A stretch of 64,000 nucleotides of DNA. It comes from Nemertoderma westbladi. Its lineage: Eukaryota; Animalia; Xenacoelomorpha. The DNA lies in NCBI GenBank assembly GCA_032718475.1, contig JAUCBJ010008761.1, forward strand, positions 11,301-75,300, written 5' to 3'. The position numbers and the translations under genes were made by a program. Under the pieces are notes generated by a model. The model searched no databases and was not told the DNA's origin. It saw only the letters and a list, made by a program, of their open reading frames with translations. Positions 1 to 64,000 of this stretch are shown here, one piece after another (position 1 is the stretch's first letter; the number at the start of each line of letters is the position of its first letter).

Positions 1-222
1 GTCTGATGTCTCTAAAACCCAACTGTGAAAGTCTACCAAATTTTCTATTTACCTTACAATACATATTATATTTTCATCCCATGAAATAAAAAAGGGGCCC
101 TTCAAGCAGGAAGTTAATAAAAATTGATTTTTTATCATAAATTTAGGCTAAAACTGCCTAATATGGCAGTGCATTTTGCAAAGTCTGTACTGCCTGTTTG
201 GGCATGTGTTCCCTACTGCTAT

Positions 223-383
223 GCCCCAGACTAGTTAACGTGCTGGTTTAGTTGTTCACGTGCTGCTCGAAGTCCCAGACTAGGTATCCGTATCCAGCCA
301 GTTTAGTTGTTCACGTGCTGCTCGAAGCCCCAGACTAGTTAACGTGCTGGTTTAGTTGTTCACGTGCTGCTCGAAGCCCCAGA
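223..383. repeat. Short tandem repeat, ~50-bp unit x3
   Basis: GCCCCAGACTAGTTAACGTGCTGGTTTAGTTGTTCACGTGCTGCTCGAA recurs three times; the middle copy is a variant. Confidence 0.85.
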
Positions 384-879
384 ATAGATAAAACAACAAC
401 AATAACGGATGAGTGAGTTAAACCGATAAGAAATAATTTATTCTGATTCAATGAATTACATTAGTCTTACTCTATTCATGTATTCAACGTTATAACAGAT
501 TTGAATTTACCGCCAAAATATAGGTAGCAGATATGATCTGCCACCCTTTCCAGTAGAAATTACATGTCTTTCAATCATTTGAATTTCCCGCGCTATGGAG
601 GAGGGTGGCACCTTTTAGGGACTTGTCCTACGGGCTGATGGGCGCTGCGCTACCGTTACCTCGCTGTTCGCCCCGACTTACAGACTTAGTAACTAAACTA
701 CTGAACTAGATTGTTGCCTACCTGTGACCTGTCCACTGCCTACTGGCCTATCGCAGACAGTTCTCTCGAGCTCGACAATCACCATTCTGCCATCTACTAC
801 TGCTGTACTGTGTACTGTCCTAGGCTGCTAGGCCTACTCCTGTACCAGTGTACCGGTACTATACTCTGCTAGTCTGCTA

Positions 880-1973
880 CCGTAATTCGGGGTGACTTGA
901 TACATTGAGGTGACTTGATTTGATACAGCAAGTTATACTTTTTTTCTTTAACGGATTGTAGATTGTGGGTGATTCTGTGATTGTGTGATGTTATGATAAA
1001 AATTGAAATATTAGAAGATGTCTGAATAAATTGTCTATCAAATAGTAAAATAAATTTTGTCATTGCTTTGCATTTGTGATCACTAGAGCCAAAAATGCAT
1101 TTTTCAAAAATTCACTTTTTTTTAATGTCAAAATATAGGCCTAGGTCGAATTTTTGACACTTTGGGTTAATGTTGTTCAAAAATTATTTTTAATGTTCTG
1201 ATACCTGTGACTTAAACGTTGATTTGGCAAAATTTGTGCTTAAATTCATTGATTTAGTTTGCAGTTTTTTCTAAAATGTTTTGTCTTATTTACTGGTGTC
1301 AGGATGTCACAATGCAATGAAAGTCTTTTTCGTTTTTAAACTTCAATTTAACTTGTTAAATATTTTTATATGTTAAATTTTCTAAAATATTTTATCTTTA
1401 CTTAGACAGTTAAACCTTAAATTTGCAAAATGTGTGCTTAAATTCATTGTTTTAGTTTCCAGTTTTTTCTAAAATGTTTTGTCTTACTTACTGGTGTCAG
1501 GATGTCACTATGCAATGAAGGTCTTTTCGTTTTTAAAGTGCAATTTAACTTGTTAAATATGAAATATTTTGCCATAAAAAATGGAGTTATTTTTAATTTT
1601 AGCCATAATTTTATATCCCTGTTAGGTGGGGACTTCGTTCTTTTTTTAAAATTTCCAAGATGTATCAAGTCACCCCCACAGCCTAAGCCTACAACATGAT
1701 CGAAACTCATTCACAGAGTGGTATTTATTTTTGCGGAAAATTTGCTTGTGTATCAAATCACCCCGTTATGTGGGGTGACTTGACACAGCTGGTTTTTAAG
1801 AAAAAAACACCACTAGACTAAGCACCTCAAATAGTGCTTTAGTCTAGTTGCGTAGTAGGCCTACTCATCCTGACTAAAAAAATTTTATTTTTATTCCATC
1901 TGTTTAGGATAAAAACTTCAGAAGATATTCACAGTTAAAGGCAAAAACTGTATCAAGTCACCCCGAATTACGG
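880..1973. mobile_element. Non-autonomous Tc1/mariner-superfamily (pogo/Tc2-like) DNA transposon
   Basis: Perfect 25-bp TIRs CCGTAATTCGGGGTGACTTGATACA (880-904 and 1949-1973) flanked by TA on both sides. Internal copies of GGTGACTTGAT/ATCAAGTCACC lie at ~909, 1661, 1750 and 1771, with an internal duplication (~1226-1360 vs ~1424-1560). No transposase. Confidence 0.9.
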
Positions 1974-2583
1974 TACTGTAACGCTAACTACACTGCTACA
2001 CTACATCTGTACATATGAATGACATAGCACTGTAGCAGCATAGTGCAGTAGTGCAGTGCATAACAGCATACTGGCATAGCCTACTGCCAGACTGCAGTAC
2101 AGTACCGGTACTGTCAGACTGTGAGAGTGAGATGTGGCCAGAGGCTGAGAGCTGGCAAACTCAGCAGAAACTAGTTTTTTAGCACCTTGGTTTTTTTAAA
2201 TCACCTACGGTTGACGGTACCGGACCGGGTACCGCAATACCACCCTACAGGCTACAGCCCTAACGACGTACTCTTGAAAATTTATTAAAAAACTCGGTTT
2301 TAGTTATTGTTGCTTCCCTGAAGTTCCAAAACTCCATACATACGCGCCTTGTTCTCTGTAAGGGTAAGCGTAGCTGCGTAGTTCATTAGTTAACGTAACG
2401 TAGGCCTGTAGGGGTAGGATCACTAGGATCAGCGATCGGCTTACCTACTACCGGTACAAGTCAAACACTGAAAAAGTGCAGTACCGTAGTTTTGTAAATA
2501 AAAATACAAGTATTTTGATCAGTGCAATTAGTTAAAATTACCCAGCTACTGGTACCGTAGCAGTAAATAAATATATCTCAAAT

Positions 2584-2913
2584 ATGGTGGCATCAAAGAA
2601 GCAAAAGAAGGCTTTAGAGAACATCAACTCCAGATTGCAGTTGGTTATGAAGAGTGGGAAGTGTTGTCTTGGTTACCGACAGACTATAAAAACCCTGCGG
2701 GACGGAAAGGCAAAACTGATAATCGTATCGAACAACTGTCTCCCGCTGCGGAAGTCTGAGATCGAATATTACGCAATGCTGGCGAAGACTGGTGTCCATC
2801 ATTACACCGGAAACAACATCGAGTTGGGGACATCGTGTGGGAAGTTCTTCCGGGTATCAGTTCTAGCGATTACAGACCCCGGTGACTCTGATATAATTCG
2901 ATCACTAACGTAA
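2584..2913 (+). CDS. RPL30: 60S ribosomal protein eL30 (L30e), CDS without introns
   Basis: 109 aa [29 protein letters not shown]...[48 protein letters not shown], the eL30 signature. Confidence 0.97.
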
Positions 2914-3067
2914 ATGCGGGTCTAATGTTAGATAGCATGAGGATATCGGACAGACTGTATCACAGCAACCAATGTTGTTTCTACTAAACATCCTGTAGAC
3001 ATTGGGTTTGTTTGTATTACAATAATTCCTTGAGTATATATATATAATTATAAAGTCTGAATTGGCT

Positions 3068-3073
3068 AATAAA
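3068..3073 (+). promoter_or_regulatory. Putative polyadenylation signal of RPL30
   Basis: AATAAA ~155 nt after the stop codon. Confidence 0.55.
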
Positions 3074-3946
3074 AAATATATATGTAAGCCTGCTCGGTAT
3101 CACTATATTTCACATTTCAAACCTTACTCGTTCAACTTGAGTTGAGCTACCAATGATTCATATACTTTTTTTCCAAAGTTAATTTTGCATACCGGTAGTC
3201 TACATTTATGAAATAAGGATGAGATGAGAGTCCGGAAATTAATTTTTCGCTTATTCTTTCATTTTTTCGAAGAGAAAATGGAAAAATAAAAATATGAAAC
3301 CACTCTACCAGCGCTCTAATACAACCGTGGTATAATTCAATAAATTATTTACAATTCGGACGATATTTAACGTACAGTACTTCTTAATGTGCTAAATTTT
3401 TAGACATAAATTGAAGGATCTCGGTAATAACTGATATTGTGTTCTGCAGTGATTTATTGGCTTGCATTTCCATTGCAATCTGACTGCAACCGTTATATAA
3501 ATGATAAGGATATATTTATACTCTGAAGTGAATGCTTACGTGGGCGTTATTTTTAAAAAAAAATCGTAACATTGTTACATGGTATCGCAGTTTTGATGTA
3601 ATAAACACATTCCAAATAGGTTTACACGAAGGTTCCCTTCTCTTCGCTGTTTCACAGAATGCAATTGGGGTAGCTAGTCTAACTCTCATGGTTATCGTTT
3701 AACACTCACTTTAATCCATTGACTATCCAAATATTTTTCAGTGGCGGCTTAAGTTCGACTGAATTGTAACACATTACATACTATTATAATTATAGTTGTA
3801 TATCATTGTTGTAATACTCAATGATATTCTACCTTTGTCATAATTCATGATGGAGTTGGGATTGTGGCGACAGTTGAGTGTGCGATGTAAGTTGGTAATG
3901 GGGTCGGAATGGGAACACGGATGATTGCTCCTCCCATTTTGTTTTT

Positions 3947-4488
3947 GGGGGCGTTCATAAAGTATGTCACGCAAATGTTTCCGATTTTTGACCCCCCCTC
4001 CCCCCCTCTGTCACAAAGTGTCACACAAGCTCGACCCCCCCCCCCCCCTGTCACATTAGACAATTTGTAATACCCCCCCCCCCCCCCGCCCCGACAAAAA
4101 ATATTTTATTGTAATAATACACAATGTTTGTTATGCCAAAATACAATATAAATTCAATCACTATATCTACATTTTCCCACGGGCAAGTCAAGTGTTCTTA
4201 TTCTATATTAATAACAGGTATTACAGTGTTGGAGTCAATGGCTTCTATGTCCTACTCAATTTATCGATTATACTCAATGTTATTGAGTTTATTGTTTTCC
4301 TTAAAGTTACCCACTCTTCTACACATGTGTGAAAGTCAAAGCCAAGCTAACATTAAAGCATAGAACATCGCCGTGACCGTCACAAAAGTCGTACACCCCC
4401 CTCCCCCCTCTGTCACAAAATGTCACGCAAGCTCTAACCCCCCCCCCCCCCCCCCCCCTAGTGCGTGACATACTTTATGAACGCCCCC
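3947..4488. mobile_element. PIF/Harbinger-like MITE
   Basis: 27-bp TIRs GGGGGCGTTCATAAAGTATGTCACGCA / TGCGTGACATACTTTATGAACGCCCCC, TTT on both flanks (3-bp TSD), and subterminal TGTCAC repeats with poly-C tracts. Confidence 0.8.
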
Positions 4489-4659
4489 TTTGGGGGGTGA
4501 TCACTGTTTACTGAAAAGCTCCAGTAGTGGTATATAAACTCGTAAACCTCTACAACTATAATCGGCCTGCTGTATTGAGGCTTCACAATGAGATGCTATG
4601 CCGGCTTAACAAAAATATTTTGATCACCACAATGCAATCCACAATTGGTAAGCCCAATG

Positions 4660-5545
4660 CAGCGTGCATTAAGAATGCTATGTCGGCTTATCAACAAAGT
4701 TGTACCCCTACAACTCCCTATCCCCATGACTTTCGCGTGATTATCCCCATCTTCAATGCCAGTGTCCTTCACGAGGCGTCTCGAGAAAGTCATGGGTTGT
4801 CCACAATGCTTATATTCTCCATGGGGCAGCCAAAGCACAATATTGTGCACAGGCTGGTCCTCACGATGAAAGCAATGTCCTGCAAAGCGGAGGCGGCTTT
4901 TTTAAGTGTCAAGCTTGGTGGAACCAATGAGACACCTCCAATATTATAAATGTTATATAGTGTCTGGTTGGAGAAATGTGCATTGTACTTGACACAGTGA
5001 ACCCGACATAGCATTGTTGTGAATGTGCCATCCAGAGATTTGGTGTCCTCAGCAGTTAGAGCCCAGCATGGACTCCCGTAGAGGAGTCTACTGCTGCTCT
5101 AAATAATCAGACCTTAAGTTGCCGATGTATTCTGTGTGACTTCCAAATCCTAGAAAGTCAATTAAATGCTGCCCATGCCTTTCCCTTGCGTATTCGAAGG
5201 TCCCCATCTGACTTCCGGATCCATGATCTCAGATAACAGAAGTCATCCACATGCTCAAGCATGCCATCCTTTGTTGAGTTTATGCTCACATGCGACCAGA
5301 AAGTTCAGAAGGACTTTCAAAGTTAACTGTCAAAATGTTGGTTTTTTCCGAGTTAACAAAAATACCAACACTAGAAGCAGCCTGTTCTAATGAGCTGAGG
5401 AGCCGTTGGGCTCACTCTAGTGATTCTGAGAGTACTCCTAAGTCATCAGCAAAGTCAAGATCAGTTAGGTACTTGGCAGCATTTCCTCGACTACTGGAGC
5501 CGGTAGGTGGAGTTACCACCACCCCATCATCATTATGATGATCTA
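4660..5545 (-). mobile_element. Decayed 5'-truncated RTE-clade non-LTR retrotransposon (RT C-terminal half)
   Basis: Minus strand reads ..KYLTDLDFADDL.. (RT FADD motif, ~5440-5475), then ..LLYGSPCWALT..KSLDGTFTTMLCRV...H.SN..LY.., with stops and frameshifts. Confidence 0.8.
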
Positions 5546-6885
5546 AGGACTCACTTGGAAACGCCGTGGTTTGGAACTACGTAGTGACCCTTATGTCGTT
5601 CATATCCCGTTAGACAATGTTCATTTTCGAATAAAATTTATATAATACAGTAATATAATTGATATTCTCCCCTAAGGAAATTATGTTTACGTAACTTGTG
5701 TGAATATTGATTCTAAAGTTGGAATCCGTGCCCTAAGGATACTGACCCAATACCCCTCAGGTATTTCCATACCCTTAACTAATTATAGAAAACAACTAAC
5801 TAGAATCGCGCGTACGAGTTAATACGCGCGTACGACTATAGCCAGTTGCCACTAGTAAAATGAAATACCAATAATAGCCTGATTCAGACAGACATGGTCT
5901 TTGCCCATTGGTCTTATTACATATTGTACCATGTTGAGTGGGGATTTTACTTATTCGAGACGTTTATTTAAAGTAAAGTAATGGATGGGCGACGGGCGTG
6001 CAAATACGAAACGCCGGAAGCAACCGAAATGATCATACCATTTGGGCGTCATTCCATGGTTATCATTCAACCCCACCCCAACTAACACATTAAGACATTT
6101 ATATCAACCCTGAATTGGAAGACAGCTCTAAAATGTCTTTCTCGAGATGGTTCTTGTGTATCGTTTAGTCGAAAAACTTTATTTCACTGGTGACTGACTA
6201 CTTATGATATAGAGTTGTAATTGAAATAAATACCTTTTCTTCTTGTTTTTATTTGTGGAAGAATTATTATATTTATTATATTATACCATTCATATTTTTG
6301 ACCTAGTGAAAAACATCCATCTCTACGAAGTTCTAACTAAAATATAATTAATACGTTATTACAAAACGTACGGGAAGAACAAAAAATCACGGTTTATAGG
6401 ACTTATACGTTAGATGAAACCAGAACCATCGGTTAAACACCGCCGCCAGAGTTTGATTTATATCATTTAATTTAAATCACATAAAAAAATCTTTTTGACT
6501 TTGTATTTTCTCTTTGTTGATTTTTTCATGATTTTTATCAACCCATGCTTTGAAGCCAGGAGAGCCATTGCATTACATGTAATGATGATTAATAAGAGTC
6601 AAATTACCTAATGGATTTTTAATTAATTGTTTATTTGGTTTATATTTGAATAATTAAGAAGCTGCATTGATAAAGCATGAAGTCTTCACAATATTTTCAT
6701 TTTCCTCTACAATCCATGTTCCTCTAGAAACCATGAGTACTGATTTCTCATTAACGTATTGCATATTTAACTACGGGAAACACGTTTAGGTTAATTTCTC
6801 TAAATCATCATAAATTAGGTTCAGATTCAGACACCAATTAAGGTGATAGAAAAAATGACAATGACGGTTTACATAGTTTTAGCCT

Positions 6886-7945
6886 GAATCTGTGTTCCCG
6901 GTTACAAATTAGTGTGTTCGGATACGAATGTGTGTTCCCGGTTACAAATTAGTGTGTTCGGATACGAATTTGTGTTCCCGGTTACAAATCAGTGTGTTCG
7001 GATACGAATCTGTGTTCCCGGTTACAAATCAGTGTGTTCGGCTACGAATGTGTGTTCCCGGTTACAAATCAGTGTGTTCGGCTACGAATCTGAGCATCCG
7101 GTTACAAATCAGTGTGTTCGGCTACGAATCTGTGTTCCCGGTTACAAATCAGTGTGTTCGGATACGAATCTGTGTTCCCGGTTACAAATCAGTGTGTTCG
7201 GCTACGAATGTGTGTTCCCGGTTACAAATCAGTGTGTTCGGATACGAATCTGTGTTCCCGGTTACAAATCAGTGTGTTCGGCTACGAATGTGTGTTCCCG
7301 GTTATAAATCAGTGTGTTCGGCTACGAATCTGTGTTCCCGGTTACAAATCAGTGTGTTCGGCTACGAATCTGTGTTCCCGGTTACAAATCAGTGTGTTCG
7401 GCTACGAATGTGTGTTCCCGGTTATAAATCAGTGTGTTCGGCTACGAATCTGTGTTCCCGGTTACAAATCAGTGTGTTCGGATACGAATCTGTGTTCCCG
7501 GTTACAAATCAGTGTGTTCGGCTACGAATCTGTGTTCCCGGTTACAAATGAGTGTGTTCGGCTACGAATCTGTGTTCCCGGTTACAAATGAGTGTGTTCG
7601 GCGACGAATCTGTGTTCACAGTTACAAATTAGTGTATTCGGCTACGAATCTGTGTTCCCGGTTATAAATTAGTGTGTTCGGCTACGAATCTGTGTTCCCG
7701 GTTACAAATCAGTGTGTTCGTATACGAATCTGTGTTCCCGGTTATAAATCAGTGTGTTCGGCTACGAATCTGTGTTCCCGGTTACAAATCAGTGTGTTCG
7801 GCTACGAATGTGTGTTCCCGGTTACAAATCAGTGTGTTCGGCTGCGAATCTGTGTTCCCGGTTACAAATCAGTGTGTTCGGCTACGAATATGTGTTCCCG
7901 GTTACAAATTAGTGTGTTCGGATACGAATCTGAGCATCCGGTTAC
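6886..7945. repeat. 40-bp minisatellite, ~26 copies
   Basis: Unit GAATCTGTGTTCCCGGTTACAAATCAGTGTGTTCGGCTAC, built from two related 20-mers. It generates the spurious ORFs at 6912-8027. Confidence 0.97.
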
Positions 7946-8274
7946 CAATTTGTGTTTCTGGTTGCGATATGTAGGCATAGTTACAGGCTACAAATCTGTA
8001 TCAATTCACTTTTCATCAGCCTACTAACTAAATACCGAAACCTCCACACACTGAAAATCTATTAAAAAAAAAATTAGCAGCGGGGCAGTTGAACAAAGTT
8101 TCATAGTTAGCAAACACCTACTGGGACATATTCGTCATAATGCAATAATTGTTCATAATAATATTGCCTTCTATGGAAATATCTTTTCAAAATATTTACA
8201 TTCAAGCACTTAGGCCTACAGACACCATGCGGCTACTACTATTACTACGATCGGCATGCTGTATATATTAAATA

Positions 8275-8595
8275 TATATTAAGAATGCTGTGTCGGTTTG
8301 TCGACAAAATTGCGCCGCCACAACTCCCAATCACTCATGACATTTGCTAGAACATCCGCATCTTCAAGGCCAGTGTCCTACTGTCCACCATGCTTATTCC
8401 CTCCATGAGGCCGGCAAAGCGCAAAATTAAGCTCTGGCTGGTCCTCACGGCGAAAGCAATGTCCTGCAAAGCGGAGGCGGATCCGTTCATGTTTCAGTTC
8501 AAGTTCAAGCTAGGGGAGATTAATGGAACACCTCCAATGTTGTATAGAGTCTGATTGGTGATGTGTTCATTGTACTTGACACAATGAACCCATCG
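8275..8595 (-). mobile_element. Second 3' fragment of the same RTE-like family
   Basis: Clear similarity to 4665-5005 (shared TTAAGAATGCT.TGTCGG, GAAAGCAATGTCCTGCAAAGCGGAGGCGG, CATTGTACTTGACACA). Confidence 0.8.
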
Positions 8596-10982
8596 CGGCT
8601 AAATAAGGAAGTAAATCTGATAAAATGCCGAATTAATTGCATTGAAAGTACCCCTCGGCCCTCCTCGCATTAGGAAAAACGACGTTCATATTATAAAATT
8701 TTCATCCGATTATGATGCGATGTGTGTGTGACTCACTTCCGAACACTTGAAATAAACTAGCCTATTCAACGGTTCACAGACCTCATCCCACGGACAAAAG
8801 AAGGTAAACTCCAATCACATAGAATTATTAATAAAGGTAACGTGTAGGAAGTGAAGCAGGGAGACACAAAATAGTATTATTGGCAAGTTGTTAACAACTA
8901 GCGAGAGAGTTTGGTTTGCAAAGAAACTAGTTAATATGCATGATTAATCAGCTAACGGTTTCACTGCATGCTTGGCTGCTTGCGTCTTATATTACTTGTC
9001 CAATTTGGCGGACCAATAGTCATTACGGTTGTGGGGTAATATGCTACCTCACCTCGTCATCGCGATTTCGCTATGAATTAATTCGAGTAGATCATAAAGA
9101 AACGGACAGTTATTTGTAGGTGGTGTTTTGGTCGATTTGATTTCTAAGAGTAAGAGACAAGTTATAGAGTTTAAGAGACAAAAAAAGTATTGTGTCTAAT
9201 GTACGTATGATGCACGGATATATGTGTATTTTGAATAATATTTTTTCATTTCCGAAAGGTGCTGAAATTGGTGTCAGGAACTCCCCATATCTCGAAAACT
9301 AGTGGAGCTATTCAATTGTTTTATTTGTTTCATCTCGGACATAATTTTAGTAAGCACTTTCGACGCGCTAGACCTATTGTTTAAGGGATTCTAACTAAGA
9401 GAAATAACTGGCCCACTAAATTTATGAGCTTTGCAGCAGCTTGGCGGGTCGTTTCTATTAGTAGCTCATGTGGAATCGAATTATTTAATGTCCCGTTTTT
9501 AAGTTACTAATAATAATTGTCCCAACGATATTATCTTCACCAATTCTCCCTCTTTCACATTGTACGATTTTCATATATTTATTTAGTGCCCCGTTTTCAG
9601 GATCTATATATGTATTTAGTGCCCCGTTTTCAGGATCTATATATTTATTTACTAATTATCTTTCACTGGGAAGGTTTTACAATTTATATAAAATGTATTT
9701 CGAATGACATGTGACCCAAGATTCCAATTGGCAGTAAGAAAGAAAATAAATAATTGCAAGTTAAGTAATTAACTATTATTTATAATTGCTATATCCAACA
9801 GACCAACACACAGTAAATCAAATATATCATGTACAACTGGTAGCCTGAGCTACAATTTAAAGGAAGCTCGTATATAAACAGAAATAATAGGGCAACATTG
9901 AGCACCAATAGCTACTATTAATTAATTATCTACAATCAACGCACAATTAGCTGGATATATTGAATAAAGTTGCTCGAACGTCAACGTTTCTGTTCACAAT
10001 GATTGTGTGAGTTACATTACAAGTACAAAAAGCAATCAAACATAGACTGGCAAAAAAACTAAGTAAAAAAAAATCGAAAAATTAATGACGCTGACCAAAT
10101 GGCACAAAACAAACAATAGAAGAAGATCTGATAGAAAACGATACATTGTAATGAAATGGTAACGAATAATATTAATATGGAGAAATACTCAAAATAAAAT
10201 GATAACTTATTAAGGAAGTAAGGAGGCAAATTAGATGCGATGAATCCCGAATCAACATAACCTGAGAGCTAGGCGTATTTTTTTTTAAATAAATTACATA
10301 AGGACGGGTTTTGTCAACAAACTTTGCTATTTTTCGTTAAACCTATAAATTTTTCTAGATTTTGAACTTTTGTCGAAGCTTCATTTAAATCGTTCTTCAG
10401 AGCTTCATATAAAGGTATAATCCCAGGTCACGCATTCAACACGTGATATACTCGAACGCCCCCGTTACATTTACGGCCAATAATAATCGACCTCATGTTA
10501 GTATTATAGCCAACAACATAAACAACTTTATCGATAATACTAAATTGCACAAAAGAATTACAAATGGATTGGTTATCAAGGCAGTAGAGACGTCCTGTGG
10601 ATACGAGAGAGTACAACAATGGAACCAATAATATCATACAAGTGTATAAATAATAATGATATGTTTTTTTGTTAAATGTTTTATTACCATATGTAATGAT
10701 GTGCCATTGGATGGCTTTAATAATAAACTAGTACGCGGTTACTGGAGTCCTAATAAACTATTTATTTCACGGCTAGTAATCTTACACTTTACAATGGATT
10801 CCAATTAATACAAAGTGTGATCTAAATAGCCTAAATGCATATATGTTTACGTAAAACCCCAGAGATAATACATAGTATGGCATAGAATGAGTATATGGTG
10901 CATAAGATTTTCTAGGTCATACACTTATTCTTTCAACGAATCATGAGTTTGTGAAACTCTACACAGTTCCATTCAGTCTGCT

Positions 10983-11044
10983 TTATAGAATAGAGTTTCT
11001 TCGTCTTTTCTCTAACTCGAATTTGAAGTTGATGATGATATTAG
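10983..11044 (-). CDS. DOK5: DOK4/5/6-like, putative last coding exon
   Basis: TTTCAG|(A)NIIINFKFELEKRRRNSIL*; phase 1, giving a 981-nt total CDS (326 aa). Supported only by splice signals and phase. Confidence 0.5.
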
Positions 11045-11054
11045 CTGAAATATT

Positions 11055-12090
11055 TGTAGTAATCCCGATTAGCAACGGTCTAGGGAGAGTAGGGAACACA
11101 GATGGTCAGTATGGGATTGGGAGGCGGCGAGCCGGAACGGTGAGCACGCGGTGGGAGGTGGTTGCGACGGGATCCAAGGCTCTCGATGGCGGACTCGCCG
11201 TGCTAAAGGCCCTACCAGTACAGCGTGGGTACCTAAACAAATAAGTAATATAATAAATACGGGTCCATAAACAATAAAATAAAGTAGTAAAACTTATTAA
11301 TTCAAACAGACCATCCTGACTACAAATACTCAACCCCGTTCTACATGCTCATCCCGGCATGCCACTGCCGATACTGTAACTCAATTAGCGACAGGTACCA
11401 CGCTCTCAGCTGCCCACAGTGCCCATCTCTTGTCATTCTCGCCTCAACTTAACTCAACTGAATTGTTAATCTCTAATTGTTTATCCCAATATTTGTTCCT
11501 TTTTAAATCTACCCCGTCTGGGGTTGTATTATATTATAATATTATTTACTTGTGAATATCAGTTGACTGACAGCGCGTAGAAATGTTGTCATTAGTTGAT
11601 AGTTAAAGTTAATTAGAGGATCTAAACGATCAACCTTAAAAAGGTTGATCGTCTAGTTCCTCTTATCCGATTATTTAGTGGCGGTGTAACTCCAATTAGG
11701 GTGCCGCATCGGGTGAAATTGTCTTTTTAATTTAATTAAATTGGTTTAATGAACTCAAGCAACACCCCAATTGGAAATCAGAGAAGCAAATGTAATAATA
11801 TTATGTATCAATAGTCTATATAATAAAATCTTGTTATGGGGGACTAACCTAAGTCTATGGAAGGAGATTGTCTCAGTCTGTCTGTACTGCGAGTTGTTGT
11901 GGGGAGGGTTGGGGGCTCGTCTGTCACCGCTAGAGGGCTCACCGGTGAGCGGCGTATCGGTGCCACCCTCGCGACAGGCCGGAACTCCCCGCAGGGTTGC
12001 CCCTGGTCGTCTAGGTTACGGAAGAACGCCCGCGGGGCATTGTGTTCGTTGGGTTCAGCAGCCGGGTGAGCCAGTCTCGGGTCTGTAACA
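11055..12090 (-). mobile_element. Probable solo LTR (~1.04 kb) in the last DOK intron
   Basis: On the minus strand it begins TGTTAC and ends ACTACA, with imperfect terminal inverted similarity and GC-rich blocks unlike the flanks. No TSD, PBS or PPT is visible. Confidence 0.5.
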
Positions 12091-12333
12091 CAACCAACAA
12101 TTCGATAAAGATATATATTTTATGTCAGTAAATCTATAATATACAAGATTGGCTCAAGTGTTAAAATAGTGATAAAGAATTAAGGCCCAGGTTCGATCCC
12201 TGGTCGGATCAGTATTTCAACATTCCTTGGGCGATAAAAATAAGGAACTGAGGTAACATTGTAAACAAGAGGAGGATCTCCAGTCTCCATGGTGGTGAAT
12301 ATGAATTCCAGGTCCAGTAAATTATAAACTTAC

Positions 12334-12452
12334 CGAGTGGAAGGTGGATTTTCTGACAACTCTGACTACTTGTAGGTGCAGTTTCTATAGCAACCGAATT
12401 AATCATTAGTTCAGAATCACTGGAATGGCCTTCTGATTCGAGACTCCCGTTA
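12334..12452 (-). CDS. DOK5: DOK4/5/6-like, putative coding exon 6 (Ser-rich tail)
   Basis: GTTATAG|(S)NGSLESEGHSSDSELMINSVAIETAPTSSQSCQKIHLPL|GTAAGT; phase-compatible 2/1. No recognisable homology in this tail. Confidence 0.65.
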
Positions 12453-12801
12453 CTATAACAACAATAACATTTATATTTGTTTAATAATTATAAAATTCAC
12501 ATAATGAGAATCTTTCACAATTCGTATAACAAAAATCACATAATGGGATCTCTTGTTGTATTTCTTAAGTACCTATTATATTTTAAGAATGTTAACAGAT
12601 AAAGGACCATTCAATATTTATTTAAACAAGAAATCTAATTTTATGAGATTCGACATTCTTTATGATTGGCATTTAATCAGGAAATACAATTTCGGTCAGT
12701 AAAATAGATAACAATCGTATTGTATAGTGAACTGCAAACATTCGTTAACAAACAATGGCTCTGTACATTAACGAGTTACTACAAGGAGCCACCATCCATA
12801 C

Positions 12802-12981
12802 CTGTTTCTATCGATTCTCGCGCTGTGCTTCACAGAAGTTCGCGGTAATGGGCCGGCTGGACGTCTGGCCTTGGCTAACTCCGCGTCCGCTATCGCGTTG
12901 GTCGCGAGGTGCAGTCGGTTGTACAGGATCTCCCCGTAGGGCGTGTGGAATATAACAATACCCTCCCCGTATTCGCAGTGT
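12802..12981 (-). CDS. DOK5: DOK4/5/6-like, coding exon 5 (PTB C-terminus)
   Basis: TTGTAG|HCEYGEGIVIFHTPYGEILYNRLHLATNAIA...LPRT...RN|GTATGG; 180 nt, phase 2/2. Confidence 0.92.
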
Positions 12982-13809
12982 CTACAAGGAAAATAATAAG
13001 CCAATGTTTATCGCAATTAGTTTTAGTCTAAGTTCATGAAGATAAACGTATTCTAGTGAAATAAAACGAAATCAATGTGAACAAATAAACACCCGCAATC
13101 AATATCCGGACAAGTGAATCTTTACACTGCACTTGGAATCCGTCAATATGTGGAGTGGAGATATCCAGACGTTCTCAAACATTATCGCCACGGGGACAGT
13201 TTAAAGGAGACATTGGCCCCCCCTGAGAGCGTCAGATTATATGCCAGCGACCCTCCGCATGTTAGTTCTTACAGAAGCGATGGGCGCCAGCGCGGTGGGT
13301 TGGTGAGGCTGACATATAGAGGGACCCCTCGGCTGCAAGCTGGCTGGGCCCCAGGGACCACAGCTGTGGTTGGTAATCTCTATATTCCGCCCCATTACTA
13401 ATGTTTATGTACATTTATAGCCAGGGTTGGATGTGGTTAGTGGAGGCTCTGTACTGTACTGTACAGTGTACAGCCTACAGCAGCAGTAGAAGGCTCCATC
13501 ATTAAATACCGCCTGTCTTCATAAATTAATACTATCATAAATGTTAAATGTTTAACGATTTTTATTGGCCTTTATTAATTATTATTACTAACATTTTTAT
13601 TATTATGGTTTTGACTTCGACTTGAATATTTTGTGAATATTCTTGTAATGTTTCTGCAAACTTTGTGAATTTTATATTATAATGTCAAAATTGTTCCTAA
13701 ATAAGAATTCAGTTTGAGCGCAACCCCTATCACTGCCACACCGCAGCCCAATGAATGTTGAGACCGCTGTAGAAACTGCCTATATTTCTAATAAAACTCC
13801 TCGACTTAC

Positions 13810-13999
13810 CTCCCTGCTTCGAATGTAAACTTTGTAGAATCACCCCCGTAGCGGCGCAAGGAGTACAGGGGCCACGAGGTCAGCCTGAGTCTGGGGTTGT
13901 GTAGGTCCCAGACGTGTAGCGACTCGCCAGTCAGCTGTAAGGAACACTCCCCCGAGAACGGGAGTTGTTTACACGCCACTAGGTAGGCTGGGAAACGTT
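13810..13999 (-). CDS. DOK5: DOK4/5/6-like, coding exon 4 (IRS-type PTB domain)
   Basis: CTGCAG|(E)RFPAYLVACKQLPFSGECSLQLTGESLHVWDLHNPRLRLTSWPLYSLRRYGGDSTKFTFEAGR|GTAAGT; 190 nt, phase 1/2; canonical WPL..LRRYG....FTFEAGR. Confidence 0.95.
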
Positions 14000-14542
14000 C
14001 TGCAGAGGAAATAAATACAACATTCTAGATATTAGGGTTAGGGTATCAAGATATTATAGAACACGAAGTGGGGCCTTCGCGCAGCACGTGACTTAAATTT
14101 AATTTAAGTACTAATTCGAAAGTATTACTGTATTAGCAAATTTTAAGCAGATTTCGCCTAATCACTTTTTACCTCTTTCATTTCTATTCAGACATTTCTG
14201 ACTCTAGCGGTATAGTGAGAACTGACGATGGATTAGGGTCTCCAGCCCCACAAAGACACAGCCTATGGATGAATAGTACATACGTACATCGGCCAAGTTT
14301 CATCTTGAATAACGGATAACGAAATGAGAGACGGATCTCACTTTCAGAAATTTCGTCGTATAGCGGCAGACCGATTAAATCTCCCCCCCCCCCCCCCCCC
14401 ACAAAGACGCAGCATGTGGTCCAGAATATATGGCAAGATTCAGCTTAAACTGATTAAAATCAATGAGACGGGAGAATCTATTCACTTTCAGGCATAAAGT
14501 AGTCCTATAGCGGGTGACTGTTGAACTGATTTTCAACAAAAC

Positions 14543-16180
14543 AAATTTTCAACTTGGCAGCTTTAAATTCGACAAAGTTATAAGCATGTCAATATCATAA
14601 CGACGACAACGATTTCACTTTCAGACATTTGGCCCTCTAGCGGCAGACTGGAGAACTGCAGATGGATTCGCCTCCTTTGAAAGTCACAGCTAATGGTCTA
14701 ATACATATCTGCCAAGTTTCAGCTTAAACGGATTAAAAGCAAAGAAATGGGAGGGCATTTAATGTTTAGACATGTGGCCCTCTAGCGGGAGACCATTGCA
14801 CTGATGGTGTCTGAAAGTCTCTCAAAAATCTCAACTTTTGCTCATATTGATACCTACAAATTTTCAACTTGGCAGCTTTAAATCCGACAAAGTTATTAGC
14901 ATGTCAAAATCGTAACGACGACAACGATTTCACTTTCAGACCTTTGGCCCTCTAGCGGCAGACTGGAGAACTGCAGAAGGATTCGCCTCCTTTGAAAGTC
15001 ACAGCTAATGGTCTAATACATATCTGCCAAGTTTCAGCTTAAACGGATTAAAAGCAAAGAAATGGGAGGGCATTTAATGTTTAGACATGTGGCCCTCTAG
15101 CGGGAGACCATTGCACTGATGGTGTCTGAAAGTCTCTCAAAAATCTCAACTTTTGCTCATATTGATACCTACAAATTTTCAACTTGGCAGCTTTAAATCC
15201 GATAAAGTTATTAGCATGTCAAAATCGTAACGACAACAACGATTTCACTTTCAGACCTTTGGCCCTCTAGCGGCAGACTGGAGAACTGCAGATGGATTCG
15301 CCTTCTTTGAAAGTCACAGCTAATGGTCTAATACATATCTGCCAAGTTTCAGCTTAAACGGATTAAAAGCAAAGAAATGGGAGGGCATTTAATGTTTAGA
15401 CATGTGGCCCTCTAGCGGGAGACCATTGCACTGATGGTGTCTGAAAGTCTCTCAAAAATCTCAACTTTTGCTCATATTGATACCTACAAATTTTCAACTT
15501 GGCAGCTTTAAATCCGACAAAGTTATTAGCATGTCAAAATCGTAACGACGACAACGATTTCACTTTCAGACCTTTGGCCCTCTAGCGGCAGACTGGAGAA
15601 CTGCAGATGGATTCGCCTCCTTTGAAAGGCACAGCTAATGGTCTAATACATATCTGCCAAGTTTCAGCTTAAACGGATTAAAAGCAAAGAAATGGGAGGG
15701 CATTTAATGTTTAGACATGTGGCCCTCTAGCGGGAGACCATTGCACTGATGGTGTCTGAAAGTCTCTCAAAAATTTCAACTTTTGCTCATATTGATACCT
15801 ACAAATTTTCAACTTGGCAGCTTTAAATCCGACAAAGTTATTAGCATGTCAAAATCGTAACGACGACAACGATTTCACTTTCAGACCTTTGGCCCTCTAG
15901 CGGCAGACTGGAGAACTGCAGATGGATTCGCCTCCTTTGAAAGTCACAGCTAATGGTCTAATACATATCTGCCAAGTTTCAGCTTAAACGGATTAAAAGC
16001 AAAGAAATGGGAGGGCATTTAATGTTTAGACATGTGGCCCTCTAGCGGGAGACCATTGCACTGATGGTGTCTGAAAGTCTCTCAAAAATTTCAACTTTTG
16101 CTCATATTGATACCTACAAATTTTCAACTTGGCAGCTTTAAATCCGACAAAGTTATTAGCATGTCAAAATCGTAACGACG
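14543..16180. repeat. 315-bp tandem repeat, 5 near-identical copies plus partial and degenerate flanking copies
   Basis: AAATTTTCAACTTGGCAGC recurs at 14543, 14858, 15173, 15488, 15803 and 16118. Confidence 0.97.
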
Positions 16181-16213
16181 ACGACGACGACAACGACGAC
16201 GACGACGACGACA
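16175..16213. repeat. (GAC)n microsatellite
   Basis: Run of ACG/GAC triplets directly after the 315-bp array. Confidence 0.9.
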
Positions 16214-16402
16214 ACTATTTGCATAAATTGACCCACCCCCTAACAGTGTCAATTCGCTAAGGCTCCGCCAACTTCGTGGCTCGCCCCACATGAGATTCGC
16301 CAGTTAATCCCGTGGCGTTTATGTAATTTAAAATAGAGTGAAGTGACTCTTTACAGAATAATTAACTAACTAATTATTAGTAAATATATTTATAACTCTA
16401 AC

Positions 16403-16607
16403 CGAATAGATTGAGGTGTTTTCCGTTGGTCAGTAGGTCTGGTTCACCCCTAGCGATGCCTCCTGGCGGCAGCCACGCGCACACACTGAGTAGTTTCAGC
16501 CAATGCTGGCAGTCAGTCTCTGAGTCGAAAGCCAGTTGCAAAGTGCGTTGGTCCCGGTAGACAACCTCGATAGAATTCCGACGTATCTCTTTATTTAGTT
16601 TCGAAAC
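16403..16607 (-). CDS. DOK5: DOK4/5/6-like, coding exon 3 (PH C-terminus and linker)
   Basis: TTATAG|VSKLNKEIRRNSIEVVYRDQRTLQLAFDSETDCQHWLKLL...GEPDLL...LF|GTTAGA; 205 nt, phase 0/1. GEPDLL is typical of DOK4/5/6. Confidence 0.9.
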
Positions 16608-16853
16608 CTATAAAGTAGTGACATTCTATAAGACTGGCAGTGCTGATAACAGGTAAGTCACTATGTCACAATGAAAAGTTGTAGTGTCTATCCGAGTTCT
16701 GTATAACGCTACCGTAGACGGGGTCGCTATTATGTGATGTAGCTAATTCTTCTTAGTCCCATTAGACCTTAGAGGTCGGGGGTTTTAGTGGGCTAGACCA
16801 CCTGTGCGGTATGTCCCGCTGAATGCCGGCATACCAACTGCAGCAACACTAAC

Positions 16854-16988
16854 CTGAACTATACCGTCGATATCAGCTGTCTTGCATAGACCCCCACAAT
16901 GCCACGCCTTCTCGTCCGCATAACGCAGGAGTTTATAGTCACCTAGGAAACCCTCCTTGCGAAGAACCAACCAGCGTTTCTTCCAAAA
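16854..16988 (-). CDS. DOK5: DOK4/5/6-like, coding exon 2 (PH domain)
   Basis: TTTTTAG|FWKKRWLVLRKEGFLGDYKLLRYADEKAWHCGGLCKTADIDGIVQ|GTTAGT; 135 nt, phase 0/0. Confidence 0.88.
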
Positions 16989-18799
16989 CTAAAAATTAAA
17001 ATAATATAAATTAACTACCGGCACATCTATTAAACATCAAAATACAAAACAGTTATGCGATCACGGCTGCATCTGAAAAAATAAGCGTATAAATGTTGTA
17101 TGATTTAAGTTGATAGTTTCCGAGTTACATTGGCAATAAATGGAATGGGGACCGGACCACCCTAAGGTGCTGCCTTACAGTCTACTCTTGTAGTTGAAGT
17201 TGTCGATTCGTGAATGGGCGTGAACAGAGCGACATAGGGGGCCCCATGCAACGCTGCAGATGTTAGGTATGGGAGGGGGGGGGGGGGGGGGGGGGTACCG
17301 ACAAAGAAACCGGTTCAACGGAACACTAACCAACTAACCGAACAGAACAGCTGCATTATCGACGCAAGGGCGCCAGTTCTATGGAGCCAAGAACTACAGA
17401 GACGATTCAGTGTTGTGACAACAATGAATAGGGGACACAAAAGGCAACTATAGGAACATTGTCACATAATATAAGGTTCAACGAATATGATTACTTGCCC
17501 CCCAAATCTATATTAGTTCCATTCCGCACCCAAACCCTCCCTACACATAAGAGCCCAACTTTCAACTACCAGTTGTTCTTCCTATCCCCAATATATTACA
17601 TATTACTATCCTCCACCTGCCTGCACAGCTTAGTGAATAATTAATCACCCATTTTTACCTGATTATAAAATAATTTATTGTTGGGGCCTATACTTAGGAA
17701 TTTATCCCGGTTTTACAGAAGGTTACGATTACGAACCATATTTTATATTTAACAGCAACGAGGCAGTTGAATTGGTTGTTTTGAGCGTTTGATAGTATAT
17801 GAGCGAATGAGCGAGTCTCATCAAAAGATATATCAAGCCTACATGGCTTGATATATGTCTGGTATTGTCTCTATATCATTCAAAACGTGGAACCTCTGTC
17901 TCCAACCAGATTTGCTTGAATCTAGGAAGCAGGCGGGTTTTACATTTAGCATCTAAACTCAACATCACTGTAAAATACGTGACGATGTATGCCCGTAGGC
18001 GAGAGATCATTCCACACTAACCACCTTTCATAGTAATTCCCACAGATTTTCCACGCGTCGCACTAATGATAATTCCATGCTCCGAACCGTGACAAAGGAA
18101 TATCGCTAAAGGAAGGCTGATAGGGCCATGTCATTGTCACCTTCCCGGCAGCGGGGTTTCGAGATTGTAAACTGTCAGTATATAATCTCTAACGTTTATC
18201 CTTGGGTTAATTCCGTGGGAATTTCCTGGCAGGTTGTCGTCGCCTCGTTACCGATAATGGCTCAATAGAGTTGAATCCCCGAAGGATTGCGAAGAGATGG
18301 AATCGCTCGGGTGTGGAAGCTGCTATAGCCCCGGTACCGGTAGGCCTACCACCTGGGGGCTGATCATCAGGGTTTAGCAGCCCTAATGCATCCCGGATTT
18401 GGGAACAGTTTCGTGTGGATACCTCCGACCGACAGGGAACAACGTGTCAGATAGGGGGAGTGCTGTAATCCCATGGGATATAAACCCTCACCTCATCCAT
18501 TAACGTTGGAATACCGCGCTAGGGTTGTTGAGAATATAATTACGGAATATTTAAAGCGAGCAAAATTAACAGTAACCGATTCTCTTCAGCAACGCCAGTA
18601 GAACTACAACAGGAGAAAAATATCGATTTTTAGAATCAAATCAGAGTAGACCAACTAACGAAACAATGACACATTCAGACACCTGTTATGAATGTGAAAG
18701 GGATGAAAGTCATATGTAATTGTACTGGGTACGGTACATATTATACAATTATACTCAACAATATGAAATCAAATTAAATTGTCGCAATGATAAAAAGAG

Positions 18800-21700
18800 A
18801 AAACCGAATAAGAAAAGAAAATAAAACCGACTGCCGGCTAGGGTTTTCACAGCGTTTAGGCGTCTGCCAACGTACTGTCAATCACAGAGCTGATCCGAAA
18901 CATAATCGCTACTCCCATAAAGCCATGTCAACAATTGCATGATCATAGATCATTTTTATATAATTATTGCAATTGTATGTGAATGTGTGTGCTGTGTGTT
19001 TCGTACTTGTGGTTGTGGAAGGGTGAATTATCATTTGCTCGAATTGACTTAAAGTTTAACCTGCAGTCGTATATTTGCATTCCTTGTTCACCGTGATTAG
19101 GTTCAGCCAATTAAAGGTAATCAATCATTCACATATCACATATAGGTCATTACAGCCACGCCGGGATCTCAATAATGCATATATATCTACCCCAATTAAC
19201 CTCCATTATAACGGTTGAATACATAATAGGTGATTCCTTAGATTGAAGCCCCAGGATTCCATTCCCCAATATCAACTCCAATCAAAGGGGAAACTCATGA
19301 TAATTTCCATGCGCCAATGACCTAACGAACACTGGAAATTAGAAAAATTCCACTGGAGAATACAGGATTGCCACGCGCATAAAGCCATAAAAAGAATAAA
19401 GGCCACGCGCGTCAATGGCGGCTCATATACGTCTTAATATACTCCTCAGAAACTGTTGCCATTATAATTCATCAAACCTTCTTCATTATTCATTAGAAAA
19501 TATGCCTGGATTACCAAAAAAAGGAAACAAACATGCGGGGCTGATTGAAGCCATATTTCCATCCCGTGAAAACAATCGTTAACGAGGGGTGCAGCAGGGG
19601 TCCTGGCAAGGTTGGAGCCCATGGAATGGAGGGAGAGGCGAAGGCAAGATCCCATGGAATCCTGCTTCCTCCAACAGTGAGACCAATAAATATACAGGCA
19701 TGCTGGGATGGCGCCAGACTGTCGGGCGCTTATAAGAGCCCGCTGCTCTGCCTACCATTCAGCACCCACGGATTATACACTGCCTCCATCCATAGATGTA
19801 ATATTCCAGTGGGAAGCGGTATGCACTATAGGTTAAGCAGGGAAGGTGCGAACACATATATTCCCTATGGAAGAGGAACCATATGGACACTTGGAACCAA
19901 ATGCAGGATCCACTCACTGGGTTATATCTTATCTACTCACTATTTATTTTTAATCAATGGCAACAACTGAGGAACTGCCATTGAACCCCACATTGATAAT
20001 GCGAGTTTGTATAATATATATTGGTTTGGCGTTTGAGCTTATAAGAATAGTATCAAGGGGAGCCCGCGTAGAGCCTATTAAACTGTGATTCATTGTGATG
20101 CGGCCAAGTTAATAAGATGCAATAAGGGAGGATCCTGCGACACTAATTGCCCCATTCTATAAGAGGCAGGCAAATAATGACCAGCGAATATTAGGATGGA
20201 AAGATAGCGATGAAAGGGGCTGTAAAAAACGGGGAAGCAAAGGAAATAAAAGCCGGATTGAGATACTATGTCAGTGACAAACGACGATCTTTGGTATTTA
20301 AAGTTTTATTCAACCGAAGCACAATATCAATAATGTGTAAAAAGCCACCAGATTACGGTTTGGCAAGTGGAAGTAATAGGGCATCCCACCCGAGAACCAA
20401 ATGCCCAGGGCAAGGATTCGAATACGATATAACCAATGGAACCGTGTCATAGCATATTTGATGTGGAATGTATAATTTGATTCGTAACATTTTACATTTT
20501 AGTTGGGGATGAAATCAAGTGAATAATATATAATATTGGAAAATACATTATAGAACATGTTAATATACATGCACCTTAGTATATACTAGAAGAGGCCCTG
20601 GGGGGTAGGAATATAAGAACGTTAAGGAACAAGTAAGATTATCTCTTCCACCTGCAGGCAATGAAGGTAAAGGGTGTGGCGGTTTAACCTGGAACTTCGC
20701 GCAATGCCCACTCTAACACTGAGCCGCTCGGTCACCTTATTCCAAATTCAATTACGGGATGTAAGCTTAGTAGAGTAAGCCCAACTCTTACTATAACTAA
20801 CAGATAATGAATTATTCTCACCCAAACTACCTGCGTTGAGGATCCGCAGAGGGAGAGCTATTTAGTATTCATGCGATAAGAAGGTGAAGAGGACCAACCC
20901 CTTCCAGAGTACCAGGTACACCAGATATCGAGATATCCATGGATGTTTGGCGACGACAGATAATGCCGTACCTAGTTTGATTTGAGCAGTGGAGTAAAGC
21001 CTATCTCCTATAGTGTAGGCATATTCTTATCACATGACATAATAAAATAATAATTATATATGTAACCGCAACATCTCTCCTTTTATGTCGGACGGCAAGG
21101 GATGTAAAATGAACTCCGGCGCAAATTGACCTCAAGTGAAATTAAATTTGGTTTATTGTTTTGGTTATAGATGCCTGCCCCTTTCCCTTAATGCTTTAAA
21201 ATAAATTATTCATTTGCCCTATTAACTATAAAAGATTCTAGAACTCAGTGCATTTTATCAGTTCATTTACAGTTTTTGAGGTTGATATTGTCAACCTACC
21301 CCAAAGATACCGATACAGTTGCAGGAAACATAATCAATGTATTGTATAATGTGTGATTACGAAATACAGAACCACACGACCACGACCAACCATAATAAAT
21401 CTCTTCAACCACAGTAGTGGTACACGTTAAACATTGCTTGGGTGGTTCAGAAAATAGCTAAACATTCATCTTAACTATAATATAGGAATATATAGATAAG
21501 GGACAGGGCACGCTAGCCATTGTTCGACCAATTACACGGTAGTCAATTACAGGACCAATCGTTTGCTCAACACAGGGTAGACCAGGGAAAGAGAATGTAT
21601 AATGTGTGCAAATAAAGGGGTTGAGAGAAGCAACCCCGTCATTAACATCGTGTAAATATTGAACTTATACATTGGCGACGGTAAACGGAAGGGCCAAAAT

Positions 21701-23300
21701 AGAACGTAATTATTCCTCTCGTTAGGGAGACAATACTCGCGGCAGACAGTAATTACCTCGTAACGTCGCAATGATGTCGGCTAGCCGGTTGAGACACTGG
21801 TCGAAGAGTGTCTGATTGCAAAGAATATACCACATTATAGGTAGTGAGTGGGCCTTTAGTAAAGTACAAGAGGAGGGGAGGGCCGGTACCAGGTCATTTG
21901 GGAAAAGTGAGGTAACTGTATATACCGGGGTTCATGTTCAAGCTATGTCAAACAGCATAGGGACAAATCGAACCAGACTGGGAATATAGTTCGCGCTTCG
22001 ATTTCAATACCTCGCATAACGAATCAGACTGATTGTGATTGTAAAACAAAAGAAAAAGCAATAATATTATAATGTGTTACTTTATTTTAGCTATTGGAAG
22101 ACAAATTGTATTTGCGAGTTACGTGTAAGGTATCTGTATCATACCTGGTGTGATGTAGTTGATTCATGGATTACATGGTGGTTTAACCCACCTACACACC
22201 ACACACCCAGCCTATTAACCCACCTCCCTCAAGTCTCTCAAAGTAACAGTAACTCTATGGAGAGAAACGATATTATTAACTGTAATTGTAAATGTAACAT
22301 CCCCAGTACTAATCCAATTTCATACAGGATACAATTTGCCAACTACAACAGCCCTGCCTGCAGTCGTCAGGCTGCAATCAAGAGATATAAATTGGGGGCA
22401 AACAGGACAATTTATAGGGTAGGTAATCAGAACAGAAGTAATACCCCCCTCCCGCAACATACAACCATTGGAAGAGTAACCCAACAATATTTGCAGGACA
22501 CCCTGGAAATACAAGTGCTAACTAACATGTTTTTTTGTGGAATAATTGGATACAGCCAATTTAACTGATGGCCGAAGGGCTACCCTCCATCCATGAAAGA
22601 ATATAACCACATAAGATAGAACCACATAGACTAGTTGACAAGTTAATTAGAAGCAGACCTTGTTATTGTTTATGCCAAGGGCATCAGTAGTTACTGACAT
22701 GGGAGGAGACCAATGAAAGGAGGTAAGGTACAGGATACAGTAACTCAAATAATAAAATCACCAGTCAAAAGTGGCCAGAGATAAGCTAGTTCAAGTTAAG
22801 AACTGGAAGGTTTCATGCCAAAGATATTCCATACCCTCTTTTGTCACAGCCGCCAATAAGACTGGTTGCCTACAGCACTACAGGCACAATTGTTAGAACG
22901 AACAATGGTCACAAGGCCATAGGCCGAAATGGAAACCACTAAGTGGAAATCAAAGCTTTACAAGCTGGCTATTATGAATTGAGTAATTTCGTCGCCATGA
23001 GCATGTACCAGGGGTTGGAGACTGCCCTGGGGCTTTTGTCTCTAGCTGACAGACTGCTTGAATTCCTTTATTATCCAGTCAATAGGCTAGGCTCGTTGGC
23101 TGACACCTTCCTTGGGGCAGTTCTCGAAAGCCCCTGCTATTAGGCTATATGCGGGGCGCCTGGAGGGTTGGTGCAGTCGGCTCTCGCCTATAGCTGATAG
23201 AATATAACCCACTATTACTAAGCCTTGAAATAATAAATACAGTACAACGCCGGCATCCAATACCACACTACTGTAGCAGGAGCAGGCTAATTAGTGCAGT
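18800..23300 (-). mobile_element. Possible very old DIRS/Ngaro-type (tyrosine-recombinase) retroelement relic
   Basis: Minus-strand motif remnants only: AFIL/YGFMRV (YR box-I-like, ~19365-19405), HGF..G then RW (box-II-like, ~18860-18930), GYLD (RT-like, ~20925-20940). No long ORF; boundaries approximate. Confidence 0.35.
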
Positions 23301-24499
23301 ATCATGCCAGTGTACATATAAGAGGGGGATGATTACATTAACATTACTGCGCAGAGAATTCTCCCCTAATTAGATGACTTTTGCTTTGTCTATGACTTCT
23401 CCATTGGAAAATATAGGGAAGAGACAAGAGGTCTGAGGTCTATGCCAAGGATGCGAAAAACTGCATGAAAGTATATCCGAAAATAAAATCAGGTCTACTA
23501 ACTGCATTACTTTAAATATAATATAACACACTAAATGACATGCTCTTCATTAATAGTACGTTTATATTCAATTGGTTTTGGTTTTTATTGAAGATAGTGA
23601 GGAATTACTTGAGTAGATGGACGGAGGATATAATTCATTTACGCCCAATAAATAAAGTGATGATCGGAGACCAAATGATAAGGGATTGACTGCGTTATAA
23701 ATGCACCTATATATTTAGGTACGGACTTTGAGCAAATGTGAATGTGTTTGCACGGCTTTTAACGAGCGTCAATATTTACAGTTAAAATTAAAGTACTAGT
23801 GAACAGGTGTGGAATGATATGACATGCTGTCACTTTGGTTAACTACATTATTTCAAAGGATTAGGATTAAATTAAACCCAAATTTGAAAAGCTCTAACTA
23901 ACACTGGTAAAGCAAGACATGCGTTGCCATAGATCTCCTGGCTTTGCCGTGCCTAGTAGGACTTCTAGGTTTAATCGTGTCTCTTCATGCGTAGGACTTC
24001 AAACAGTCCCTAGGTATTTCCTTTTTGAGTTAACGGTATCGAACAATTTCACCTGAAGGCATCAAATGAAATGGCCGAATGAAAATGAACACTATAACAA
24101 CAGCCCGGTTGCCAAAAACTCTCATGAAATCCACTTAAGAAAAAGGCTTGAGAAATCTATACGATGCTGATGGTTGATGGGTTACATTCATCGAGAGCCA
24201 ACCCTGTCAGCCAACTAAGTTACCCCAGTTCGTCACGTTCAGAAGGAAAAGCTTAAAATTACCAATCAAAAATAGAATCACGACGGGACTGCCTTACCGG
24301 GCTCCAAAGAAATCATCCCGTTTTAAATCCCAGAGGGCTGCGCCTGGAAAACAGATCAAATTCACGCCGAGATCAGGAGTATAACAACTGGAGTTTGGGA
24401 GATGTGCGGGGAAGTGGGTGGGAATTAGATTTAGTCGACAAGTGGAAGAAGGAATTGATTCTATCTATCGCGTGGATTGATCGCCGCCTCCCTTATCAA

Positions 24500-27400
24500 A
24501 AACCCTCACACAAAAACCGACAGTACATGGTGCATACTGGTAAGTGTATAGTGTTTGCAGCAAACGATTGAGTGTCCAGTGAGTAACGCCTTAAACAAAA
24601 GGGGTTCTATCTATCTTCAGTAGGTTTATCAACAGAGCCAAACTCTGAGTAACTATATCATTTATCTATGGGATGCTTACGAGACGATATTTAGCAACAT
24701 CTCAATGGTGATCCACATTATTTACTTCCCACACATTTCCGCCTTTCAGTAATAGAACGAGATTATACTTCGCTAAGTTTTTCAGATAATACTGTCGACT
24801 TTCCATCGCAGTGTGGTGCAAACAGTATATAGTTTGGAGCACGTGCGAGGTGTGACTAAAAAACAATTCCATGTTGATAAGCCGACAAGGCATAGTGTTA
24901 TGTTGTCGATTAGGGTTAGAACCCTGCGGTGCGGTTGCGGTGCAAAGCCGCAAGGAAGTCCGAACCAAAGAGAGAAGTGGTGAAAACCTAAGGTGGTAAA
25001 TAACGCTGATAAGATGTGCCCTGCAGAGCAGAGCCAACGCGGTGCAAAACTTATTTGGCAATTACTGCATAATTATATTAAAAAAACCTCCTTCTATCAG
25101 ACTCATTAAATCAGTAATTTTACACACACGAATAAATTCGAGAAATGTTTAAATATCATCATACGGAGGAGACTAAATGGTTTGCAAAGGCAGAAAAGGC
25201 GTTAATGCGTCGAGGGGGAATCGAACTCGTGACCTCTAGGTTTGAAGTCTGACGCTCTAACCTTTCCGATACAAAGCATACAGATGATGCTAATAATATA
25301 ACAGGATATATGTTTGTATACAGACAAAGGAATTCTGAGTTTCCCTTTATATAGGCCAATTAGTCTGGCAACATTACTGGAAAAGTATTCGGGATGGGTT
25401 GTTAACTTTTCCACGCCTGTTAGTAAGAGTCAAAGGGGCAACCAGTAAAAGTTAACTGAGATGGACTCGTGAGATAAGTGAATGCGAAATACCGCACCCG
25501 GGGCGCACGCAGTGAGCTTCTAAACCATTTTCGCTCTTACCAGCTTGAATTTATTTACCAATGCGGGTATAATGGACTTTACAGTAGGGGGTCGTGAAAG
25601 GCAAACATGCCACACAGATCCAACTACCACGAATTCCATGACTAAATCACATGACAAATTACCAACAAGCTCTAGCATGGTGCGAGTAAGAAGAAAGGGA
25701 AACGCCAAAACGAAATAACTTTCATGGAATTAAAAACCAGTGGGTTTGGAAAACTATATGGATGTTGAATTACGGGAAAGAGACAGGGAGGGGGTAAATG
25801 ATACATTCAGGTTGGAAATTATTTCTCTTCGATTAGGCAAAAACAAATTAGGATCTATAAGGGAACAGGAGTTCCATTATAAATAAAGTGGCCAGCAGCG
25901 CAAGGCAAGGAAGAAATTCAAGCACTGTCAAGTAAACCTTATTACACAGAGCCCAACCCACCAGCACTCCGCACTTTTGGATTAAACATAAAACCCAACT
26001 AGCATCGGCCTTGCAATTACTATGTAGGCCACGGGAAATGCTTGTATTCTATAATGATCATTGATCACTCTGATGGATTTCCACATTTACCCATTATTTC
26101 CTCCGAAATGCGTGCTGAAAGCGAAGGAGCGGGAAAGGAAAGGATGGCGACTAACTGGCGCCACAAATGTATCTCTTCGTTACAACATGCCATCATGTGC
26201 AACGCAGATGTGGCATTCAATTTCCACATGAATAATAAATATCATTGGAATAGTTTTGTGATATGCAGGAAAACATATTATGAAAAGGGAAATAATAAAA
26301 TAATGCATTCATTTTCTTACTCCTTCATGGTTATGGTAAAGAAAGCAGTGGGTTTGGTTGGCAAGTTGTTCAAACTGTATATAAATATACCGAGGGAAAA
26401 ATTGCATACATAATGCTGAAGAAATTCTAGTGACATATACTCGCACTACGATATTCATTCAATGATAGTGGTTATAGGTAAACATGTCTAAACGTAAGGA
26501 ATGGGATAGGTTTAATGTTTTTGGCATAAAATACAATAATCGCATTATGTGTCATGACCTTGACTCTATTGATTGGGGAGGACAGAGAGGGCAGGGCCTA
26601 ACTAAGTGAGGCGAGTCAAAAACTATTTGCTTGGAACCATTAACCACAGATCATTAAGCTGCAGCATCGTTGGAGCTTGGACGCATATCACACCTCGGCA
26701 AACTAATATATCGTCTCGGTTAATTAAAATTGTTAATTCTCAATTAAAGAAACGAGCAGACTACAGTGGCAAATGTAGCATGTTATCCTAACCAAAACAA
26801 GAAACGAAAGTCAATAGTACATATTACAGTAAGAAGATGTTATTTAAGTTGATTTTCCCCTATGGGGAGGGACGAATTTTGATTGCGTCAGGAGTCCCAC
26901 CCCTGTATATCTGCCCTTTATATCGGTACTAGATGTAATCCAATCACTATAGTCCCACCAGTCCGTAGATCTGGATTGAGACAAAATCCCAGGAGCTCAA
27001 GTTATCAAAAATGTCTGACCCTTACCCCAACAACAAACAGTAGACTCTACGCTACCCCGCTGAACTCAGCACTAGTTTTTACATACCAATTCACATGTCG
27101 AGATTCAAAAACATATTTTTTTTATCTGCATATGTACAACAGAAAATATAATAATGCCAACAGATATAGGCCAACATTACGCTATAGATATGTCTGTATC
27201 GCATCGCCATACCATAAAATATCACCCGGCACATGAACATATAACTCAAACTAAACTAAAAATCATACATTTACCACAATTTAATTCTGACCGGAAAAAA
27301 AAGGGGACGGATACACACATGGTCGTATAAGATTTGCACAAAGAAACCCCCACGAAAGGGTCACTTTACCGACAACACGTAGCGTAAGAATAGCGAATAA

Positions 27401-29400
27401 TATACCTGTCAGTAATGTACATATATAGAATTGAGATGTACGTTCGACAGACATATATAATGATGTAGTTGCTGGGATTAGGGAGTTGCCCTAAATAATA
27501 GCTACCAACTAATAAAGTTAAAGACGCTAATATGCTACGAGAATAGGTTGTGATTGTTATATGGAGAAGGTTGCCATGCTCAGGTAAACACGCATATTTA
27601 TATGGTCAGGAAACATGTCTTTGAAACTCCAAGCTACACACTATATGCATGCTGGACAATTGTAATACCTCTTATATAAGGATATCATATAGAAATAGCC
27701 TAAATACGAGGCTGGTCGTCCGTACGTCGCAATATAAATATAATATCAATGTCTGGCGGTATAAACATCCACAATACCGAAAATTAAAGAACAACTTTAA
27801 TTTACAGCAATATTTGGTTACTCCAGAAACGTGTAATGGACAAAGCGTGCCACTGACAATGTCTGAATTTAAACAAATTATAAAATATTATAATGGGAAG
27901 GTATTTTAATGAGCGATTGCAAATAACTAAAATGTTCGATTCAGGGGGAGGGCAAAATTATAAAAAAATTAGAATCAGTAGGCGGTCTGTAAATAATGTG
28001 ATTAAATATATTCCATGGTTACTTGTCCTGTGCACTTTGTGACTATTGTGTGTAAGCAAAGTACCGCCGGCCTGTCTGATTAAATATAGTCTCTCTGCAT
28101 GATACCTTGGCGTTGATTAACTGCACAGTAAGAAAGGGTTAATTAAAATCGAAATTGATGTGTATCTGAAAACGCCCAGGGTTAAACCAGCCACCACAAT
28201 TGGATACATATGAATATGATCGGTTCTGTTGAAGTTGATAGTTAATATGCTTATATTATATATTAAAAACAATATTAAGGCAATAAATACATGATAGTTT
28301 TGCGATAGTGCATACTAATATTGCCAAAGCTGCCAGCATACAGACATAAAAATTAACTTACCAGTAACCCAGAGCATACATTATGCACAATTACCATATA
28401 GAACATCATTGCAATATAATTACGATTTCAATGCTTGCTTATGCTTATTGTTCAGGCAAGAAACAAATTTAATCATTATGGTGGTATAACAAACGATAGG
28501 GTAATTATATTCAATACGGAACAATGGTTAGTTCTTATTCTATTGCCCAAGAAACGTTATGATAATAAATTCATAAAAGTATAATTGAAAGAGTTAAGTA
28601 TGCAAGGAATCAGACGAACTGGCGCCAATCTGGCCTTAATAATAGCGTACGCCAGACACAAACAAACTACTAATGGGTTGATAGCATTGGGGGACAATGC
28701 GTGAAGCTATGCTAGTGCGATAGCAGCAATAAGCAGCAAGCTATATGAATGAGTGCGTTTTGCATTGCCTATTAGATAGAAGTATAGCAACCATAATAGC
28801 TTAGGATGATGATGAGACAGCTCACTGCTTTGAATCATAAAGAGTTATTGACCGCATTTTATTAGAGTACAACATAGAACTGCCCATCCGTATAACAAAA
28901 CGGGAATTACAATAGAAATCTTATTTGATTTTTACCAATATAAGCTTGAGTATTGACCAATTCGGCATTATAATACAATGTTTGTTTGTCTTTGTCCCAG
29001 TATATTTGATAAGAGAGTTCCCGTGATCTACCTAGGAACCAATTAATACCGCGTTGTATATAATAGCTGCAGGGGAGGGGGGGGGGGGGGGGGGGGGATG
29101 TTAAAGAGCAATATATACCTCGGGCGAGGCCACATATCAGTCGGGTGCTAATCCAACACGGTTACAAGCAGTAATAACTATAGTGAGATAATAGACCGAA
29201 TCTTCGAACCGCACACACAAGGAGTTAATTACGACATGGGCGCCTGTTAGGGGCCACCCCGATGAATGGAGCCCCCCGGGGGCGCCAACAATGGCCGGCG
29301 CCCTAGTACCTCGGAGCCCTCAACGGGGGTGCCAGTCTAGCTGGAGCCAAGGCCCCCCTCCTCCGCGGGTATACATACATACAAGGGCCGTCTCGGTCTA
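24500..29400 (-). mobile_element. Possible second decayed DIRS/Ngaro-like relic
   Basis: Minus-strand remnants ADASW (RNase H TDAS-like, ~25995-26010) and LCLV (YR LCPV-like, ~24884-24895), plus a GC-rich gag-like block at ~29200-29370. Boundaries approximate. Confidence 0.25.
25206..25277 (-). pseudogene. tRNA-like sequence (pseudo-tRNA or tRNA-derived SINE head), anticodon position TCA
   Basis: Minus strand GCTTTGTATCGGAAAGGTTAGAGCGTCAGACTTCAAACCTAGAGGTCACGAGTTCGATTCCCCCTCGACGCA has an A-box-like and a GTTCGATTC B box at tRNA spacing, but poorly paired stems. Confidence 0.65.
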
Positions 29401-30713
29401 AGATTGTTGTTATCTCATTCAATACTCACGGCCCTATTCATATAGGAGCAGCCAAATTGCTACCTTCGGAATATTGGCCCACCGTGGCAAGCAATATATG
29501 AATTTTTGGGGTGCGGTCGGGCGATTAATTGAGCTAAGCAGTAGATTAATGTTAATTTCCAATCTTGTGCGAATTACTTCCATTTTTTTTTTTTTACTAT
29601 GGTGTAAGTCGGAACAATTATGTTTAAACGTTTCATCAAGTTAGTAAAACGCAACGCAGAAAATCAATATTCCTAACAAACGGGGCTATAGGTAATCTAC
29701 ATCGCAGTAAAAGCCCAGGCACATTGATTTACTTTGGTCGCCACTTTACTCTGCCAATCAGAGCAATCAATGTCTTTATAAACGTGTGAAATAAAGAGAT
29801 GGATTGCTCAACAATCGTTGATACATCTGACGCCACGGTTGTTATTGAGGCTCTGGAGTGGGACACACGGCCAGTGTTGGGAGCCATTATGGGATAGTTC
29901 GGGGGGGGGGGGGGGGGGGGGGGGGGCATTTAGTATAGAAACAATCCGTGCGAAACTAATATATTATGAAAAATGTATATTCCGCAATCTATGGGAGTAC
30001 AGCAGTACACCCCCAGAATGGTGCAGAAGGTTAACTTAATCAATAACCAGTAACCGCCCCCCCTGGTACCATACGGAAAATATACCTGATTTAAAGTCAA
30101 TAACAAAAAAATAACAAAAACCCAGCGGATTTGCTAATCTGATATGCAATATTCATTACCGGGGCTCCATTAAGGGAAATGTTTCTTTGTTTTTTTATGC
30201 GAATTACGAGTTCACGACATTAGATTGGACTGTTTGTCGCCGATACTTGGGTTCTGAGAGAGACATCGAGACTAAGTATTAGGACAGGAACCTCTAGTTA
30301 TGTAGAAGGCTTTAAAGTAAAGGTTGCCAGTCTGTCTACCTTACTTCCTGCCTGGAGGCCAAAATAATTGGTGGCGTCCCTGCCTTAGTGAAGTAATGAA
30401 GCCAGATCTACAGACATTGATAGCTTTACTACATTAATGGCATGGCGCCACGGATTTTCTATCGACTACAAATCAAAATAAACAGTTAAATAAAAACAAT
30501 AAACATTTCGGTCAATGGTTAATATTGGATTCAATTAGATATAAATTTAATAACAATATGTACACGGTACCTAGTATAATCCTACAAGCATGGAGGACTG
30601 GCCAACGTGGCCATACTCAACTGAATACCATATTGATTAAATTTCTCCCCATTTAATATTACTTCCAGTGATATAGGACCTGGTTGTTACCGACAATATT
30701 ATGGTAAACTCAC

Positions 30714-30803
30714 CCCCAACGTCTTACTCCGCATCCGCACATAGCCTTGTTTTAGTACCTCGGTGTGGCCCGTCCAGGTCTGAGATGTTGGTAATGACGT
30801 CAT
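30714..30803 (-). CDS. DOK5: DOK4/5/6-like docking protein, coding exon 1
   Basis: MTSLPTSQTWTGHTEVLKQGYVRMRSKTLG then GTGAGT donor (phase 0); matches the DOK4/5/6 start IVKQGYVRIRSRRLG. Acceptor TTTCAG lies at 30874-30879. The symbol marks the DOK4/5/6 group, not a specific paralogue. Confidence 0.88.
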
Positions 30804-31070
30804 TGCTTTCTAGGACCTCGATTTTCGTATCAAACAAACAGATGATGATATACCACGAGTAAACTACCGGTATCTGAAATAAATCCAAAAGTACTGTGAG
30901 TGAAGTGATGTCAAAACACAAGTTGAAACGCAAGTGAAATAAATGTTAGTTTATTGTTTAGAGAACACCGCCGCTGTTTGAGTTATACGCAGTTACTGTA
31001 TATTGTAATTAATTACCCGGTAGATGTTTATATATATGTACCAGTACTGGGCCTTAATAAATACTTACTG

Positions 31071-31140
31071 ACTTACCAACTTGGATGATATTATAATATG
31101 ATCTCAGAAGAAGTGACTCTTTCAGCACAAAGCATAATAA
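31071..31140 (-). other. Putative donor and 3' end of a non-coding 5' exon of the DOK gene
   Basis: Strong TTG|GTAAGT donor (GT at 31075-31076), ~200 nt upstream of the acceptor before the ATG exon. The exon start is not determined. Confidence 0.45.
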
Positions 31141-31457
31141 AATTCTCACAAATTCACAATATCAGAATTAATATATTAGATTTATAATATATAATTTATA
31201 TACTTCTCAATCCCAATCTCAATAATTTACAAATATCCTGTTTAAATCTAACTGTCTAAATAATCTACAATTAACCTACTCTATTTTTAGCACATTGTTT
31301 AGGAGTAGGGGTCGCCTATTTTCAGAAATTCGTATTTTGACATAGTCACTGTGCGTTGTTATATTTTGTTAGGTACTGTACCTGTACCGAAATTCATATA
31401 CTCAAATACAGTGTAATACTGTAATGTAATGTACCGCTATACCGGTATAGCAAAAAG

Positions 31458-31714
31458 CCAATTGCGGTGCCGTTTCAGCCTTCTCATAGGGTTAATGTTA
31501 AATTAACATTGAAAAATGAGTGCCTAGAACTGAAAATTTTACTCTAAACTGTGTTCCTAAATTTAGTTTATTCTTTTGGTTAGAAAAGCCTGCCATTATA
31601 ACCTGCTACTTTCCTTTAAAATGTACCTTGAATGGTGAATATCGAAATTAAATATTCGCAAAATAAAGTTAATATGTTTGATGTTAAAATAGGCTGAAAC
31701 GACACCCCAATTGG
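31458..31714. mobile_element. Small MITE-like element upstream of the DOK gene
   Basis: 24-bp inverted repeats CCAATTGCGGTGCCGTTTCAGCCT / AGGCTGAAACGACACCCCAATTGG (22/24 match). TSD unclear. Confidence 0.55.
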
Positions 31715-33214
31715 TAATATGCGTGCCGGTAGGCCTACACAGCCTAACATAACAAATTGTAGCATTGGCTCTTTGATTCGGTTTCGGTCGGTAGCCTACT
31801 CGGTATAGCGTATCGGATGAATGTCTTTATACTGGCAGACTGGTATATCATGTACGAAAATCGATAAAATTTTTAGATTAGCAAATAGGCCTATCCACCT
31901 GCTACAATCAGTTACCGGTAGCGCGGTAGGTCTTTCAACTGTTCAACATTAATTACCTAAAGTTTGCTTTAACTCCCAGGCAGGAAGTTAGGTGACAGTA
32001 TAAATACCAGCTAAAACTCTTACCTGTAGTACCAGAAAGAGAAAGTGCACTGGAGCCTGGAGCATCAACATTCAACAGACAGAAAAATACTTTCTAATGA
32101 CATATTTAATTTGAGTTATGACTATAGAAGTCAATAAAATAATATTATGCGCCATCCATGCCTAGCCCATCCCAGGCACCAGGTGACAGGCCCACCACTC
32201 ACACCGGCACTTGTGTCAAATAGAGAGGGAGGGGACCCTCCTACTCCTACTGTCGTAATCTGCTAATACTGAAATCACCTAACCTGAAGTCACTGGTCTG
32301 CTGGTGCCCGGTTAGTAAAGGAGCAGGTCACAGACTAACAGAGGCGAGTTGAAAGGAACCAAAACAATAAACGAGAGTTAGGAATATTGTTATCACTTGC
32401 TAAATTTCAGGATTAGCAGGAGATTTCAAGTGCCCTCACACCATTCCTACCATATTGGACTATTAATTGCCATAGCAGCATAAGATTATGCGGCAGCGGC
32501 ATAGTGATGGTATGGTTCTACGGTAGGCTATAATAGGGTACTGTAATATGTAAACCAAGGCAGGTTCGGTACAGCGGTAGACAAATATAAATTAAATAAT
32601 AAGACCATACAAAGCCATAAATGAATACCGGTAGGCCTGTCAGCGTCAGCCATAAATAATTAAACTAACGATAGTAGAAGTAGAGTACAAAGTAATTTTA
32701 GTTTTACTTATTAAGTCAAGACAGACTGCCACCCATGCAACTAATACAAACAAACAATAACCAGTCTCACACCATGTGCAACTCAACTAAATAAATGAAG
32801 TCAAACCAGCTGAGGCTGCATATATAATATTCCTTTGCGATCCAATCATTGATTGGCGGTTTGGAGTGCATAGGTTGAGTTGCCCCTTAGTGGGATTAAA
32901 TGGCATTTAACTACTAATAATAGATTTAATATTTCGACGAATGATGGCGTATATGAATGATTTCACATGACAATGACTGGAATTCATGCGGTCAGTTAAT
33001 TCATTAGTTCAGTCAGCAATTAATTATTTTGCTTTCTCAGTTGAATATTAGGCCTATACCATACCATACTCTCTACTCCATCCCGGAGGTCACCAGTTCG
33101 ATCCCACCTGGACGTCATTGCTGACTTTGCAAAAGCTGTGCCCAACAAAAAGTTATAATACTCTGTACTATTATACTAAAACTAAACTGTATAAAACTAA
33201 ACTGTACTATACTC

Positions 33215-34987
33215 TATGGTGGCCCAGAAGGGAGAACTTAAAAAATATTTCATTTCGAGTAAAAAAAAACGACAAAAACAAATTTTTCATGAATTCTTGT
33301 TTTTGTAGTTTTTTTTTTATTTCACCACAAATAAAAAAAACGACAAAAACGAATTATTCATGAAATTCTTGTTTTTGACGTTTTTTTTATTTTACTATGT
33401 ACAAATAAAAAAAACGACAAAAACGAATTATTCATGAATTTCTTGTTTTTGTCGTTTTTTTTTATTTCACCACAAATTTAAAAACGACAAAAACGAATTA
33501 TTCAAGAATTCTTGTTTTTATCGATTTTTTTATTTCACTACAAATGCAATGGAAAAAGCCCAAAAAGTTTTCAGAGGGAAATTTAAACTGCCCAAATGTG
33601 CGGCGCCGCCCCAGTAATTTATCAGTACTTTCTGTACTTTCCCTACCATTGATTTGATTCTATCGCTATATTCCTCAAAGAAACCGACGGTCAGGCCCGT
33701 ATGGTGATCATAATATCTGGGGGGGAGAGGGGGGGGGGGGGGGGGGGCAAACCCATTACTGGGATTTGTGGAGCGGAGCATACAACCAAGTGAGAGTTAA
33801 TGTAGTACATACAGTATATAATCAATATTGTTGAAAGGCGTATGGGGCGAGCCACGAAGTTGGCGGAGCCTTGGCGAACTGACAATATTGTAGTATGTCA
33901 ATAATGGCAAATAGTTGTTGACGTAACGATTTCATTAACGTAACATTCAAATAACTTTGTTAGATTTAAAGCTGTCGAATTGAAAATTTGTAGGCATAAA
34001 TATGTCCAAAACTTGACATTATTTAACGACTTTTGACACCAACAGTTCAACAGTCTCCTGCTAGATGGGTACTGTACATGACTAAGCCTTAAATGTCCTC
34101 ACATTTCTTTGCTTTTAATCCGTTTAAGCGGAAAGGCAAGGGGTAGGTTAATGCCATGTAGTAATATACAGTATAATTGGACTAAAATGGGATGGTGGGG
34201 AGTCAGGTCAGTGTGTATGTAGACGTGTGTATCTATATATATAAATATCAAGGCAGAACCCCCTAAGTCGATTTTTGTAGTTCTGAGATATCGATAAAAA
34301 CTGTTTATTTTTTAAAGAGATGCCTCAGTTTACTTGTTATTGTGTTTTTTGATAACTAAATATATATAGAATTCATATACTGTAACTAAACTTTCAATTT
34401 GATTTAGAATTACCTTTGAAATATATTTCGGTTTTTTTGTAAAAATTCTGACTTATGGTGTTTTGCCACTACAAAGGGGAACACCATTTTCCTGTATTAT
34501 CCCGTAACTATACGATAGTTGCGGGGTATTGCCTAGAAAACAAGGTATCCTCAATTTGGCAAAACACCATAAGTACGAATTTTTACAAAAAACACGGAAA
34601 ATATATCAAAAAATAGCCAAGGCGTATCGTACGTCCTTAATAATTTAGTGCGTAGTGCGCACGTAATACATGTGCGCATTTGTTATTAGCTAATAAGTGC
34701 TATCTAACATGTTAACTAGCACATGATCAGGTGTTAGTATTACCTGTAAACGCAATAATAACAAATAATCACATACAATATAGCTAACACACTTGCGCAC
34801 ATGTTGGAAATTTTTGAATTCAAAATTCTAAAGGGCTCCATAAGTTTTCGATATTTTGGTATAAATAAAAATAAAAAAAAATATATAAAAAAACGACAAA
34901 AACAAGAATTCATGAATAATTAGTTTTTGTCGTTTTTTTTTACTCGAAATGAAATATTTTTTAAGTTGTCTCTTCTGGGCCACCATA
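33215..34987. mobile_element. IS3EU-type non-autonomous DNA transposon with nested insertions
   Basis: ~100-bp imperfect TIRs starting TATGGTGGCCCAGAAG and ending CTTCTGGGCCACCATA, with an exact 6-bp TSD ATACTC (33209-33214 and 34988-34993). TAY..RTA ends with a 6-bp TSD fit IS3EU. Confidence 0.75.
33841..34130 (-). mobile_element. Truncated inverted copy of the HINE-like family at 14058-16290
   Basis: TGGGGCGAGCCACGAAGTTGGCGGAGCCTT.GCGAA.TGACA is the reverse complement of ~16245-16288, followed by one diverged partial array unit (TTGCTTTTAATCCGTTTAAGC). Confidence 0.8.
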
Positions 34988-35185
34988 ATACTCAGATACT
35001 GTTATAAATATTTTCAAATTATTTAATGTTAAGCAGAATTTCCTATGACCATGTCCTGGAATATAGTTTCTGTATTCAGGTAGGCCTACATGCCTGAGTT
35101 ACTATATTTATCCTTCAACCTTATAGCGATTTGTTGTTACTGTTTGAAAGCTGGGTGTACTGTAAACGTTACGCCAACAGCATAT

Positions 35186-36535
35186 AGCAGACAACCGACA
35201 ACCGAGAGCAGACAACCGACAGCAGACTACCGACAGCAGACAACCGACAGCAGACAACCGACAGCAGATAACCGACAGCAGATAACCGACAGCAGACAAC
35301 CGACAGCCGACAACTGACAACAGACAACCGACAGCAGACAACAGACATCCGACAGCAGAAAACCGACAGCAGACAACGGACAGCCGACAACCAACAGTAG
35401 ACAATCGACAGCAGATAACCGACAGCAGCCATCCGACAGCAGGCAACCGACAGCAGACTACCGACAGCAGGCAACCGACAGCAGACTACCGACAGCAGGC
35501 AACCGACAGCAGACAAACGACAGTAGACAGCCGACAACCGACAGCAGACAACTGGCAGCAGACAACCGACAGCAGACAACCGACGGATGACAGCAGAAAA
35601 CCGACAGCCGTCAACCGACAGCAGACAACCGTGAGCAGACAACCGACAGCAGACAACCGACAGCAGAGAACCGACAGCAGACAACCGACAGCAGAAAACC
35701 GACAGCAGACAACCGACAGCCGTCAACCGACAGCAGACAACCTACAGCAGACAACCGACTGCAAACAACCGACAGCAGACAACCGACAGCAGACAACCGT
35801 GAGCAGACAATCGACAGCAGACAACGGACAGCCGACGCGCAGCAGACAACCGACAACAAACAACAGACAGCAGACAACCGACAGCAGGCAACCGACAGCA
35901 GACAACCGACAGCAGACAACCGACAGCAGACAATCGACAGCAGACAACCGACAGCAGACAACCGACACCAGACAACCTACAGTAGACAATCGAGAGCAGA
36001 GAACCGACAACCGACAGCAGACATCAGACAACCGACAGCCGCCAACCGACAGCAGACAACCGTCAGCAGACAACCGACAGCAGACAACCGACAGCAGACA
36101 ACCGACAGCAGTCAACCGACAGCAGACAACCGTGAGCAGACAACCGACAGCAGACAACGGACAGCCGACGCGCAGCAGACAACCGTCAACAGACAACCGA
36201 TAGCAGACAACCGACAGCAGACAACCGAGAGCAGACAACCGACAGTAGACAACCGAGAGCAGAGAACCGACAGCAGACAACCGACAGCAGACAACCGACA
36301 GCAGACAACCGACAGCAGACAACCGACAGCTGACAGCAAAAAACCGACAGCCGTCAACCGACAGCATACAACCGTGAGCAGACTATCGACAGCAGACTAC
36401 CGACATCAGACAACCGACAGCAGACAACCGACAGCCGACAACCAACAGCAAACAATTGACAGCAGAGAACCGACAGCAGTCATCCGACAGCAGGCAACCG
36501 ATAGCAGACTACCGACAGCAGACAACCGACAGCAG
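35186..36535. repeat. 14-bp minisatellite (CAGCAGACAACCGA)n, ~95 copies
   Basis: Direct periodicity of two related 7-mers. It explains the spurious ORFs at 35090-36580 and ends abruptly at the LTR. Confidence 0.97.
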
Positions 36536-36536
36536 G

Positions 36537-37754
36537 TGTTCGCGCTTTCAGACCTTTGGCAGTTTAACCCACCAAATTAAGATGTCTTCTAGATATTAAA
36601 TCGGTTTTTAGTCTATGACAAGTATTTGATTCACTACACTAGTCGAAACCAATCTGTGCGCGATCATTCACCCGCTGGATATTCCCGGGAGATTGGGTTC
36701 GACGGTTTAATTTTATTGCTATGTAAGCCTAATGTATTATTCGACTGACAGTACTATATAATCTCTGACAATATTATTCACCTTCGGTAATATTAACAGT
36801 TCCTTTAGGACTTGGCGCTTTATCTATATAAACAGAGTTATGACTTAAACTACTCACAACGATATGGCTTAATTATAATTCACATATATGGCGCATTCTT
36901 TAGGAATTGCTTCTTTAACAGACTCACTCATACACAATGCTGCACAATACTGCACACTAATCTGCCAATCTTCACTGATTTTAGTCACATATAAAAGGAA
37001 CACAGACTGACTCATGTAGGGTCTATCAAATAACATTAGATTCAGTTCAAACCACTTTAACATAAGTCACAATCGTTTATCTGTAACCCTTCTCTCTTAC
37101 CTTCGGTATATCAAGAATATTGGGTTTCGGGGTTATTTATCGTTATTCCAAATATAATTATTCATCAACCATATTATGAAGAACTGACGGTAAATAGCAG
37201 TGTAAAACAACAATGAAAACACTGATTGTTATGAGTTTGCAATGTTTCAGCAGTCAGCATGTATGATCAGTCAGCAGTTAAAGGATATATGTCCTTGTAA
37301 TTAAACCTACTAGTGTAAGACTAAAAACAGTAAAGCACAAAATACTTCCAAGCCGTTCTTTCTTTGGCTCAGGACTGAATGTAAACACTGCACATAGGCA
37401 TTGCGTCATTTCTCGGAAATTTTCTGTACAAGGAGCCACAAAAACGCTCTAATTGGCTGACTGAACTGAGAGACGCCGTAGAACAAAGGAAATCAACACG
37501 TATGAATGTCAGCTGTTAACCGTAGTCATAGTAACTACTGTTCAAGAGTAGCTATCACCCCTTTGCGTCACGAATTGCCATAGAATCATAAAATATGCCT
37601 TTCACAGTACACATACGGAGGAAATAGGTCTTAGATCCTCTAAAAACACCGATACAGCAATAATACGGTCTCTTACACTTATTAAATCAACTACAGAGTA
37701 TTTTAATGTAAAAGATAATAAAAATAACGGGGCAATTCAGCAAAGGCTTTTACA
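36537..37754 (-). repeat. 3' LTR (1218 bp)
   Basis: TGTTCGCGC...GGCTTTTACA; matches 50938-52196 except ~18 substitutions and a 41-bp deletion. Confidence 0.97.
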
Positions 37755-37762
37755 CCGCTCCC
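37755..37762 (-). promoter_or_regulatory. Polypurine tract (plus-strand primer)
   Basis: Minus strand GGGAGCGG immediately before TGTAAAAG of the 3' LTR. Confidence 0.8.
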
Positions 37763-39922
37763 AGAAAATGGGATTTTCAGTCTATAAAATATAAAAATCA
37801 CAGTTTCTAAAACATAAAGATACTCTAAACAGTTAGTCTTTCTTACGCAGACGGCGTTTACGCAGTTTCTTGAGGCTAGCAAGAGTCCTTTTCTCTTTGG
37901 GGGGAGCCACTTTACTAGGAGGGCTATAAATCCTGGGTGAAGGGTGCAATATGATTGCATCAGAAGGTGTAGGATTATGGTCGGGGTATCCGCCGTTTCG
38001 ATATGCTTCTCCTCGAGCTGATTTTCCTCCGCTCGTAGCTGGATACGTTCATCCAAAAACTCTCGCAGAGAATGGGGTTGTCTAAGTGCGATATCTTCTT
38101 AGAGATTCTGGATTTCCCAATCGAATTGAGATAAGGCCAATTCGTTTATCGATTGGACTTACTGTTATAACTTACATTTATCTGAACAAACGCAGGTTTC
38201 TTTTTTGATCTTTATAGAATAGCGTTTAACTCGTTTCGTACAACGCTCTCCTTCACCTTGATGAGGGGTTGTATCGCGTTAAACGGGGACGACCATACGG
38301 TTGGATAGTGATATTAGGTGTCCGCGTCACAATCCGGCTAGGTAAGATGGGCGGCTAGCTAGAAATCACTGTCGGAGTGTTACCGATTAATTGTTAGGGT
38401 AGCACTAGATCTTTGAACAGTGAATACAGTCCGCGAGGATCCGCGACACCACCAGGATCGCATGTCTGAGGTCCAACTAAGGAATGAGGAGGTTTGACCG
38501 AGTATTCCAGGACTCTGATCGTAGGTTTACTCCAGGATCGTTCGAGCCGAGTGAGCATAGGTGATACGTCAACAATTTTCGGTTTACGTGGATGTTTATG
38601 TCTTTCCGTTTATTAGTTGGGTCTAGGGCATTTATCGTAATAATACCAAAGACGCACGTCTGGTAGGGTAAACGCGGGTGACATTTATTTGTTGTTACAA
38701 TGCTTCTATCAAGAATTCCAAATATACGTTGGAGTTACCGCGTCCATTTGTTTCTTTAGTGTCTTTTCTTTCGAGTCGATTTCGAATAGAATTTTCGCAT
38801 TCGAATTTCAGTTTATGGTTCCGACTCCGCTGGGCAGGATATATAGTCGACATAGTCCGTATTGTGTAAATCGATAGGATGACCAGTAGTTAAGAAGACC
38901 ATATACGTACCATTACGCTGCGTATATCGAGCAGCGAATTTTCTATAGTCCAACTCGCGCGAGCTGCTCTTGGGACATTGGCGGTTCGACATAACGACCA
39001 TCGTCCTCCGCAGCAGTTGGACTAACGTCGCCGCGTATTAAGCTATCAACAAACGCTTGTAAAAGTAGAGTATATCGCTCCCCGATACTAAGACCATCTT
39101 CTATCAACTCCGTCATATCTGCTATATATGAGTTTATCCATATTATAATGAGTTTATATTTAGGCGAGCGGGCGTCGCTGCCTACCCCAATCAACCCCCG
39201 GACAGTACGAGATCCTCAGCGCCGATGTGTCGTCGCCGCTGTACTTTCGCCAACGACGTAGCCGCACAACGACAACGACAACCGGCACAAGTCACTCAAC
39301 TGTCCGTCCCAAAGGCTTAGATGTACTTCAGGTTTCCTTGGAGAGTTAGGTTACTTTTACGATTGCGACTAGCTACTGTAAACACACCTTAGCAGTAACA
39401 TTCACCTATAAACTCACAAATACCACACACACAACTTGTCACAAATTACACACACTCGGGTCACTTGTCCGTTAGTCAATGCCTTCCAGAATGTCACTGT
39501 ATTATTATGTATTCTTGGATACTATCAGTGCACTATTTATTCCCTATGCTATTCAATGGGACAAGCTTTCTATTGTTCTTTTAACTCAATTCTAATTCTA
39601 GCGTGGTTGTTGCTATGGTGACATTATGCAAAGCTAGCGGTAGAATTAGAGTGATTCCAATGCATACAGATCTGGGATGTTATTTAATAGTAATTCTTTA
39701 ATAGTCAATGTTCTGTTTTATACATGACTTTATGAATTTTATCGGCTATTGACTATGTTTGGGAGACTTTCACACACTCATACGCTTGATCTATTAATTA
39801 ATGGAATTTTGGGAACTTTATAAATTGCGTAAAAATGGCAATTTATTAAATTCATTAAAAGGCATGAATTTAAATTGATTCCCTGAAATTTTATTATTTG
39901 ATAATTAAATGGACATATTTGG

Positions 39923-40233
39923 ATTCCAGAACATGTCTGGGGACACAAGATCCTTAATTCTATGACAATTGTCTTTTTAAGAATATCGGTAAATACTACG
40001 ATATCTTAATTGACTAGAATTATTAAAGGATCTGAATTTTACAGATTTTGATTTATTAGATTTTGCAAATATTAATTAATTAATATTTGAGATGGGCACC
40101 GATTTATTCCAGAACTTGTCTGGGGACGTTAACCACTGATTCTAGAATTTGTCTTTCAAGTATATCGGTGGGTGCCGCGATATCTTAATCGACTAGAATT
40201 ACAGATGGTCAAAGGGTTTAACAGATTTATTTT
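39923..40233. repeat. Diverged ~130-bp direct duplication in the BEL 3' non-coding region
   Basis: ATTCCAGAAC.TGTCTGGGGAC...TATCGGT...CGATATCTTAAT.GACTAGAATTA at ~39923 and ~40106. Confidence 0.8.
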
Positions 40234-40746
40234 GCGTTATACGCTACTGTTAAAGGGACATCACGCTACTATATGTATTATTTAATATACGGTATGAGAG
40301 CAATATCGCACGAAGCAATGTCAGTGTGAAGAGGCAAGTCGTTTCCAAGGTCTACCCAGAGCTTGGTTTAGCCGAGACACGAGGATCTGAACTTTGCATT
40401 CCTAATACTCTGCCTACCAATAATACTTAAATATAGTAGTGGCTTTATTGTACTTTAATAAGTACAGACATTTCATCTTACTGTAGTTACGTATTTATAA
40501 TATAATACGGACAGTAAGGAAAGAGAAAAAATAATTATTTCTTCGCCGTCGCACTAAATATAATATAAGTAAGTATGTACGTAATAAACACGAATATATT
40601 GCACTATTCTACAAAATAATCGCTAAATAATATTCTACTAAATTAAATAAAACGATTATAATAAAATTACATAGTAATCCATACATAAATATAAAGATGA
40701 TAAAATAATATAAAATAATAGAGTCACACGCCCACTCCGAACGATA

Positions 40747-43700
40747 TTAAGTTTGGGAGTCCCTAGATGTCGGTTGGATTAGGGAAGTGGTCGTGGGAAG
40801 AGTTTCTTGCCTTCCATAGTTTCCGGAGAGCTCTCTGTCTCTTTCCAGTAAACATAAACGTCCCACTGGGCGATTGAGCTGTTGAGTCTCAAAGACTATC
40901 CCTGGTTTCTTAAAGTTCCGCCGCATGACGACGAGCTCTACTGATCGCACCAAACCATCGCTCGAGATATAAGTCTCGATGATACGTCCTGTTTGCCATC
41001 GCTTACGTGGGAGATCGGGGTCCACAATAAGCACCATGTCTCCAGCGCTGACGTTTTCTTGCTGCGCAAACCACTTAGTTCGAAGTTGTAGAGTGGGCAG
41101 GTAATGTTTCTCGAAATGGTCAGCGAAACGACGGGATAGCAACTGCATAAGTTGCCAGGTTCGACGGCAGTACTCGTCTCCGTCTGTGATCTCCGATTGC
41201 GGGAGCATGGCTACGGGTTTCTTCAGTAGGAAGTGCGCGGGTGTTAGCGCTTCCAGGGAATCAGGATTTGAAGAGACTGGCATAAGCGGTCTTTCGTTGA
41301 GATAGGCGGCGATTTCCTCCATTAACGTCCGCAATAGTTCGTCGGTGAGATAAGCGCGACAAGGCACAATAAAGTGGAACGCAGTCTTCACGCTCCTAAT
41401 CAACCTCTCCCAACTTCCTCCCCACCAAGGGGCGTCGGCGGCGTTGAAGGTCCAGCTAGACGCTGTTATCCTTAGCTGATCGTCCACCTGTCTTTTATTC
41501 CAGTCCTTTACGTAAGCTTGAATTTCGTTGTTGGCGCCAATGAAGTTCGTTCCCTTATCCGATCTCATCGTGTTACTGGTTCCGAAGCGAGCGATCTGTC
41601 GTCGTAAACTCAACACGAAGCTGTTGGTGGATAGATCGTTTACCATATCGAGATGGATAGCTCTACAAGTCATACAAACGAAGATGACACACCATCTCTT
41701 GACTATAGTCCGGGCACGATATACTTCAATAGGGCCAAATAAATCCACACCGGTATTAGTAAAGGGTGGTTCATAGAAGCTTACTCTTTCCCTAGGTAAT
41801 TCTGCCTCTCGCTGCGTTAAAGGCCTACTGAATGCTTTCCTACAGGGTATACAATTCCTAAGAACTTGGTTCAGAGCCCTACGGGGTTTATAAAAATAGT
41901 AGCGAGTTCGAATTTCGCTCAGAACTCGTTCTCTACCAGCATGGTACAGTTTGCTATGAACATCTACAATCATCTTGATTTGTATATCAAGATTTCTAAT
42001 GAGTATGGGAAACTTAGTGTCAAAGGATAATGGGGCGTTTGTTAATCTACCTCCAACACGTATTAACCCATCTATCATGGTACTAGAGAAGCGATCCCTT
42101 AAGCGCATCTGTGGATTTCTTAACAACAGGAAATACTTATCGGAATCCTCATAGCATTGTAGGAGTCTCAGCATCTGTTTGTTGGTTTCATCATGCTCCT
42201 GGTAGCTGATCTTCTCCTTTAGAAACCTGTCGGGTATCTTGTATTTAGGAATATCTTTAATAACATGGACTCGTGCAGATGTTGATGGAGCGTCATCGCT
42301 ATTGGTCTTTGTTCCGGAGTAACGATGATGAAAACATCGTTTCAAATAGGTAACAGCCTTACAGAGCCGATTCCAGGAACTGTAGTGACGTATCGCTCTC
42401 TGCAAGAGAGGTGAGAGTCCTTGCGAGATATCTGGTATTCCAGATTTCCAATCCTTGTCACGGATTTCCATGACTTCTTTCGTCGTGGCGGTGGGTTTCT
42501 GATCCAAAGCATCATCTCCGGAAGTAAATAATACAGATAGATCAACCGCAGGTTTAAACAACTTCGATTTACTCGCTCGAGTTTTGGGTTTAACTTTCTC
42601 CGCTCCCTTGGCCTGTCTGATCTCTGCTGTTGTGAGATGGGGTGGCCATTCTTCTTCTTCTCGGTAGAGAAAGTCGGGTCCACCTAACCATTCGGGAGTA
42701 TTTACCAATTCCTTTGGAGTCGCTTCTCGGGACGCGATGTCCGCTGGATTAATCGTTCCGGGGCAATGTCTCCATTGGTCCATCGTCGTGCGACTAAGTA
42801 TGATGGCTACCCTGTTGGTAACGAAGACGCTGAACTGACAGACTTCATTGGTTATATACTCTAACACGAGTAAAGCGTCGGTCCAATAGACAGTTTTCTC
42901 TAACGTATAGTCAATCTGTTCGGTTACATTCCGGCCGATGGCTGTAGCGTATAGAGCCGCTTTTAACTCCGCTCGAGGAACTTTCAACTTGTTGTTGATT
43001 AATGCCTTAGAAGTAACCAAGGCGACTTTGATTCCATCCGGAGTTTCCACTCTTAGGTAGGCTACTATACCGATTCCCATATCGCTGGCGTCTCCAAACA
43101 CATGGAGTTGATAGGAATACGTAGGGAGAACATGACCAAAATATGAACGGGAAATTATAAACTCCTCGATAGCCGGTAGAGAATCTTCCCATTTCATCCA
43201 CTGCTTCAGTAATTCACCCTTAAGTGGATCGTCCCATGAGTGGTTTTCAAGCCACATTTGTTGTACCAAACTTCGAGCAATCAATATAACTGGGCTAATA
43301 AATCCCAATGGATCGAAATAAGTGCTCAGTATACTTAAGCAAATCCGTTTGGTTCGAACAGGATTATCTCGCTGTTTTAGTTGGAAAAACAGGATATCTC
43401 TCTCTGTGTCCCATTTCAAGCCGAGTGTCTTGGTTTCTGGCAGATCATCTTTGATCAAATCAAGATCTTTCGCTCCGCGATCTTCCGCAGGAATCGACTC
43501 CAGAAACTCACGGGAGTTGCTGGTGAATTTGGTTAATCGAAATCCACCTCTTTTTAAGCACTCTACCGTTCCCTTAGCGACCTCAATGGCTTCCTCAACT
43601 GATGGAAGGGACTTCAGATTGTCGTCCATGTATATGTCTCTCTTGATGTTGTCGATCACTTCCTTAGAGAAGGCCTCTCTATTGTCCTCTGCAGTAGTAC

Positions 43701-46700
43701 GCACTACCGAACAGGCGTTGGAAGGGCTTGAGATTATCCCAAAGGCCTGGATGGTCATCCAGTACTCCACCGGTTTCTGGTTGAGGTCTCCTTCGGGCCA
43801 CCACAGAAATCGTAGACTATCTCGATCCCTATCTAACACCTTGACTTGTAAGAACATGCCTTCTATATCGGAGGCGAAAGCAATCGAATATTGTCTCAAT
43901 CTTAAAAGAATTCCCAACAAAGATTGAAGCAAGTTGGGTCCGGGTAACAATTCAGAGTTAAGGGATTGACCCATGTAAAGAACGGAGCCGTCAAACACTA
44001 CTCTCACTTCGTGTGGTTTACCGGGTTTAGGAACGTAATGGTGAGTTAAATAATACGTTCTTTCAGTCACAGGTGTTTCTTCCGGTACTCTCTCCGCGTA
44101 TCCCTTATTAATAAATTTTTCTAGCTGTGTTTGATACATGGCTTTCGCTGAAGAATTAGCCGTAAGGCGTCGATGGAGTTGCGCGATTCTTTTTTCCGCC
44201 AAAGGTCTGTTATTGATGAACTTCGGTTCTTTCTTGCGGAAAGGTAAACCGACTTCATACCTACCTTGATCTTTGAGGAAACATGTAGTTGTCTCTTGGA
44301 TCTGCTTGGCCCTTTCCTCTTCCACCGACAAGGCTTTATCGTAGGAATTGGGCTCTACCGCCTCTTGCGTAAAGAATCGTACAGCATGTTCATCCCGAAT
44401 CTTGGCATTATGACGCTCAATGACGTCATTTAACTCGTCGTTATAAGCTTCTCGTTCCGATGGATAGAGAAGTTGACATAAGTTCACTTGGTTTTGCCAA
44501 GCCTCGTTTTCCTTAAGGAGATCGATGGTATTCTCCTCATCAAAAAGCTGGTGAACATCGTCGTTATCTGAGGAGTATGGAATTCCCTCAGTTGAGTTGT
44601 CTCCCTCACTGGTATCATCTTCCCATTCACTCACCTGGCATACGCTCTCTTGCGGTAGTCTTTCTCTGAGTGTTCTACGGGAAGGGCCAGTAAAGTACCA
44701 ACCTACTCTAGTTCTTACCGCATAGGTCTGTAGTGGCTGCGGTTGAGCAGGCCGTTTCTCTAATGTCTCCAGCGCCTCATGCGCGTTTTGGCCGATGAGT
44801 ATTTGCACTCCAGGATAATCAGTCTGGAATCGAGGTATGTTAAGATGTTGGATGCTCTCATCCTCGTCCCAATTATAAAGGTCTGCTTGAGTAGTAGCGA
44901 AGTTCTTTATAGCCACCATTTTCACTGACCTTATGCTGTGTTCTCCTAGTTCGTCTTGTGGGGTGGACAACGCGCCTACATAATAATCAGCTGTTATTGT
45001 AGATTTCCAAACTTGCATTATGCCAGACATGTTGAGCTTAGTTTGGAACTTGAGTTGTCCAGCAAATATATCTTCGGCTAGCTCTTTGTCGATGAATGTT
45101 CCTGTACTACCGGAGTCGAGGAGGGCGTTCACTACATAACTCCTCTTAGGTCCGTGAACCCTCACCTGCACCACAGGAAACTCTCGGATCCCTACATTTG
45201 AAGATGGCTCTTTCCAAGATGGTTGTCGCTCAGAAGTAGTTAGAGTAAAGTCGTTGTCTGGATCCTTTTCATATGTGAGTGCTCGATACACTGCGGTATT
45301 TATCATGTAACAGGATTCGTTTTCGTCGGAGAACTCATCTGTATAGAATCCTTCCATCTCAGATTGATCAGTGTCGTTCACATCACTGAATTGGACATGT
45401 AACTCGGAATCACTTACCTGATTCGGACTATTTCGATCGAATTCAGCGTGCAACAAGATATGATGTTTCGCACCACACTTTGCACATCTTATGTCCGAGA
45501 AACAGGTACGCCGTTGGTGTCCTTGTCTGAGGCAATTATAACATAACCGCTTATCCCACATAACTTCGCGTCTCTCCGTTAATGATTTCTTTAGAAATTC
45601 ATCACACCTATTCAAATAGTGGGTCCCGTCACACAGCGCACATTTTGGTTTGATGTTACTTACCTTATTCTGAGTCACGTTGTGTACACTTGCCCTTTCT
45701 TCGGGTTTTCTCACCTGAATTCTCTTGGGAGACGTGGGAGGAGTTTTTCTTACCTGTTCCCTCCTGTCATTTGTTCGAGACTTAAATTTACTTACCTGAT
45801 CTTTAGGCATTTTATTCACGTAATAAGATCTATCCGTGTCCTTCCCGCTATCTTCTCCTTGAGAAGTCTGGCTTTCGCCGTCATCGGTATAACATACTGG
45901 TGTTATTTTTCTCCTAGAGACGGGTTTTTCACTTACCTTGTTTTCCGGTGTTTTCTCCCTAGACTGTTTCAGGAGCTGTAATTTCACTTCTCCATCTAGG
46001 AATGACATGAGATCAGCCATGGTAGGGTCTCGCCGTTGTTGTTCCATCATATATAACACTTTCTTATCCCAGCGTGTACCTACTCCACCTTTAGGTAAAG
46101 TAGAAGCCACTGCTCTAATAACCATAGTGTTCTGATACTCATGAGACTTACCTAGCCAATCTAATTGTCTGCAGATCTCCTGGATCTCATCGGAAAACTC
46201 GATAATTCCGCTACTAATAAACTTTCGGGGCGCTACTAACTTTGCATACAAGTACCCAGCGATATTATTCCTATTACCATACCTGATGTTTAGTGTATCC
46301 CAAACTTGTCTTAATCCGTCTGGATGTCCAATAAACTTTAACGCCATTAACTTGGGAGATCCTTCCAAGCACTCGATGAGGTATCTAAGTTTTTCTCCAT
46401 TAGATAGTACAGAGTTCTGTATGTTATCTTTGTAATATTCATTAAAAGGTAACCATTTCATCTCATCTCCATTGAACTTGACGATCTCTCCAACCTTTAC
46501 CGCTTGCCGGGCTTCGGTTCTAGCCATTTGACGCGTAAAACTTTCTTGGGCCATCGTGCTATTTAATATCGAGTTATCGGTATATAAATTTCTCGGATTA
46601 TGATCCGGTCTATAGGGAATATCACTATCAACAGGTCTATAATTACCCTTAATAGGGTTCACTATAGGAGTTTCTACTTCGCTAGCAGTATAGATGCGTG

Positions 46701-48777
46701 TAGGCTCCACACCTTGCCCATGAGATACTTCAGGTTTTTGGGTATTTACTAATTTATCGCGTTCAAGCGCGATACTTTGCTGCACTTCTTGCAACTCTAG
46801 CCTACTTTCCCTTACTGTGCCCTTGAATTGCAGGACAGTCTCCTGCATCTGCCCGAGCAGGATATCCATCCCCCGCCGTCTCTCGTCTACCCAATCAACC
46901 GCCGAAACGGGATCCGCCAACGTCGTAGCGGGCGGACGAGGGACAACGGGCGACAAATTTGGAATATTTCGCTCGGGGTCCAGGACCTGAACTGTCTCTT
47001 GGGCAGTTCTACGGGGCACAGGTAGCTTAGTGCTATGCAGAGGGAATTTAGAAGTAGTTTCAGGGAGCACAGGTGTATCTATCACTGAAGGGGTGATTTC
47101 AAGAACAGGCCTAATTATTTCAGGCTCATCTACTATAGTAGGGAGTCTTTCTATTTTAATTATTTGGTCTGTGGGTTCTGTACTACCTAAGTTGGTGTTA
47201 TTTAGTTGCCTTCTAACAGCTGGAGGCAAATCAGGCAATTTCTGACGGTGGAATGTTCTTTTACGTCTGCTTAGACGAGATCGATTTCCTCCGCCGTCAG
47301 TGTCGGTGGTATCGCCTTCCTCAGATGATGTATAACCTTGTCGTTTGGGAGTAGATCGATTCATCATCTGCATATTACTAGCTGTTAACTGTTTATTAAA
47401 GTTATCTTGCCTCTCTTGAAGATTTTCCAACTCTAGTTGGGTTGTCTCTTCAGATGCCCTCCGTTCTGCTTCTGCCACTGCTATCTTTCTTTCCGCTTCT
47501 GCCGCTGCCGCTTTCCTTTCCGCAGCTGCCGCCTTTGCCTCTGCCGCTGCCTCTGCTGCCTTTCGTTCCGCTTCTGCCGCTGCCACTGCCGCTGCTGCTG
47601 TCTTTCTATCTTCTATACGTTTTTTCTTTACTTGTTCTTCTTGAACCTTGGCGATGCGGAGTTGTTCATCGAATTTAGCTTGGTTCGCCGCTAACCTATC
47701 CACATCAATTGCATCTAACACAAGTTTGGCTCCTTCGCTGTTAGGGCTAAGTCCCTCCAGCCTTCTCCTCAACTCGTCATCTCCTAAAAAACGCTGATAG
47801 TCTGACAGATAGATGTCAATGGCATCCTTCTTATGCGGTTTCTCTGCCGTCGCTTCACTTTCCACTTGGGAAAAAGTAGCGTCTGTTGATTCTCCATGGG
47901 TTGAGCGCTCCTCCAACTGAGCTTTCCACTGAGCTGCTCCTTGAACCTGGCGACTCACCCGTTGAAACCAAGTCTTTACGGCAACTTGCAACGACGTGTC
48001 TTGTTTTCTTTTAGAAGCCTCCTCAAAGGCGGATAAGATTAGCCTAATCCGCAGAACTCTTTCTCTAACTTGATAAAGCAGCTGTCCCTGCTCTTGAGGT
48101 CCTTGAGGTTGTTGAAACAGTTGTCTCTCTACTCGCTCCATAGAGCTGAAGAATCCCTGGGCGTATCCGGCTGCGGACCTCTTCCACACAGCTGGATCGA
48201 TGGTTTCCTTGGCTACTCCCATCCGGTGTATGTCTTCCCAGGCAGCTTCTGATAAATCAAACGGGAGTCCGGGTCCGGGGAAGTTCCATTGCGACTCGAC
48301 AATAGACTTCAGTTCTTCACTAGTGTATCCCGCGTAGCTATCTCTAGTTGACCGTTGACTTCTCGCCCAATCGATCTGGTGTTCTTCCACCGCGATCAAT
48401 AACCCAGCGAGCACGGCTGCAGGAAGGATGAGAAGGGGATCCGTATAAACCGCATCCGTCATCTCTGCTCCGCTCTCGGGTGTCAGCTCTACAGTATCCT
48501 CACTACTGGAGCTGCTGGGCCGCTGAGGAATAAGTTCTTGACTAGTGGGTTGTTGCTGTTCCGCTGCCTTTTGGTCCCGCTTGACCTGAGCTCGAGTGCC
48601 TATGATAGACCTACGATGTTGGACCAGCCTAGGTTCTGTTATTACTACTGGAGGGATGACCTTCCTCACAGTGGGAGGTGAACTGGATTTACGACCAGAC
48701 GGTTGTACGTCTCTATCTGAGTCGCAGATAGTTACATCTAATAAACTGTCTGACAGGTTCTGCTTAGTATCAGACAT
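40747..48777 (-). CDS. BEL/Pao Gag-Pol polyprotein, 2676 aa, intact
   Basis: Gag DUF1759-like (KFNGDEMKW..F...EKLRYL); three knuckles (CALCDGTHYLNRC, CYNCLRQGHQRRTC, CAKCGAKHHILLH); protease ALLDSGS; RT (RVVFDGS, DIEGMFLQV, YMDD); Pao RNase H (LHVFGDAS, PRAEL, YWTD, NPADIASR); integrase HHCC plus DLFGP/SDKGTNF/PWWGGSWERL; DUF5641-like tail. Confidence 0.98.
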   Translation of the reverse strand: MSDTKQNLSDSLLDVTICDSDRDVQPSGRKSSSPPTVRKVIPPVVITEPRLVQHRRSIIGTRAQVKRDQKAAEQQQPTSQELIPQRPSSSSSEDTVELTPESGAEMTDAVYTDPLLILPAAVLAGLLIAVEEHQIDWARSQRSTRDSYAGYTSEELKSIVESQWNFPGPGLPFDLSEAAWEDIHRMGVAKETIDPAVWKRSAAGYAQGFFSSMERVERQLFQQPQGPQEQGQLLYQVRERVLRIRLILSAFEEASKRKQDTSLQVAVKTWFQRVSRQVQGAAQWKAQLEERSTHGESTDATFSQVESEATAEKPHKKDAIDIYLSDYQRFLGDDELRRRLEGLSPNSEGAKLVLDAIDVDRLAANQAKFDEQLRIAKVQEEQVKKKRIEDRKTAAAAVAAAEAERKAAEAAAEAKAAAAERKAAAAEAERKIAVAEAERRASEETTQLELENLQERQDNFNKQLTASNMQMMNRSTPKRQGYTSSEEGDTTDTDGGGNRSRLSRRKRTFHRQKLPDLPPAVRRQLNNTNLGSTEPTDQIIKIERLPTIVDEPEIIRPVLEITPSVIDTPVLPETTSKFPLHSTKLPVPRRTAQETVQVLDPERNIPNLSPVVPRPPATTLADPVSAVDWVDERRRGMDILLGQMQETVLQFKGTVRESRLELQEVQQSIALERDKLVNTQKPEVSHGQGVEPTRIYTASEVETPIVNPIKGNYRPVDSDIPYRPDHNPRNLYTDNSILNSTMAQESFTRQMARTEARQAVKVGEIVKFNGDEMKWLPFNEYYKDNIQNSVLSNGEKLRYLIECLEGSPKLMALKFIGHPDGLRQVWDTLNIRYGNRNNIAGYLYAKLVAPRKFISSGIIEFSDEIQEICRQLDWLGKSHEYQNTMVIRAVASTLPKGGVGTRWDKKVLYMMEQQRRDPTMADLMSFLDGEVKLQLLKQSREKTPENKVSEKPVSRRKITPVCYTDDGESQTSQGEDSGKDTDRSYYVNKMPKDQVSKFKSRTNDRREQVRKTPPTSPKRIQVRKPEERASVHNVTQNKVSNIKPKCALCDGTHYLNRCDEFLKKSLTERREVMWDKRLCYNCLRQGHQRRTCFSDIRCAKCGAKHHILLHAEFDRNSPNQVSDSELHVQFSDVNDTDQSEMEGFYTDEFSDENESCYMINTAVYRALTYEKDPDNDFTLTTSERQPSWKEPSSNVGIREFPVVQVRVHGPKRSYVVNALLDSGSTGTFIDKELAEDIFAGQLKFQTKLNMSGIMQVWKSTITADYYVGALSTPQDELGEHSIRSVKMVAIKNFATTQADLYNWDEDESIQHLNIPRFQTDYPGVQILIGQNAHEALETLEKRPAQPQPLQTYAVRTRVGWYFTGPSRRTLRERLPQESVCQVSEWEDDTSEGDNSTEGIPYSSDNDDVHQLFDEENTIDLLKENEAWQNQVNLCQLLYPSEREAYNDELNDVIERHNAKIRDEHAVRFFTQEAVEPNSYDKALSVEEERAKQIQETTTCFLKDQGRYEVGLPFRKKEPKFINNRPLAEKRIAQLHRRLTANSSAKAMYQTQLEKFINKGYAERVPEETPVTERTYYLTHHYVPKPGKPHEVRVVFDGSVLYMGQSLNSELLPGPNLLQSLLGILLRLRQYSIAFASDIEGMFLQVKVLDRDRDSLRFLWWPEGDLNQKPVEYWMTIQAFGIISSPSNACSVVRTTAEDNREAFSKEVIDNIKRDIYMDDNLKSLPSVEEAIEVAKGTVECLKRGGFRLTKFTSNSREFLESIPAEDRGAKDLDLIKDDLPETKTLGLKWDTERDILFFQLKQRDNPVRTKRICLSILSTYFDPLGFISPVILIARSLVQQMWLENHSWDDPLKGELLKQWMKWEDSLPAIEEFIISRSYFGHVLPTYSYQLHVFGDASDMGIGIVAYLRVETPDGIKVALVTSKALINNKLKVPRAELKAALYATAIGRNVTEQIDYTLEKTVYWTDALLVLEYITNEVCQFSVFVTNRVAIILSRTTMDQWRHCPGTINPADIASREATPKELVNTPEWLGGPDFLYREEEEWPPHLTTAEIRQAKGAEKVKPKTRASKSKLFKPAVDLSVLFTSGDDALDQKPTATTKEVMEIRDKDWKSGIPDISQGLSPLLQRAIRHYSSWNRLCKAVTYLKRCFHHRYSGTKTNSDDAPSTSARVHVIKDIPKYKIPDRFLKEKISYQEHDETNKQMLRLLQCYEDSDKYFLLLRNPQMRLRDRFSSTMIDGLIRVGGRLTNAPLSFDTKFPILIRNLDIQIKMIVDVHSKLYHAGRERVLSEIRTRYYFYKPRRALNQVLRNCIPCRKAFSRPLTQREAELPRERVSFYEPPFTNTGVDLFGPIEVYRARTIVKRWCVIFVCMTCRAIHLDMVNDLSTNSFVLSLRRQIARFGTSNTMRSDKGTNFIGANNEIQAYVKDWNKRQVDDQLRITASSWTFNAADAPWWGGSWERLIRSVKTAFHFIVPCRAYLTDELLRTLMEEIAAYLNERPLMPVSSNPDSLEALTPAHFLLKKPVAMLPQSEITDGDEYCRRTWQLMQLLSRRFADHFEKHYLPTLQLRTKWFAQQENVSAGDMVLIVDPDLPRKRWQTGRIIETYISSDGLVRSVELVVMRRNFKKPGIVFETQQLNRPVGRLCLLERDRELSGNYGRQETLPTTTSLIQPTSRDSQT

Positions 48778-48915
48778 GACTAGGTATGTACAGTTGAATG
48801 CCTACTGCTATATTACAGTCTAAGCAAGTCTAGTAACTCAGTATGAACTGCTAGCCTAGTAATTAATTACCGTTACTGCTACTCAGTGTAGCGTGATATA
48901 TATATAATATATTAG

Positions 48916-49165
48916 AATACCGGTATACTTATAGTATATATAACTATATAAGTATTATTACAGACTAGGTTTATCACAGAATACCGGTATAATTTTAGCA
49001 CAAATATATATAAATATATAATAGGCCTATCGGAATACCGGTATACAGCTTACAGTTTGTAGGATATATAATTCTGAAATAGAATTAATTACAAGTACCG
49101 GTATAATTTCAGCCTAGATTTATAGAAATAAAGATAATAGGCCTATCGTAAATACCGGTATATCA
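48916..49165. repeat. Five degenerate ~55-65-bp units centred on TACCGGTATA in the BEL 5' leader
   Basis: TACCGGTATA at ~48918, 48983, 49035, 49096 and 49153. Confidence 0.75.
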
Positions 49166-50149
49166 ATTATTTCAAATAATTGAATTTCTGTTACTTTAGG
49201 GTTACTTTGTTACTTTACTTACTTTATTACCGTTATTTGAGCAGTAATCCAACTGATATTGGGACCTAATGGTTGTATGGTAGGCCTACTATTTATAAAT
49301 CGTTAGATTTGATTTATAATATATATATACCCGTTTTAATGGGTTTTGTCAATGTTTGAAATAAATGTTATTATTTCTGGGGGTAATCACTACACAAAGC
49401 GGTGCGCTTTCAATGAAGTGTTACCTATGAGACACTAAAACAAATAATACTAATTTACCTAAGTTACTTAATACTACAAATTACGTACAATTCGGGTGAG
49501 ATTACAATCTCTAAATAAACACAAAAATTTACAAAAACACAAATACGAATTTTTAGGGTAATTTTACAAGAAGTCTACAAACCAGCCTAACAAAGGGTTA
49601 GAATTCTGGTTATTACACGGACAGGGTACTACGGTATTTGAAATAATAAGTAGTAGTAAATACACTGCGTTGTCTAGATAGGAAAATACCACCGCCTGAC
49701 GACCTATAGCCGTATCGCTATAGGTTCTACGTTATGTATCACGGAGTGTTCCTACCTAGAAGTTAATAGAGCTAATCGAATGTGCCTATCAACCACTTTA
49801 CAACACAGATATAATGTCTACAATAATTATTTCGGAAAGCACTGTACACTAAACCCTAAATTAGGTACGAGTACTTGTACAACAAATAATCAGTAGTTAA
49901 ATATACTTGAACAGCTAAAAGAACCACGGCATCTGCTGGAGTGACCGATGCACAAAATCACCAGTCTTTACCTACGCCGAGCAGCCCGTGTAGTACCGGG
50001 GTTAATTTAACTATAGCGGTATGTATAACAAACACAATTACTGTAGGAACAAACTTGGGGACTTGAATGTTGCGAATAATCGCATAAACTCTGAATAATA
50101 AATATTACGCTACGCGTACAAACTACTCAAACAAAATACAGACCGAACA

Positions 50150-50665
50150 CTGACAGACTACTATCAAGCCTAAACAAACTACGGTATATGCAGACTCCGA
50201 AATGATTAGGGAGTATGCGCTCTAACCCAGTAGTGCGACTTATTCTTTAGTTGGGGGTTTACCTTACAGCGTTCGCTGCCCCTACTGCCTAATCGTACTT
50301 AATCGGACAGATGATCTACACACGCAGCAATCCGTTCAGACTTAATAACAGCCAGACAACTATCCAGCCTACAAATTATTTAAATAAAATTATACGCTAC
50401 CCGTACAGACTTACACAAACAAAGTACAGACTAAACGATGGCAGACTACTCTCAAGCCTAAATAAACCACAGGACATGCAGACTCCGAAATGATTAGGGA
50501 GTATGCGCTCTAACCCAGTAGTGCGACTTATTCTTTAGTTGGGGGTTTACCTTACCGCATTGGCTGCCCCTACTTCCTAACCGTACTTAATCGGACAAGT
50601 GCTCTACACACACTGTAATCCGTTCAGACCTAACAGCAATCAGACAACAGCTCAGCCTACAAATT
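50150..50665. repeat. ~290-bp-period direct duplication in the BEL 5' leader
   Basis: ATGCAGACTCCGAAATGATTAGGGAGTATGCGCTCTAACCCAGTAGTGCGACTTATTCTTTAGTTGGGGGTTTACCTTAC is identical at ~50187 and ~50476. Confidence 0.9.
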
Positions 50666-50925
50666 GTCTGTACAATCTGATGAGGTTTACACGCCTTCTG
50701 TTCAATACTGGCCTACAAACAAATAAAACTTGACAGAAATAAGTAAAAATCTCAATAAAAAACCAGGGCTGCAGTCCCTGATAAATTATTAAGGCCTACT
50801 GGTATATAACAATCAAAATCGAATAATACTGCTGTAGGTACCGGTCCGGATGATCAGGCAGTCAGGCCTACTGGTTACCGGTCGACCGGTACTTTCAACT
50901 TTATTGCTTACTGCAATAAAGAAGC

Positions 50926-50937
50926 TATATCCTTTAA
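50926..50937 (-). promoter_or_regulatory. PBS position: TTAAAGGATATA (no TGG), complementary to LTR 51720-51731
   Basis: Directly abuts the 5' LTR end and is an exact inverted repeat of a 12-mer in both LTRs. Confidence 0.75.
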
Positions 50938-52196
50938 TGTTCGCGCTTTCAGACCTTTGGCAGTTTAACCCACCAAATTAAGATGTCTTCTAGATATTAA
51001 ATCAGTTTTTAGTCTATGACAAGTATTTGATTCACTACACTAGTCGAAACCAATCCGTGCGCGACCATTCACCCGTTGGAGATTCCCGGGAGATTGGGTT
51101 CGACGGTTTAATTTTATTGCTATGTAAGCCTAATGTATTATTCGACTGACAGTATTATATAATCTCTGACAATATTATTCACCTTCGGGAATATTAACAG
51201 TTCCTTTAGGACGTGGCGCTTTATCTATATAAACAGAGTTATGACTTAAACTACTCACAACGATATGGCTTAATTATAATTCACATATATGGCGCATTCT
51301 TTAGGAATTGCTTCTTTAACAGACTCACTCATACACAATGCTGCACAATACTGCACACTAATCTGACAATCTTCACTGATTTTAGTCACATATAAAAGGA
51401 ACACAGACTGAATCATGTAGGGTCTATCAAATAACATTAGATTCACTTCAAACCACTTTAACATAAGTCACAATCGTTTATCTGTAACCCTTCTCTCTTA
51501 CCTTCGGTATATCAAGAACATTGGGTTTCGGGGTTATTTATCGTTATTCCAAATATAATAATTCATCAACCATGTTATGAAGAACTGACGGTAAATAGCA
51601 GTATAAAACAACAATGAAAACACTGATTGTTATGAGTTTGCAATGTTTCAGCAGTCAGCATGTATAATCAGTCAGCAGTATGCAGACATCAGTCATCAGT
51701 GATTCCATGAGTCAGGTAGTTAAAGGATATATGTTCTTGTAATTAAACCTACTAGTGTAAGACTAAAAACAGTAAAGCACAAAATACTTCCAAGCCGTTC
51801 TTTCTTTGGCTCAGGACTGAATGTAAACACTGCACATAGGCATTGCGTCATTTCTCGGAAATTTTCTGTACAAGGAGCCACAAAAACGCTCTAATTGGCT
51901 GACTGAACTGAGAGACGCCGTAGAACAAAGGAAATCAACACGTATGAATGTCAGCTGTTAACCGTAGTCATAGTAACTACTGTTCAAGAGTAGCTATCAC
52001 CCCTTTGCGTCACGAATTGCCATAGAATCATAAAATATGCCTTTCACAGTACACATACGGAGGAAATAGGTCTTAGATCCTCTAAAAACACCGATACAGC
52101 AATAATACGGTCTCTTACACTTATTAAATCAACTAAAGAGTATTTTAATGTAAAAGATAATAAAAATAACGGGGCAATTCAGCAAAGGCTTTTACA
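50938..52196 (-). repeat. 5' LTR (1259 bp)
   Basis: TGTTCGCGC...GGCTTTTACA; contains the 41-bp segment (51680-51720) absent from the 3' LTR. Confidence 0.97.
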
Positions 52197-52650
52197 GCGG
52201 AAGTAGAACTGTTGATAAACTCGAGACCCCTTTGTCCTATGAACGATAATCTCAACTCAGGTGATGTGTTAACTCCAAACCATTTGCTATTTAGATGCCG
52301 TCTGCTGGGATATCCTTCTGAGATGTTCAGCGATAAAGCGTACCTAATTTCAAAGAAACAATTGGAAATATGTCAATATTTAACCGGAGTTTTTTTGGGA
52401 GAAATGGAGTGCCACATACAAGCAAACTCTTATTAACCAACAAAAATGGTTACGGCTGGTCAAGAACTTTAACATAGGGGACATTGTACTACTAGTAGAT
52501 CCAGATACTAAACACGGCCAATGGAGAATGGGTCGAATTAAAGACGTTGTTACCAGCGAAGATGGCTTAGTTCGTACAGTACATATTTGGTCAAGATTTT
52601 CAAACTTATGTCGACCGATAAATAAAATCTGCCGGTTAGAACTGGATTTT
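52197..52650 (+). pseudogene. Integrase C-terminus/DUF5641-like region of an older, different BEL/Pao element
   Basis: AEVELLINSRPLCP...VLTPNHLL, then after a frameshift QKW...GDIVLLVD....GQWRMGRI..V..SEDGLVRTV...RPINKICRLE. It starts exactly at the LTR edge. Confidence 0.9.
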
Positions 52651-53131
52651 GGTGATAGCAGGGGGGGGGGGGGGGGGGGTGAAAATACCCCTCCCCCCCC
52701 CCCCCCCCGCTACAGAATAATTTTCCAGAGATATTACACACAGGGAGGACACTGGATCTGAGAAACCAATAGGAATGCAGAAGAGGCAGAGATGGAAAGT
52801 ATCTCAATGACAGGCATTCAGCCAATCAGCAGAGACAACATCGATGCTTCCCTCCTGTATATACCTTATAATGAGCCTATGGCAAAATTCACAAACCCAT
52901 TCCATAACGGTTCAGATAGATGAATGCGAACTTTATGAATAGATGAATGCATAAATCCGCTAGGCCTCTTTTTAACGTTTTTATTTCAACCTGCTGATGG
53001 GTTGGCCCATTCTCACTGTATCGTACTGTATTAGTGAGGTTTGAGTCGTTATCTGCCTAGCATTGGAATATTACGTTATAGGGAGGGAGGGGCCATTATA
53101 TGGTCAAGTTGTTACCCCCTGTGTATGTGAT

Positions 53132-56050
53132 ATGGAGGCCTCAAAGGAGTTGGGTGAAGAGGCCCTGCAGATTATAAACGAACTTAATGGGATAATAAAA
53201 GAACTGACACCCAACCTGGAAAATCCTTAAAGAACAGGAACGCGAGAGGGAAAAGGAAATAATACGACATAACCTACACGGTGGTCCCCCACAGGCCGAT
53301 ATGCAACAACAGTATATCGGCATAGTAAAGTTCAATCCCGGGTCAGGGGGTTATAGGCCCTGTAGAGGAACAAGAGGAAGCGCAACCCTCCCTCGTACAG
53401 ATTAGCACCAGTTATGGGGCGAATGCTGGTCTTCGACTTCTCGAAAACCCAACGGGATGTTATAAGGGGAAATGCCTCGCGGAAACTGTAACCAGACTGC
53501 TGATGACAGGTAAAATAATAAAAATCGGTTCAGGAATCGGCGCAGACCTCCTACGTGACTTTAGCAAAGATTCTGTCTCCCCCATAACCCCAGTGGTGGA
53601 TGTGCAGAAACTAGTCTATACCTCGATTAAAACTGGACTTTACAGTCAAGAAATGGTTGACCTGGCAGCCCCCCGGGATGATGATATTAACCCGGACGAC
53701 TACAAAGTTGGTACAGGGATGATGGCATATATCCTAGGGGGGGAGCACATGAAACCTCACCACGGGAGTAAAACATCCACTGCCAGACAGAAATACGGTC
53801 ATAAATACCACGGTCACCAACCTTCCATCTGGGAAGATGAACTCCGGTCACTTTGGAAAATATATGATATGAGTAAAATGCCCAAGATGACACATCACCA
53901 AGCATATTACTTACAAACTGAAAGTCTAGTACTGGGCGGCATCGTATTCCGATTCATCAGGGATATGGTGTTAATACACCCCGAGCATTTTGACATCCTG
54001 AACAACGAAACCAGAAAACACCTCGCTTCCTCCATCCTACGCAGCTTCGTGGGCTATGAGACCTTGGCGCAATGGAAAGTGTTGCCTGTCCGGGAGAGCA
54101 AGAGTGACATCTGGGACATCGCAGAGAACAAAATAGCATTAGTGTCACAACAACTAGTGTATAACGAACCAGCAGTAACCAACACGGTCAGACATTCAGT
54201 CCTTGGACTTAGGCCCATACAACCTAAACCTAAATACATCACGATAAAACCGGATCCAAAATCAAATCGTGACTCAGGGCAGTACGTGGTACAGCAATCG
54301 GCGTGTACCTGAATAGCTGCTATCCGAGCCTCCCGTGGTGAGAGCTCTGACAATACGGAGGTTAGAAGGGAACCAAAATCTTCTAAGAGATGTCACGATG
54401 ACATCTTGTTAGAAGAGGAAAACCTCCCATCTACTTGCGCTGCCCCACAACAGTCGTCTAAATGACATCGAACACGCAGGCCAGAGGTTCAGCCACCGTG
54501 GGAACCGGATGCTCACCCCATAACCTCTATTCAACGGACTATAACCCGAGAATTACCATGGAAGGCGCCAGAAAGCATTGTACCCGCTGGTTTGCATTGA
54601 TCGGACTTACAAAGAATAAGTGCATCACCAGAACTCGATATTTACTACGATATTCCGGAACACTACGGATTCTCTGAAGTAAACTTTCCGGTCCCAGGCT
54701 ATACGCCTAAAGTACCAGACCAATATAAACTGGACATCGGCGGAAACGATACCTGGGTTCCTCCGCCGTCATTCTAGAAAACTTCATCTATCCGCAACCG
54801 AAAAGACTAGCCGACGGTACTGGTATAAATAGAGACTACACAGAATCAACGAATCCTATCAATATCCGAACTACCTTTAACGCGTTCCAAGTCACGGTCA
54901 CCCAACCAGTCGAGTGGGAAGATGAAGTTACCAACCTTCAACTCCCCATGGAGAAGAGCAAAGAAAAGGACTCAAAGTTACATCAAACTATACAAGGAAA
55001 AATCCATAAAACAAAAGAAACTCGATTGTCAAAGCTAAACAAGATATATAAAACGCAGATGACAGAAGGGGTCGCTCAGAAGTCCCTTATGGTTCGCAGA
55101 ACACTCTGTAAACTGAATATGTTGATTCCGCTTCCCCTCAGTCGATATTGCACCTTTTGCGGCAATGGGGAAAACTTCTGTAAACCACCAGGTGCGGAAC
55201 CCCATCAAATGGGAAAACCTGAAGTGAAAATCCCTGGCGTGTGTACCTCGGAGAAGTTGGGTATGGTTCCTTTCTGCTCATGGTGTAAGACAACACCGCC
55301 TTCTGCCCCAATATGCTTACCCAGTGCGAAAGTTGCACGCTGTGTGGTCAACACTCGAAGGCTATAGCCACTAAAAACCGAGATTGTTGGGCCGACCTAC
55401 CGATAACAGAACAAATATGTCGATATGAGGAACTTGAATATCTCGCGAATCTCCACTCATAACTCAAATGGAGAGTAGAGAAGGCGGGAACAAACGAACG
55501 ATACAATATTAGACACAGCATCTTTACCTTTCCTATTAACCCTTGTAACTTCGCAATGAGACGATACGATACACCTGATCAATATCGTTTCACTTACAAA
55601 GCGCCCAAGCGTAAAGCAACACACCCTGAAGTCAGGCCGATAGCCGTACAAACCTGGCTACAACAATAAATACCAGGACAACCCTGGGTTTGGTTGACCG
55701 ACGGGACAGCGACGGATTGGGAAATGAACTATATTCCCCATCCTGGGGCCGTGATCCCTGCGGATACCGGAAGTCGAAATCGGAATCGGCAGTTCCTTCT
55801 ATAGGGTATCCAAAGAAAAACTGATACTCCCGACCTAGAATGGGCCAATCTTCTCGAGTCGGACGATATGGAGGAGGGATAGAGGCTTGCGTCCCGAGCC
55901 GCACCAAGGTTACAGGGCCCATTCCTTTCCTCAGAAGGGTTTTGGGTTTATGTGATGTCGGAGCGAGGAGGGGAGCAAGCTATGGGGGGGAGCTACAGGA
56001 TCCCCTCGAAGCGCGTCAGCCGATGATCGATACGATTCTCTCTCGATAAA
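53132..56050 (+). pseudogene. Decayed second long ORF (~950 codons) of the older BEL/Pao element, between pol and PPT
   Basis: Protein-like reading can be followed from MEASKELGEEALQII (53132) through ORF 53503-54312, past in-frame TGA at 54310, 54463 and 54598, and through ORF 54948-55367 and beyond, using several frameshifts. Cys/His cluster at ~55145-55390. Confidence 0.6.
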
Positions 56051-56613
56051 CTATAGAGACAAACTCTTATCGAAGGAAGTCAAACTCATTATCGTTAATA
56101 AAGACCCACGGCTCCGCTTTACCTCGAAATCAAACTCGATAAACCTAATGATGGGAGTAAAGATCAGCCCCAACTTGACTTTCTGAACTCATTCGGCATT
56201 ATAAACTCGATAATGAGTCAGAACCCGATCACATCATATGAACTCTAGGCCGACACCATTGAACTCTAGGCCGAGTCATATTATTTAGGACCATACCTTT
56301 ATATATAAAACGGTTTGCTTCTATATAGTTCCCTACGTGGAACAAGGCAATAACAAGATTTGTCTCGTTTGTGTAAAGAAAGTTAATTTTATAATTCCGA
56401 TTTATGAATTACCTCTGGGAAAGAGATTAATTATTGTGCGGTGTATTTAAATAACTTCAAACAGAAACCGCGTATATTTTGGTCAACCTATTTTTGCAGA
56501 CACCAGAAGCTTATGCTGTGCAGTTATTTTTTTTAGGACATCAAAATATATTTTTCAAAATCTTGGCTCAAAATCTTTTCTTTTATGACTAATTTTTTTC
56601 CTAAATTTGCCTT

Positions 56614-56630
56614 GGGGGGAGTGTAATCGA
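56614..56630 (+). promoter_or_regulatory. PPT and probable start of the 3' LTR of the older BEL/Pao element
   Basis: TTGGGGGGAG followed by TGTAATCG (TG at 56622), a typical BEL PPT-LTR junction. LTR end not located. Confidence 0.6.
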
Positions 56631-57758
56631 TTTTTCGCGCCTCCATAGGCAAACATACAAAAATACACTCCTTCGGGATTCTGATTTAAAAACGAAATAA
56701 TCACTACAAGATTATTCCCATTCTTCCCTCTCCCACCGTAATATTCATCTCAGAATATACCCAATATCATGACACATCATCCCATCCCAGACATCCTTAG
56801 CCGGCCACCCAACCTGCCTTATCCACCCAACTTGGTATTACCGGCTACTCCCCTATGAGTTATTGCAATCCAATACTCATCCAATACATTTCTTATCTCT
56901 CACTGGCCCTCAGTATACCACCTACTGCCCTCACCCAATTGCAACAGGGAATAATTGATAGTCACCTTCAAAACTCTACTGTCGTGTATTCATAATCAGT
57001 TATTGGTCAGTCAATCATATAAGTGTTAAATCATATTTTTACATGGGTTGAACGTAAAATCTCTGCACAAGAAAGACAAACTAACTGTGCGTAGGTGATA
57101 ATTAGGGGTCAACTCCATATCGACCCCCCACCGGGTTTACAAAACATTTGGATAGAGAATGAGAGTCTTCCACCCCATCTGCCTTAAGTGAGCTCTGCTC
57201 CTAAAGTCAGTAAAAGTTTAGCCTTGAAGTGAGCTCTGCTCCAAAGTTGGGCGTCTTTGTTGCTGGGCCGGGCCCCTAATAAGGCTTTGCGGTCGCCAGG
57301 AAGGTAAGACGATTCCGCCTTGGTTTGAGTTTCACTGGCTAAATTAGCCTGGAGCGCTTGTGTGCCCACTTTGCCCGCTAGCTACTTAGTTCGTCCTAGG
57401 ACCAACTATTTCGTTATTGGGGGCAAAGTAGCAGCGTCTCCATAGCCCCTGGCTCTGTCAGTCTGCACTGTCCGCAGGCTATTTGGTTCATCCCAGGCTC
57501 GCCAGGATCGACTGTATAGTTTGAGGGCAAAGTTACAGCTAACCATTTGCGTCCAATCGGTCACACCCCTGTTTGGACTCGGACGGTAACCTGGTGTTCT
57601 GCACTATCGCCAAGTTCAAATAGCGTGAAGCTGCACCTTATTTCATGATTTCACTCTTATCTCATGATTAAGTGTGCAACAGCGGTATGCCTATGGAATA
57701 CCTCTATTGCGTAGCTACACATACATAAGAAACAAAATGTTCCAGAATATTATATATT

Positions 57759-57859
57759 TATTTACACCATCTATCTCCCTTAATACAACAACCATTTTTA
57801 GCAGGCAGGAGCCCCCCTCCCCCCTAAAAATGGTTGTATTAAGGGAGATGGTGTAAATA
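57759..57859. repeat. ~100-bp imperfect palindrome
   Basis: TATTTACACCATC(TATC)TCCCTTAATACAAC(AAC)CATTTTTAG ... CTAAAAATGGTTGTATTAAGGGAGATGGTGTAAATA. Confidence 0.9.
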
Positions 57860-58662
57860 GAATTAATGGCCTCCATCGAACGAGAATTCTTGCAATCTTT
57901 GAACGCCTATATTTAAACTGTTTGTTTCGAAATCAGACGAAAATCAGACATCGAACATTGTTTGTTATCGCAACGCAAGCTTTCTAATGATATAATCGCG
58001 ACCAATAATGTGATGACATTTTACATTATTTAATTTCATTATCACATTATACAGCAAGTCATTGTTTTTTGAGCCATGAAGTCTTAGCATACAATTTATT
58101 ACCGGCCAAGTACTGTAATAATAAGAAACAATACATAAGCCTAAGATATATGTAATATGCTAACAATTGGATTTTATCATTAAAAAAGATATCTGATAAA
58201 AAACTTTATACTTCATTGTTCATAAAATTAAAAATTCATAAAAATAGCGTTACGGTATGAGTGATTTTGATAATAAAACGAGGGCCTTAAAAGCTTTAAA
58301 GAGCTAATTATGAACAATGGCGAATCTAATTTTATTTATTTGTGGGGAATTATTTGTAACTATGCACTTGAACTTTCTAGAACAACCTTGTAACAGGAAA
58401 GCATCACATGCTAATTAGATAAACTTTCATCTCGTACCAAAATTAACGTAGTGGATAACGCGTCGGGTTATGAATATAAAGGCCGTTGGTTTGATTCTGT
58501 CCTATTTCAATTTTGGGGCAGTGCGAAATTAATTCCAGACAAATAAATAAAAGAGGTTGTTGACTCCGCTTCCAACTCGAGATAATGATATATAAGATAC
58601 AGTACGAGTTGCACAATAAAAAATACGCGATTCTAAATTTCTCACCCTACCCGGTTAATTGC

Positions 58663-60736
58663 GGTAGGTGCTAAAATGCACAACGAGCAACAATGAGCAA
58701 CAACGAGCAACAACGAGAAACAACGAGCAACAACGCGCAACAATGAGAAACAACGAGCAATAATAAAGTACAACTACGAGTAACAATGAGCAACAACAAG
58801 CAACAATGAGCAACAACGAGCAACAATGAGCAACAACGAACAACAATGAGCAACAACGAGCATTAATAAAGAACAACAACAAGCAACAATAAGCAACAAC
58901 GAGCAATAATGAGTAACAATGAGCAACAACGAGCAACAATGAGCAACAACGAGCAACAATGATCAACAATGAGCAACGACGAGAAACAATGAGCAACGAC
59001 GAGAAACAATGAGCAACAACGAGCAACAATAATGTACAGCAACGAGTAACAACAAGCAACAATTAGCAACAATGAGCAATAATGAGTAACAATGAGCAAC
59101 AATAAGCAACAACGAGCAACAATGAGCAACGACGAGAAACAATGAGCAACAACGAGCAACAATAATGTACAACAACGAGTAACAATGAGCAACAACGAGC
59201 AACAACAATGAGCAACAACGAGCAACAATGAGCAACAACGAGCAATAATAAAGTACAACAACGAGCAACAATGAGCAACAATGAGCAACAACGAGCAACA
59301 CCGAGCGACAATGAGCAACAACGAGCAATAATAAAGTACAACAACGAGCAAAATGAGCAACAACGAACAACAATGAGTAACAACGAGCAACAATGAGCAA
59401 CAACGAACAACAATGAGCAACAATGAGCAACAACGAGCAATAATGAGCAACAATGAGCAACAACGAGCAACAATGAGCAACAACGAGCAACAATGAGCAA
59501 CAACGAGCAACAATGAACAACAACGAGCAACAATGATACTTATGCAGTATAAGGTATCCCAGTAACCCCGAATATATATGTATGATATAAATAAATTCCC
59601 AATCAAGAACTTAATAAAAAATGCTTCCAAACCCGCAATGTCATCAAGATGGTGCACAATACTGCTATACCGGGACCGGTAGGCCTACAAATATTTATCA
59701 GTTTACCTGATTTCAGTCTATCAGTCTTGTTCCGTTCCGTTCGGCTTGTGTCGTTGAAACTTACCGGTACTAACAATACCTAATGCCTGAATGCTGGAGA
59801 TAATTTATGAATTGCCGTACAATGCGGTTTCAGGGGCCTCCCGCTCCTCAACCTATTATCTGGTTCTGACTGTCTGATGTGTACGGTTACGGTACTGTGA
59901 ACGTGAAGTGAAGTGTGAACTGGTTTTCGTATTGTTATTTTGTATGCAGTTGGACAGTGACCTGATTGCTGTGGGATGGGGTAGGCCAAGCCTATTTTTT
60001 ATTTGATTTGTTATTTAGGTTACTGGGTTAAGATTAGTCAGTTACTTGCTCAGGAGTTTTACAGGGAAGTGGCTACTGACCGGACCGGACCATCTAAATA
60101 CCGTATTGAAGCTTTATATTTGATTTATATTTTAGTTGTGTATTATTGAGCCGACCCTTGTTACCTCAGCTTTTTTGACCGGACCCATAATCTTGTAATA
60201 TGTCGTAACTTTCGTTTATTGTTTTGGTTACCACCAAAATTTATTGCTATTTTGGTTGCTCATTGTTACACGTTGTTGTACTTATGTACTTTATCATTGC
60301 TCGTTGTTGCTCATTGTTGCTCCTTGTTTTACTTTATTATTGCTCGTTGTTCTTCATTATTGCTCATTGTTGCTCCTTGTTGTACTTTATTATTGCCCAT
60401 TGTTGCTCACAGTTGCTCATTGTTGCTCGTTGTTGCTCGTTGTAGCTCATTGTAGCTCATTATTGCTTATTGTTACTCGTTGTTGTACTTTATTATTGCT
60501 CATTGTTCCTTGTTGGTGCTCATTGTTGTGCTTTATTATTGCTCTTTGTTGCTCATTGTTGCTCGTTGTTGCTCGTTGTTGGTCATTGTTGCTCGTTGTT
60601 GCTCATTGTTGCTTGTTGTTGCTCATTGTTGATCATTATTACTCGTTGTTGGTCATTGTTGCTCGTTGTTGGTCATTGTTGCTCGTTGTTGCTCATTGTT
60701 GGTCATTGTTGCTCGTTGTGCATTTTAGCACCCACC
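58663..60736. mobile_element. Foldback-type (MULE-related) element with modular 10-bp-repeat arms
   Basis: Termini GGTAGGTGCTAAAATGCACAACGAGC / GCTCGTTGTGCATTTTAGCACCCACC with an exact 9-bp TSD GTTAATTGC (58654-58662 and 60737-60745). The left arm is (AACAAYGAGC)n at ~58680-59535; the right arm is its reverse complement at ~60250-60720. Confidence 0.9.
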
Positions 60737-61062
60737 GTTAATTGCATGTGATGGGATTACAGTGTTCTACAATTTCGGCAATAAAACAGATTGGAGTAGT
60801 GTTGGTTCGGCTGTTAGTATTAAGTGTGGGCGGAAAGGAGCTCAGGAAAGGTTTTCAGAATTTGTCTTTATGCATACTGTAGTACAGTAAGTGGTATTAA
60901 AGAAATTGAAAACGCCAAAGTTTACGGTCGTTAAATACTCTATATTATTCCGGAATTATCTTATATTCTTCGTCAATCAAAAATGTTAAAACTTATGTCA
61001 ATCGATGATAATAAAACTAATTTACTTAATTAAATGCAGTTCGTTAGATGGCAGCTTTTTTG

Positions 61063-61743
61063 TTAATTACCGGTATTGCAGGTTCTTGGCACACCGCAGA
61101 ATACATTAAAAGAGGGGACGGTAAGTGGGCCCATCGGGCACTCTGATTGGCTGGCGCAATGTGAAGCCCGTCCAGGACCCCACAAACACCCCCAGCTGGA
61201 GTTGCAGGTCTGTCTGCCAGCAACCGGGGCGTTGCACCAGCTCGTCATATTGTCGGTAACCGGGCAGACGGTAGTGAGTTCCAATACTTCAGTAAACCCG
61301 CGCACAGCAGCCCTTACATCAGTTCCAGAACCGTGCGTGCCGTGTTTACACACCGTAAACGAATTCGCATCTACTTCACCGCGGTCTCCGATTACTCCAA
61401 CGGACGACATATCGTCGCAGGTGTTATTTTGGTCGCAATAAAAACGCAACATAGGAGTTATCGTATAAACATTTCCATGCGTTGCGCCTGTGCTTAGATG
61501 TGGTGGTGTACCCGATGCTACTGTGAAGTTAAACATACAATAACTTTCTGTCTCACAGATCCTTTCATTAAAGTTGTGAACATTCAAACACTGTTTGATT
61601 CCCTCATTGTAATTGATTATGTTTAAGGGAATAGAATCGAGTTGTATTCGGCACCTGAATGAGTCTTTTGGACAGATGAGTCCGCGAACTGTGGAAAATC
61701 CATAGTTAATTAAGATTACAATAATTACATCCAGATAAATCAT
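61063..61743 (-). CDS. Secreted cysteine-rich protein (16 Cys), possibly Ly6/uPAR three-finger-like
   Basis: 226-aa single-exon ORF in non-repetitive sequence. Hydrophobic N-terminus with a probable cleavage at VRG-LIC, an even Cys number with the tenth Cys in a CN motif, several N-x-S/T sequons, and no TM or GPI tail. Confidence 0.7.
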   Translation of the reverse strand: MIYLDVIIVILINYGFSTVRGLICPKDSFRCRIQLDSIPLNIINYNEGIKQCLNVHNFNERICETESYCMFNFTVASGTPPHLSTGATHGNVYTITPMLRFYCDQNNTCDDMSSVGVIGDRGEVDANSFTVCKHGTHGSGTDVRAAVRGFTEVLELTTVCPVTDNMTSWCNAPVAGRQTCNSSWGCLWGPGRASHCASQSECPMGPLTVPSFNVFCGVPRTCNTGN

Positions 61744-62560
61744 TGTAGTTATGTACTGTACAGCATTTTATTACTGTAAGGCAACCGTTTACAAGGTAAA
61801 CTAACTTTGTGGCTGACAAAGCGATGGGAAAAATCGTCTACGTGCGGTATAGGCAGAGCCGTTCTAGAATATATTAATTACTGCCGTTATGGTAATAAAA
61901 CACGAAATTTTTCTTATCATTGATTTGTGCTTTGGTATATCAAGCCTACACACTATATACCCTGTAATACCAAACCGATATCAGCCAGATCGGTGGCTGA
62001 TGAAGCAATTTTGTAGCGATCAGATCCAAATAATCCAATAATTATTTAGGGCCGGGTGGTACTGTACAATCGACAACTACAGATGCTGGTAAAGCTGATG
62101 GCAATTTTCTTCAGCTGTGTTAACGATTACGTGTACCGGTACCTAAGGCTGAAGGTTGAAGCAATAAATAACTCCCCATTGTGTGACATGTTGTGTTGTA
62201 GCCTAGCACTTTTCAGCGTAATCGCTAGTTTGTATTATGTAGGCCTACTGAGCGAGCGTGGTTAGTTGTGATTAGTGTCAACTTTCGGCATTCTTCCGCG
62301 CCCATGTGAAGAATACAAGGTTTTCATTTTTTGGTTGAAATTTGATTGAATTTTTATATATGAAGAATTTGTAAGCCTACGGTATTTGTTGCACTATTAT
62401 TATGTACTGGAATACAGCAACCACTTACTGTACTTTAGAGGACTTAAAACTTTCGTTTACTATAGTAAACAAAACACTGTTGTTGCCCAGTCTGCCGGTG
62501 GCTTTAAACTGAAAGAATATACACCCGGTACCGTGTAGGCTACCAAACTACCAGTACCGG

Positions 62561-63298
62561 TGTAACGGCGGTGTGCCAGTGTCCCCCGAAGACTCGGTAC
62601 CCCCGGACCGGATCTGCTAGCGGATTTGGCCCCCCAAAGTTATTGCAATAAATTCTAAATACACTTCCAGAAGGTCGCGCTTATTTCCTTATTGTAAATG
62701 ATACAGTAGCGGTACTGCAGTATATCGTACTGATATTGATAGAAATTAATTCTTATTGTAATGACGTTACATTATTGTTTTACCTTACAGTATTTTGGTT
62801 AGAAAATATCCTTCTCTCCTGCAAGTTTGAAATATGATAGCATAACTTTAACCATATGCTAGTGAATTTAGCCCCCCCCCCCACGAAAATAATATTTGTA
62901 AAACCATTTATATACAGATATAGGCAGATAGGGTTATTAATCTATTTCATGAGTTCGTTCATTGCAGTATTGAATTAAACGAAATACAAACCAATGATAT
63001 CTGGAAACTCCTGAACTATAATTTATTAGTTTAAATAGGGATTGCAAAATCTCTTCCCCCTCGTCCTGTTTCCCACCTTGCGCCGTTCTACATCCAATGA
63101 CCGACGCTATCCAACGCAGCAACACATTCTCTTCATACTCTTCTGCAGTAGGGGTACTACAGTTTAACACACTAAAACAGTCTTGACTGTGTAGTGAAAT
63201 AGTAATTTAAAGGGGGGGCTGAATCTGCAGAGAGGGGACAGTATCCGCTAGCGGATTCGGTCCCCCCAGACCGCAGGGGGACAGATTCCGCTGTTACA
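62561..63298. mobile_element. MITE-like element with TGTAAC termini
   Basis: TGTAACGGCGG / CCGCTGTTACA ends and subterminal ATC.GCTAGCGGAT palindromes at both ends. Another TGTAACAG start follows at 63301. Confidence 0.55.
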
Positions 63299-63520
63299 GG
63301 TGTAACAGGCGAAAATGCGCACGCCCCCCCCTCCACCCCCCCCCCCCTTCCGGTCATTTCGCCCTTCGCTAAATGCCACCCCACAGCATTTTCAACCCAG
63401 ATTTCGAGAGTGGCTGTCCGAAACCCTAATTCAAAGTGAAATGGCGGCCCGAAACCCTAATAAAAACTGTCATGTAACCCTAACCCTATGCCATGAGGCT
63501 CTAATTTTTTAATATAATCA

Positions 63521-63569
63521 ATTTTGACCCTTGCCATTGGCACTTCGGGCCAATGGCAAGGGTCAAAAT
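63521..63569. repeat. Perfect 21-bp-stem hairpin, probably the end of a HINE-like element
   Basis: ATTTTGACCCTTGCCATTGGC-ACTTCGG-GCCAATGGCAAGGGTCAAAAT. Confidence 0.9.
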
Positions 63570-63589
63570 ATTTGCGGCATCATTTGCAT

Positions 63590-64000
63590 CATGGGTTACG
63601 TTGAGAGATTCCACTATGCGGAAACCAGAATGGGTTCCATTGAGAGACTGCTACGCGTAAACGAGAATGGGTTCCGTTGAGAGACTGCTACGCGGAAACG
63701 AGAATGGGTTCCGTTGAGAGACTGCTACGCGGAAACGAGAATGGGTTCCGTTGAGAGACTGCTACGCGTAAACGAGAATGGGTTCCGTTGAGAGACTGCT
63801 ACGCGGAAACGAGAATGGGTTCCGTTGAGAGACTGCTACGCGTAAACGAGAATGGGTTCCGTTGAGAGACTGCTACGCGGAAACCAGAATGGGTTCCGTT
63901 GAGAGACTGCTACGCGTAAACGAGAATGGGTTCCGTTGAGAGACTGCTACGCGTAAACGAGAATGGGTTCGTTGAGAGACTGCTACGCGGAAACCAGAAC
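63590..64000. repeat. 37-bp minisatellite, ~11 copies, running off the window end
   Basis: Unit GAGAATGGGTTCCGTTGAGAGACTGCTACGCG(G/T)AAAC, period 37 (63663, 63700, ...). Confidence 0.96.

Follow-up and report, generated by a model that had tools for sequence, protein, structure and literature searches.

A BEL/Pao-type retrotransposon of Nemertoderma westbladi whose primer-binding site complements its own LTR: a candidate for self-primed reverse transcription

The retrotransposon described here, a BEL/Pao-type element in the 64,000 nucleotides of Nemertoderma westbladi DNA that we analysed (the window), carries at its primer-binding site (PBS) a sequence complementary to its own long terminal repeats (LTRs). 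Judging from the sequence and by analogy with Tf1, we favour, at a probability of roughly 0.6, a model in which minus-strand synthesis would be primed by the 5' part of the element's own RNA, cut after a 12-mer. If the 3' LTR is also admitted as a source of the primer, self-priming through one LTR copy or the other appears quite probable. Self-priming is likely because the site has no TGG, because its complement lies in the element's own LTR, because relatives are built alike with other letters, and because two of these (L071 and L072) differ by compensatory changes.

Results

Architecture of the element

The element is an LTR retrotransposon of 15,660 bp (15.7 kb) on the minus strand, 52196-36537. 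Its 5' LTR is followed by a 2.1-kb leader, the ORF, a 3-kb 3' region, a purine tract and the 3' LTR.

50938..52196, minus strand: 5' LTR, 1259 nt, TG...CA, its end reading ...GCGAACA (LTR comparison)
36537..37754, minus strand: 3' LTR, 1218 nt (LTR comparison)
37755..37762, minus strand: purine-rich tract GGGAGCGG preceding the 3' LTR (sequence)
40747..48801, minus strand: single gag-pol ORF, 2684 aa from stop to stop, first ATG at 48777 (ORF list, Pfam and motifs)

Three zinc knuckles, a protease, a reverse transcriptase (RT, with YMDD), an RNase H and an integrase are encoded in the ORF, with protease, RT, RNase H and integrase motifs in that order at 1229, 1724, 1904 and 2414. The protein matches PF03564, PF05380, PF17921 and PF18701, and Pfam gave no chromodomain match in it. 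About 770 aa, including an alanine-rich coiled-coil-like stretch, lie ahead of the Gag domain (46500-48777, minus strand); homologs among the 120 of 422 matches listed are at most 2224 aa long, versus 2684 aa here. The 3' region (37755-40746) holds no ORF of 150 aa, env-like or other, and its two short ORFs have no Pfam match. Within the leader we noted a tandem duplication (50124-50665; 288-nt spacing, 87% alike), a 16-bp palindrome 35 nt after the PBS that is a candidate dimer site (50876-50891, minus strand); inspection by eye added about five further TACCGGTA palindromes towards the leader end (48920-49165, minus strand). Tandem arrays occupy 6766-8000, 14541-16187, 35108-36530, 58577-60740 and 63531-64000 of the window, with periods of 20/40, 315, 14, 10 and 37; the 10-nt array is present in both orientations, about 1 kb apart.

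The two LTRs differ by 18 mismatches in 1218 aligned positions and one 41-nt gap, and are 98.5% alike in the aligned columns. The mismatches are unevenly spread, with 2 in the first 477 nt and 16 beyond, and the gap falls immediately after position 477. The initial annotation called the element intact, a description that suits the ORF and the LTRs but not the flanks, which lack an exact target-site duplication (TCCGC on the left, CCTGC on the right). Adjoining the 5' LTR, the left flank is a plus-strand remnant of a second BEL/Pao element, its integrase C-terminal end (52212-52647); a tandem repeat makes up the right flank. Because there is no target duplication and the flanks are foreign, the copy is probably rearranged or recombined at one end. 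The remaining part of the second BEL/Pao element is absent from the far side of the studied one.

A primer-binding position that pairs with the LTR

Three sites define the putative priming system.

50926..50937 (read 50937 to 50926), minus strand: primer-binding position TTAAAGGATATA, no TGG, abutting the LTR end (sequence)
51720..51731 (51731 to 51720), minus strand: predicted self-primer site TATATCCTTTAA, LTR positions 466-477 (role putative)
37278..37289 (37289 to 37278), minus strand: 3'-LTR copy of the 12-mer TATATCCTTTAA (sequence)

The absence of a TGG after the 5' LTR and the exact 12-nt complement in both LTRs, about 465 nt in and in the polarity of a primer, had been reported in the initial annotation, and both observations are confirmed. 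All 12 bases match at offset 0; the match is exactly 12 nt long, G-U pairs give no extension, and the LTR base that follows the 12-mer is unpaired. Outside its two LTR sites, TATATCCTTTAA is absent from both strands of the window. From the 3' end of the 12-mer it is 782 nt to the 5' LTR's end and 741 nt to that of the 3' LTR.

The 12-mer is 83% A+T. A match of this length was rare in controls. Dinucleotide-shuffled LTRs gave a 12-nt match at offset 0 in 2 of 20,000 trials and at offsets 0-4 in 11 of 20,000. Among internal positions, the site itself excluded, 1 of 13,153 matched the LTR over 12 nt, and on a looser score that admits spliced or contiguous matches 1 of 1000 shuffles did as well as the element. 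A splice-built primer was rejected for this element, as no junction equals or beats the contiguous match.

Relatives keep the pairing with different letters

Homologs of the RT-RNase H region, among the 120 of 422 matches listed, are 38-43% identical to it and carry PF05380; the named hosts among those listed are a sea anemone, corals, a mussel, echinoderms, a hemichordate, a tunicate and a fish. For the comparison of priming sites we used 69 metagenome (JGI) loci, from the best 80 of at least 563 confirmed, together with 16 loci from contigs in prokaryote bins. A direct repeat surrounds the ORF in 31 of the 69 and 11 of the 16, most being cut by contig ends. Two scans of viral contigs gave no relatives of the element, and none of the 69 JGI loci has an LTR that looks like that of the window. 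Several of the BEL/Pao elements, some with both LTRs, come from contigs filed as bacterial MAGs (L071:1-8746, L072:1-9196, L078, L073, L075 and L084), and are likely to be host-animal contamination. One contig (L045:1-18507) consists of three head-to-tail units with a period of 6138 that share one LTR each, as in a one-LTR circle or an assembly loop.

Twenty-three elements were tested, the others being omitted because the LTR was too incomplete or the family already represented; this sample contains no tRNA-primed BEL/Pao element. The score was the longest Watson-Crick complement that the element's LTR offers to the bases lying 0-4 nt behind it; the complement could be uninterrupted or span a GT-AG intron, provided the intron had at least 50 nt. 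The LTR end was placed in 14 elements through the divergence of the two copies (in L065 through the ACA at the contig end; L030 was re-placed by eye), and in the nine without a fixed end every candidate end was scanned.

TGG follows the LTR in none of the 14 relatives with a placed end, and 12 of the 14, one weakly, have a complement of 9-12 nt in their own LTR. Eight placed-end JGI families match over 9-12 nt, a result equalled by 0-3 of 1000 shuffles in seven of them and by 25 of 1000 in L048; L049, a sister copy of L048, reaches 11 nt when a relaxed rule is applied, with GTACGT as the donor, and L030 reaches 11 nt (4/1000). Five complete elements were added later: L071, L072 and L075 score 11 nt (2-6/1000), and L073 (8 nt, 63/1000) and L084 (5 nt) are negative. 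When nine PBSs were crossed with nine LTRs, every PBS found its best partner in the LTR of the same element; of the 72 foreign pairs, one reached 10 nt and none 11 nt. Seven of the nine end-scanned elements also have an own-LTR complement. Six of eight families were positive in the blind scan (L003, L005, L021, L042, L043 and L067, at 10-15 nt, with 0-1 of 60 shuffled scans as good) and L029 and L053 were negative; L078 has 11 nt, at 19/1000 for that single end, uncorrected for the scan. In controls for the blind scan the placed end ranked first in three of four, the one missed being L020, whose end reads ATA.

Among the 19 positives, 15 are junction-type, matching only across a GT-AG intron in the LTR, and four are contiguous (L020, L058, L062 and L067). 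They are not all independent, as L071 and L072 form one group and L043 and L075 have the PBS in common. The match is 9-12 nt long in 18 of them and 15 nt in L067, and in every case it stops at a distance of 0-4 nt from the LTR end. The one negative control, a Ty1/copia element inserted in L075 and with a PBS that we take to be of the half-tRNA type, matches its own LTR for only 4 nt. The LTR of about 1640 nt in L078:1563-3204 includes a predicted intron of 1022 nt, and the PBS matches the junction that its removal would create; such an intron seems to be what makes LTRs long among the relatives.

Covariation between PBS and LTR in related BEL families had been proposed as a check on self-priming; in the relatives the pairing is kept with other letters. 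The clearest case in the set is the pair L071 and L072, whose LTRs can be aligned and share the donor and identical flanks: CAC in one and TAA in the other precede the donor, and the PBS reads GTG and TTA, respectively. These are two compensatory changes. A similar swap between L058 and L062 was withdrawn after alignment left their sites out of register. Own-LTR pairing had been taken as special to the window element; it looks instead like the rule in the sampled marine BEL/Pao radiation, mostly in a splice-junction form.

How the window element departs from its relatives

The window element sits on a long branch (end branch of 1.69 in a quick tree), with at most 47% RT-RNase H identity and about 40% RT identity to distant relatives. 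The relatives therefore speak for the mechanism in the clade and not for the family of the window element. Its primer site is 782 nt from the LTR end, versus 44-233 nt in the relatives, and 601 nt from the AATAAA, versus 0-87 nt in 8 of 10. Its site is contiguous, whereas 15 of the 19 positives are junction-type, and its PBS starts with TT, whereas in 18 of 19 positives GT stands at the first or second paired base.

Sequence motifs give divided hints as to where the RNA might begin. In L046 a TATATAA stands 31 nt ahead of the first base that pairs, and this suggests an RNA start at the primer. An initiator-like hexamer lies 27 nt upstream in L020, 28 nt in L062 and 33 nt in the window element, and one occurs within 60 nt in 4 of 11; this pattern, noticed post hoc, points to a 5' piece of some 40-45 nt paired only at its 3' end.

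Transcription signals and predicted RNA folding

The following motifs and structures bear on the form of the RNA.

51761..51766, minus strand: initiator-like TTAGTC, A at 51764, candidate RNA start, one of 8 such hexamers in the LTR
51113..51118, minus strand: AATAAA, the only one in the LTR, predicted poly(A) signal, 601 nt after the 12-mer
51497..51503, minus strand: splice-donor-like AG/GTAAG inside the LTR, downstream of the 12-mer (candidate, sequence motif)
50899..50921, minus strand: perfect 9-bp hairpin following the PBS; none of 13 relatives exceeds 6 bp at this place
50803..51161, minus strand: predicted LTR:leader stem (folding), 51161-51113 with 50803-50920, weak, which would bracket the PBS and bury the AATAAA

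The TTAGTC motif, which we take to be initiator-like, had been placed about 20-25 nt upstream of the 12-mer; measured from its A, the distance is 33 nt. The donor-like motif at 51503, together with an AG just before the ORF (about 48800, minus strand), could yield a spliced mRNA without the PBS, and such splicing could separate translated from packaged RNA. No splice joint from this donor was found in the contigs of public run X1 among the matches listed.

The hairpin after the PBS, reported in the initial annotation, is real (50921-50899) but unremarkable, since five places in the 13.2-kb internal region form a perfect 9-bp hairpin. As it is not conserved in the relatives, it was rejected as a component of the mechanism.

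When the RNA was folded from 51731 and ended anywhere from 50920 to 50840, the predicted helix between PBS and 12-mer had a probability of 0.96-0.99; from the 51764 start, with shorter ends, it ranged over 0.28-0.99. Once the RNA from 51731 passes 50815 the probability drops to about 0, because a crossing LTR:leader stem of 42 pairs wins and the program, which cannot model pseudoknots, allows only one of the two. The stem, which would be the counterpart of the supporting U5-type stem beside the primer duplex in the Tf1/sushi group, is itself borderline: the region was picked after the fact, equally good pairing came up in 8 of 200 shuffles and in 6 of 100 control windows, and none of eight relatives has a comparable stem.

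Discussion

A model for self-priming

The proposal of the initial annotation that the element primes itself gains from relatives that keep the pairing with different letters and without TGG; the folding speaks both ways, as the predicted helix depends on the RNA end chosen, and the hairpin is not conserved. We envisage the following sequence of events. Transcription would start either at 51732/51731 or, 33 nt upstream, at the initiator-like motif, so that the 12-mer would lie close to the RNA's 5' end. The 12-mer would then fold back over 782 nt onto the PBS, probably with the assistance of Gag, and a single cut after it, made by the element's RNase H if the process is Tf1-like, would free a 3'-OH from which RT would copy U5 and R. 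Finally, plus-strand copying of the attached primer would rewrite the PBS from the LTR site and keep the two in register. According to the accessible text of PMC11042837, about half of Tf1 cDNA carries a full copy of the PBS at its 3' end, which suggests how PBS and LTR site could stay matched.

Most relatives would have to splice out an intron of the LTR to put the primer together, and the contiguous site of the window element is likely derived from such a form and without the intron. Where an intron lies upstream of the end of the primer, a new copy would receive it from the 3' LTR portion of the RNA, and each splicing of that portion would remove it; such losses would account for the contiguous forms found at several points of the tree. 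Since the donor-like motif at 51503 could not be spliced in the packaged RNA without being lost, the long loop of the window element probably stands.

Alternative explanations

The alternative that survives best keeps self-priming and moves the primer to the other end of the RNA. The promoter would be the TATA-like motif near 51231, the 12-mer would belong to U3, and the primer would be cut from the 3'-LTR copy (37289-37278), on the same RNA or on a dimer partner. Two TATA-like hexamers lie in the LTR, both downstream of the 12-mer: the one at 51231 precedes the AATAAA by about 110 nt, the one at 51161 by about 40 nt. They point to a possible RNA start downstream of the 12-mer; no TATA-like motif occurs within 60 nt upstream of it. 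With the AATAAA the two hexamers stand in the usual order late in the LTR, which would make for an ordinary layout, and an R region of about 620 nt would no longer be needed. Against this, the primer end of 8 in 10 relatives precedes the poly(A) signal by 0-87 nt, where R should begin, the TATATAA of L046 stands 31 nt before the first paired base, and the match stays within 9-12 nt in all of the 19 positives but L067, as though a nearby RNA end limited it. Nor is there an AATAAA just upstream of the 12-mer, so cleavage at a poly(A) site would not make the primer end, and a primer produced in that way was rejected. We consider this arrangement unlikely.

The pairing might instead be structural, serving end-to-end cyclisation as with CYC5/CYC3 of Ty1 or masking of the PBS, with a host RNA such as a tRNA fragment as the true primer. 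Ty1 has cyclisation elements and intramolecular PBS-CYC5 pairing (PMC9503155), and half-tRNA primers without TGG exist in Ty1/copia (PMC6317226), as the accessible parts of these papers report. However, a fixed host primer would keep the PBS constant, whereas the PBSs of the 19 positives are diverse and each tracks its own LTR. The compensation between L071 and L072 argues the same way, as does the position of the match, whose end always lies 0-4 nt from that of the LTR, the place at which DNA synthesis has to begin. We hold a purely structural role to be rather improbable. A tRNA-like primer carried by the element itself is without support: the window contains no tRNA gene, and the single Rfam match in the element, at E 0.45, is not credible.

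It is improbable, to a slightly greater degree, that the lineage self-primes while the window copy is rearranged or faulty and its geometry is not that of the active family. The missing target duplication, flanks made of another BEL/Pao integrase end and a tandem repeat, the uneven LTR mismatches (2 in the first 477 nt, 16 after) and a PBS start that departs from the GT of the relatives would all fit such a copy. Public contigs of run X1, a run of uncertain kind, add a further point. They include diverged copies of the element; none of those among the matches listed covers 51632-51733, and one departs from the window sequence at 51740 and rejoins it at 51614 with unseen letters between. Because this contig joins 51740 to 51614, a copy that differs at the 12-mer site may exist, and the variant counts against the self-priming reading for now. 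Contig depth in X1 steps down near 51630-51740, and contigs cannot reveal an RNA start; runs X2 and X3 gave a low-complexity piece only. A faulty copy is, however, hard to reconcile with an ORF open over 2684 codons, LTRs that are 98.5% alike and a 12-mer kept in both.

Chance pairing in an AT-rich LTR, which the 83% A+T of the 12-mer and a test chosen after the match was seen might favour, is already made very unlikely by the shuffles (2/20,000, 11/20,000 with offsets, 1/1000 on the looser score), the cross test, the recurrence in relatives and the L071/L072 pair.

Comparison with known systems

Self-priming by the 5' part of the element's own RNA, the reading we prefer, has its model in Tf1, where the mRNA's first 11 bases anneal to the PBS and the RNase H cut falls between bases 11 and 12 (PMC7175516). 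The accessible portions of the literature describe self-priming in Tf1/sushi and Tj1, and for Tcn1 and the TAR lineage of copia they give it as a prediction (PMC6317226, PMC4600332, PMC7175516, PMC6934838). As in Tf1/Tf2 of S. pombe, Tj1 of S. japonicus, the Tf1/sushi Ty3/gypsy elements and plant Tcn1, the PBS of the window element complements its own LTR and not a tRNA; in that group the primer is a piece of RNA cut from the transcript, as it would be here, and the duplex of 11 nt in Tf1 compares with 12 nt (PMC7175516, PMC4600332, PMC6317226). The differences are considerable. The window protein has BEL/Pao domains and not those of a chromovirus-type Ty3/gypsy element, so that it is not a member of Tf1/sushi; its loop spans 782 nt, and its 12-mer may start 33 nt inside the RNA, whereas the Tf1 site is at base 1. 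Most relatives of the window element would need splicing to make the primer, which the accessible texts of PMC7175516, PMC4600332 and PMC6317226 do not describe. Self-priming has been shown experimentally in Tf1, whereas here it is deduced from sequence, and an origin separate from that of Tf1 is plausible.

The TAR lineage of plant Ty1/copia elements (Houba, Osr-1) was predicted to self-prime from a complement of at least 10 nt located 0-5 nt after the LTR, and the window element has such a complement. TAR belongs to another superfamily and its hosts to another kingdom; it shows that self-priming was proposed earlier outside Ty3/gypsy (PMC6317226, accessible text). Fungal GalEa Copia elements, with their Conserved Hairpin Site, resemble the window element in lacking a tRNA PBS and in having a 9-bp hairpin near the LTR end, but in the available account they have no LTR complement to the site, whereas the hairpin of the window element follows a PBS and is not conserved (PMC5445492).

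The ICTV profile of Belpaoviridae (Semotivirus) describes replication as primed by host tRNA and poorly understood (PMC8742986). The window element shares with it Gag and Pol in a single gag-pol ORF (the profile allows one or two), the PR-RT-RH-IN order, two LTRs, a polypurine tract and Pao-specific Pfam domains, its 5' LTR of 1259 nt lying just above the 0.2-1.2 kb of the profile. It differs in its size, 15.7 kb versus 4.2-10 kb, and in lacking the 18-nt PBS for the 3' end of host tRNA-Arg or tRNA-Gly (PMC8742986). The element is thus BEL/Pao-type by its protein and not by matching the ICTV profile.

We found no paper on self-priming in BEL/Pao among the listings and abstracts that were searched; an earlier mention in Repbase, GyDB, a supplement or a subscription paper may exist. 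BEL/Pao surveys and an LTR-element phylogeny never discuss the priming site in their main text: 'primer' is used only for PCR and sequencing in PMC554778, where 'PBS' and 'tRNA' are absent; all three words are absent from PMC3118150 and PMC6238403; and PMC2774666 has no 'primer', 'PBS' or 'self-prim'. Nothing on BEL/Pao priming was found in the accessible parts of PMC8220671 and PMC3286476. As far as the sequences indicate, a mechanism known from elsewhere would here act over an unusually long range, in a family for which it has not been reported.

Implications

A broader scenario can be drawn, although we regard it as speculative and rather doubtful as a whole. A wide marine BEL/Pao radiation may have dropped tRNA priming entirely and come to splice an LTR intron to build its primer, the host spliceosome thereby licensing reverse transcription. 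Intron-less forms would have arisen several times, and the window element would be the extreme, with a contiguous primer acting across 782 nt and, only at the 5' LTR, a stem that would mask the poly(A) signal and expose the PBS.

If self-priming is confirmed here, it would run through a third LTR superfamily and be common in animals, and would bear on whether self-priming or tRNA priming came first, a question raised in the accessible text of PMC3601003. Elements of this kind would stand outside control by 3' tRNA fragments, as may be deduced from the available part of PMC7472051, and programs that need a tRNA site to recognise an LTR element would overlook or misjudge them.
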